This document shows, in pieces, positions 1 through 64,000 of a stretch of DNA of 64,000 nucleotides. The notes beneath the pieces are model-generated. The model made no database searches. It was not told where the DNA came from and saw nothing but the letters and a program-made list of their open reading frames with translations. Source of the stretch: Lytechinus pictus (Eukaryota). Numbering within the stretch: position 1 is the stretch's first letter; each line of letters starts with the position of its first letter. The stretch covers positions 48,176,001-48,240,000 of the forward strand of contig NC_087251.1 of the NCBI RefSeq assembly GCF_037042905.1. The letters are read 5' to 3'. The position numbers were made by a program, and so were the translations under genes.

Positions 1-519
1 CATTTCTTTCTCTTTTTCCCTTCTTCTTCTTCTCTTCCTCCTTCTACTCCATCTTCACCTGATTTTCTCCGAGTGTGTATCGTTTAGCTCATCTCCAGAG
101 TTAATAGCAAAATGGTATGAACCTGACTAAATATACTTCGAATTGTCAGCCTTCAATTTGGGAGATTATCTGATATTCTGCTCATGATTTCAGGAGATAT
201 CTAGTATATTTGTCAGCAAAGAGATTTGCCAGCAGAGAGATCTTTTTTATCTGTTTTAATGGCCAAATCGATCTCAACGACAATAGAGACAAATCGAAGA
301 CATAGCATAACGCTTAACACTAAAAAAAAAATCGGATATGAGATAATTTTCCTTTTAGCAAATCATTCTCGGAAAATTCAGATCTGACAAGTTGTCAGAT
401 GATGCAATAAAAGTCTCCCCTGGCCTGCGCATGTATGCAAAGGAGGAAGCCGATGACGTAGGCATATAGTATGTCGTGTTGCATCTATTACGTAAAACAT
501 TTCAGATTTTATAGCCTTG

Positions 520-3500
520 TAGTAGAGCGGATTAGCTCCAAAAATCACAACAATTGTGCAAATTTTGACTAAAGCATGAAACTTTCACAAGTATTAGTAT
601 ATGCCATAAGATTTATTTTAAAGATGGGAGGTAAATTTATAAATGCCATTTTCGGCCGTTGCCATGGCAACGGATTAATTTCTCCAAAACAACATACATT
701 CCCATATAAATGGTATATAAACATGATATAGATGACCAAAATGATAATTTTCAGGCTCCCAATTGAATACATATGAAATTTAGAAATATTCAAGATCATC
801 AAGATAGTTCCAATTGGTCCGTTGCCATGGCAACGGCTTGTTTTTCCCCAGAAAAATAAACATTTTGATTAAAAAAAGTTGTAGAATATGATATATCTTT
901 AATTTCCCCTAATTTTACAGTGCTTAACAAAGATATTTTGGTTGCTAAATGTGTAAATTACATCTCAAGCCATTGCCATGGCAACCAAATAACATCTAAT
1001 TTACAAAAATAACATGGTTGTCAAGACAATGGATAGGTGGAAAATACAATTGGAATTGACTTAATCTGTATGCTTAAGTTTTGACCCCCTCATTTGAACA
1101 AAAAATACAAAATTGTTCTGCAGGAGTTCTTTATAAAGATAAAATATTATGTTGCTTTGGAAATGCTTGAATTGAGTTTAAAAAGGAACAATTTTACAAA
1201 GGGCCCGTTGCCATGGCAACAGCTTATTTCCCTCTAGAAAGGTAAAAATATTGATAAAAATGTAGAATACATGTACGGTATGATCATCATTCCATTTTCC
1301 CCAATTTCAAGGTACTAATCGAGATATGTTTGTGACTAAATTTATAAATATAACATCTTAAGCCATTGCCATGGCAACCAAATAACATCTAATTTTTTAA
1401 AAAAGTGGATGATAAGGTTAAAAACAGGTGAAAGATACAATGAATATTAACTTAATGTGCATTCGTAAGGTCTGACCTACTCAACTAATTTAGGGGAAAA
1501 TAATACAGTCAGTGTTCTGCTTGAACTAATTTAAATAATAAACATTGATGTTGCCTTGGTAATACTTGAATTCAACGATAAATATCAATGTTCCAAATGG
1601 CCTGTTGCCATAGCAACGGATCATTTACCCAAGAACAGTAGCAGTTTTGAATTTTTAAAAGGACTGTATAATCTGATTTTTCTTTCATTTCCCTTAACTT
1701 TAGGGTAAGAATAGATATGTTTGCTGTTAACATGCAAATAACATATAAATCCATTGTCATGGCAACCAAGTAACATCTAATTTGAAAAAAAAATTAACAT
1801 GGTTGACATGATAATGGACAGGTGGAAACTGCAATTTATAACAATTAACTCAAGGTTTGACCCAGTCATTTAATTTTGAACAAAGATTACAATGTTTCGC
1901 ATTAGTTCATTAGAATGATGAAATTTGAGGTTGCCTTGGTAATGCATGAAGTTAATGATAAATATCAATGTTGCAAATGGGCCGTTGCCATGGCAACAAC
2001 TTTTTTTTTCCAAGAAAAGCACCAAATTTGATCGAAAAACAGTTTAAAATCTGCATTTTGTCATAAATTTCCCCTAATTTTAGGATGCAAAGCATAGATA
2101 TGTTTGCTGTTGATGTACAAATAACTTCAGCCATTGCCATGACAACCAAATAACATCTAATTTCAGTGGCTTAATTTGGTTTCTATGTTTTAAGGGTGAA
2201 GTAGTACATTAGGACTAGTTACAAGGACAGCCAGTGGTCTGACGTGTCCAAAACCCTAAGACGGCTTCCAAAAATGGAGTTTGAAATGGCTGTTGATATA
2301 TAAATGGACATATAGGTCATTTCCTATCAATCTGAGATATATGATTTTGGTGTCTAGACCATGGTTTCAATGGTCAAATAATACACTATCACAAGTTGAA
2401 TGGACAGTCAGTTGTCCATTATATAAAAAAATCCAAGATGGCTTCCAAAAATGGAGTCTAAAATTGCTGTTGCTGCATTAAAAAAGTAGTTTGTTTGATA
2501 TCCTGGAATATGTTTATGTCATGGTTAAATGGGTCAAATAATACATTAGGACAAGTAACAAGGACAGTCAGTGGTCAAGTTTGTCCAAAAATCCAAGGTG
2601 GCTTCCAAAAATGGAATAGCTCCTGTTACTAACAAATTGACATATTTCGTGTAATATATGTCAGTAAATACATCATGTACATTTGAACAAGTTACAAGGA
2701 CAGTCCGTAATCTAGTGTGTCTAAACATCCAAGATGGCTTCCGACAATTGGAGTCTAATCGGAGTCTGTTACTTAAAAGTTGACATAGTTCATTTAAAAT
2801 CCACCAATAATTTTTTTTTTTTGGTGTTCACACTTTGGTTTCAAGGTTTTAAAAATATGTTTAGACTGGTTACAATGATATCCAGTTGTCCATTTTTTCC
2901 TAAAAATCCAAGAGGATTTTCAAAATGGCATCTAAAATGACTTATATCACTCAGAAATTATCTGAGTTCATACAACATCAACATGTGAGAAACATTTTTG
3001 GTGTCTACACTGTGGTATGAAGGGTCCACTATTACATTAGGACAAGTAACAAGGATGGTTAGTTATCAATTTTGTCCAAAATCCAAGGTAGATTCTAAAA
3101 TTACATCAATGGGTGCTGTTGCCAACTCTTACCTGCTTGCATTTTGAATGTAGGCACCAACATTATTTCTCACAAGTGGATATTACATCCACTTCAAAGT
3201 AACAGTTGTCATTTTAGAACCCATTTATGGAAGCCATCTTGGATTTTCAGGCAAAATTGACAATTGTAACCAGTCCCAAAGTATAATTTGATCCTTGAAA
3301 CCCTAGTGTAGACACCAAAATAATATCACCAGGTGTATTTTTGATGTACTATGTCCATTTTTTAGTAACATTATAACCCCCATTTTTCAAGCCATCTTTG
3401 AATTTTTTGACACAATAATGACACCTGACTGTCCTTTCAACTTGACCAAATGTACAGTATTACTTGACTCTTTAAATACTAGTGTAGACATCAAAATCAT

Positions 3501-6500
3501 ATCCCCATATTATATTATTAATGAACTATATTATGTCCATATTGAAGTACCAACAGTCAATTTAGACCCCATTTTGGAGGCCATCTTGGATTTGTTAACA
3601 TACCAGTCCACTGACTGTCCTCGTAACTTATTCTAATGCATTAAACCATGGTTTTATGATTATGGTTTAGACATCAAAATCATATTCCCCAGACAGATAT
3701 TGAACAAACTATGTCCTAATTTATTATTTGACTCTTGAAAATATGGTTTAGACACCAGAATCACATCTCACAGGCGGATATAGAATAAGCTCTGCCAATT
3801 TTTAAGTAACAACAGTCAATTTTAGACCCCATTTTGTAAGCCATCTTGCGTTTTTTAACATACCAAACCACCGACTGTCCTTGTAACTTGTCCTAATGCA
3901 TTACTTGACCCTTTAAAATATGGTTTAGACACCAAAATCATATTCCCCAGACAGATATTGAACAAACTATGTCCTAATTTATTATTTGACTCTTGAAAAT
4001 ATGGTTTAGACACCAGAATCACATCTCACAGGCGGATATAGAATAAGCTCTGCCAATTTTTAAGTAACAACAGTCAATTTTAGACCCCATTTTGTAAGCC
4101 ATCTTGCGTTTTTTAACATACCAAACCACCGACTGTCCTTGTAACTTGTCCTAATGCATTACTTGACCCTTTAAAATATGGTTTAGACACCAAAATCATA
4201 TTCCCCAGACAGATATTGAACAAACTATGTTTATTTGTAAGCAACATTAGACATTGTTTTATATTTTTTTTGGAAGCCATCTTGGAATTTTGGACATACA
4301 AGACCACTGACTGTCCGTGTAGCTTGTCCTTATGTATTATTCGCCTTTGAAATCATAGTTTAGACACCAAAATCATATCTCACAGGTGAATATAAAATGA
4401 GCTATTCCACTTTTAAGTATCAGCAGCCATTTTATAATTATTTTCGGAAGCCATATTGGATTTTCGGACATACTTGACTGTCGTTGTAACTTGTCCTAAT
4501 ATTATTAGACTCTTGAAACCAATGATTTAAAGTCAAAATCACTTCCCCTAGGCCAATATGAAATGAGCTACGTCCGCTTTAGGTATCAGCAACCATTTTA
4601 GATTTAATTGTTTGAAGCCAACTTATGTTTTTGGACATTCCAGACCACTGGCTGTCCCTGTAACTTGGCCCTATGTACTATTGATCCTTAATAACCAATG
4701 AATAAAAAACAAATTAAAGCCATTTTATCAAGTAATGGATGAGTTGTGGATTTTTAGCCTACGGCAGCCAGTGAGGGCACCATCTTGGATTTTCCTGTTA
4801 CCCTGGAGTACTTAATTTTTCTTTTCAACCTTTCAACCAGTAAGGGTATTTTTAAAAATTTAAATATTTTAATAAGTCTACTTATCATGTAAAATTAGCA
4901 GTGAATAGATTATACTTCATGTTGATTAGATTCATAATTATGTTAATTCAAAAATTATCACAGTATTTCAAAATCTTCTTCGTCAAAATCTGTGATGTAT
5001 TTTGAGGGGTCCAGATATGATGTATTGAGTAAAATTAATTTTTAAAAGTTGTCAGCTAGCCCAGCGAAAGAGTAAAACTTTCGAAATTTTTCATTTTTTT
5101 TACAAAAATAAAATTTTGTAAAAGATTTTGGGTATAGTATTCGTAAAATAATCATATTTTATCCATCTCTCTTTCAGGTTCTCTTTATTTTTTTCTTGGT
5201 AATGATTTTTTTGGGGGGGAGTAGGGTTGCAGAATTTCCGGGAATTTTCTTGATGGAATCTTTTCATGGGAATAAACGGGAATTTGGTGGGAATTTTTGG
5301 AATTTTCGGCAATTTTCAAGAAATGATGGGAATTTTCAAAAAGTAACAATTTTCTGATATATGCAGAAATTAAAATGCGTACTAGCAGATGATACTTGAT
5401 AATTCTTTGTCATCAAATTTCGAGCCAAGTATTATGCTAAAACAGTCAGACAAAGCAAAATTTTAATGATTTCCATGTAAAAGTTGATTTACTGTATTTA
5501 CATTGATTAGGAGCTCAAGACCATGTCAACTCCTCAGATAGACTTTTGATTTTGATTTATCAACGCCTATTATCCCCTTATATATTGATATGATGAACGG
5601 CCTTAAAGCACAAATCACACCAAGACGCTTTCTTCAAAATGGCAGCCTGCGAATACTTTGAACGAAATTGACCAGCCTCGAAATTAGAGTTTCGGGAATT
5701 TATTTGAGCCCAAAAAAGTCTGATAAGATTTTTGTAGGTCTTATTTCGATGCCATGTATAACGAAATAAGATGGTGCTTATCATTTAGCATATTTATGTT
5801 CAGCACCCTCAAATAAGGGACAAGGAAATAAAATAAACATATTATTTTTATCAAAATTTGTACTTTTAAGGGACCATTGGCAACATTGATATTTATCATT
5901 ATGTTCAAGCATTACCAAATCAACATATCGTAAGAAATCATGCATAACACTTAATGTGATTTTAAAATTAAAATAGTAGGTCAAACCTTACGCATATTAA
6001 GTTAATTTTATTGTATTTTCCACCTGTCCATTATCTTGTCAGCCATGTTATTTTTTGGTAAATTAAATGTTATTTTATTGCCATGGTAATGCCTTAAGAT
6101 GTTATTTATACATTAAACAACAGAGATGTACGTGTATGTTTGGCACCCTAAATTTAGTAGAATTGAATGAAAAATAAGATTCTACAAGGTATTTTTTATC
6201 AAAGATGGTATTTTAGGGGGAATAAAATGACCCGTTGCCATGGGAACAGAACACACATTTGTAAACATTGATATCAATAAATTCAAGCATTACCAAGGCA
6301 ACATCAGTTTTTATCATGCTAATGAACTCATGCGGAACACTTACTGTATTTTTTGTTCAAAACTTAATGACTGGTCAAAGTCAAACCTTATGTAGATTAA
6401 GTAAATCTTTACTTTACATTCCACCTGTCCATTATCATTACAACTGTGTTAGTTTGTTTTAAATATTATATCTTAATTGGTTGCCATGACAATGGCTGAA

Positions 6501-8101
6501 GATGTTATTTATTTATTAACAGCAAGCATATATATGCTTAGCTCCCTAAAATTGGGGCAAATGAAATAAAAATCAGATTTTACAATTTTTTTGTTTATCA
6601 AACATGATACTTTTCTGGGGGGAATGAGCTGTTGCCATGGCAACGGGACTTTTGAAACACTAATATTTATCATTAAATTCAAGTATTACCAAGGCAACAT
6701 AATTTTATTATTCTGATGAACTCATACAGAACTCTTACTGAAATTTTTGTTCGAAATCAAATAACCGGCCAAACCTTTCGTATATTGAGTTATTTGTATT
6801 TGTATTTTCCACCTGTCCAAAATCTTGTCATCCAAATCATTATTTTTTAGTATTAGATATTATCTGGTTGCCATGGCAATAGCTTCAGATGTTATTTATA
6901 CATTTTGCATCAAACATATCGATGTTTAGCACACAAAGATTAGGGGAAATGCAAGAAAAATCAGATTCTACAGTCCCTTTTTTAATCAAATACTGATACT
7001 AAATGATCTGTTGCTATGGCAACAGGCCATTTTGAATATTGATATTTATTGTTGAATTCAAGTATTACCAAGGCAACATCAATGTTTATCATTCTAATTT
7101 AGTTCATGCAGAACACTGACTGTATTATTTTCCCCTAAATCAATTGAGTAGGTCAGACCTTACGAATGCACATTAAGTTAATATTCATTGTATCTTTCAC
7201 CTGTTTTTAACCTTATCATCCACTTTTTTAAAAAAATTGATGTTATTTGGTTGCCATGGCAATGGCTTAAGATGTTATATTTATAAAATTTAGTCACAAA
7301 CATATCTCGATTAGTACCTTGAAATTAGGGAAAATGGAATGATGATCTTACTGTACATGTATTTTACATTTTTATCAATATTTTTACCTTTCTAGAGGGA
7401 AATAAGATGTTGCCATGGCAACGGGTCCTTTGCAAAATTGTTTATTTTTAAATTTAATTCAAGCTTTACCAAGGCAACATTAATTTTCATCTTTATAAAG
7501 AACTCCTGCAGAACACTTCCTGTATTTTTTGTTCAAATGAGGGGGTCAAATCTTAAGCATACAGATTAAGTTAATTCCACTTGTATTTTCCACCTGTCCA
7601 TTGTCTTGTCAAACATGTTATTTTTGTAAATTAGATGTTATTTGGTTGCCATGGCAATGGCTTGAGATGTAATTTACACATTTAGCAACCAAAATATCTT
7701 CGATAAGCACTGTAAAGTTAGGGGAAATTAAAGATAAATCATATTCTACAACGTTTTCTTAATCAAAATTTTTACTTTTTGGGGGAAAAACAAGCCGTTG
7801 CCATGGCAACGGACCAATTGGAACTATCTTGATGATCTTGAATATTTCTAAATTTCATATGCATTCAATTGGGAGCCTGAAAATTATCATTTTGGTCATC
7901 TATATCATGTTTATTTACCATTTACATGGGAATGCATGTTATTTTGGAGAAATTAGTCCGTTGCCATGGCAACGGCCGAAAATGGCATTTATAAATTTAC
8001 CTCCCATCTTTAAAATAAATCTTACGGCATATACTAATACTTGTGAAAGTTTCATGCTTTAGTCAAAATTTGCACAATTGTTCGGCTAATCCGCTCTACT
8101 A
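520..8101. mobile_element. 7.6-kb non-autonomous foldback DNA transposon, Academ-like
   Basis: Ends TAGTAGAGCGGATTAGC (520) and GCTAATCCGCTCTACTA (8101), with TTG on both flanks (517-519, 8102-8104). Highly similar inverted arms of about 1.15 kb (520-~1690 vs ~6940-8101) are extended by diverged ~390-bp units. No transposase ORF. Confidence 0.85.
3661..4230. repeat. Near-perfect 258-bp tandem duplication inside the foldback element
   Basis: tatggtttagaca(t/c)caaaatcatattcccc recurs at 3661, 3919 and 4177. Confidence 0.9.
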
Positions 8102-8995
8102 TTGGTAATTAAGAAGATTACGAATCCTAACAAGGATATTAAATATCGTATTGCCAAGAAAAATAATAAACTTACAAGCCATTTTCGGAAATGGAGATTT
8201 AAGTTGTAAGATATTCTATCATCAATTTTTGTTACTGAAGAAAATCTTAATATGCCTTCTGAGGATGGAATTTTGTTAATCTTCAATAATAGGTGAATCA
8301 CCTGATTTTTATCCCTCTGTTATTACATTCTTGCCTTTACTATACTATAGGCCTATAGGGGATGAGGAATACTTAGAAGAGACAAAGTGACTGCTTTTAC
8401 TACATGTTTATCAAGTATTATCTGTTGATAAGCTGTACTTTTTCTAATGTAAACTAAAAATGTGTATGCTGCTTTTTTTCTTTTTTTTATTTATTTATTC
8501 TGTTATATTTTAAATTACTTGTATTAATTATACGTGATTTGTTATACAAAATTATGAAAACCCAATAAAAACTTTAAAAAAAAGAAGATTACGAATAAAA
8601 ATAAACCTAACAATGATGAGGTATCATCAGGAATCGAACACGGTTTTATATCGTTGAAGGAAAATAAGATATTTCAAATAATAATACATATCATAACGAT
8701 AACAAGATAGTGAATGCATTACCCATAAGACCCCATTCTGGTAGTCTAAAACCTCATCCCGTCACACCAAGAAAACTGACTCCAAACTGACCAACGATAT
8801 ATGGTTATGGTAATGAGGTATATTTTGTTCGGGCTGGAGTCGGTTTTGCCGGGGTAACTGTGGCACTAGTCAAACGATTTGGGTTGTTTCATCTCGTCTA
8901 TAGATTTGGTGATTTTCAAACTTGTGATAAAACCAAAGGATGAATAACAGTCCTTGTGCATAGTCAATATCAAATTTCATACTTTTTGGTAAAAC

Positions 8996-9396
8996 TTACG
9001 ACTACTACTACTACGACTACTACTACTACCACTACTACCACTACTACCACTAGCGTAATCTACGGGGGGGGGGGGGGGGGGGCAGAGGGGGCAGTCTGCC
9101 CCCCCCCCCCTGACGAGCCACAACCCATGCAAAGGACGTATCCCTGCCCCCCCCCCCCCTGACGAGCTTGAAGACCTTTATTGCCCTCCTGACGAGCTTT
9201 TTTTTTTTTTTTTTTGCTTGTCAAATTTTTTTTCTGGTACCAAATCCTTCATTTATGATTGAAGACCCTTTTTTTTTTTTTGGCTTGTCACATTTTTTGG
9301 CGGACGGTTTTGCCCCCCTGTGAAAAATCCCAGGTACGCCACTGACTACTACTACTACTACTACTACTACTGCTACTATTACTACTACTACTAGGC

Positions 9397-9457
<61 letters not shown>

Positions 9458-9462
9458 CACTA

Positions 9463-9516
<54 letters not shown>

Positions 9517-9639
9517 TTACTACTACTACTACTACTACTACTATTACTACCACTACTACTACTTCTACTACTACTACTACTACTACAACAACAACTACTA
9601 CTACTACTACTACTGCTGCTACTACTATAACTACTACTT

Positions 9640-9684
<45 letters not shown>

Positions 9685-9685
9685 T

Positions 9686-9751
<66 letters not shown>

Positions 9752-9812
9752 CACTACTACTACTACTACTAATACTACTACTACTACTTCTACTACTACT
9801 TCTACCACTACA

Positions 9813-9843
<31 letters not shown>

Positions 9844-9891
9844 TAACTACTACTTCTACTATTACTACTACTACTACTACTACTACCACTC

Positions 9892-9958
<67 letters not shown>

Positions 9959-10098
9959 CACTATTACTACTACTACTACTACTACTACTACCACTACTAC
10001 TACTACCACTACTACTACTACAACTACTACTACTACAACAACAACAACTACTACTACTACTACTACTTCTACTGCTGCTGCTGCTGTATACTACTATA

Positions 10099-10138
<40 letters not shown>

Positions 10139-10140
10139 TT
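8996..10140. repeat. (ACT)n microsatellite, about 1.1 kb, interrupted by a MITE
   Basis: Directly visible; source of the poly-V/T/S pseudo-ORFs. Confidence 0.98.
9048..9344. mobile_element. hAT-like MITE with G/C homopolymer runs inside (ACT)n
   Basis: Termini CACTAGCGTA..TACGCCACTG; both flanks read ACTACTAC. Confidence 0.7.
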
Positions 10141-13100
10141 TCTTCTACTAATACTTCTGCCACCACTGCTGGCATTGCTGCTGCTTTTATTACAATCATG
10201 GCTACTAATTAAGCTGCTGTTCCTTTTCCATATATTCATTATATTTCTCTTCCTTCTTCCTCTTATTCTGCGAAGCAATCAGTCAATAAAAAGAGCGAAC
10301 GACATTTAATCATCGGAAAGATTTTTATTTCGGCAGTGTGAAACGTTGGACAAAGCTGACGTGCGAAAATTAGAAAATCGGAAAGGATGAAATTAATATC
10401 AGACAAATAATATCCGATCATCCCTTTCTGCGCGCTTTCTTCCAAAATAGGACCGTGATGGCAATATTGACATCAGTAACCGAAGACATTGCCAAATTTG
10501 TTTCATGCACACGAGCTGCAATGGTATCAAAAGGTGATATATGATGAGTGTGTATTTGTGCACCTTTCAGATCATTGACGATGCGAAAAGTATTCAAAAT
10601 CTCTGAGCGCTATAAATGTCATGCAATTCCTTGCTCCGGTGTTCATGTCGGCAATCGGATGCCAAGATTTCAATCTTTATGAAATAAAAAAGAAGAGAAA
10701 AGTAAGAAACAACGACATTGTAAATAAAAAGAAATATTCCACTTTTTCACTACTTCAATAACTTGTCCACTCTCTCTTCCTCTCGTTCTTTAAAATCGCC
10801 AAAAAAACAATTAATGAAATGAATATTCGTGTACCTGAAATTCCCTGAAAAAAATTAAGGAAAAAAAAAAAAAAAGGTTTCACTATCAAAGGTTTGCTAA
10901 TTGTTACAAATTTCAAATATAACGAACAACCCCGTTGCCCCATTTATCATGTCTATGGATTCGTAATAATGCTGACCGCTACCCACCTATCACTATTGTA
11001 AATAAAGGATTTTCTTTGACGTAACCATGAAGCCCTTATCTCACGAATTGCAACCTTTCATTTTCGCGATGTCCGTGGGAGGGGAAGGGCGCCACCAATA
11101 TGACGGTCAAATATATCAATTTCAACAAAAGCAACAGTAGTTTTGCGTACGGAGTGAGACAGTGTACATAAATGATTCTTGATATTGAATACATCTTATC
11201 TGTGGATGTTGTTTATTTATGACAAAGGGTTGAAAGAAGCGTTAAAATGATCTATCCAAGTATTTGATCGCCTATTCGAAGGTTGTCAAATAAAATTGTC
11301 ATTTTATAATGCTTCCTTCGACCTCTTTTAATGCAATATGAAACAGAGAGAAATTGCAAATAATCACTGATAATGAAATACGTCAGCAGGAGAGGATTAT
11401 GTCTGTTTTTCTTTGTAAAAAAATACAAGCGATGGAACATCAATGTTTTCAATCTTGCTATTACTTTCATTTCCAGAGGAAATCAACCATGAGTTGATTT
11501 CGTATCAAAATAGCTACTGATATCATATTTATTATTCTTATTTCATGAGATAGTACTGTGTAAACATAAATTGACGAACAACCGGGAAATTGATATTTAA
11601 GAACATTACACCGAAACAGAGATATACTTTAATGTTTAAATATCGAAAGATCCCCTAAGTAAAAAAAAATATATAATTTGAGTAAAATTGAATCATGATG
11701 ATCTCCAATATATGGTCTCTCGACCACAATGAGAAATGTGTCCTCACTGTCCGAATATTAGAAATCTAAAATTCACCTGGGGGCGTTTCATGAAAAGTTT
11801 TGTGATTGACCTTCAATGACTAATTTGCTCTAAAACAATCAGTTGCAAGGACTTGCAGTAGCTCAAAACAATATTAAATGGAAATCAGTGAAAACTGATT
11901 CCATGAAATGCTCCCCTTGTGACACTACTAGAAATCGATAAGTTACCATCTACTTTAGATTAAAAAAGAAATTAAAACTGAGGGGGAATGTAGGAACTGA
12001 AATTATGGTAAAATAGGCTTTTCCGTCCAAAATGATTATAATTTTGTTTTGACCTGATATATATAAACATAATACCAGGGGCGGCATCACTTTTTTTTTT
12101 TGGGGGGGTGCAATATGACATATCGAACGTCACATTTTTTTCTCAATTTGATTATTGGATATTATAGAGTAAATACGGCCTAGAAATCTTAATGTTATGC
12201 TCTTTTATAGTTGCGTAATGAGCCCAAAATTTTGAGGGGCCAGATATTGCGTATTGGGCGAAATCAATAGTTTATAGTCATATTTAAATTTAGACATTTT
12301 TATTACAAAATCAAATTTTGTGATAGATTTTGACATAAGATTCAGAAAATAGTATTATATTTTACCCTTTTCTCTCTCTCTCTCTCTTGGGGAAGGGGCA
12401 AGCACCTCCAATCTGTTAGTACGCCACTGATCTTTTTCATTCTTTCTCCCTCTTTTTCTTTTTTCACTACTAAAAAAATCATAAGGGGTGGTCGCCTCCT
12501 GCTCTCACCTGGGGCACTACCCCTGAATAATATAGGTTAAGACGCTTAAGGTTCCTGGGATAATACTTGGTAACTTGTAGACAGTCGGTGCAATATGGTT
12601 CCATGTAATGTGGTATTATAAGTGTTGGTAGGGGATATTGAATAAAGAAAATGTATTGATTAACTAGAACTTTTACTGTTTGTTCAAATGTGCCAAAATA
12701 ATTTAGCTCAAATTTCAATACCTATGGTCATGGATTGTAGAATATAAGTAAGGATTAATGCAGTTTTATAGTAATCTGCGAAGTGCAATAATTTAATACC
12801 GGCCAACCACTTCATTATCAAATTAATTTCTCTAATCATGAAAGTACAAACAAAAAATTGTGAAAGGGGTTCAGTACACTGGTGTGCAGATGGGGGGGGG
12901 GGGGGTCATGGACTCTAAAGAATTAAAGACCAAGAATAAAAGGATAAAAGGGAAGGAAATGGGGGTGAAATATGATATAATTCTTAGAAGATTATGTAAC
13001 AATCTAAAAAGGGCGAAATTGTTCGCTCGGCCGCAGCCTTTAAGAATTTATGCCCCATACGCCATATCTGGCCCCTCAACATTTTGGGCTCATTATGCTG

Positions 13101-14327
13101 CACTGGATACTTTTACCGGCTGGGTCACGTTACCGTGTTAGTTGCTATAGTGGCAAAGTTACAATTTTGTAACTCTTTATGAAATTTGCCCCCGAACTAT
13201 CGATATTCTTTCTTTCCACCGCTCTCCTCCTCACCGCTTCCCAGGCAAGCAATACGTATATGAGAGAGATCCCGATGGAATATCAAGAGATGAGTGGTTC
13301 TTGAGGCACCCACTGGTTTATCTCAATAGGTGTACAAGGACAGGAATTGTTGGTCCCTTGTTCCCAAACATTATCGAGCGACCGTGACAGTGAGAAGGTC
13401 AATATTGTTATACTTCCCCATTCCGATCACGTCTCCGTCAAATAACTTTCTGAATTTGGGTAATACATAAGGTACATCGTATCTTCTACATATAATACGA
13501 AATATTCGCACCGTTTGGAGCTACGAATACTTAACAGGGGCGGTATCACGAGGTTGAAATGATATTGTTTTCCGAATATATCGTCAAAATCTTTTTTTTT
13601 TTTTTTTTTTTTACAAATGTTTAACTTTTTCCTCTAAGATTGGTCTTATCAGCCACTTTTAAAAGCACATGCATGTGGATATTTCAAGTACTCTTTTAAA
13701 AAAATAGTTTCATTTATATTTATCTATTCACCTAGTTTTTTGTCGCCATCTTATTCATTTACATATCTTAATTGTTAAAAATTATTTATCTTTGTTTTAA
13801 AAAGATGTTCTTATCTATATATCTGGGTGTTTTTTTGGGGGGATAGTACTAATTAGTCATTTATTTTTGTAAGTGTATTCTCTTTTTTTTAACGTGTTTC
13901 ACAATTGATGTTTAACAGAGTGCTGATCTCTGTTTTGTTCTAGTGGTATTATTACTGCACGATCCGCAATTATGGTGGAATACATGGATTTTCATTCAAT
14001 CAACTGTACCAACAAGTAAAGTCATGGACTAAATAAGTTACCATGACTTTATTGCTACATTCATCAATTGTTAAATTAACTTATCATTCAGTCATACACT
14101 CTCATTGACCCAATCACTCATTCACTTACTCGCTCAATTGATCAATCAATTAATCAATCAATTAATTTTTCAAAAAAAAACAATCCACCTATCGATTAAT
14201 TTATCATCGAATTAGTTAATCATTCAACAAATTGACAATCGATGAATTACTCAACAAATTAATCAATCATTCAAACAAAACCCATCTATCAACCAATTTA
14301 CCAACCTATAATTGACAAACCACTTAA

Positions 14328-14609
14328 AAAAGGCAAGTTCACCCTGACAAAAAGTTTATTGTTAAAAAAGCAGAAAAATAGTAAAAAATTATAGGCGAAG
14401 GTTTGAGGAAAATCCATCAAAGATTTAAAAAAATGTTTTAGAATTTTAATTAATTAGCTGCTCGTTTATGACGTCACAAATCCAAAACTTAAAATTTTAA
14501 TAACTTTCTTATTACCTTTAATGGATTTTCCTCAAACCTTCACCAATATTTTTTTCATAAGTTTTCTGCTATTTTTACAACAAACTTTACCTCAAAGTGA
14601 ACTTCCATT
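14328..14609. mobile_element. TTAA-flanked (Kolobok-like) palindromic MITE
   Basis: TTAA|aaaaggcaagttcacc..gtgaacttccatt|TTAA with internally mirrored sequence; similar to 52037-52521. Confidence 0.65.
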
Positions 14610-17600
14610 TTAACTGTCTGCAACACAAAGCAATCGACATGAACAATGCAGTCTGTATCATGTATTTCATTTGTATTTACTGAGAAATTGATTTTTACCT
14701 GAACAATACACAAATAAATAGATATCATTCAAATAAAATCATGCATGCAGTTTACACATGACAAAGAAAAAAAAACAGAAGCTGAATGTAATATCACGGA
14801 AAAAAAGTAGAATATATCCACCAAAACTTCAATGAGACTATTAAAACAAAATTAAATTGATTAGTCTATATAGTCAATATTCAAAATGTATAAACAATAA
14901 GGACAAAAATTGATACATACATGTACATAATAATCTCTATTAGCTTCTCATGCATATGAATAAGTTGTTTGTATTTAAATAATACAATATATTGAATAAA
15001 AAAAAGTAGTCAGGTACATGCACTTCTAAGAATTAAATATATAATGATTTTGTATGATTAACATAAAATTGCAAAACCTAATTTCATTGGAATGAAAAGG
15101 CAGCTTTTGGTTTGTGACGACAACATGCAACACAGCATGTGAAATACAATTGAAACCCAGAAGATGGATTCAACATATTCCTGGGATGATTCATACAGCT
15201 TTTTGTAAAGTTAAAAATCAAACTTCACAAAGTGTACACTTGAAAATGACAAGCTACATGTATGCATGATTCTCAAGCAAACAGGTGTTGAAATGATGAT
15301 CAACTTATAATTGAAGCCAACTCCAATGGTAATTGTTTGGAATACAAGATTTGTCAAAATATCTGGGAAAACTTTGCAATTGACATTTCATATTTCAAGT
15401 AATCATAATATCACGGGTAGTTACATGTATGCTTACTGGCTTAGTACCTCATTAACGAGTGTACAATTGTCTCTTTAAAATGTGTGATTTTGCAGTAAAA
15501 AGTTAACAAAATGTTTAACTAGGTTAATGTTATGAGAATAGCACCAAATGACTTCAACTCATCAAATCTCATATTGCATCCTGTTGACTGCATTGCTGTG
15601 GTGCTTATCATCAGAATGTATTCATTCATTTATTTATCTATATTTTCTTTTACCAATGTAGTCCCTTCAGGTACGTAAACTGATTTACACCAGGTCAGGG
15701 CCCTGGGAATAATCAAAGATCACAATGTCCCCAGAATCATGGAAGTGAACTTTGCGGAAGGTCCTGACATTTTACATCAAGCACCTATAAGTACTCTGCA
15801 TCTTCATTCATACATCAATGTTCATCCCCCATTCCCTTGTGTTACCACTGTTGCTCTTTTGTATAATTTCATCATAGTCTGAAATGGGTAAGGGGTGGGG
15901 GTGGGGATGGAGGGAGCATGTCCAGTAACATCTTCCTAAGAAACATATATGAAGCAGAGGTGGTGTCAGAATTCGAGGGGAGAGGGGGGTAAGATGAACT
16001 GAAGATGACATACGTGTATTTGTACATTTAATTGAATAACGGGTAATATAGAGTAACAAAGTCCACGGTTCTGTAACACAAAGTTTAGCGATTAATGGTA
16101 CATGTACGCTTGATTTTCATGATTGATTGTACATTGAAGTCAATGCAATGATCAATCATAAAAAAAATGTCCACAATGATTGCACAGCTTTGTGTTACAG
16201 GCTCCAGATTTATCTTTTTTGATAATCAAGTTTATTTTCCATGTTTTCTTCTTCTTTTTTATCTTTCACCAGTTGAAAATCATGGGGGGGGGGGTGGTAG
16301 CAGTCACCCCTGCCCTGTTATGAAGTATATTATTCTTATAGTTTATGTAGCGTATGAATATCAGTAAGAACAGACAAAAATTCTTGAATGATTCACAAAA
16401 ACAGGACAATTTTAATGTAGGTGGGAATTGAAGAGAAGTACAGGTTTCTGTGGAGAAAGGGAAACTCAAAATATGTACACATAAAAAAAAACCTCAAAAA
16501 GATTGCAATCTAAAACAACCACCAAAGTCATTTCACTAATGAGCAAGTGAGTTGTTCTAATATTTGCTCCTCCAAACAAATTAGCACAAATGAATGAGAC
16601 CATGTCTAATATCTGGAGAGCTTGACAGTATTTTTTTTATACATGTAAAGCCATACAAAAAAAAAAATCCAAATTTGTTGTGCTTTGAAGCTGTATCCAT
16701 GAAGTAAAATGCTCTGTGCTTTGGTGCATATCAAAATGAATGAGTTTCTAATCCATGCACAGATGAGATTGCATATATTGCTGCAGAAAATAGAATAAAT
16801 CTATTTCGGTCGAGTCTAATGAGGTGAATAACATCTTGTTTATGAACACTTACAAATTGGTAATTATGTTTTGTAGACTATACTTTTATTGGTTTCTTTT
16901 AATGGCCAGCCTCTCTCTTCAATAAATGAGAGTGAAAATAGAAATTTTCAAGTTGGTTCACAAACATAAAAATAGAGATTAAAATTTGAGTAATAAATGC
17001 ATTTGAATGCACAATTCTTAGTATATAAAAAAAGTTACTTGTACATGCATGCCCTTGAATTAAAAAAAAAAAATGATTTGTGGCAATATCATTTTTAGTT
17101 TTTAGCACATCTTTTGTATGACCCCCCCATATATCGACACACATACATCTAGGATAGTATTTTCATAGCATGTACATGTAGGTCAATGACCTCTAGTTTA
17201 GATGACCACACTATGGAATGATTGTTGCCAACAGATCAACTCAATCCAGCATATACATGTAATAGTGAATAAAGAATAATAAAATACGATTTCAAAAATG
17301 AATTTCAATGAATGTTGGTATGTTATCTTTCTCAAAAAAGAAAGCTTAATACTTATAACTTTCTCAGGTCAAAGACAGGAAAAGAGATTTAAAAGGGGGG
17401 GGGGGTGGTCTCCCATTTTGGTACTCGTATCTGAAATGAAACTTAGCAGGCAGGCAGGTGTTTGTTGGGTGTTTTTTTTTTCTAGGGGGAGGGGGGGGCA
17501 AGTCATCCAGTGTGTATACTGTAATCTTATCACTAGACCAAGAAGTAATCATTATTCAAAGAATCAAAATATCACTTTCTTTAATAAACATCATAAAATA

Positions 17601-17975
17601 TATGAACTCATTTTTCCCCCAAAAAAATAAAATGGCTCACCTCATTTGGCAACCCTAAATACAAAATTGTGTAGTGACACAAATGTATCTACAGACTGGT
17701 AGAAAATCATCCAACAGCAATAAATTCTGTTGAAGTACTTTTGTGCAATGATATTGCAGTAGGTAATAAAGACAGCCATTCCTAGAATTCAGAGTCTGCC
17801 AAAAAAAACTTGCTGAAGACCTTGCCATCAATATTCTGCATCATAATCTCTAATACCAAACAAGGTTCAAGTTCTTTCCTTCTCCAGGGCTGCTTTATCT
17901 CTCTATCTGATACGCAATCCTCGGTATGAATGTTGATCAAGAAATGTCTCTATCATGTGGCACTGGCATCAAACA

Positions 17976-18071
17976 TTAAGTAGCTTTAGTGGTCTTGCTT
18001 TTGCTTTTGGCCGATCTTTTATCTCTTTTCTTCAATCCATCCATGTTGAGTTTCATCACATTTGCGTAAGC
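17976..18071 (-). CDS. SRP14: SRP14 coding exon 5 (AYANVMKLNMDGLKKRDK...KAT*)
   Basis: Acceptor tttacttgcag, conserved NMDGLKKRDK, TAA stop at 17978-17976. Confidence 0.95.
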   Translation of the reverse strand, partial: AYANVMKLNMDGLKKRDKRSAKSKSKTTKAT

Positions 18072-21000
18072 CTGCAAGTAAATAACAAGAATAATAGAAA
18101 ATGGCTCAACACACGATGACATGTTTACGGTAAAGTCCCGTTTTCTGCGATACAGAAACAAGACAATATTTGAGGAAAATTTGAAAAGAATGCGGAATTC
18201 ACTGCAAAAACACAATTTTTCATGCCAAAATATTTGAATTACTAAAATATACTAAGTGACAACTATTAATATCTGTCAGTCAGACAATTTCACAGTGTTT
18301 AGCAATAACATTTGATTGCTAATTCAGCTTTATCTGCAATGTGTTTTAATAATGGAAACTTCATTTTATCTAGGATATTCACAACTTAAAATTGCCTTAT
18401 CATATTTATTGTAAATATAACTGAAAAACAAAATATGGGGATTTCTGATGCTCAGAACACAGAAGAAAACAGAATTTACATTTTTATTATTTTTTTTAAA
18501 ACAGAAAATGGAGACTCTTTTCTGGTGTAAAGAAGAAGATAATGTGTAAGCTGAATTAACCATAATACCATTGTGGGCGTTGTATCATCAATTCCTTCAG
18601 TTTTACACCAGCTTGCAATGTATTAGTATTTTGAGAATTGGGGGGGGGGGGGTTTCAGGAAATGACTTGTCGGATAAAACGTTTGACAAGTCCTTTCATG
18701 AAACGATCCCCAGATTCCATCACTTTTTACTATGATTCATCCCACATGATTCCAAAGCATGTAGGTAAGATGATCAAACCAGTGTTATCAGTGTTTTTAT
18801 ATTTACCGACTACATGGAATAATCTCCCCATTGATGTACATGAGGCACCATCGTTAGAACTGTTTAAGTCCCTCCTTAAAACCCATCTCTTTTAAATCAG
18901 TTTCACCGTCCTATCTTTCGCTACCATTGTGTTTTGTATGAAACTATACCGCTCAGTTGATTTGCATTCTTAATCATATTGTGTTTAGATATTTTAACTC
19001 GGATTATTTGAATTTACTCACCCCTTATATCTAATTTGTATATTCGCCGATTACAATTGTAATTTCTTTTACTGAGATACCTTGTACTTATATTCTTCTT
19101 TCTTTTCTTTTCTTCTTTCTTGGTGCTTTGAAACATCCGTATAAAGCGTTTTATAAATTTTGTATATTATTATGATTATGTGTGTAATATTTCATTGTCT
19201 CTACATAAACCTAACCCTGTACAGGAAAAATAGCAAACTTCAAAATCATGTCTACATGATCCAAAAAGTAAAACTTTCTTGACTATTGTAAATACATCCT
19301 CTATCACACATCCCTCAACCACACATGAAGGAAAACTGAAAGAAAGACTGAAAACATAAAAATAACAAAATGAAATAATGGGCAAGCAAGTAACCGAAGC
19401 TTTTCAACACATTGAATAACAACTTAAACTTTAATAAGGATTTTAACTCCTCAAAGTGGACCTTGTTTTCAAACAATCCCACAAAGTTGATACATGTAAT
19501 ATCCCTCAAAGTTATTAAAGTCAATTTTATTTATATACATGCACATGTATTACACTGCTTACACCTTGGATAATTTCTGTTCTCCTAATCAATCCACATA
19601 ATGCAGTCGACACCATTTCTAAAACAACATTACCGAATCCCACGGGCAGTCATCAAACCAAGTAATTGCTTTGTGGTGAAGTGAATCCAAGCAATACTCT
19701 GCTCTAAATATCAGTGTTTAAATTTAACCTACATAAATAATCGGACATCTATTTCTGTCCTTAAGTCTAGCAAGCAGCGTCATCACCATTACCTGTCGCA
19801 ACATCTATTAAAGTAAACAGGTGAGCTTTGAATCTTAATCTCTCAATCAACTCATCATGGTTTTAAAAAGTTCAGGGGCACCCCCAAGCACCTTCATTTT
19901 ACTATCCCTTCGGGGCACCCAATCCCTTATCTTCTTCTAATTCGCTCTGACCATCTTCAATTAATTTTTAGCCTGGGGCCAAGCAACAAGATAAAGCTGC
20001 ATGTTTCCCCGCTGCCTAACGATGCATCAAGCTGTCATTACCAAGTTGATTAGCCCCTTGATGCAAGTCAACACACTGGCGACTAACATACGTGGCGGCC
20101 CAATGAGTGGGAAACAAACTGGTCGAGTGTTTGCTTTGATTCGGCAGTGACGGCAATTCGGTAATGAGAAGATTGATCACATTTTTCTGTTTTCTTGGAT
20201 CAACATGATTATCCCTCACATTTTTTATTACTTGTGAGTGTACATGGTCATAAATGATAGATAGATGGCGCTTTTCAGTTTTTTCACATCAAGTGAGCTC
20301 TTGTACAGTATACATATTTCAACTGCAATCTGTATGAATTGTGCAAGTTGCAAATCAAAGCAGTGGTCCAGAAGGTTACTTCACCAATTCTCAAGCTTTA
20401 AACTTATCTAGCCCCCTTCTTCATTTTTGGAAATTAATCTGTTATGCGCATCCAAAGTTATGCAAAATTTCATAAGTGCATGTCAGACCTAAATTTGCTC
20501 AAAACCATGATTTCATGTACAAAATCCAATGCAAATTTTGCATGTAGCCAAAATACATGAATGTAGTTATTTTTACCTATACTGATTAAGAGCAACTGAT
20601 TTCATATCAATTATGACTGAAATAGTGTCGCCAATGATTTCCTAAAAAAACAATAAAAAACAAAGTAAAAATAAAAAATTTAAAAACGATAAATATATAA
20701 GAAATAAATTTGATATGGCCATTTTTTTTATACAAATTTATAAGGAATCCTAAAAAGAGTGTCCAGACCAAACTTTCGTAGTTTTGAAGCTATATTTTAA
20801 GATTAACAGCAAAATTATCATTCTATGCATTAATTAGCAATATCAATTAATTAAAATTAATTAAAATAAATATGAGTAAATTTGGTAAAATTACATGAAC
20901 CTATCCAATCTTGGAAATTACATGTGTACTTCACAGGTGATGTGTGCATGCTAATTCTTGTTGCGAACATCCCAGAGGTGTCTTCTTTGTTACCTACTTA

Positions 21001-24000
21001 CAGAGTAATGAGAGTATGCTCAATATAATCAATACGCGTCGTGGTCGAGTGGTTCTCACTCTCGCCTTTCAAACAGAGGGTTGCGGGTTCGAATCCTAGC
21101 CATGGCGTGTTTTCCTTCAGCAAGAAATTTATCCGCACTGTGCTGCACTCGACCCAGGTGAGGTGAATGGGTACCGGCAGGAAGTAATTCCTCAAAAAAG
21201 CTGTGCGCACCAGAATCGGTAGACTAGCTTAGCTGGGGTAATATAGGAGCTCCTAGAGCACCTAGCAAGGAGGACACGTGCACTATACAAATCCTATATT
21301 ATTATTACTTATTATTTATATTTCTAATTTGATATCAACATCAAACATGCATAATTCATCTTCATACAAAACAGTTCATTGGTGCAGAAATTTATCCAAG
21401 AAAAATGTACAACATACAAAAATACATGTTTTGAAGAATGACAAAAGCCTTAACCTCATATTTTAATAGGCTATTTCAGACCAGGTTTTTTAAAGTGATT
21501 TTGCAATAAGTGTATGAAATTATGTTTTTGACTTGAACTCATTTTATTACCAAGTAGAAAAATATTTTTTTAATGTTGATTTTAACTTATCTGACAAATA
21601 TCTACAAAAAACATCATCTGTATTCCATTGTTTATTCTTTATGTACATGTACTTTATTTTTTTAATTAACTTTGTCTGGGAACCTTTTTGCAATCATAAA
21701 CAACATAGAATGAATACATATAAACTTGCAAGAGTAAACTAATCTTACATTCAATATTCATACAATTTGCAATAATTTTGTGAAAAAAATTTATGGGTTT
21801 ACAAGCATGTATTAAAAGCCGCAAAGCACTGTAACAGTGTGACAGATTTCGGCAGAAATGGTGTCAATAGACGTGAAATAATTAAATGTAAAATAACAAG
21901 AAGTAACGCAGTCATAAAATTTCATGCAACACTTGCAAAATTCATCAAGGGCGTTGTCAATTTGACCTACCCCTTAATGTCCTTCAATTTATAAAATAGG
22001 GATTTATTCAATAAAATTATCTACATGTGCTTGTCAATCAGTTTGTATACATATCAGTCCATATTTTAGATTTTACAATAAATACACACCGAAATAGAAA
22101 ATATGCATTTATATAGCACTATCAAGGCACACTAGTATTACTACCATGGCTTTAGCTTGGGCAAAACAAAGACTGAAAAGAAGTTCCTAGCTTTTTTTCA
22201 CATTGTTGTTACGACTGTGAAATAGTCATTTTTGAAAAATCTAGAATTAGAATGGGCTACTCACCATCTGGAATTTGGTTACATCTTTTGAACTAATCTG
22301 TGAAGTGAAATAAATTAAAACAAGAACTGTGGTTGGAAAAGGTTAAGTCATCAAACATTGTGCAAGTCACAGAGGTGGTTATTACAGTGGTCTTTAAACA
22401 TAATTAATAAAGATGCTTTTGTTGCTGAAAATGATAAATATTGACTGGTTCTTCATCCATGTTTGGCAGTTCTTATTCTCAAGAACCAATTTTTTTACAT
22501 TGAATCCCCCACCACAAAAGAAATGTACATGCTTGCTCTCTTTCTCAAATTGTGCAGAACAGTAAAAGTTACTACACAACTACACTGTACCTTGCCAAAG
22601 AGGGAGCTCTTCTACTTGAGAGAAATCACAAGATTTAATACTTTCCTCTAGACATGAACAAGTTCAGATATGTGAAATCGGCAATAGCCCTATGACAAAG
22701 AAAAAAATGTGCTAAAAGTTTAGAGAAACTTCAGGACACTGGCGGATCCAGGGGGGGGGGGGGGGCACAGCCGGCCCATGACCCCCCCCCCCCCCTTTGA
22801 GAAGCAAAATTAAAATTTGTAATGTACAAATACCATTAAAACAGAAGTGTGCCCCCCCCCCTTTGAAAGTGAAGACCCTATTTTTTTTTGCTTGTCAAAT
22901 TTTTCCTCAGAAAAATGTGCCCCCCCCCCCCTTTTGAAAAATCCTGGATCCGCCCCTGCTTCAGGATGTTAGATCTACTTGAAACTTGTCAAAAGTGTGT
23001 TGCAAAACAAATGAAGGCTTTGAAAGCCCGGTTTCCTGGAATTAAAATTGAACACTTTAAATTAAGCATGATGACATGCTATTATTCCTACAAGCAGGTG
23101 TGTCATGAAGCTGTTTGTACATGTACTAAAAATATCAACCGGTAAACACTTTGAAGTAATATATTCGCAATATTTTTACACAATGAGTTTACATGTAATG
23201 CCATTCTTCTCATTCTTCCTCTCTTTCCCGCTCTCTCCATTTTCGAACTTCTTTCCTCTTTATTTCCCTTTCCTCTCTCACTTCCTTTATGTTTTCTTTA
23301 TCTTTTCTTGGATATCAGTCTCTATATTCATTGTCAAAATATCTATTCGAATGATTCCTATGTTTATTGTGTATATTTGTATATAATTTACAAGTTGTTT
23401 CTTTTGTCTTTTTTTTTCTTTTTGACGAAATACTATTTTGTTTTTGTTTATTTGCTTATATTCCTTGCATTGTATATTTGTCTTGTATCATTTTGTACTT
23501 CTTGTTATGAACAAAATACTGGCAATCGCCAGTGAAGTTCTAATAAATTCAATTCAATTCAATTCATGTAACAAATTTCTTAAGCCACAACTGGTGACCA
23601 TTTCTTGTGCTATATGATACATGTATATTCCAACCTGGTGTCAACCATGTCATGGAACTGATAGAACACCTAATATGTTCCAGTTGCCTGTAAAGTTGAG
23701 CGTAACTTTACTAACAGCCTTATGAAATACCATCCCTGTTCTTCCTGAATTTTAAACCCAATTCAATTTCTCAACTACACTCTGCAATCTTGAAAGCTTG
23801 ATCCTTTAAGATGAAACAAACCCTTATCGAAATGTACTGCTCAACTTACCACTGTAGATAATTTCTTTTTGCCATTGGTTGCTCTGAACAAGCATTTATG
23901 TTCTGATTGGTCAGACACTGAAACTCTTTCTCCTTTGGCTGCCTTTGGCTTGGGTTTAGTTTGACCATAATCTGTATTATTGAAAAACAAAGTATGGTAG

Positions 24001-27000
24001 TGGATCATATTACCAAACACTTTTCATGAACTCACTCATATCAAACACATTATTCTCATGAAATTCACCAAACTTTCACCATAATTATACACAATTACCT
24101 ACAAAATAAAACTATGTAAAAATTTTGCCGAAATGGCTTTTCTTTTTTACGATATTAGCTTTCAATCAGAACCCTCTTCGCATGTGAAATATTTTAGTCA
24201 CTTAAAAAGGTATCTTATTACCGAATGTGTGTTTTCTATGGGAAAAGTTGAGAAAACAACAAAATCACTGATAAGTATTTTGACCATATTTTACTATTTT
24301 TAGAATATTGAGACTTTGAACCATTTTTCATGTCCTTTCTATTCAAGTTCCCTTTGGAACTGGAAGGATGTTGCAGAGTTTGGAGCGTATGAAATTATTT
24401 TCTGACACGTACGATGCGCACGTTCGGTAATACAAGGCCGGTCGTTAATACAATCACTCACTATACCGTAATTTCTTCATCTACAAGACTACATGTACAT
24501 GAACAATTGGAATTTATATCTTTAAAATTGTTCAAAACATTCAATCATCAATCCTATGCATTTATGCAAGCTATACATTCAGGGAACTGAATATTACGCA
24601 TACAGATATGAAGCATGACAGTGAATTTCATGAATAAATGTTAAGAAGTATATTTGTAAAAATTATCAAAAGTACTCTTCATATAATCTATATGAACTGT
24701 ATCAATTACTAGGTTATCTGAAAAAGGGAGAGAAAAGGTCAGAATATGATGATTATAATGAAGAAAAGTGTATTTGCATTAATACTAATATTTCCAATAT
24801 AAGAGACTCACATTGCTTCATGGTTATGTAGACCGATCCTGATGTCCTACACTTCTGAAAGAGTTTGGTTAATTCTGCTAAGAACTGCGGGTAAACAAAA
24901 ATAACATTCAGTGAAAAGATTGTAAAATACTTGAAATTAATATCAAAACATAGTTTCATACATCACATGATTTACTTTAACCTTTCACATTACAAGTTTT
25001 ATGTTGTAACAGAATGATATTGCAATTACATGAACATCTACCTTATTAAATATTGAATCAGAGATACAGATACAGATGTAACAATATCTAGACATTCATT
25101 TCTTTGTAGCAAAATCAATTCTAAACCCTCAAACTTGAATATCCTCACAGTGGGTAGAACATATTTCATGTGATATTTCATTTATTTTTTCCATCTTTTT
25201 TAATTACAAGTTGTCAATAAACTCTATTCCATTAACGAGTGATGGACGAATTTCAAACAGATCGAGGTCTGGAGCTCACCGGGGTACCTTACACATTAAT
25301 ACCGCATTGTCCCAACATGATGGCACTGGCTTGCAATTGTTCTTTGTACTGTACAAAGGCCAGGTGAGCCAGACTACACAAATGCAACCATTTCCCTTTG
25401 TGGCTGCACCCCTCAGGAAAATAGTCCCATTCCAGTGTTACTTTGGGAACCATAGTTCCAACCACCTCCTCTGACGGCCACACAAATTTGTTTGCTATCA
25501 TCGTACCATATATTTTAGGAGACGTCTTAAGTGGGTATGGGCTAAAATTGTTCAGGTTTACATTATTTTACCGACATCGCACTATATCATGAGTTTATTA
25601 TTATTATTATTGAGCACCATAGAAACAAATACCATCAAGGTTTCTCATCAAATAACAAAAAATTGAATATACAGAATTACAGTCCACTTTTATTTGACAA
25701 CTTTGTTTAATATGCGCCAAAAGTTATTTTAGGTATCACGAGGAATAATTCCGCAAATCTAAGCAGCTACACAATACCAATGGGCTGATCACTAAGCCTG
25801 ACAATCACTATCAATCTCTAACATTTATTTAGAGAGACTACAAGAACTTCAAAAACGTGCAGTCAAAATCGTAAACTTCCCCTTTTATGCCCATTCTTAT
25901 CCTATTTTTCATTCGCCTAAAATTTTAGATATAATTCATGATATGAACCAATATGAAGTGGGACTTTTTATGTCTGTTCTAAAAGACTTTCACCATCGTT
26001 TTTAAATTGAATTGTAATATTCACGAATATCTTACTAGAAATGCTGCAAACTTTCAATTTCCTAAAATAAGAACTTGCCTATCACATAAATCCATCTTCT
26101 TTCACGGCCAAGTACCTTGGAATTCTTTGCCAGTTAATTTGAAGAAAAAAATGTTCATTTACTTGTTTCAAATATAACCTTAGAAATTTCTTAAATGATA
26201 ATTAAGCCTGTATGTAAACATGTATTTTATATTTTACTAATACTACGTTTGTCTGTTTGTCTTTGTAATGTCTTCTAATTGTTTAATATATTACATAACT
26301 TCTGATATTGTCAATAATTGTCTTTCCTCTTAAAAGTAATTTTGGTCCGGCCCTATTATAAGGAAGTCTCTTTCTTGGCTGCTTCCCTCTCAATGCCTTT
26401 TTTCTTTCTTTTCATTTCTTTTTAACTTATAAACTTATATGTCTTTGATGTTATGTATTCTTTGTTCATTTATTTTATTATGTTGATTTCAAGCAGAGAG
26501 AAATAAACTTTAATTGCATTGAATACATCATTAGGTTCAACTGTCTGGCCATCTTCTAAAAAAGGAAGGGTGTCAAATTTCCCACTGTGGGATTGCAGAT
26601 TCTTTTTGTAATAGATCGAAAATGTGCGATCTCGGCGGTAATATTACCGGCAGAAGTCACTTCCCCCTTACGTGTTTTTTGGGGTCGCGCATGGTATCCA
26701 CTTGTCAATGAAAGTGCCCCCCCCCCCCCCGGGCAGTTATGCATGCAAGTCCCCTGCCAGTGCAGGTCAATATATTGAACCGTCCAATATTTGGGGACTT
26801 TACTCTTCAGACTTAGTTAATTTTCGTTAACAATAACAAGTCAAAATATCAAATTTCAGATTGAAATCAAAAAGATAAATACCAGTTTTGGTAGCGAATT
26901 CAAAATGAGTTCGAACAGAATCCAATAAAATTACCACCTTTGTTTGTATGAATAAAAAATATGTGCCAAGTGGCTCTGGAAGAAAATGCGTAATTGCTGA

Positions 27001-30000
27001 GAAATGAGCAACATGAGCATGGAATTAGCATGTAGACAACATCGGCAATAAAGCCAACACTACCCTTGCCCTCTTGAGGATCAACTCTATCCAACTCAAG
27101 ACAATAGCTTACTTTTCCCTCGTGAGACCACTTGTGGAATATACAGCACCAATCTGGGATCCATACACCGAGAGAAACATCTATAAGCTTGAGATGATCC
27201 AGAGAAGTGAGCTCTGCAAGATTCACCCTCAACAGACATCACAATACATCCAGTGAAACTGAAATGTTGAGGGAGCTGACTTGGCACTCACTACAGCAAA
27301 GGCGAGAAGTCCTCCGTCTGGTTCACTTCGTCAAAATGCACCACAACATTGTTGATTTCACCACTGCACCTTACATCACGCCTGTCCGGAGAGCAACAAG
27401 GCATGTCCATGCCCAAGGCTATCAGCTGCCTCTCTCTAGAACTGAACAGCACAGACAGTCATTCTTTCCGCGCACTATGAAGACATGGAATACCCTACCA
27501 CCTGACGTAATTTCCGCCCCATCAGTCGAGTCCTTCCGGCAGAGATTGATGGTGATGCAGGCAGCCTAAAATGCCAGCCATTGTTTTACTTGCACCTGTG
27601 ATTTTATTTTTGTTCAAATGCACCATCAAGCACACGCACCAGACACACAAATCGCCTGTATTATGAAGGACACAGGTCTACCCTGAAGAAGGAATTCCAT
27701 CAAATGTCAGGTATTTTTCGGAGCAATATTAATACACTATCCAACATGTGCTTTCCTGTGTTAGTGATTATCACCAGTCCAGAATTATCGGTTTTCAGCT
27801 AAAACTTCAAGATTTCACAAAGATAAGACATATGTTTATTTCAATGTACCAGATCTATAACATTGTGGCAATTAACCTTCTGTATCGTTCAGACAGCAAA
27901 ATACCAGGATTGGCACATCACGCTAGCTACCTCAAGTGTAGACCAAAAGCTTCGGTCTCTGTTATGTTGGTTGTTCAGCTGAACTCCGTTGGCTTCACTC
28001 ACCAAATACAGAGACCGAAGTTCTAGCGCGATCTGTACAGGGGACACAATGGCCATATGTTTATGTAGTAAATGTACTAAGTTCGGATAAAACAGGGAGG
28101 TGAAGTTGCGCGACAGCCGAGGTCAGTCACTGATTTTTTTCCTTTTAACTTGATTTTTCCCCGTTTTTTGGCAATTAAAGGCAAGAGGGAATATTAATTC
28201 GTATTTCGGTCGCATTAAATTTCAAAAGTTTTATTCATTAAAGACAAAAATTGAAGAGCCCCGACGGGGGGATTTAGCATTGAAAGTCCCCTAATGGTGG
28301 CTGCACGATAGCGAGCCGTCTGTGTACGAGGAGAAATTGAAAAAAATTGAAATAATTAATAAAAAAAACTCCTCGAAACAGACGGCTGCCAGCTGTCTAC
28401 CTCAAGTGATGTTCGTGCAGGCTCCACATCACTACCGCTACACTATGCTCCACCTACCTGAACATCAAGGTACAAAACCCGCTCGAATACTCCGAGTGGC
28501 AAAGGTGGGAAAAAATGCATAATTATTGTAAAAATTATACGTCGAAACAGCATCAAAAAGCTTACCGTAAACTGGGGTGACTTTGGACACAACAGAGAGA
28601 GGTGTTGTTTTGTTAAATAGTAATGTTGGTGATAATTACACTGTTAAAAAAAACCAAATTTTAAAGAAAACAAGTGGAACGCCTCTGGCAGTCTCGCCTG
28701 CATTACGCGATTTAATATAGCAGCAGTGCTAACTTTGAAAACTACAATAAAATAATCATTCACAAAAACACCATTCATATAATGACATAATACCACGTTC
28801 ATTGACCATAAATGACATTTGAACGGTGACTTAAGACTTGTCAACTACACCCATGTCCACATTTCATTCACTCTATCCATAAACTTTCAAAGTTATGATG
28901 GCAATTCAACAATTACCCCAACATGGCCTAAGTTTATTGACCTTAACTGACCTTTGACCTTGGTTTTGTGACCTGAAACTCACAGGGGATGTTCAGTGAT
29001 ACTTGATTACTCTTATATCCCAAGTTTTATGAACTAGATCTATAAACTTTCAGAGTTAGGATGGTAATTTAACAAATACCCCCAACACGGCCAAAGTTCA
29101 TTGACCTTTAATGACCTTTGACCATGGTCATGTGACCTGAAACTCGTACAGGATGTTCAGTGATTTTTGATTACTCTTATGTCCAAGTTTTATGAACTAG
29201 ATCCATAAAATTTCAGAGTTAGGATGGTAATTTAACAAATACCCCCAACACGGCCAAAGTTCATTGACCTTAAATGACCATTGACCATGGTCATGTGACC
29301 TGAAACTCGCACAGGATATTCAGTGGTACTTGATTAACCTAATGTCCAAGTTTCATGAACTAGATCCATAAATTTTCAAAGTTATGATGGTAATTCAACA
29401 AATACCCCCAACTTGGCCAAAGTTCATTGACCCTAAATGACCTTTGACCTTGGTCATGTGACCTGAAACTCAGGCAGGATGTTCACTCATACTTGATTAA
29501 CCTTATGTCCAAGTTTCATGAACTAGATCCATAAATTTTCAAAGTTATGATAGTAATTCAACAAATACCCCCAACTTGACCAAAGTTCATTGACCCTAAA
29601 TGACCTTATGATGTCATTTCAAAAACTTAACCTTCGGTTAAGATTTTGAAAATAATTCTCCCAACATGGTCTAAGTTCATTGACCCTAAATGACCTTTGA
29701 CCTTGGTCATGTGACCTGAAACTCAGGTAGGATGTTCAGTAATACTTGATTATCCTTATGGCCAAGTTTCATGAACTAAGTCCATATACTTTTCTAAGTT
29801 ATGATGTCATTTCAAAAACTTAACCTTAGGTTAAGATTTGATGTTGACGCCACCGCCGCCGCCGTCGGAAAAGCGGCGCCTATATGCAGGCGAGACAAAA
29901 AGGAGATTTTGCAGAAAGCAATAACAGAATCATTCTGTAAATTAAAAAAAAACAGGAATTTTTCTTCAATTTAACAAAACAGGTCTGTTAAAAAAGGGGA

Positions 30001-33000
30001 AAAGGGTCTTTTATTCAATGAAATCTGTAAGATTCCATGCACCAAATACCAATTTCCTGTAAGATTACGCAATCTGGTAAGATTACAGGTGTTCTCGAGA
30101 CTCTGCTGCAGGAACTTCTTTTATTAAAGGATAAATTTTCTAACAGTGTACATTTATATAGCGCTTCATATGTTGGTTTCTAAGCGCTATATAAATGTAA
30201 TTATATCCCTTACTTAAGATTGTTGTATTGAGAGTGTACACAAGGAGAAAAGGAATAGTTTTACTACGAAAAACGTTTGCCATGAATTAGTTCATTTTCC
30301 TTGATGACGTCACGCATAGTCCATTTTTTCCCTAGGGAAAAAGTGAACTATACATTTTTTGACCCCCCCCTACCTCGCGATTTGCGAGCTGTGCGGCGCG
30401 ATGCGAGCAGAGCGCTGCTCAGCAAAATGGTACTCTCCACTGCATGCCATGCGAAACTTTCGGCGAGCTGCACTAACCAGGTGCGCTCGCCGAACTGACA
30501 ATCCATACGGCAAGACTTATTATTTTCTCAACTTCTCAACGATTGTTCTATATTGACTTATTAAAAATCGGTTCGCTGTAAAATGGTATGAGTGGAAGGG
30601 ATATATAAAACAAATATACAATGACCCATTCTCGGAACAGGCTAAAACTATTCGCACTGAGGAACATCACATAGTACTATTCTCCCGAGGGCCATCGGCC
30701 CGAGGGAGAATAATACTATGTGATGTTCCTTCGATGCGAATAGTTTTAGCCAGATCCTCGAGTGTCATTGTATATTTGTATACTATCACCCCCATTACTA
30801 TATTAAACGAAACAACACCCCTCTCAGTTGTGTCCAAAGTCACCCCAGTTTACGGTAATTTTTTACTTTACACCCTAATTTCCCTCCATTTCCATCCTCC
30901 AGTTAGCCTAAAAATTGGGAATTTAGAGCCAACATCGAGTTCCTCACACTTACGCTCACTCACGCTTATTTCAAAACATCGCATGCGCATGCGTGAGGGT
31001 CTGAGCTCGGACCCTCGCACGTGCGATGTTTTGAAATCGGCAGCCAATTATTTATACACGCCGAACGTGTGAAGAACTCGATGTTGGCTCTAAATCATCA
31101 ATTTTGAGGCTAACCGGAGGATGGATATGGAGTGATATTAGGGTGTAAAGTAAGAAAATAAGCTTTATTCTTTTTTTAAGTCGTTTCGACGTATGATTTT
31201 TACAATATGCATTTTTTCCCACCTTTGCCACTCAGAGTATCCGAGCGAGTTTTGTACCTTGATATTCAGGTAGGTGGAGCATAGTGTAGCGGTAGTGAAG
31301 TGGAGCCTGCACGAACATCGCTTGAGGTGCAAGCTAACTTGATTTTAAAGACTTTCTCACAAAATAATCGTTTGTTGCAACTCTACTGTCGAGCTGTCTT
31401 GGCTTAACTTAAGTTTAAGTGCGCGTTCTCTTTCCGCACAAGTATGAAAATTTACTCTCCCTGCAATTCCAGACTACCCCCCCATGCCATAATTCATTAA
31501 TTGGCTTTGCCTTTGCTTTGTCAATCTTTCTAGTCTCGCAGTACTACCAGTACCAGTAGTATGGCAAGTTCCCCCAAGTCTGCGCAGTCCCCCTTGCATT
31601 GTCTGCTCACACAAGTATCTGCGCGATTCTCACTCACACGTATTGCGAGGTTAGTATTAGTATACTAACCTCACACCACGAACCGCGTTTGGCAGTGGAT
31701 TTCTAACTAGTGGGTCGCGCGTGCTGGGATCTCACTTCTTGGGTCCACAACACATGACTTCTATGGCTTGATTTTTCTGTGCGCGGCGGCATGTAATGAA
31801 CCCTTGGGTGCGCGATTCTAGTAAAAGAAGATATGCAACGAGCACAAACTTTACACATGCAACTGCAAGGCATAGACAGGTATTCATAAAAAAATCCAAC
31901 TCAAAATGGTGGAAAAATAATGAATTTAGGCCTTAGTTAGGGCATTTCATGTTACGACCTCAAAGTGCAGCCTTTCTCATCAAAATCCCTGAATCGTGTG
32001 CAAAGTGAATGAGTGCGCAGACACGGGGTACCATTTTTTTTTTCCAATCTGAAAATGACTGCCCAAGGTTTTTTCAAGAAAATCCTTAGTTTAATTTTCT
32101 TTCATTTTTTTAATGAGAAATTTGGTACACTTACTCTTGATAATATAAGGAACATTATTAAAGGAGAATGAAACCCTTGAAACCAGCTGAATCCATATCA
32201 AAGAGAAAAATCTAAGAAACATATTGTTGAAAGTTTGAGGAAGATTGAATGAATAATAAGAAAGTTATGAGCAATTGAATATTGAGATCACTAATGCCAT
32301 GTAGATCCTCCCATTGGCAATGCGACCAAGATCTGTGATGTCACACACGTACAACTCCCTCATTACTTTAGTACTTATTTCACTTATATTCTCATTTTTA
32401 TATATAGAGTCTATCACAAGGTGAGGTGTTCTCTTTATGAGAGGACAAGTACAGAGGTTTCACAACATTATCATTGATGAATCGTTTGTCACATCATTAG
32501 AATGAGCAAAAAGAGATGTTTTGGGGTATATTTTCAGTGTCCAAAAGGGGAGAGTTGTTCATCTGTGACATCATAGATCTTGATAGCATTGCCAATGGGA
32601 GGATCTCCATAGCATTAGTGATCTCGACATTCAAATGCTCATAACTCTTCTATTGCTAGTCCTATTTTACTCAAACTTTTGTTGATCTTATTCTTTGATT
32701 TTTCTGCTTTCACAAAAGCTAACTTGCTCCAAGAGTTTCATTCTCCTTTAACTGAAAGATTCTGTGAAATATGAAGAAATTCATGTTAAATCTTAACTTA
32801 AATTGTTAGGTGCGCAGACTTGGGGCCCACCATCATACCACAGCGGTGGCTTACTCACATACCCACCCGAACCTGCGGGTAGACCGCTCTCTCGTTTCCG
32901 AGCTCCGCTTCCGCACGAACGCACAGTCAGTATACGGTACCGGTACGGATACGGTACACACTCACGAAACGCGACATACCGTATGTTGCAAACAAATATG

Positions 33001-33083
33001 TTGATAAACATTCCATATCAACGGCTCTTTTCGAGGTGAAGCGATTTCCTAATACTTACCTGATCATTATCAAGGAGTACCAT
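17976..33083 (-). CDS. SRP14: Signal recognition particle 14 kDa protein, whole gene: complement join(33060-33083,24812-24884,23850-23971,22265-22297,17976-18071), 115 aa
   Basis: Spliced translation MVLLDNDQ/FLAELTKLFQKCRTSGSVYITMKQ/YYGQTKPKPKAAKGERVSVSDQSEHKCLFRATNGKKKLSTV/ISSKDVTKFQM/AYANVMKLNMDGLKKRDKRSAKSKSKTTKAT* matches the SRP14 pattern from memory (MVLL..FL.ELT.LFQKCRTSGSV.IT.K..KCL.RAT.GKKK.STV..SK.V.KFQ.AY....NMDGLKKRDK). All introns are GT-AG and phases are consistent (24+73+122+33+96=348 nt). Confidence 0.96.
18800..19175 (+). mobile_element. 3' end of an L2/CR1-group LINE (RT C-terminus plus 3' UTR)
   Basis: PTTWNNLPIDVHEAPSLELFKSLLKTHLF* followed by a tail ending aaagcgttttataaat..(tta)n. 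Confidence 0.75.
21033..21315 (+). mobile_element. tRNA-derived SINE
   Basis: A box GTGGTCGAGTGG (21041), B box GGTTCGAATCC (21086), body gcactcgacccaggtg..aatgggtacc and (TTA)n tail. Related copies at ~53600-53830 (-) and ~60300-60580 (+). Confidence 0.85.
22265..22297 (-). CDS. SRP14: SRP14 coding exon 4 (ISSKDVTKFQM)
   Basis: Acceptor tttcacttcacag, donor gtgagt; this 33-nt exon fills the expected gap in the protein. Confidence 0.93.
22737..22958. mobile_element. hAT-like MITE
   Basis: TIR CACTGGCGGATCCAGG..CCTGGATCCGCCCCTG; perfect 8-bp TSD CTTCAGGA. Confidence 0.88.
23850..23971 (-). CDS. SRP14: SRP14 coding exon 3 (YYGQTKPKP...KCLFRATNGKKKLSTV)
   Basis: Acceptor aatacag, donor gtaagt, 122 nt, phase compatible with exon 2. 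Confidence 0.95.
24812..24884 (-). CDS. SRP14: SRP14 coding exon 2 (FLAELTKLFQKCRTSGSVYITMKQ)
   Basis: Acceptor ttttgtttacccgcag, donor gtgagt, 73 nt; lies within ORF 24753..24959. Confidence 0.95.
25835..26520 (+). mobile_element. Degraded CR1/L2-group LINE 3' fragment
   Basis: Broken frames give LQKRAVKIV..HEYLTRNAANFQFPKIRT..KSIFFHG..WNSLP, followed by a T-rich 3' UTR with aataaa. Confidence 0.7.
27045..27695 (+). mobile_element. Frameshifted CR1-group LINE 3' fragment (RT C-terminus)
   Basis: LKTIAYFSLVRPLVEYTAPIWDPY..KLEMIQR, then in another frame ARFTLNRHHNTSSETEMLRELTWHSLQQRR..SFFPRTMKTWNTLP. Confidence 0.85.
28639..30148. mobile_element. CACTG-ended (EnSpm/CACTA-like) MITE with 2-bp TSD
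   Basis: TA|CACTGTTAAAAA .. TTTTCTAACAGTG|TA. Confidence 0.65.
28669..29901 (-). mobile_element. Helentron-associated (HINE/DINE-like) non-autonomous element with 163-bp internal tandem array
   Basis: Subterminal inverted repeats GTCTCGCCTGCA (28691) and TGCAGGCGAGAC (29885), short (GCC)n near one end, insertion into an A/T run. tgacctgaaactc recurs at 28969, 29133, 29296, 29459 and 29712. Confidence 0.7.
30203..30800. mobile_element. Hairpin-type MITE
   Basis: Long palindrome ~30610-30780 centred on cccgagggccatcggcccgaggg; tatatccctt (30203) mirrors aagggatata (~30596). Confidence 0.6.
32162..32747. mobile_element. TTAA-flanked Kolobok-like MITE
   Basis: TTAA|AGGAGAATGAAAC..GTTTCATTCTCCT|TTAA, with internal mirrored ccattggcaatgc/gcattgccaatgg. 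Confidence 0.85.
33060..33083 (-). CDS. SRP14: SRP14 coding exon 1 (MVLLDNDQ)
   Basis: Minus strand reads gtcgccATGGTACTCCTTGATAATGATCAG|gtaagt: good Kozak context and canonical donor. Confidence 0.92.
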
Positions 33084-33163
33084 GGCGACTTTTCAGTATT
33101 TTTCCTTTGGAACTTGGTTTAAAAATGAAAGAAATTTACGTCTGTCATGTGTCCTTTGTAATT

Positions 33164-33838
33164 GGGTGATTTCAAGTACGGTGTTCGGAGTTGGTGTTGG
33201 TGTTGAGAGCGTGAAAAGGCTGCTGAACCGAGCCCCAACACCGAGCTGAGTTCAGAGGAGCGATACCGATCGCGTTATCGATATCCTATGACGTCACGCC
33301 TCTGTGCTGCGCTGCTGATCATCTCAACTTTACGCAAGAAATTCTCGACGACGAAATTGAAATCGGGAATAAACTGCAATAAAATCTTATCGTACAGAAT
33401 GCAAAGGTTAAAATCACTGCAATAATCAGAAAGCATGAATATTATTTTTCACGAAAATGTGTAAAACTCTAATGATTTGCGCTCATCTTAAATGTAAAAG
33501 ATAATTTTACGGGGATGTTTCATCGTGTTCGCTGCCTGTTCGTGAGCTACAGTTCATCAACATCAACACCAACACCGAACTTGAAATCACGATTTTCCCA
33601 ATCCTTGGGGGTTGGTGTTGGTGAATGGGGAAATTGCACGTAGATCGTCAACACCAGCCGCAGTGCTGGGTTCAGCAGACGACATTCAACACCAGCCTTC
33701 AACACGAACTGCCGGAAATACGTCATATTTTCCGAGGTCAATCCCAACACCAGCCTGATTTCAAGTGCGGTGTTGTGGCTGGTGTTGGTGTTGTCACAAC
33801 ACCAACACCAGATTTCAACACCGTACTTAAAATCACTC
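33164..33838. mobile_element. PIF/Harbinger-like MITE in the SRP14 proximal promoter
   Basis: TIR GGGTGATTTCAAGTACGGTGTT..AACACCGTACTTAAAATCACTC, ATT on both flanks, internal TIR-like copies at ~33565-33590 and ~33757-33790. Confidence 0.7.
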
Positions 33839-35643
33839 ATTGTATACGTGTGATGTACACGTATGGTGTTCATAAAGGAAAAAATTAAGTGGAAAAAATA
33901 TATTTGCTTCCAGTCACCCCCCCCCCATCAAAGGGAGCATTAAGTGTGTTGAACTTGCTTTACTGATGACCCGAAAGGTATAACGTTTTCATTAAAAAAA
34001 TCATGACGAGGGTCGATAGTACATATTGTCAGTTAATAAACAATGCGAGCGCAAGTTCAAAATAATTTGCGATAATACCTGATCGAGAACAAATTATTTT
34101 CAGCACTTTTCAAAATCATAAATTTGATGCATACCTCACTAAAAATGATTTACTTCGGGTCAATGTGGAGCCTCTCACTTTGAGTTGGCAGCCCTAAGCA
34201 TGATAGGTCACTTTTTGCCTTAGTTTCGGTTCAATTATAAGCGCCCGTTAATTAACATTGCGCCCCTAAACTTAACCCCCCCCCCTCCGATTTTAAACAC
34301 CGAATTAAGGCCCCTAACTTAGTCAATTTGGGGCCCTAGTTTTAAAACCAATGTGGCGTCCTTTAACTTACGATACGTTTTCCCGTGCCCATTTTTTTCT
34401 CAATTTCTTTCACCTTTTCTTTTTCTTATTTCTTCTATTTTTTCTCTGGCTTTTCTTTCTTTCCTCTTTTCTCGCTTCTTTCCCCCGGCCTGTACGTAAA
34501 TTTCCTTCCTCTCTTTCCCTTTCCATTTTTTGTTGTACATTATCGCCTACCCGGAGAAGGATGGAGGCCGGGGGTTCATATGAATTTGTTGTGTTCACTT
34601 AACGCGCACCGTGGCAAATCCCCTATTCCGCAGTCAAAAACTTGACAAAATAGACCCATTTTCGGCTCTTTTAACTCATATCTCAAAAACCGCCCGAGAT
34701 TTTTCACGGGTAGTTCAAACGGTTTCTTAATCTTAGACTTGTTCTTCATCTCATGATATCTGTCATTTTATATTCTGATTAAAAAAACAACCGTGTTTTT
34801 TTGACTGAAAATACACAGTTTCTCGTGTTTTTGTGTGAGAGAAGCACTTTTTGCACTGTTTTGGGCTCGATCTTCTCTTACAGCGTCTGACTTTCGTATC
34901 AAAATGTCTCAGTTCAACGACTATCAGATAGACAGGTTGTAACTCTTTCTTGTGATATAAGGTTCAACCTAATTGGTTGAAAAAAACCGCCGTGTTTTTT
35001 AGGTCAAACTTTACAATCCAATGAACTTTTTTTGTATTTATCACGCATAATCTACGTTAATTGATTAGTCGCACTGCGCACGATTGTCTATTTTAGTATG
35101 CCTATCAACTCTTTATACTCTTTCCTCTCCTATCAAAAATTGAAAGGGGGTACAATATCCTCGTCCTAGATATAAGAAGAAGAGAACATTTCCTTTTCAT
35201 TACATGTAAAATCATGCCCATTCTTGAAAAAAAAAATTCGTCACTTCTAGGTTAAACTTTACAATGCAATTAACTTTTTTGTTCTTATCATGCACAATAT
35301 CCATTAATTGGTCGCACTGTGCTCGATTGGATTTTGGTATACGATGTTCAACCCACTGAACTAAAAATACGTGGAAGTCGTGTTCACCCAAGCAAAACAG
35401 CGCCGGCGAAATCGATAAGTCACGTGACCGCCGCCATTTTGCTAGGTCAATTGTTCGAGAGCGCGCCGTAGAAGGCAATTGAAAATATGTGCAAGATGCA
35501 ATATGTTTTCTCTATAAATATAAAATTAATAGTGTGGCAAAGTGTATTTTAATGTCATTAAGCCAATCATGTACAAACATATTTCTATATGCACAATGTA
35601 CTGGGACCTGGTAATTCATGTAGTTAAAAAAAAGGGTCTAAAT

Positions 35644-37118
35644 CAGGGTGACCAGATTTCACAAAATGAAATACGGGACAATCGCCTCATCAAAGAAGGC
35701 TACACGATGTTATACTTGTGAAAAAAATAAAAAGAATTGGAAGGGAGGGATAACGAAAGAATGAAGGAGAGAAAAAAAAGACGAAAGAAAAGAAATGAGA
35801 AAGAAGAAAGAACAAATGAAGGGGAAAATAAAAGCGGAAAGTTAGAATAATCAAAAGGATGATGAAAGAAAGAATAAAAGAGAAAAAAAAAGGTTTCCGT
35901 CATTCTTTGAATTCACCCAATATAGAAAGAAATAAAAAGAAAGAAAGGGAAGATGTGTGAAAGACAAAATAAGAAAAAGGAGGAGGAAACAAAGAATAAT
36001 GGAAAGAAAAATGTTTTTTTTTTCTTTGAAAGAAGTAAACGGGAAGGGAAAATGAAGGAAGGGGGAGGGAAAGAACGAAAGAATAAGGGGAAAGAAGAAG
36101 AAGGAAAAAAATAGAGAATGAAAGAAAGAATGAAAGAGAGGGAGGAAAGATTGAAGGGAGGAGAAAATAAAAAAAATAATGGAAGGAGAGAAAAAACGAA
36201 AAGAAAAAGGTGAGGAAGGGAGTAAATAAAAGTATAAGGAAAGAAAGAATGACGGAAATAAAAATGGCAGATACGGAGGAAGAAGGAAAGAAAGGAAATT
36301 AAAACACAGAAAGGATCAGGAAAGAAAGGTATGAAATATTAAAAGATGTAGATGGAACAAAAAAAAAAACAAGGATAGAAGGATGAAGGATAAAAAGGAA
36401 AGAGGAAAAAGTTCAAACTTCAAGCAAACAAAAGCAATCCAGTCATCTAACAGAAATGATAATGATAGTTGGTGTTTTTTTTTAATTTTGGAAAACTAAG
36501 TGGTTTAGAAATGAATAAAATTTCAAAGTGAAACATTGTCAACTTACAAATGAGAGGAAACAGCGCCGGCATCCTACACAACAAGACTCAAAAAGCTAAA
36601 ACAACTGCATGTAGATCCCGTTATGAAAACTAACAAAAACTTGTTCCTCCGATCCTATTAAATCAGTAATCTGAGAATTATGATCATAAAAATTTTCCAC
36701 CGATTTTGTGATTATTTTGGTGGAAAAACTGTTTATCATGTGAGATTGTTTGCATCATTATGCTCCGATCCTACATGCATAGAGCCTGTTTCACACACAT
36801 GCAGGCAATAATACTAACCTCGTACTAGTGTGAGTGACAGGCAGGAAGCCAGCTCGTTTGCAATGTATTTGGTTAGGATAAAAATCACCCACAAAACTTG
36901 CAAAAGTTTTAGTTATCGATTTATTGTTGTCTCTGCTTCGTCATTCTGTTTGGTTATGTGATGAAAATTCGTCACTTTTTAATTTATCAACTATATTTTG
37001 TTCAATATTCTAAAAATACGGGACAGATATGTCCCGGGAAGGGTTTGTCGGGACGCCGGGACAAATTAAGGAGCAAAATACGGGACGATCCCGGGAAATA
37101 CGGGACGTCTGGTCATTT
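35644..37118. mobile_element. hAT-like element nested in the 3.2-kb element
   Basis: CAGGGTGACCAGA start with aaatacgggac subterminal motifs, repeated at 37014-37107 before a degenerate end tctggtcatttg; TSD not recognisable. Confidence 0.55.
35715..36410 (+). repeat. Purine (GA/GAA)-rich low-complexity tract
   Basis: Directly visible; a second such tract lies at ~37560-38110. Confidence 0.9.
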
Positions 37119-39466
37119 GACAAGAGGTAGTGGTCTTTTTGTACAATTTTTGACTTGTGGAATATTTCATACTCACCAGGATATGCATATAACTGGTATG
37201 TGAAAATAAGCGAAATTTAGTGCAACAACTTTTTAAATGGAATTTCCATTGCTATGACTTTCTGATTTGTGCTCTAATAGTAAACTTGTTAGAGTTGACT
37301 TGGTTTTGTTTATCCATCACCCATTCCTTTATGTAAAAGTGTATTGATGTAAGCACATGTCGTGCAACATCCATGCTCTTCCAAATTAAATTTCATAAGA
37401 ATTCAAATTCTATTGTGCCCATTTTTACATACACGGTACTTTATAGTAGATATTTCCTTGCTGAGCACACGAAGGTCCAACTTTGAAGGCTCATTAAAAG
37501 TAACAACCTTCTTGCCCTTAAACTTCTATTCAATTTTTCACCCTGAATGTGTGATTGAAGAGTATGAGAGGGAGGGAAGGGAATATTTACTCAAAATTCA
37601 TATAAAGAAAGTTGAAGGAAAAATTGTAAAGATGGAGAGAGAGAAAAAGAAACAGACGATCAACGAGAAGAGATGGAAAGAAGAGGAAGATCAAAGAGAA
37701 AGAGAGAGAGAGAGGGAGAGAGAGGGGAAATCGAGGAATGAGAAAGAGGTGAGGAGAGAAAGGCGAGACGAGAGGGAGATAAAAGAGGGCTCGATATAAG
37801 GGAGATGGGGAAATAAAAGAAAGATATAATTATGGGGAAAGAGAGAGAGGGAATGTAAGAGAGAGAGATGAGAAAGACGAGGAGATGAGAGAGAAAGAAG
37901 CCAAAGAGAAAGGAAAATAATAAAGAGGGAGATCGAGATTATATAAAGGAGAGAAATAAGAGAGAGAGGGGCATGAAAGTAGAAATGGAAGAAATAGAAG
38001 GGAATGGAGAGGATAAGAGAGATGGACAGAAGAGGAAAATCAGAGAAAATGAGATGAGATGAATAGTTGAATGAGAAGGGAGGTTTAAAAAAAAAGCTAG
38101 AGAAAGGGACATGATTTCTAATCGTTAAAAGATTTTTTTTTATGCAACCAGCTAGGCCTACTCAGAAAGCATATTTGTTGTGGGGCCTTTCCTTGTCACA
38201 GCGTGCGCGTGAAAAAGGTCGAGTTTTTTATGATTTCATGACTGTATGTTTACTCCCCTTTAATACAAAAATGTGACTAAATCAACATTTTCAGTTATGA
38301 AAGTATTCGATAACATATAGTTCATGATGTAACAAAGCAAACTAAAACTTTAAACAGCACAAGGAACACTTTCTTTGCGTTCCTTTCTCCCATCTGCCTA
38401 TATACACGCAGCATTTGCCGACCAGCCAGTATTGACCTAGCAAAATGGCGGCGCGCTCAGTCGAGCGTGAAGCCCGATGCTCTTCGTTGCCGCACGGCTT
38501 TGTGTACGTTGGGAATAGGGACACGCATTCCACGTATCTCTAGTTCAGTGGTTCAACCTGGCAGCAGCGCGTTTTGCGTTAGATTTGGAAATCCTCGTTC
38601 CCAGACAGGGATATGTAACATGTAAGCTTTTCATACATATAAAATTCATATTGATTGATTAATATTTAGCTCCGTCAATTTTCACGTTAAATCATGCTTG
38701 TCTCATTTTAAGAAGCCAAATCCAGGGATGAATAATGTGTGCATACCGTACCGGTGCATATACGTATACGTGCAGCGCATGAACGGTGTATACACCACAC
38801 AATACGCCGAATACCTTTCTATATGCAATAATCACGTACACACACAATGCGCGCAGTAGTAAACAACGCGTCGCTAAGACAACTGAACCTGAACTCGGGA
38901 GTACATCGAGGGAAGGAGTACAGAATCAGAGAAAATTATTCTCACTTTTTGGTCAGAAGAAAACATTTCCTTATATGTCTATATCTTAACATAAACAGAA
39001 GCTGCTCCGTTATCCTTATGTCGTACCACAGTCAATATCATAAACAAATTACAGTGATTCTATTTTGTCACAATATATAAACTTGATTAGGGCAATTTAT
39101 GCACCCCCAAGAAGTAGTGTTTACGGCCCGGCTTATCTCTACCACACAGACCACACAGACTTCGCACAGTTCGGTCAAGGCGGTACGCGTATCATTAACT
39201 GCCAAATACAGCCGACCCAAGCTGAATAAAACCTTCATATTAGGTGAACAAAATAGGGGGTAACAAATTCATATGGCCCCCAAAAGCCCAACGCCCCATG
39301 AGGATCTACCCTCTATAGCAAAATTGATTTCTCCCTTTTTTCTTTCAATTTTGACGATCCAGCAAGGAGTCAACAGTTCAAATAACAACCTTCCAAGAAC
39401 AACCTCAAGCAACAGCTTTATGAAACGGTGCCCTGATTTTCTTGACTCTTTGTTGGGGGGCATATG

Positions 39467-39622
39467 CATAGGCGGCGGAATTGGGGGGACGTGTCCCCTC
39501 CTAAATTTGAGGTGGGGGGGGGGGGACGACCCCCCTAAATTTTTAGTTGATAACCTTTTTTTGTGTGTGTGTCAAAAAATGTTGGTGGTCCCCCCTAAAT
39601 TTTTTGGCTTCCGCCGCCAATG
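39467..39622. mobile_element. hAT-like MITE
   Basis: CATAGGCGGCGGAA..TTCCGCCGCCAATG with 8-bp TSD GGCATATG. Confidence 0.85.
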
Positions 39623-40057
39623 GGCATATGCCCTTTTTTCTGTCATAAAATCAAATTTAAATTCGATCAGAACGTTGATGCATTATTTTCATTGAATAGT
39701 CATTTCCATAACTGATTCACGACCGGTAAAATCCGAAATCCATAAGAAGTTCTTGAAAGCTTAACCCCCCCCCCTACAAAAAAAAAATCCGTAATCCATA
39801 AGAAATTCTTGAAAGTTGGAAAATATTCATATGATTAAGCTGGCTGGGATTTCAGTGTAATAATCTGGAAGTTTTTGACTCATTGGACTTTTTTATAGCT
39901 CTAGAGAGAAGACAGAACAATTAACTCAATGAGCAGTTAATAACCGACAATGAGCAGCGTAGACATACTTTGTAAATATGTTACTCTCTTTGTAATTATG
40001 TTACATGTTTGGTTAACTGTCATTTTTGCTTATGTAAACCAGGGTTACAGCCAGGGG

Positions 40058-41590
40058 CATAGGCGGATCCAGGGGGGGGGGGGCCTGAGGGGCCCGGCCC
40101 CCTATTGGCGGAGCAAAAAAAGAAAAAAAGGGGAAAGAAAGAAAAAAAAAAGAAGGGAAGGGAAGAGAAAGGAGAAAAAAGGGGGAAACATAAAAGGAAG
40201 AAGACGAGTGAATAAAATAAGATGAGGGGAAGGCTTGGAAAATAATTAAGAAAATCTTTCATGTCACTATATAAAATTTTCGCTCACACTTCGCGCTCGC
40301 ATTGCCTTTTGGATGATTTACATATTTTGTTCAATATGGAGTTTAAATATCAAATTTGGAAGTCAATATACAAAACATATTTCATCTTGGAAATCGAACT
40401 TTCATTATTTTGTGTGATTTACAAATTGATTTTTAAAAAGGTGCTTCGTAAAAATGTCAGTTTTATGGTCTGAAAATTAACATTTTCTGCTCTCGCTGCG
40501 CGCTCGCAAATTTCGATTTATCAGGTACCTTTATTATTTTCGTGCATTCCATAAAGTTTTCACAATATCCCTTTTCAGGTCTGATTGTCAAAACGTATAA
40601 TATTGATTATACAACAAATTGCTTAAAATCCCCTTTTCATGACAGTGTATAAAAAAAAATTAGGCTCGCAATTTTCGCTTGCATTAATGGTTAATAATAC
40701 ATGAACTGATGCATCCTAGTTATGACTACAAAAGTGCTTGAAATGTCCAGTTTTCAGGCCATCATATCAGATTTCGCGCCCTCATTAGGCATTAATGAAT
40801 AATTTAATTGTCCCTTTTGTTTCATCTCGCGCTTAGCAAGAGGAATAGTCTTTATTTTCATATGATGACATGTCCTAAGGATGTGCCGGTCCTATGTCAG
40901 AACTCAAAGTAATTATAATTTTTTATAATTCTTTATTAGTGCGATCCATATCCACTTCATAATTTTCCTACAAAGTGCTTGAAATATAAAGCTGAAATTG
41001 ACTCTTTTTTTCAGAGAGATCGGAATATCAAATAGTTACAAGCTCGCGCTTCAAGCTCGCTTTGATTTTCACGATAAAAGGTGTATTTAAAATGCCTATA
41101 TTCTAGGTGTAAATATAAAACACGCACACACATGTTTAGTCAGATACTCAACTTGTTCTCTATTTAAATCATTATCCAGTTTCAGATCACAATATCAAAA
41201 ATTTTCTGCTCGCTTTGTGCTCGCATTATTAATGTAGAAAGATTCCCTATTATACTCATTCTTTTCATGATTTACAAAACATGAATAGAGTGTCCCGGTT
41301 TTAGGTCTAAATCTCGATTTCCGCTCGCATTGATTGTTGAAAGATATTAACTCATGCACGCATCTTATTCATAATTACAAAAGTGCTTTAAAATAATGTC
41401 CAATTTTCAGGCCATATCGATTATTATTAACAGATTTGCGCTCTCATGCTTAGGAAGAGAAATAGGAAGATAGTCATCATTTTTATATGATGACATAAAG
41501 TCCTTTAAGAATGTCCCGGTCCTATGACAAAACTCAAAGTAATAATAATGAAACATATCAGCTCTTTTTAAACTGTGATCCATATCCACG
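40058..41590 (+). mobile_element. Copy 1 of a long CATAGGCGGATCC-start non-autonomous element with gctcgcgcttcgcgctcgc motifs
   Basis: Colinear with 42568-~44690; for example ctcggaaatcgaactttcattattttgtgtgatttacaaattg is near-identical at ~40386 and ~42866. Confidence 0.75.
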
Positions 41591-42567
41591 GTACCTCACA
41601 CTTTTTTTTATGATTATGTGCAAAGATCTATGCGGCGGTAGCGTGAAGAGTAACAAAAAGAGGTGCATATATAGTATTATTTTTTTTTGGTTCTTGGTGT
41701 AGAACTTTTTTTTTTGGGGGGGGGGGCCATGGCCAAACCGCCAGTGCTATGCGGGTGATATAAAAGCCATTATACTGATTGCCGCTATTTATAATCAAAT
41801 CGCAATTATGCAGTATATATATCTTTTACACAACAAATTAATTCAACGCAGTTGCGCAATGAAACAAATATTTTGAGGGGTCACAACATAGGAAAGTGGG
41901 AAGATTTGTAGAAAGTCGCCAGCGAGCGAAGCGAGCCCGAAAAATTGGTCTTTTGAAATGAAATTCTAATTTTGATAGATTTTTACATTATATTCAGCAA
42001 ATAATTAAACGTATTTCATTGTTTTCCATTCATTTAATTTCGTTGCCTCCTATTATCTTTATTTCCCCTTTGGTGTGGAACCAAGCCCCCCCCCTTACAC
42101 CATTGATTGAGCTTAATATATGAAGGGTCCATACAGGGGGCGTTATAGAGCCCTAGAGGTAGGTTACAGATGATCGAAGAGCCCCGGTGACTGCGTGCCT
42201 TAGCCTATGGGACAGAGTCCCCTGTAGCTTTGGACATGTTGGAGATTTAGCCAAAGTAAACATTAAGAGACTTTTTGACGGCAACCCTTACCAGCGTAAA
42301 GCTTTAATCAACTTGGTAGGGCATAACAGGAGGCATGGGCGGAAATCCCAGGGGGGACAGGGGGACGTGTCCCCCCTACTCAAAATAGTAGGGGGACACA
42401 ATATGAAATGTCCCCCCTACTATTTTTTGTATTTTATGATGGCAAGAAATACATCATTCTAAATCGAAATAAAACATGTATTTTGGGACGAGTTGGGACG
42501 AGATGACCGTATACTTTTGGGATGATAACCTTTTTTTTGCTTGTCAAATTTTACCGCCCCTTGTCCC

Positions 42568-44690
42568 CATAGGCGGATCCAGGGGGCCGAGGCCCCCCCC
42601 CCCTATTGGCGGAGCAAAAAAGAAAAAAAGGGAAAGAAAGAAGGAAAATGAAAAAAAGGAGGGAAAAGAGAGGAGAAAAAGAAGAGGACGACGAGTGCAT
42701 AAAATAAGATTAGGGGAAGACTTGGAAAAAAAAAGAATCTTTCGTGCCACTATAAAATTTTCGCTCGCGCTTCGCGCTCACATTGCCTGTTAGGTGATTT
42801 ACATATCTTGTTTAATATGGAGCTCAAATATCAAGTTTGGAAGTCAATATACAAAACATATTTCACCTCGGAAATCGAACTTTCATTATTTTGTGTGATT
42901 TACAAATTGATTTTTAAAAAGTGATCTGTAAAAATGTCAGTTTTATGGTCTGAATAATTTTATCAACATTTGCTGCTTGCGCTGCGCGCTCGCAAATTTT
43001 GATTTATCAGGTACCTATTATTTTCGTGTATTCCATAAAGTTTTCAAAATATCCCTTTTCAGGTCTGATTGTCAAGACGTATCAGTTAGCGCTGCACGCT
43101 GGCATTTTTATTGGCGAGTTATGTATGTTTCAATATTGATTATACAACAAACTACTTAAAATCCCCTTTTCATGACAGTTTATCAAAACTTTTAGCTCGC
43201 GATTTGCGCTCGCATTAATGGTTAAAAATAGATTAACTGATGTATCCTATTCATAATTACAAAAGTGAAACAGTTTTTATATGCCATGATATCATCAGAT
43301 TTCGCGCCCTCATTAGGCATTAATAAATATGATATTAATTTAATAATTAAATTGTCCCTTTTGTTTCATCTCGCGCTTAGCAAGAGGAATAGGAAGATAT
43401 AGTCATCATTTTCATGACATGTCGTAAGGATGTCCCGGTCCTATGTCAAAACTCAAAGTAATAATAAGGAAAATTTTAGCTCTTTTTTAAAGTGCAATCC
43501 ATATCCACCTTACAATTTTCCTACAAAGTGCTTGAAATATAAAGCTGTAATTGACTCTTATTTCAGATCGGAATATCAAAGTTTTATGATTTTCATGATT
43601 AAAGATGTATTTAGAATGCCTAGATTCTAGGTCTAAATATGAAACACGCGCGCGCATGTTTATTCAAATACTCAATTTGTTCTCTATTTAAATCATTATC
43701 CAGTTTCAGATCACAATAATATCAAAATTTGTGTGCTCGCATTATTAATGTAGGAAGACCTCCTATTACTCATCCTTTTCATGATTTACAAAACATTGAT
43801 TTTGATTGATTTTTTAAAATTTAAACACGGTAAAAAGCCCTCGATCAGCCTATGGCTGTTTACAAAACATGAACAGAGTGGCCCTTTTTAGGTCTAAATC
43901 TCTATTTTTTTTCTGTTCGCGCTTCGCGCTTGCATCAATTGTTGAATTATATAGCTATCCCGTTCAGGATTACAAAAATTGATTAAAATTTTCCATTCTT
44001 TCTTTAGAAATTTTCAAAAATTTTCAGCTCGCGCTTTGCGCTCGCATTTTTTTATTGTTGAAATATGTAACGCCTTCATGGCTAAGTGCAAGCAGTCCTT
44101 AACAGGTCCCAGTTCAAAACGTATATAAAAATTTTCTGCTCGCGCTTTGCGCTCGCATGATTAATACTCATCCTTTTCATGATTTACAAAACATGAATAG
44201 AGTGTCTCGTTCAGTAAATATCATAGGACTAAATCTCGAACTTTTCCGCTCGCGCTTCGCGCTCGCATCAATCGTCTACTTATACATATACTGCTTGAGT
44301 AACAAAAAGTGCTTAGAATTTCCATTCTTTAGGTGAAAATGTAAAAAAAAAAAATCAGCTTTCGCGCTCGCATTATTTGATTGTTAAATGCTAACTGCAC
44401 GCAGTCTTTAACAGGTATCTTTTCCATCAGTTCATTTCTGCTCGCGCTTTGCGTTTGTAGTAATTATTAAGTTGCATACACATTTTTTTCAGGATAACAA
44501 ACATTGCCCAGAATGTTCAAATTTTAGGAAACAATACATAAAATTTCCAAAAAATTAGCTCGCGCTTCGCGCTCGCATCATATAAATAAGGATTATGATA
44601 TTATATATAAATTTATAATAATAAAGCTAAGAAGTGACTAATGAGGACTACCCCTTCAAAGAAACAAACACAAATTATCTTCGAGCTGCA
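42568..44690 (+). mobile_element. Copy 2 of the same element, inserted into another G/C-run MITE starting at ~42334
   Basis: Same start CATAGGCGGATCCAGGGG, same purine tract and repeated gctcgcgc(t/c)ttcgcgctcgca-type units. Confidence 0.75.
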
Positions 44691-44714
44691 TGCCAATCGG
44701 GGAAAATATGGCTG

Positions 44715-46326
44715 AAACAAAAATCCAGTTAAAACCAATTAGGGCAAAACCAATTGAAACCAGTTGGCCAACTGGTTTCAATAGGGAAATTGGAACAACT
44801 GGTTCCAATTGAAAACCAGTTGCCAATTGGTTCCAGTTAAAACCAATTGGTTCCAATTGAAAACCAGTTGCCAATTGGTTCCAGTTAAAACCAATTGGGC
44901 AACTGGAACCAGTTGGCAATTGGTGTCAATTGGTTCCAGTTGTTCCAATTTCCCTATTAAAACCAATTGAATCCAATTGGAGGCAACTGGTTTCAATTGG
45001 TTCCAGTTGAAACCAATTGGAGGCAACTGGTTTCAACTGCAACCAGTTGAAACCAATTGGTTTCCAACTGGATCCAATTGGAACTAATTGGAATGAACTT
45101 AATTAGTTACAAATTAATTAGCATTTGCACTAACTATTGCTCATATGCCAACACAGAAGCAGTATTATATGTCTATTAATACCAATGTAAAGGGCATTGA
45201 TTAAATACAGAATTTCATATGTATATATTGTATGGAAGATCTTCAAATACATGTATTTTTATTTGATGTAATTTGGTAACAGTTAGTGGTGTACTAATTA
45301 TCATTTAATCTGTTTTAATTATAATCTATAACATTTATGAACATGGTTTTCACTGCTAAGTATTCTAAATACTTATCTTTAAAAAGTGTGGCACTTGAAA
45401 TTGAAAAGAATTAAATAGATACATTGTTAATGATGATGAATCTCATAAAACATTAATCTGTGCACACTGGCAGATAATATGCAAATTAACTGGTTTCAAT
45501 TGGATCCAGTTGGGTAACTGGAAAATTTCCAATTGGAAACCAATTGGAAATCATTTCCAGTTACCCAACTGGTTCCAGTTTTATTTTCAGTTACCCAACT
45601 GGTTCCAATTAGAATTCATTTCCAGTTACCCATCTTTCCAGTTAGAAGTCATCTCCAGTTACCCAATTGGTACCAGTTAGGATTTCCAGTTACACAACTG
45701 CATGGTTCAAGTTAGGATTTCCAGTTACCCAACTGGTTCCAGTTAGAAATCATTTCCAGTTGGAAGTCATTTCCAGTTACCCAACTGGTTCCAGTTTGCA
45801 GTTGCCCAACTGGTTTCAGTTGGGATTTCCAGTTACTCAACTGGTTCCAGTTAGGATTTCCAGTTGCCCAACTGGTTTCAGTTGGGATTTCCAGTTACTC
45901 AACTGGTTCCAGTTAGAAATCATTTCCAGTTACCCAACTGGTTCCAGTTAGGATTTCCAGTTACCCAACTGGTTCCAGTTAGAAATCATTTCCAGTTGGA
46001 AGTCATTTCCAGTTACCCAACTGGTGCAGTTAGGATTTCCAGTTGCCCAACTGGTTCCAGTTAGGATTTCCAGTTGCCCAACTGGTTCCAGTTGGGATTT
46101 CCAGTTACTCAACTGGTTCCAGTTAGAAATCATTTCCAATTGGAAGTCATTTCCAGTTACCCAACTGGTTCCAGTTAGGATTTCCAGTTGCCCAACTGGT
46201 TTCAATTGGTTTCAACTGGAAATTGTTAAATTCCAGTTAAAACCAATTGAAACCAGTTAAAACCAATTGAAACCAATTGAAACCAGTTGGAAATCCAACT
46301 GGTTTCAATTGGATTTTGGTCCTGGG
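44715..46326. repeat. Foldback-like satellite of short palindromic units (AACCAGTT/AACTGGTT/CCAATTGG) around a 400-bp AT-rich spacer
   Basis: Arrays at 44715-45090 and 45488-46320. Ends caaaaatccagttaaaacc and ggtttcaattggattttgg are mirrored; the right end is CTGGG. Confidence 0.85.
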
Positions 46327-48005
46327 TGTGGGTATGAACTGATTTTTCTCATCATCTGCACTCTAACTGCAGATCCGATGCGTTATTTTATGAAGCTAAA
46401 AAACTTTAATTATTCCATGGACCATTAAAAAAAACATCTCTACAATTTTGAAATACTTTACTCTGCAGTGCTGCCAAAAATCACGAATATGACCCCGAGT
46501 TTGAATAAATGGTAGAGTGGTTTTGATTTTTTTTATTCTCATAGATACAAAGCATTTGGCGCATTTTTGGTGTTAAAAAAAAAACATTTGCTCTAATGAA
46601 AATGCTGATAGTTTGAAAACAAGCACATGAAGCCCTATTTTTTTATGTTTGCACCTCTTAGGTATACCTTCCTCTACAACTTTGCAAATTTTGGTGAAAA
46701 TGACATGGATTTTGAATAAAGTGCAGCATTTATTGTACTTTTGTAGTTTGTTATTAAAATTTCACTTTTTTGAGATTGGGTTTTTGTTATGTTTTACGCC
46801 ATTTTTAAGAACTGACAGTGCTGTTAGACTTAAAATTGCAAACAAATAGCACTATAAATAGATTCTCCATTCTAACGATACACTTATTAACTCTCTTGCG
46901 AAATTTGATGACTTTTTCATGTATTTTGACTGAGTAATAGAGGTTTAAACTCATTGATCTTGTGAGGTCTAAAAATGCCAAATTCTTTTGAATGCGCAAT
47001 CCGTAAGAACATTCATTCGGGTGAACTTCGAAGCTCCATAGCAAAAAATCAAGCACATGGACCTATGTTAATTTTTGGATATTTCGAATATTCAGGTTCT
47101 AAAGTATCTATGTGCAAAGTTTGGTGAAAATGACATGGATTTCATTTTAACTGTGGAACGTCCTTAATTTGAACATTATTGTAAATCAGTTATCCGCTCG
47201 CCGCGCCTATACGACGCGACGCCAGATTAATCTTAATAACCGATGCCGATAATCCGACTACTCGGACTTGGACCTACACGAAAATTACATTTGTACATCA
47301 TCACTAAAAAACTGTCAGTACCCTCAGTAAGTATATACTGAATACTATTACTATTATCAATTTAGGACGAATAACACAATTTTACTCGACTAATCCATCA
47401 AAGACTAAGCCTAGTATTTAGTAGTAAAACTTCCCGGCCTTGGCTTGTTTGTTCGGGACGTTTTCTGAATTCTTCGGTCCCACATGCCGAATTCCATGTC
47501 AAAATCGATATGTTCGTCCGACCTAGTAAAATCATTTATTTTTGTTAGGCCTATAAGGCTATAGTTTCACGTTTAAATTCAATCACTCAACTCAAGGCAA
47601 CACGCCTATTCAATCATAGGCGTGTTTAAAAAAGGCGACTCCAAACGGGTGTGGGTTTGGCTTTAATTTCCAGCCAATTCCTTAAATTACGGCCTAAATT
47701 TAGGTCTAACATTTTTAGTAACAAGTAACAGTTAACTATGAATTTTATGATTATTAATTTTATTTTAATTTTTAATTTTATATTCATTTACGAATTGTAT
47801 AATGTAATTGTAAAATCGGTACGGTACTCACCGGCATCACCAGTTCTTTTCTTGAAAAAATCGAAGATTTCATCCCCTCTCTTCTGTAGCCTGGAGCCTG
47901 GAGGCTTCTGGAGAGTAAAAGTATTTCTACTGTTAGTGTTATACTGTATGTAGGCTTGTATTCATACCTTTTTGTGGGCGTAAAGTTTTACCTATAAAAC
48001 TTGTT

Positions 48006-48518
48006 GGCGCTAATGCAGTTTCGCACCGGCCGATTACCAGCATACCTCATCACCAATACTTGTTCCCAAATGTCATGACAAGTCTCTCAGTCACATTTCG
48101 AGGTCTATATACCCACCTCTTTTCTAAATATCGCGACCGGGAACGGCTGTATTTCAGCTTTGATCTTGATGTCGTTCGAAAAACTTCGAATCCTCAGACA
48201 TCACTTCGCGGATCGCTTGGATTCGCCGTGCGCCGTAATGTTGATATGGACTGAAGTTATGCGACCAAAAGATTCGCCTGCAGCATGCTGGCAGTTTGTT
48301 CGCCACATGTTCGCATGATCCACGAAGTGATGTCTGAGGATTCGTACAACGACATCGAGATCAAAGCTGAAATACAGCCGTCCCCGATCGCGATATTTGG
48401 AAAAGAGGTGGGTATATTGACCTCAAAATGTGACTGAGAGACTTGTCCTGACATTCGGGAACAAGTATTGGTGATGAGGTATGCTGGTATTCGGCCGGTG
48501 CAAAACTGCATTAGCGCC
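48006..48518. mobile_element. MITE with GG termini, long TIRs and 8-bp TSD (Merlin/MuDR-like)
   Basis: GGCGCTAATGCAGTTTCGCACCGGCCGA.. is mirrored over >100 bp; AACTTGTT on both flanks (47998-48005, 48519-48526). Confidence 0.88.
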
Positions 48519-48529
48519 AACTTGTTTGC

Positions 48530-49352
48530 CCCTCTCCCAATTTCTTGAAGTCAGTAAAGTGGAAGATAGACTGGTACTGGTTATATGGCGATGTGTGGTT
48601 TCAGCAGGTAAAGGTATGAGAGCATGGGCAAGTAAAAGATTGGTCAGGGTTAAACTTTTCCTTTTTGAGCTCCCAACTTTTCTCTAGATTTGACTTGAAA
48701 GAGTTTATGGAAGTGCTCTTCACTACTTGATTTGGCAAGTTATTCCACTCAGATACTACTCGATGTGAGAAAGAATTTTGTCTTTTTCGAGTATTTGCTC
48801 TGGGTTTCTCTATCTTATATATATGTCCTCTAGTTCTGGAGTCTTCATTAAATTTGAAGAATTTCGAAGTCTCAAGATCATCGGTCCCTTTAATTATTCG
48901 GAACACTTGGACAAGTTCTGCTCTGTGACGTCGGTAGGATAATGATGGTAACTTTAACTGAGCCAACCTTTGCGGGTAACTTTTGACCTGTAGACTCGGA
49001 ACTGCTTTTGTAGCTCTTCTGTGGACTCTCGAGTTTTGCCTGATCCTTCTTTAAACATGGATGCCAAATCAGGTCGAAAGTAAGGACTTATAAAGTAGCT
49101 TGAAGCTCTTAGGTTCAAGGAATGAGAAAGATCTCTTGATGATCCCCATCTTCTTATTTCCTGCCTTTTCTATCTGATGTATGTGCTGAGAAAAACTTAG
49201 CTGATCGTCGAAAATGACTCCCAAGTCCTTTTCACTGTGGCTCACTTCAATGGTAGGGCCATCCAAACTTAACTTAGAGTCATAGTGCAGGTTCTTTCTG
49301 CCATAGTGAAGTACTTTACACTTTCCTGTATTGAAGGGAAGTTACTCTCCAT
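48530..49352 (-). mobile_element. 5'-truncated, frameshifted CR1 LINE
   Basis: LPFNTGKCKVLHYG..EKDLGVIFDDQLSFSQHI..KLLYKSL, then LKLPSLSYRRHRAELVQVFRIIKG..TRGHIYKI..RQNSFSHRVVSEWNNLP. Confidence 0.9.
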
Positions 49353-51043
49353 GAAGCCTGGGACGGGATGCCATAGGCCCACACATACCGAGTATTTTGG
49401 AGACAACAATGTTGCTCAAAAATACTCGTTCTCTTTTATAACTCACAGTAATTCTATCATGACTATACTTCTGTACATGGGCTAAAACTAGCCTAGCCCT
49501 AACTGTTAGTGTTAGAGGACTTCGTGATCATATTTTTAAATTATTTTGATATTGTCATTTGCTCACGGAGCCTAGACAAGGCAGCCTACATTTATGCCAC
49601 TGTGGAGAAGATAATAGTCCAGAAGGGAATTCCTTTCAACTAGTGGTCAATATATAGACCAAAATTTTATTAAATTGCACACCTTTATACACTTAATGCG
49701 TATAAAGGTGGTACATGCATGCAAGAACTCATCATTCATTGGACTCTTTAAATGTGATATCATTAAAAGATTGTTGTTTTTAAAATGCAGATTACATAAT
49801 ACTTCTAATGTTGAGTTCTCTTTATGTTGGCAAACTCAAGTTTCATTTCATTTCATTTTACTTTGTTAATCAAAATATTTTTCTTTCATATAAGCAATTA
49901 TTCACTGGTATCTAGTCGTAAACTTAATATTTTAATTGAAATCACAAAAATTGCCAAAATATGTATTATTGCAGTATGTATGAAAAAATGTGACCTAATT
50001 GCTTCTTCGCCCTTTTCTCTCTGTTTCCCTTCCACCATCAATGACTTCTCTTCTCTCTCCCTCTCTGCCTCTCTTCTCTCCCACTATTTTTATTCCTTTC
50101 TGCTTTCCAATTCATTTCCTGTATCCACTCATATTTACATGTATTTTGAATATTTTTCTTCTTTTTTTATTGATCAGTGAGTATCGATTTAAATTTATTT
50201 ATGATATACTTTGTTACATATATGTCTATATTGAAATTTGTTTGTAGTACTATAAGTTATTTTTACCTTGTTATTAATGATTTTGTTTGAAATGTAAACT
50301 TTCGCAATTCGGCTTTTGCCGCAAAGAAAGTATTTTTAATAAACCATTTTTGAATTGAATTGAATGCATGATAGTTTCCTCCCCAAAAAATAAGAAAAAT
50401 AAGAGTTTTCTTACCAGAACGATGTCATGTATCCATATTGTTAACACTGCAATACAATAGGTTTGACCCTTGAACCCGCTCTGATATGACGTACACGTAC
50501 GTAGCGGCATTACGAAGTGCCGTTTTGAAGAAAAATTCATAGATTGAAAATGTTTTATTAATGGCAATAAATTGAGGGCAGTATTGCATAAATTTATTTT
50601 ACAGGCGTTAAAGAAAATTACAATGTTTCAACTTACCCCGCGTTCCAACTAACCCTGATCTCCCCTACTCAAGACTCCAATTCTATTGGTGCAACAATGT
50701 TTAATTTGTCTTGAGAATAAAGTGGTTAAATTCTTAAAGAAAGTCTTGCAATTTACAAGATTTTGTACGTTGTAGGAAGGATGATTCAGTCTTGAGAGGG
50801 TTCTTTCCAATAGTATTTGCTTATTAGTATAGCCCATAGGGACCTGTGGGCTCTGACTGATGTTGCAATTGTTCTGCATCACTTGCCAAAATAAATAAAT
50901 TTTCTAATAAGTTTGACAGTCGACAACTAACTTGAAGTCTTTGCGACTTTCATTTCCTTTTCCTTTTTCCAACAACAGATTTTTCTCTGAAATGAATAAG
51001 TTCGTGGATTTCATGGTGAGGTCGTCTAAAACCACATAGCAGC

Positions 51044-51119
51044 ATGGATGCTACATCAGATGCCGAGTTGGCTCGTCTGCTGCAGTTCCAATTTGATAGT
51101 GAAACTGCTACAGAGATAG
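51044..51119 (+). CDS. SPRTN: SPRTN first coding exon (MDATSDAELARLLQFQFDSETATEI; MIU-like)
   Basis: agcATGG start, D.ELAR.LQ motif resembling the SPRTN N-terminus, donor G|gtgaga in phase 1. An upstream acceptor ending at 50978 implies an untranslated upstream exon. Confidence 0.8.
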
Positions 51120-54100
51120 GTGAGAATCTGCAGTGCTAAGTCTTGGTTTTTTTTTAAAGCATTCCCCCCCCCCCAAAATATGAGTGTGTGTGTTTAAATA
51201 AAATTTGGAAATTAGAGAGTGAGAGTGTAATGGGAATTAGAGAGAGAGACAGAGGAAAGAGGAGGAGAGAAAATGAGGGGTCGAGAGAGAGAAAGAGATA
51301 CTTGAAAGGGGGGGGGGGGATAAAAAGAAGGGCTATAAAAAATGAAATTGTCTTAAATATTCACATGTTTTATTATCAATTCTTACATCACATCCAATCT
51401 AAGTGATAGGCTATGCCTATGGTGAATTTGGAAAATGATCTTGCTTTCAACATTTTGATAACATTACCATCAGACCATAACAAATCATTAAAACATGATC
51501 GCATAAACATTTCTTCTCATTGGCCCTTATTCTGAACCCGGGTTTATCAACTCATATGACACCATGACCAAATTGTTTGTAATTGTCTGGGAATGATAAC
51601 AACTGTTTTTCTTCATTATGTCAGCAAAAAGGAAACAAAATAGTAAACATAAGAGATATGCAATATTTGGCTCCCCATAATTTTAGCACCGTTAGACCGT
51701 AGTCTAACTCTGAGTTAAACCTGACCTCAGAATACCGGCCAATGGCTCTTCAATTGAAAGAGCAAAACTTAGGATGTGAGGATTTTATCATGATAGATAT
51801 GTTACCCTTTACAGCTGTTATTGAGCCAGCATCAACAAACGATAGACGCTCCTCGGGAACCAAACCCATTGGCATTGTAGACGAGAGATGGGAGCTTATT
51901 GACCCGAACCCAGATGTGAGAGCCCTCTTCCTTCAGTTCAATGATCAGTTTTTCTGGGGTCGGCTGGCTGGTGTAGAGGTCAGATGGAGTCCTAGGATGA
52001 CATTGTGAGTTACTCTTCCAGCGCCCGAATGACTGTGAGGTTCACCCTGAAGAAAACTTTGTCGTAAAAAATACCAGAAATAATAATGACAGATATTGGT
52101 GAAGGTTTGAAGAAAATAAATGAGATATTAAAAAAATTATTAGAATTTTTGATTTGTAATGTCATATACAAGCAGCTGCCCCATATATTATGTAATATAT
52201 AATGCATAAATTCAACCTTTTGATGGTTCATGATGAGTAAAAGGGTCTTTCTCTCAGCTATGGGTGTGAAATATTTTTTCTGTTGATATACTGAAGGTAC
52301 AATAAACCCATTTTCAATTTTTTGAGAAAATTACATTTTATCGATTGTAGTACTACTTCACAATATATGGTGAAGCTGCTTGCATATGACGTCAAAAATA
52401 AATAATTTAAAATTCAAATAATTTTTTTAAACCAACTGATTTTCCCCAAACATTCAAAAATATTTTTAATTGTTTTTTCTGCTATTATGCAATAAACTTT
52501 TTTCTTGGTGAACTTCCCCTTTTAATTAATCCAATGCAATCAAAGGCCATGGCTGTGTATGCTCTGTTGACTGTTCTTGGTGCCCCTGTAATTGGCCTTC
52601 AATACTTTTATGCCTTTTTTTTCTCCAATTTGTGCTGTAGTGTAAAAATTTCCCCTCTGGAAAAGAGGCGTTGCACCATTGTATTAAAAATTAAGGCCTG
52701 CTCTTCCAATAACGCTTAAAACCAGCCTTTCTCAGCTGGATATATTTCACCAAAAGTTGTGAAATGGCCCATGGGGGCGTTTTAATAGATCTTAGAGTCA
52801 AGTGCATTTTCTTTTTCTTTAATATTAATGATAATAATAATCCACTTTTATATAGCGCTTGATACATCAGAACAACGTGTCTAAGCACTTTAGAGATATA
52901 ATATTACCCCAGTCATCGGATTCAACCAGTCATTAGTCTTTAAATAACTCTTACTTGATTGAATGCACTTCTTCGATTATGTACCTGAATTACAAAACAT
53001 TGGCTGTTGCCATATAAATAAGTTACAAGGCAGTAGCCAACAAATCAAAATACTGTTTTAAAGAATATAGATTGTTCAAGATTATGTTTCTCTATCGTTT
53101 ACCACAGATGTGCTGGAGTTTGCTGTTATGAAGGATATGGTGGTCTGTGTTCTGTTCGTCTCAGCCTGCCTTTGCTGAAACTCAGACCAAGAAAAGATCT
53201 TGTTGAAACTCTGCTGGTAAGATGATGTTAAAAAAAAAAAATTGCTATTTAGTATACAGTACCATTAAAACAAATAATACTTCTTGATGAACAATTGCCA
53301 AATAATCTTTCACAGTAGACTAGACATTCCACTTTAAAAATATTGTGTACATAAATGCAATCTTTCTTAAAAAAATATGAGGGTATTCTGCAGTGAAGCC
53401 TACATGAATTTGGTACAGATCATCAGCATTAAAAAAATACAGTGAAACTGCTTCTTATCTCTTACAATCTTACATATTTTACTGAGTTACCCCAATGTAT
53501 TTTCAACCATATTGTTTACAAGGCTTTAGTTCCAATGAACCCATCTTATGGTTTTTAGCAGACCAAATATCAAATATATAGATTATTTTATGATATTAGT
53601 TACATTTATATAACGCTTCATACTTTGGTTTCTAAGTGCTTTACATTGTAATGATTATTACCCCGGTCATAGGATCCATCACTGTGCCACACATAAAGAG
53701 CACCATCTCCACTCCCTGGGGAGTATCCTGGCCAGGCAACTGTTTATGGGTGCACACATGCCAATCTAATTACATTGACTCTCACATCCTACTGGGTACC
53801 CATTTAACACCCGGGTGGAGAGTGACAAATTTGTGGTTTATTAGAGATCCTCATCATGTGTTATTCTTCTAGATATTTCAGATGTGTTTGCATTTTCCTT
53901 ATGCTATTAAAGGGGAATCCAACCCAAATAAAAACTTGTTTTTATAAGGAAAAGAAAAATCAGACAAGTTGATAGGTGAAAGTTTGAACAATATTGGACA
54001 AAGAACAAGAAAGTTATGAATTTTTAAAAGTTGTAAATATTGGTAATCACTATACCCATGGAGACTTCAAATTGGCCGCATATGGGATGTCATAGTGATG

Positions 54101-57100
54101 TAAGGCAAGGACTACTCTTCCATGTACTCCAATACATATTATGGCTAAAATATCATTTTTCCCAAAAGTTTTATTTCAAATTATATTTTTCTTTTATGAG
54201 GACATAAAACGATATACTACCTGGGTTATAATTTAGATTACTGCCCCAGGGGAATTGGTACTTAGGAGAAAACCACAAATCCCTGATAATAAAGTACATG
54301 GCCTATGGGAAAGTTGTCCTTGCCCTTTGTCATAATTTACTTACCCAGTTGCCAATTTGAAATCTACATAGTATTAGTGATCTCAATTTTAAAGCAGCTA
54401 TAACTTTTATATTGCTTGTTCGATTTCTTTCAAACTTTCGCCATTCTGTTTAATTTATTTTTCTCCTTCCCAACTCAACATTTCATGGGCAAGGCTGGAT
54501 TCCCCTTTAAGGTTTAATTGTTTGTTTAATGTTATAAGATATAAAGAAAATCACTGCATAAGATTTAATTAACATATTTTGAGCCTTTATAGTAAACCCA
54601 ATGAACATCAATTTCAATTTCTTTCCCTAGCATGAAATGATCCATGCCTATCTGTTTGTTACACAGAACAACAAGGTGAGTGAAAAAAAAAATTACGTAC
54701 TAAGACCCAGTACTTTCTTAAACTAGTTTAGTAGAAACCAGTATAACTTGTAATGGGAACGCTCGAAGCCATCTTAAGTAGTCTTCCAAATCAGTTTGGA
54801 ATACCACCTAAAGATGTGGTTTTCAAGACAGCTTTGACTCTTTAAACTTCGCACTGAATTAAGAGAGTGTGTGCATGTATGGCCCGCTACTCAGTACACA
54901 CTGTATGTAGAATGCATACGCTGCGGTTTCAAATTTCATGTGTAACATGTGACCCTGCTGAGAGCATTCCCAAGACCACTTTATGTGAAGTGGTTTTCAA
55001 ACCTGGGGGTGTTTCACAAAGATTTAAGTATGACTTAAAGTCTGAAGTGTATCTGAAGTGCAACGCACAGTCTAATTGATCAATACGCAGTAGTGCGTGT
55101 CCTCTTTGCCTGATCTGACGAATGCGGTTATGCCTTTTATACAGCACGCAATTAGACACTTAAGTCATACTTTAATAAATCTTTGTGAAACAACCCCCAG
55201 TTCAGGAGATTGAGATGAGAATGCTAGCAAAGTGATCCTCTAAACTGTTTTTGAAAACTAGTTCAAGGGAAACCAGTTCAAGAAATTAGACGAGAATGGG
55301 TCTACGACTCTAAGCTATGTTGACCATAAATGAATTCATGTTTTTGGAATGAATAAAGGACAGATAATTTTGACCATAATTGTGTTTGTAATGATGATGG
55401 AAAATCTAATGAAAATGTTGGTAGTTTGGCGTGATGATTATGATGAATGTGATGAAACAGTAGTGGTGTCAATGTTGGTGATGAAGATGGAGTAAGTTTA
55501 TATGGTGATGATGTTGATGGCAGTGATGATACAGGTAATAATTTTGGTGATGAGAATGCTCAAAGAGAGATGACGATAATGTTGATGGAGCAATCAATAT
55601 CAAGGACAACTTCGTGTTGGGTGAATTTTTTTTCGTTTGTTTACAGTATATTACTATAACAACACAAATCCATTGGAAATTAACAATGAATTTGTGTCTC
55701 CTTTCCTCCTTAGGACCATGATGGTCACGGGCCTGAATTCTGCAAGCACATGAATAGAATCAATGCAGCTACTGGTACCCATATAAGTGTGAGTAGACCT
55801 CTTTTATAACAGATCACAAATTGTATCTGATTTTAAGTTTGAGAGGTAATTTATGGGGAAAAAAGAATGTTCCAAGATGATATCCAGCTAGGAAAATACA
55901 TGAGAATGACAGGCGATTTTGCCCTCATCACTCCTAGAATTCCCTAAATGGAGTGCTTGGGGTGATGACCTTTTCCAGAGTCGACTTATGATCTGCCACA
56001 AAAAAAAAATAGACAATCAATTTTCTTCATATGGCAGAATGATGATATTTGCATTAACCATATATTTACTTCTTATGCAAACAAACTAGCCATTCAAATG
56101 AATGAAGTAGCGCTCAAATTCAGCAATAGCTCCTATATGGAAATGATAGCCCCTTAAAAACTAAAGATTATTTCATATGTTTATAATATCCAAAATAATT
56201 TTTAAGAAACAGAGACGATGCTTATCATTACGAAAATGGATGTACATGTTTGCAAAATCATGTCGGAGAACTGCGGTTTAAAATTAGATAGTTGTTTGAA
56301 CTTTGGTGACACCTTCCTACAGATCTACCACACTTTCCACGATGAGGTGGATTCCTATCGCCAACACTGGTGGCGCTGCGACGGTCCTTGCCGGCAACGG
56401 AAACCTTACTTTGGCTATGTTAAGCGATCGATGAACAGGGCGCCCTCTCCGAGGGACACTTGGTGGGGTGAACACCAGCGCTCCTGTGGGGGAACTTTCA
56501 CCAAGGTCAAGGAACCTGAGGGGTATGGGCAGAAGAAAGGGGGAAAGAAGGATCACGGAGAGAGCAGTGAGGTGACCACTAATAAAGGTATGATGATCAA
56601 AGGAAAGTTCGGTTTCAGGGAAAGTTCCGATTCATGTATGTCATAGGATCCTTGCATTTTTGTCTCACTTACATATATTCGCAGAAGCAAGAAATATGTG
56701 CTGCTTTTACAGGTATTTTTTTTTTCAATTCTTATTTTCTCCATAATCACGAAACATATAAAGAACAAATACAAGTGTTAGGATGAGGAAAGTCACGTTG
56801 ATGCTGGGAAAAGAAAGAAAGTAACTATAACCCAAAGTTCTTCTGTTCAATTCAGTGTGACTTCACGTTATGGTAAAACACAATTGCAATATTTAACAAT
56901 CGTAGAAGAATTTAAATTAACATAGTTGTACAATTATGTACAATTCCTTACATGGAGTTACTTTTTAGATGTTGCATTCCAATGTGTAGTATGAAAAATG
57001 AAATGAAAAACCCTAATACTACTTGTACTTTAATAACAGCATATGGAAACATTTACGCAAGATTACAGCACTAGCTTCTTTGAAGTTGCACTAGTAATAC

Positions 57101-58643
57101 CTTTTCTGTAAAATATTGTCTTGAATGCACAGACATAAATATTTATCATAATGGTATAACCATACAAAATATAGAGATATAAAATAAGATATGTCCAAGG
57201 CCTATTTCAGACGTCTTTTTTTTGTTTTTGTGTGACGTAGATCAGCAAGGGATCAAAACGAAAGACATCAGGAATTTCATCCCTTTCTCTGGAAAAGGGC
57301 ATTCCCTGGGAAATCCTACAACTTCATCTTCAAACAACTCATCATCCAGCTCTACATCCGGTTCTTCTGTGAGTGATAAACGTGTAGAACAGCCTAAAGA
57401 GCGAAAGAAATCATCAGAGAGTAAAGATATATCATCATTCTTCACCAAGAAGTGGTCAGATGATCCTGCCAACACAACCAAGTCTTCATCCAGCAGCTCT
57501 GGTCCTCCATCACATCCAAACAATTCTTCAGCTGTCGTTGGTTTTCAAAAGAAGCCTAGATTCACACCTGTTGTTGCAACGGCCAGTGGTCGTGTCGTGA
57601 GTGATTCTGATGATGCTGGCACAGCCGAAGGGAAAACATGCAATTCTGGTCAAACTATGAAGGGCAAAGGATCCATTCCAAATAGAACTGGAAAGTTTAT
57701 ACCAGTCGTATCTGCAGTGGGGAGGAAAGAAGGCGTTCATTCTTCAAAGAATTTGGGGGATTCTTTGTCTTCCAGCAAAAGTCTAGTTGGGTCAGATATC
57801 AGACGACATGGTGGGGAACAGAACAATACTTCTGAATTCTTGGGCAAAGAAGCAATATCATCAGCCAAGAAAGGTGATAGAGGAAGGACTCCCATCAACA
57901 GTGTTCAGGTAGTAAGGACACGGGATAGGATAGGTGGAGGATCAAGTGAGGGAAAGAGGAAGAAAAGGGCAAGACTTGCGGATTTGCAAGCCATGTTTGA
58001 TAGTGATTCTGATGATGACGAAGCAATGAATAGGTCTTCCAAATGTCCCAGAGTTTCTCATGGAAATAGTTATGATGACGACAGTGATGCAATTCTTGTT
58101 GAGGATGGGGTGTCTTTAAGAACAAATAGTGGTTCCAACAAAGAAAACAGTCCTTCACTCCACAATGACAGAGGGGGTATCTATATCCAAGGAGACAGTG
58201 ATGATGATGATGATGTTATTGCTCAGCCAATAGGTTCAGGAATCACAAATGGGATATGGAAAGACCTTAGCCATCTATCCTCCGGAAGTTCTGGCTACCA
58301 AGTAACTGGGAACAGGCGATTTGGACGAGTAACGCCACCTCTGTATGGAAAATCAAAAGGAAAATCACTTCGCGGAAGCAATATTGGCCAAACCCCTCCA
58401 CAGTCATCATTTTGTGAGCATCCCTGGCAGACAGCTGCCCGAGAGAGCGACAGGAAGGCATCGACGGTAACTGTGGAAGGGGCGGTCATCAACCTGACTG
58501 CAGAGGATGATGTGGGATTAGTTGAGGAGGTGGGACCAAAGAAAGTGCCTTGTCCTGTGTGTAACCTCCAGATAGAGGAGAGAAAGATCAACTCTCATCT
58601 GGATACGTGTCTCACGTTCAACTGTGATGCATTATTTTCTTGA
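51044..58643 (+). CDS. SPRTN: DNA-dependent metalloprotease SPRTN (Spartan/DVC1), whole gene: join(51044-51119,51815-52004,53108-53216,54631-54675,55714-55788,56323-56587,57241-58643), 720 aa
   Basis: Hallmark segments WELIDPNPDVRALFLQFNDQFFWG..VEVRWSPRMTLCAG..LSLPLLKLRPRKDLVETLLHEMIHAYLFVT..HGPEFCKHMNRIN..IYHTFHDEV..HWWRCDGPC..HQRSCGGTFTKVKEP, SHP box FSGKGHSLG, and C-terminal UBZ4 CPVC..INSHLDTC. Introns are GT-AG; 2163 nt in frame. Confidence 0.97.
51815..52004 (+). CDS. SPRTN: SPRTN coding exon 2 (..WELIDPNPDVRALF..WSPRMTL)
   Basis: Acceptor ccctttacag, donor TT|gtgagt; within ORF 51742..52008. Confidence 0.95.
52037..52521. mobile_element. Kolobok-like MITE in the intron after SPRTN coding exon 2
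   Basis: gaggttcaccctgaag..ggtgaacttcccct|TTAA; similar to 14328-14609; left end degenerate. Confidence 0.6.
53108..53216 (+). CDS. SPRTN: SPRTN coding exon 3 (CAGVCCYEG..LRPRKDLVETLL)
   Basis: Acceptor tttaccacag, donor gtaaga, 109 nt. Confidence 0.95.
53600..53830 (-). mobile_element. Partial SINE copy (3' half)
   Basis: gggtacccatttaacacccgggtggagag is the reverse complement of the SINE body; tail catttatataacgctt..aagtgctttaca. Confidence 0.6.
53911..54506. mobile_element. TTAA-flanked Kolobok-like MITE
   Basis: TTAA|AGGGGAATCCAACC..GGCTGGATTCCCCT|TTAA. Confidence 0.85.
54631..54675 (+). CDS. SPRTN: SPRTN coding exon 4 (HEMIHAYLFVTQNNK; catalytic HExxH)
   Basis: Acceptor ttctttccctag, donor gtgagt, 45 nt. 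Confidence 0.95.
55006..55197. mobile_element. PIF/Harbinger-like palindromic MITE
   Basis: GGGGTGTTTCACAAAGATTTA..TAAATCTTTGTGAAACAACCCC with CWG flanks; relatives at ~11780-11916 and ~18645-18711. Confidence 0.7.
55714..55788 (+). CDS. SPRTN: SPRTN coding exon 5 (DHDGHGPEFCKHMNRINAATGTHIS)
   Basis: Acceptor ctttcctccttag, donor gtgagt, 75 nt. Confidence 0.95.
56323..56587 (+). CDS. SPRTN: SPRTN coding exon 6 (zinc-binding subdomain IYHTFHDEV..HWWRC..CGG..)
   Basis: Acceptor ccttcctacag, donor G|gtatga; within ORF 56218..56646. Confidence 0.95.
57241..58643 (+). CDS. SPRTN: SPRTN last coding exon (SHP box, PIP-like motif, long disordered linker, UBZ4)
   Basis: T-rich acceptor ending acgtag at 57240; ORF 57222..58643 contains IPFSGKGHSLG and CPVCNLQIEERKINSHLDTCL. 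Confidence 0.95.
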
Positions 58644-60299
58644 AATCATTCAACCATCAAAGTGTATTCTGATTGTACCTTGATAGATGTACCTTAGATT
58701 ATGACCTTTTACCCTCACTCGTTCCCTTTTCTACCCATCATCATTATGAAATATCAGACTAAATGTTTTTGAATCAGGTTTTCATATCCCAATCCTAAAT
58801 GCATAAACACTGTATGAGCATATGCAAATGCAATGGACTGATAACTGTACAACAATTTTTCTGGTTAAAGATTTAGTGCTACCTGTGAGCTGTCGTTTCA
58901 AATCTTCACTAAAGTTTTACAGAATCAGAAAAATATATAGATATAGATATTCAAAGAATTGATTGTATCTGAATACTCTTCCCTTGAGTAGATTATTCTT
59001 CACACTAAAAAGAATTAATAATATGATACTACATGTACATGTATACTCGGCAATTCTAATCTTAAAATTAATTATTATTAATTGTATAGCAAAATTTTAC
59101 ACAACCATTGTACAATGATATATATTTCATGTGTTACAAGCAAATATGATATTGCAAATCACCTGTTTTGAGTCTGTAGATATGGGTGTGGATCATCTGA
59201 CATAGTTAACTCATGGTTTCTGGTGAATTTTTATCTTTAATTGAATGGAAACAATTTTTACTGGTTGCTGTGACATTAGATAGGGAAACTGATGCCTGGC
59301 TTACTTACATTTTCACTTATTCAGTACATGTATATCTTGTTGGAGGAGAGAGTTCATATGTGAATTTATTACTAGGATTTTCTTTATCTTTCCATACCAT
59401 GCCCATGTATAGTATAGTCAGTTATTAGGCTCTTCATATTTTTGCCTCTTTGGAGGATATTTTTATCTTGAGGAGGAAAAACTGTCCAACTTTATTTCCT
59501 TCTATCTAACTTTCTGGCTACTCATTTGCTAAAAAGGAAAACTAATTTTTTATATCTTACCAAAGTAACCAAAGCGATAATATTGGCATTTGCCTCAAGT
59601 GGCTGTATTAGTGAGCCAACTCATCATGTTTACATTCTTCCCATGTACCTAATCAGTTTTGAAATACAAGTACTCATAACTTTCTTCTTATTTAATCATT
59701 TTTGCAAGCTTTCGATTGTTTCTCTTTTCTTTTGTTGAATTATTCGATTTACATAGAAAACTTTATCATAGCAAACATGTAGCAGAAATGAATATAACGT
59801 CAGATTATGCTAAAATAGAACATAATATATCTACATTGAATACAGGTAAGTTTTTGAATGTTTCTTTAAATACATCTAAAGAGGTTTGAAATTTGGGAAA
59901 AATGGGCTTCATTTCATCCACGAAGTCGATTGTTTTTACTTTTATCAAATATGAAGTTAGGTAATTATTTTTTTTTTTATGTGGGATTGGCCAGATGCAA
60001 AATTAATGCGTTGGTTGATTTTTGTAGATGTTAACAGAACCTTATTAGCATATTACAATTCATTAAGTTAGTACTGTAATCCCTTATGTTATGAGACATA
60101 ATATGATCAGTATTAATCTAGCAATGACCTTGCCATATTTGGATGTAACATTTCTTGTACCAGGTTATTGAGCACCTTACAAAAAAGAAGCTGCATCTTT
60201 CCTGCAGAAATCGTGTATTCATCTTTTTATTGCTAATTCTCGTGTTTTATTATATATCAACTAAATGGGCCGCAGAGATATATGTGGTGAAGACTGTCA

Positions 60300-60580
60300 G
60301 AAATCATGCTTTAATAGATTTGTCTCTAGACTTTGAAACAGAGGCTCATGGGTTCAAATCCCAGCCATGGCCTAAAATAATAACCCTCAGCAAGAAACCG
60401 ATCCACAGTGTGCTGCAATTGATCCAAGTGTGGTATATGGATACCTGGTAGGATTGATTGCTTGAATGCGTTCAGCACTGATAAGAAAGTGGTAGCTCGA
60501 GCCAAAGCCGAGGTTAACTTAACTGTGAATTCTGAGGCAAAAAGTGCTATAGAAATCGTGCTATTCTTATTATTATAATA
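60300..60580 (+). mobile_element. Diverged tRNA-SINE copy downstream of the SPRTN stop
   Basis: B box GGTTCAAATCC followed by cagccatgg..cagcaagaaa..gtgctgca, matching the 21033 copy; tail aagtgctatagaaat..tattattat. Confidence 0.7.
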
Positions 60581-61052
60581 AAGGCATTATGCGGCTATCT
60601 TGTTTATGAAGAAACATTGAGATTAGCAATGAAATGTGCTTTGCAGGCTGTAGGAAAGACCCGGCTCTAAATTTTACTGTGCCATACAAATCAAATAAAT
60701 TACATGTATGTGGTTGATGCATATTATGACTTATGTTCGACATGAGAAATAATTATGCTTTTGTAAGATTACACGTTGAACTTTTAATCTTTATATATCG
60801 TAATTGATTACAATGCTTATGATATCATGTCACAGATGAATATATTTTATATAGAAGAATAAATCAGTCATTTGTTTACTGTCTCAACACTGAGTTTTAG
60901 ATTTAGATTTTTTCACCTGCAAACTTCTCTGCAAAGAATGCAATGTCTTGAAATATAGATTTGAGGTAGAATGTCCAAATTGATAAGGTAGAGACAAGTG
61001 ACAGGTCCGGGAGTCATTTATAAAGCCGTTTGTAAAGTTACACACAACCTTA

Positions 61053-61403
61053 TAGAGTACCAAAGTGTGATGTCATCAATTTTCACTTTTGCATTTCAGC
61101 CCTTTATATATCATACTTTGGTAGAGCATGATGAAAAAACCCCACTACCAAAATTTGGTGAGAATTGGTCCATGGGGCCCCAAGATATGACATCATGAAT
61201 ACATAATTAGCCCCATTGAAGTCATATTGGTTCTAAAAGTTAGTAGGCCAATAATACATTGACATCAATTGGGCTAATTATGTATTCGTGATGTCATATC
61301 TTGGTAGTGGGGATTTTTTCATAATGCACTACCAAAATATGGTATAAAAAATGCTGAAATGCAAACAAAAAGTTTTTTGTGACGTCATAACCTCGGTACT
61401 CTA
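61053..61403. mobile_element. TA-flanked palindromic MITE
   Basis: TA|TAGAGTACCAAAGT..CTCGGTACTCTA|TA; internal mirror gaatacataattagccc/gggctaattatgtattc. Confidence 0.7.
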
Positions 61404-61664
61404 TACTACATTCGAAACCATCTCCAAACCGATCAGGGTTTCATTCTTTACTAGCATATAAATGACAAAAGCATGGCAAAGTAGATGTGTGTATCAAGAT
61501 ATTTGATACATCCGCTAACATTCAAATCTTACAAAAGTACTGTATATTTACCAATGAATTTGACAATTTGACTATTGTATTTTTCATCGAGGATTTCTAG
61601 AGCCTTTATCAGTAATGTTTGATTTTTCTGTTTCAAAGAGAGATTGAACAGCACCATCATATGC

Positions 61665-62099
61665 AACTACTACTACTACTACTACTACTTCTACTACTAC
61701 TACTACTTCTACTTCTACTACTACTACTGCTGTTACTACTACTGCTGCTACTACTACTACAACTTTGCACGTTGAGAACCCACTGCACTATTCGTATAAG
61801 AGTAGGGGGAAACCCCGGTGTAGTGGTCCACCTGCATTCCCCCCAATCAGTTATATCGGGAGGAGAGACCTGCGGGTCATAGTGATCAGTTCGCTTTTCG
61901 CCTCCCAGGCACAGGTGACGCCAAAACAAATACTACTACTACTACTACTCAGTAGCGTACCGTGAACCGCAGGAGACAAAGCATTGGGGGGGGGGCAGTG
62001 CATTGTCTGTGAACAATGCTTTGCCCCCCCAATGCTTTGTCTCCTCCGAGTCACGGTACGCTACTGCTACTACTACTACTACTACTACTACTGCTGCTG

Positions 62100-62150
<51 letters not shown>

Positions 62151-62190
62151 TGACTACGACTACTACTACTACTTCTACTACTAATACTAC
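61665..62190. repeat. (ACT)n microsatellite with two insertions
   Basis: Directly visible; interrupted at ~61763-61930 and at 61950-62066. Confidence 0.95.
61950..62066. mobile_element. 117-bp hAT-like hairpin MITE
   Basis: CAGTAGCGTACCGTGA..TCACGGTACGCTACTG; inner mirror ggagacaaagcattggggg/cccccaatgctttgtctcc; both flanks CTACTACT. Confidence 0.85.
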
Positions 62191-63874
62191 GTTTAAAACT
62201 TGTCTTAGAGAAAAAAGTAGAACATATAAGAAATTTACGAACAAGGATTATATATTATATGAAATTTTCGGCCCGTTCCTTGCATGATTGAGAATTTGGT
62301 TCATTATATCAAATAGAGCAAAATCATCCATTATTTTTTATTTTGTTAAGATCTGCAGGAATGAGCCCGAATCATTTGGATTCTCTGCATAAACATTATG
62401 ACTGCCTGATGACCCCCCCCCCCCCCCCGAAAATCTGATTAAACGTGCTCATGAAAATTCGATTTGACAGTTAATGAGTTAGTCTTATAAACGTCAGGAA
62501 TACTCATTTGTACGGGGGCATAATTATCTTGTTATTCTGTGTGTGGCTGGATGATTATTTGATTGGTTGAGTTAATTGACTGGTTGATTGACTAATTCAA
62601 TCATTGAATATTATTCTGTAATGAAAATTTAAACCCAAATTATTAGCAATAATTATGATACATAAATCTACATTATTGGTCGGAGTGTAAGATGTGGGGA
62701 AATCATTAATGTCTTTCGATTTATCTTAGTTTATTACGATTATCATTCTATTCGGAAAGCAACCACTAAAAAGCGTGATTATAATGTTACATTTACTACC
62801 AAATAAAGTATTAAAAAACGAAAATTGACAGCAGAGAAGGCGAAGGGCATAATAAGAAAACAAAAAGACAAGGTGAAATCGGGGAAAACCCGAGCACAAA
62901 CGATTTTAGGGTCTAGTTTATTTGAAGACTTGTTTTGGCCAGACCCGGGGGGGGGGGTGGGCGGTTCAAGTATATTTTGATAAGAGGAGGGGGTGGCAAG
63001 GCGACTTAAGTTGACCTTTTCTCAATATTGAATATCAGTGGTAAATCATGTAGAGTTGCACAACCCAGATCTTTCTTTTTTTATCCTCATCTTCTTTATT
63101 CACTTTTCTTTCATTCACCTTTTTTCTTACAGTACTTGAAAATTCATAAGGGCAGTCGCCCCTTGCCCCTGTGGTGCCGCCCCTCTACCTCAATAATATT
63201 TAGACCAAATGGTAATATGTCAATTTTTTGTCGGAAAAAAAGGTTTCAACAAAATGCCATGATACACAGAAATCACGGGGATTTGACGAGTTGATTTTGA
63301 AGTAAGCTATATGGCTATTTGACAAATATTCATACAAATATTTCTTTAGATATAATTATTGTAATAACAGACTAATAAGCAAGACAAAACTGTTGGTTAT
63401 ATAATGAACACCTAGTGGGCAGAGCCCGGGTTAAAGGCTGGGGTTAAAGGTGGGGCGATTTCCCTCGATTGGGGGTTTCATCTCTCAAATGTAAATATGA
63501 ATAGGGAAGACAAGATTGATGACTCGTGCGGTAATGAATGCGGAAATACAGGCCTCGTTTGTTTAAAGGGCGTGATTTTTTATTGGACACTGGCAAGGCC
63601 CATTTATTCGATGTATGGTTTATTGTAGGTCCATGGTAAGATTAACCTGAGATCCGGCCTTGGATCAATGATTATTCCTGCGATATATCTCTGAATCGCG
63701 GGAATGGGGGGGGGGGGGGGGGGGGGCGGCGCACGGGTCTACCCTCATTGTTAATTGTCAAGTATTCTTTTTTTTGGTCATGCATCCCGGGACTTTGTCA
63801 TCTTGATTATTCAATCTCGGTGCAGGGGCAGCGGATTCTCTTCATCTATGTTTAGTCTATGTTGCCTTTTTTAA

Positions 63875-64000
63875 AGGTTAAGTCCACCCCCAGAATTTTT
63901 TTTATTTGAATCAATAGAGAAAAATCAAACAAGCAATACGCTGAAAATTACGAAATTGTAAAGTTTCGCTTATTTTTCACAAAACGGTTATAATTATGCA
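63875..64000. mobile_element. Start of a TTAA-flanked Kolobok-like MITE, running off the window
   Basis: TTAA|AGGTTAAGTCCACCCC, same terminal style as 32162 and 53911; the other end is not visible. Confidence 0.5.

Follow-up and report, generated by a model that had tools for sequence, protein, structure and literature searches.

We found that the window (the whole 64-kb stretch of DNA that was analysed) carries a non-coding DNA transposon with foldback arms, which spans positions 520 to 8101 (7,582 bp), starts with TAG and ends with CTA. The arms are built of tandem units that repeat a palindromic word of the RFX X-box type. We favour, with some reservation, the reading that these arms are arrays of putative host-RFX sites, which would recruit RFX for the benefit of the element itself. 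Judging from its ends and its target-site duplication, the element very probably belongs to the Academ superfamily as a non-autonomous, AcademX-like member. The positions of its features are collected in Table 1.

Table 1. Features of the foldback element and its immediate flanks, in window coordinates.
Feature	Position	Strand	Remarks
Left target-site duplication copy, TTG	517..519	+	Empty site not seen
Right target-site duplication copy, TTG	8102..8104	+	
Left ('long') end, probable Academ type	520..582	+	TAG and terminal 17-mer; AATTGTGCA at offset 33, AAGCATGAAA box at offset 53
Right ('short') end, probable Academ type	8049..8101	-	AATTGTGCA at offset 23, AAGCATGAAA box at offset 43
Left arm	520..2165	+	Terminal segment, first X-box at 658, then ~3.5 units of ~390 bp
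Left-arm sites	A 821, 1207, 1604, 1984; B 972, 1365, 1753, 2133; weak D 1151, 1550, 1930		
Putative YY1-like core GCCATTTT, directly 5' of first X-box	645..671	+	Offset equals position of the YY1-type word in bivalve Academs
Inner foldback	about 2166..4723	.	~140-180-bp units with word CAAGATGGC; centre ~3170
Non-coding core, 1 kb	4724..5734	.	
Right arm	5735..8101	-	Five units plus a decayed innermost sixth reaching about 5735
Right-arm sites	A 7797, 7409, 7010, 6631, 6234; B 7645, 7250, 6867, 6480, 6077		
Further right-arm sites	Terminal X-box 7960; weak D 7465, 7064, 6685, 6289		

The palindrome array had previously been placed at 640..7990. This range does lie inside the arms, but the element as a whole is larger. 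The 3-bp TTG duplication represents one insertion site, seen without its empty counterpart, and a match of this length can arise by chance. Mobility of the element, which the original prediction had inferred, was borne out by sequencing reads on positions 300-2300. In all four runs, depth was absent to the left of 501 and loose ends were found at 520; the four flank consensuses differ from one another, and none equals the flanks of the window locus. These reads show that the element is inserted at other sites as well. The arms measure 1.6 kb (left) and 2.4 kb (right), and the right end is 10 bp shorter than the left one, the difference lying between the terminal 17-mer and AATTGTGCA. Within the inner foldback there is an exact 258-bp duplication at 3661-4176, and a segment of the core (5092-5175) recurs outside the element at 12295-12378 with 78% identity. 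That the inner foldback is a cleanly nested insertion is not supported, since the sequence past 4723 does not resume the outer unit; the junction at 2165 is spanned by three contigs of run X5. By eye, the inner-foldback units look like the subterminal repeats of bivalve Academs. No Pfam match was obtained in the 10 of 22 interior reading frames scanned, and no Rfam match within positions 300-8400.

The assignment to Academ is based on a comparison with curated ends. According to the available text of PMC4455052, Repbase files non-autonomous elements by their 11 terminal bases, with at most one mismatch, together with the length of the duplication. We compared the window element with the first ~400 bases of each curated consensus in supplement file 24 of PMC10294476, a bivalve library in which 100 of the 762 families are Academ. 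The first 11 bases of the element, TAGTAGAGCGG, show one mismatch to TAGTGGAGCGG (four families) and to TAGTAGAGCAG (one family) of bivalve Academ-1, which is within the limit of the 11-base rule. A TAG start is found in 12 of the first 13 curated bivalve Academ heads, and the TAG...CTA termini with terminal inverted repeats that characterize Academ are present in the window element. Moreover, all 13 matches to the AAGCATGAAA box in the bivalve library are Academ heads, and the box lies near their start. The target-site duplication is 3-4 bp in AcademX and 9-10 bp in AcademH, as given in the accessible part of PMC10045372, and AcademH was discarded because the flanks of the window element match over 3 bp. 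Altogether, the likeness to bivalve Academ-1 and AcademX comprises the TAG terminus, the 11-base match, the AAGCATGAAA box 43-53 bases in, and the 3-bp duplication. Elements of the CACTA/CMC type have CACTA/G termini and PIF/Harbinger elements target TWA, both with 3-bp duplications; the two classes were rejected on the grounds that the window element ends in TAG...CTA and targets TTG. A HINE/Helentron identity of the window element was likewise rejected, given its true terminal inverted repeats and its target duplication. Supplement file 25 of PMC10294476 contained neither Academ entries nor X-box matches, and nothing relevant was found in the supplements of PMC8969392.

In the 64-kb window, 19 sequences match the X-box with at most two mismatches, 8 of them exactly, and all lie between 658 and 7973; at the same threshold, 100 shuffles gave a mean of 0.20 matches and a maximum of 2. 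The eight exact copies stand precisely where the original prediction had located them. It had also listed 12 variant copies with one or two mismatches, which holds for 11 of them, while the copy at 6077 has three. Similarly, the proposed unit of ~390 bp is real, with full units of 363-399 bp. Pairwise identity between units is 63-79%, except for two mirror pairs that reach 93 and 96%. Each unit has the same layout: site A is near-perfect, site B is asymmetric and follows 143-159 bp inward, and site D precedes the next A by ~54 bp. Site D, a third and weaker site of the GTTGCCTTGGTAAT type that had been overlooked, carries three mismatches at 1550, 1930, 6289, 6685, 7064 and 7465, and four at 1151. 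In the decayed innermost unit of the right arm, which is unpaired, half of site A has been deleted and site B is degraded. The terminal X-boxes are found at offsets 139 and 129, just behind the GCCATTTT core.

The repeated word had been recognized as the classic palindromic RFX X-box, and it agrees with the description in the available text of PMC3414849. The RFX4 motif, in the portion of PMC5449588 at hand, is 16 bases long (CGTTGCCATGGCAACG) and extends the X-box with a flanking C and G. In the window element, 76% of the half-sites are flanked by C or G, within arms of ~31% GC, and this share is 76-94% in the other three repeat groups. The X-box arrays match the RFX consensus, flanks included, and are predicted RFX sites. 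RFX factors act in sperm and cilia. The papers in which the exact 14-mer was found deal with cilia genes or the prediction of motifs. No work linking RFX X-box arrays to transposon arms was retrieved from the openly accessible literature; such families may be described in Repbase entries, in journals available by subscription or in supplements to bioRxiv preprints. One article retrieved on RFX and transposable elements mentions only RFX5 peaks on ERVK.

An alignment of the units, proposed together with the original prediction, revealed that the palindrome is indeed better kept than the spacer (4.1% vs 17.5% divergence). This comparison includes seven units; the decayed innermost one and two mirror copies were set aside. 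Differences from the unit consensus amount to 8 of 196 in sites A and B and 398 of 2273 in the spacer (Fisher p 5.5e-8), none of 20,000 base-matched draws reached the conservation of the motif, and among all 14-column segments of the unit the motif ranks first. However, other blocks are nearly as conserved (0.91, 0.87 and 0.86, vs 0.95 and 0.905 for the motif), among which are a CAGGTG block, the AAATAACATC repeats that surround B and the tail of site D. Hence, the arm is not an RFX-only array. Since the units are 25-30% apart and the outer arms ~5% apart, most of the motif constraint predates the insertion of the window copy. When one outer arm is compared with the other, the motif shows 0 of 84 differences and the spacer 51 of 1010 (p 0.028). 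In addition, none of the 39 read-variant positions listed, which are partly right-arm letters, falls in a motif (p about 0.045). These two observations, made on one copy, are compatible with some constraint after insertion.

Such a pattern might also arise with no protein at all, if the palindrome were kept by repair or gene conversion, that is, by self-correction of near-palindromes or by conversion from arm to arm. As mirror images, the arms are 90-98% identical in their outer 1.2 kb and 77-83% identical beyond it, which shows that the element does undergo conversion or recent duplication. However, the first base of site B is asymmetric and identical in all nine units, non-palindromic blocks are conserved too, and self-correction would yield any palindrome rather than an identical one in unrelated elements. 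We regard this explanation as very improbable.

The same palindrome was found in unrelated DNA. When metagenomes were scanned for pairs of X-boxes at a distance of 149-179 bp, at least 120 loci were retrieved, which are animal-type DNA as judged from UNC-5, TRIM, C2H2 and Sec10 domains in the 100 of 258 long frames scanned. Outside the motif, and for the left-arm sites tested, the matches listed are no more similar to the window element than shuffles are. Among these matches listed, the X-box spacing is mostly 140-170 bp, and the regions form three linkage groups (55, 44 and 24 regions) plus two singletons. In the largest group, 15 of 54 loci among the matches listed have both ends in view and display a Helentron/HINE anatomy, with a 5' subTIR and its inverted partner, a 3' subTIR followed by a hairpin, and T-rich ends. 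This assignment to the HINE/Helentron class covers the largest group, not the two smaller ones or the long arrays. One metagenome locus (L007) contains head-to-tail copies of the Helentron-type element. Non-autonomous Helentrons and HINEs, with their central tandem repeats, are described in PMC7492417 and PMC4067079, and the term 'rfx' does not occur in the available text of either article. The Helentron-type consensus retains four of four exact X-boxes, while 10 of 12 flank comparisons give only 55-66% identity. The end pattern of the window element itself was found in no metagenome locus, and the paired-X-box pattern in no viral locus. In prokaryotes, paired X-boxes were found at one locus (L001), which was dismissed because the assembly is duplicated there across an N gap. 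The terminal 16-mer has 13 viral matches, which were attributed to chance, as X-boxes and any further resemblance to the element are absent from them.

Because the motif itself served to find the metagenome loci, their conservation figures are biased upward. In 16 Helentron-type copies, we counted 19 motif differences in 50 site copies. After removing the 30 exact copies required by the search, the motif differs at about 19 of 280 (6.8%) and the spacer at 898 of 11,880 (7.6%), a figure for decay after insertion that comes from about 20 sites and a rough correction by arithmetic. From unit to unit in 27 tandem arrays, with three loci counted twice, the values after removing the selected copies are 6.8% for the motif and 12.5% for the spacer. 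From the counts in the Helentron-type copies, their X-boxes seem to be lost about neutrally after insertion and to be kept along the replicating lineage. Given this decay at about the spacer rate, it is apparently the replicating element, and not host loci, that is under selection.

This last result bears on an idea advanced in the original prediction, namely, that of a portable enhancer or factor sink. In this reading, the host would keep the element either for cilia or sperm control of neighbouring genes or for titration of RFX. The 19 strong sites in ~4 kb of arm are in line with it, as are the absence of motif differences between the outer arms and of read variants in the motifs, and the matches to the Drosophila X-box consensus, which number 10 in the element vs 4 in the remaining 56 kb. 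However, the constraint at the level of units is older than the insertion, and Helentron-type copies lose their sites at the spacer rate, by the rough correction above. Moreover, the only host gene identified in the 64-kb window is SPRTN (about 51.7-58.6 kb), more than 40 kb from the element, and no cilia gene was identified there. A module of a Fox site and an X-box at site B was rejected too: the apparent Fox word (RYAAAYA) occurs beside it at chance frequency (1.3 per shuffled unit). The idea thus fared poorly, and we consider it very unlikely that the host keeps the element as an enhancer or sink. Incidental enhancer activity at some copies, as a by-product, is likely.

The original prediction had offered, as its other option, that the palindrome is a subterminal site of the family's own transposase, bound by a dimer on the dyad, in which case the match to RFX would be coincidental. 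Repeated, dyad-symmetric subterminal sites are the norm for cut-and-paste elements, and the constraint on the X-boxes both predates the insertion and fades with distance from the ends. In addition, the X-box shares its core, ATGGC, with a word repeated in bivalve Academ heads, and this core might be what a transposase reads. We take this word, and the GCCATTTT core of the window element, to be YY1-type. On reading the 13 bivalve heads that share the AAGCATGAAA box, we found the word within the first ~170 bases of all of them; among the best 29 of 55 places it is frequent in TAG-headed bivalve entries and also occurs in one TcMar head. In the first ~400 bases per entry of file 24, the exact X-box has no occurrence and no Academ head carries any of the X-box variants searched for; the file holds three near or partial matches, in PIF, Kolobok and TcMar heads. 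Hence, the transposase option has to contend with Academs that show the same end signature and lack the X-box in their first 400 bases, with the identical word being kept with RFX-like flanks in Helentron-type elements, and with a match of 14-16 bases to a known host motif, which is unlikely by chance. The option is weakened by the bivalve heads and by the Helentron-type recurrence, and retains the shared ATGGC and the early constraint on its side; altogether, we consider it unlikely. As a rolling-circle element and an Academ have no common transposase, the palindrome that they share is more simply explained by a host protein.

The arm is also represented in RNA. A raw RNA run of 8.7 million reads has 218 on the arm, which map to both strands, and 121 of them are less than 90% alike. 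This run has no place where many reads begin or end, and the signal looks like read-through of many copies rather than a discrete transcript. Mismatches of the A>G and T>C kinds outnumber those of the G>A and C>T kinds in this run (107 vs 31) and in X1, which is RNA by guess (92 vs 28). The counts are 34 vs 32 in X5, a run of uncertain kind, and 41 vs 41 in X8, which is DNA by guess and bears another organism label. The bias fits A-to-I editing of paired arms, in a comparison of unmatched runs whose kinds are partly guessed.

Recruitment of host RFX by the arms, the reading that we favour, would operate as follows. A partner transposase supplied in trans would recognise the TAG...AAGCATGAAA ends, that is, the terminal ~60 bp. 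Behind these ends, RFX dimers ~150 bp apart would open or phase chromatin where RFX is active, for instance in the male germ line. In a coding parent, RFX at the arms may also drive the transposase promoter. Lineages retaining X-boxes would be copied more often, and the subterminal position would represent an exchangeable slot for a host factor, which may be YY1-type in bivalve Academs and RFX-type in the window element. More tentatively, we propose that unrelated classes of elements in marine invertebrates, Academ and Helentron, may each have come to line their arms or central repeats with optimal RFX sites, independently and at about nucleosome spacing, that RFX could be an unrecognised cofactor for access to germ-line chromatin, and that the Academ slot could accept YY1-type or RFX-type sites. 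If RFX binds the arms for the sake of the element, a host factor can be named for Academ, a superfamily for which we know of no biochemistry. This would also explain why particular words are kept in ~150-bp repeats inside many invertebrate transposons. Furthermore, such elements would scatter clusters of the best site of a cilia and sperm regulator, from which new enhancers could be made. Were the word no more than a transposase site, the element would be an ordinary foldback Academ.

Academ elements and foldback arms are already known, as are HINE repeats and transposons with host-factor sites. To these, our study adds an assignment to Academ from curated ends, a proposed slot of YY1 or RFX type, and the recurrence in Helentron-type elements with apparently neutral decay. 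The inner repeats of the window element carry the YY1-type word, as bivalve Academs do. Unlike these, it has no coding region that we could find and possesses long arms of ~390-bp units, and its first subterminal site is an X-box, whereas bivalve Academ heads have the YY1-type word. With foldback elements such as Tetris it shares long inverted arms of tandem units, homogenised on the outside and diverged inside, and Drosophila FB, Galileo and the sea urchin TU elements likewise have long inverted arms of tandem units. However, the known foldback elements (FB, Galileo, Tetris and TU) have other termini and longer duplications, and foldback is the architecture of the window element, not its superfamily. 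The likeness to HINEs lies in the metagenome family with HINE anatomy, which carries the same X-box ~150 bp apart, as in the window element. Finally, there are precedents for selfish DNA that carries host-factor sites for its own cycle, such as YY1 in L1, and RFX1/EF-C in the enhancers of hepatitis B virus and polyomavirus. In L1 and in these viruses, the sites are single or few and belong to promoters or enhancers, whereas the arms of the window transposon contain about 20.

In reads on the left arm of the element, the non-autonomous Academ-type transposon at 520-8101, A>G/T>C changes were strongly in excess over 520-2300 in the RNA-type sequencing runs X23 (raw RNA) and X1 (presumed RNA). 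No such excess over this stretch was present in X5, a run of unknown kind, or in X8, presumably DNA and labelled as another organism. In this comparison of unmatched runs, the pattern in X23 and X1 is as expected if transcripts spanning both arms fold back and get edited.

Comparison of the element's ends within the window revealed that the left end (520-582) exceeds the right end (8049-8101) by exactly 10 bp, roughly one helical turn. The extra length lies in the stretch that separates the terminal 17-mer from the AATTGTGCA/AAGCATGAAA block. The short end form, with a different flank, is present in one X8 contig. As to X-box loci elsewhere, three metagenome loci (L005, L039 and L058) carry X-box arrays arranged as inverted blocks. 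The sole prokaryote match (L001, 10001-10169) was dismissed as an assembly artefact, the stretch being duplicated on either side of an N gap.

Features of the window, in window coordinates
Feature	Position	Strand	Description
Inner foldback array	2166-4723		~140-180-bp units with CAAGATGGC
ACT microsatellite	9345-10155		271 units; 1.2 kb from right end of element
Repeat of 163-bp units	~28660-29890		about 6 units, every unit with TGACCTTTGACC-type words
Complex array	44722-46316		short repeats built on CCAATTGG/CCAGTT, in both orientations (direct and inverted)
SPRTN (Spartan protease) gene exons	51703-58643	+	matches to the SPRTN zinc-binding domain and, weakly, to SprT-like

The repeat of 163-bp units is nested within one arm of a separate inverted repeat (28399-28634 versus 30784-31328). 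The words shared by its units are nuclear-receptor-like; here again a transposon repeat of ~160 bp carries a host-like word. Judged by eye, its ends resemble those of a HINE, a non-autonomous Helentron with central tandem repeats.

Read depth was higher over the inner foldback, which lies between the element's outer arms and may either preserve the form that the arms had ancestrally or be a remnant of a second Academ. By eye, its unit is like the subterminal repeats of bivalve Academ heads, the first ~400 bases of curated consensuses.
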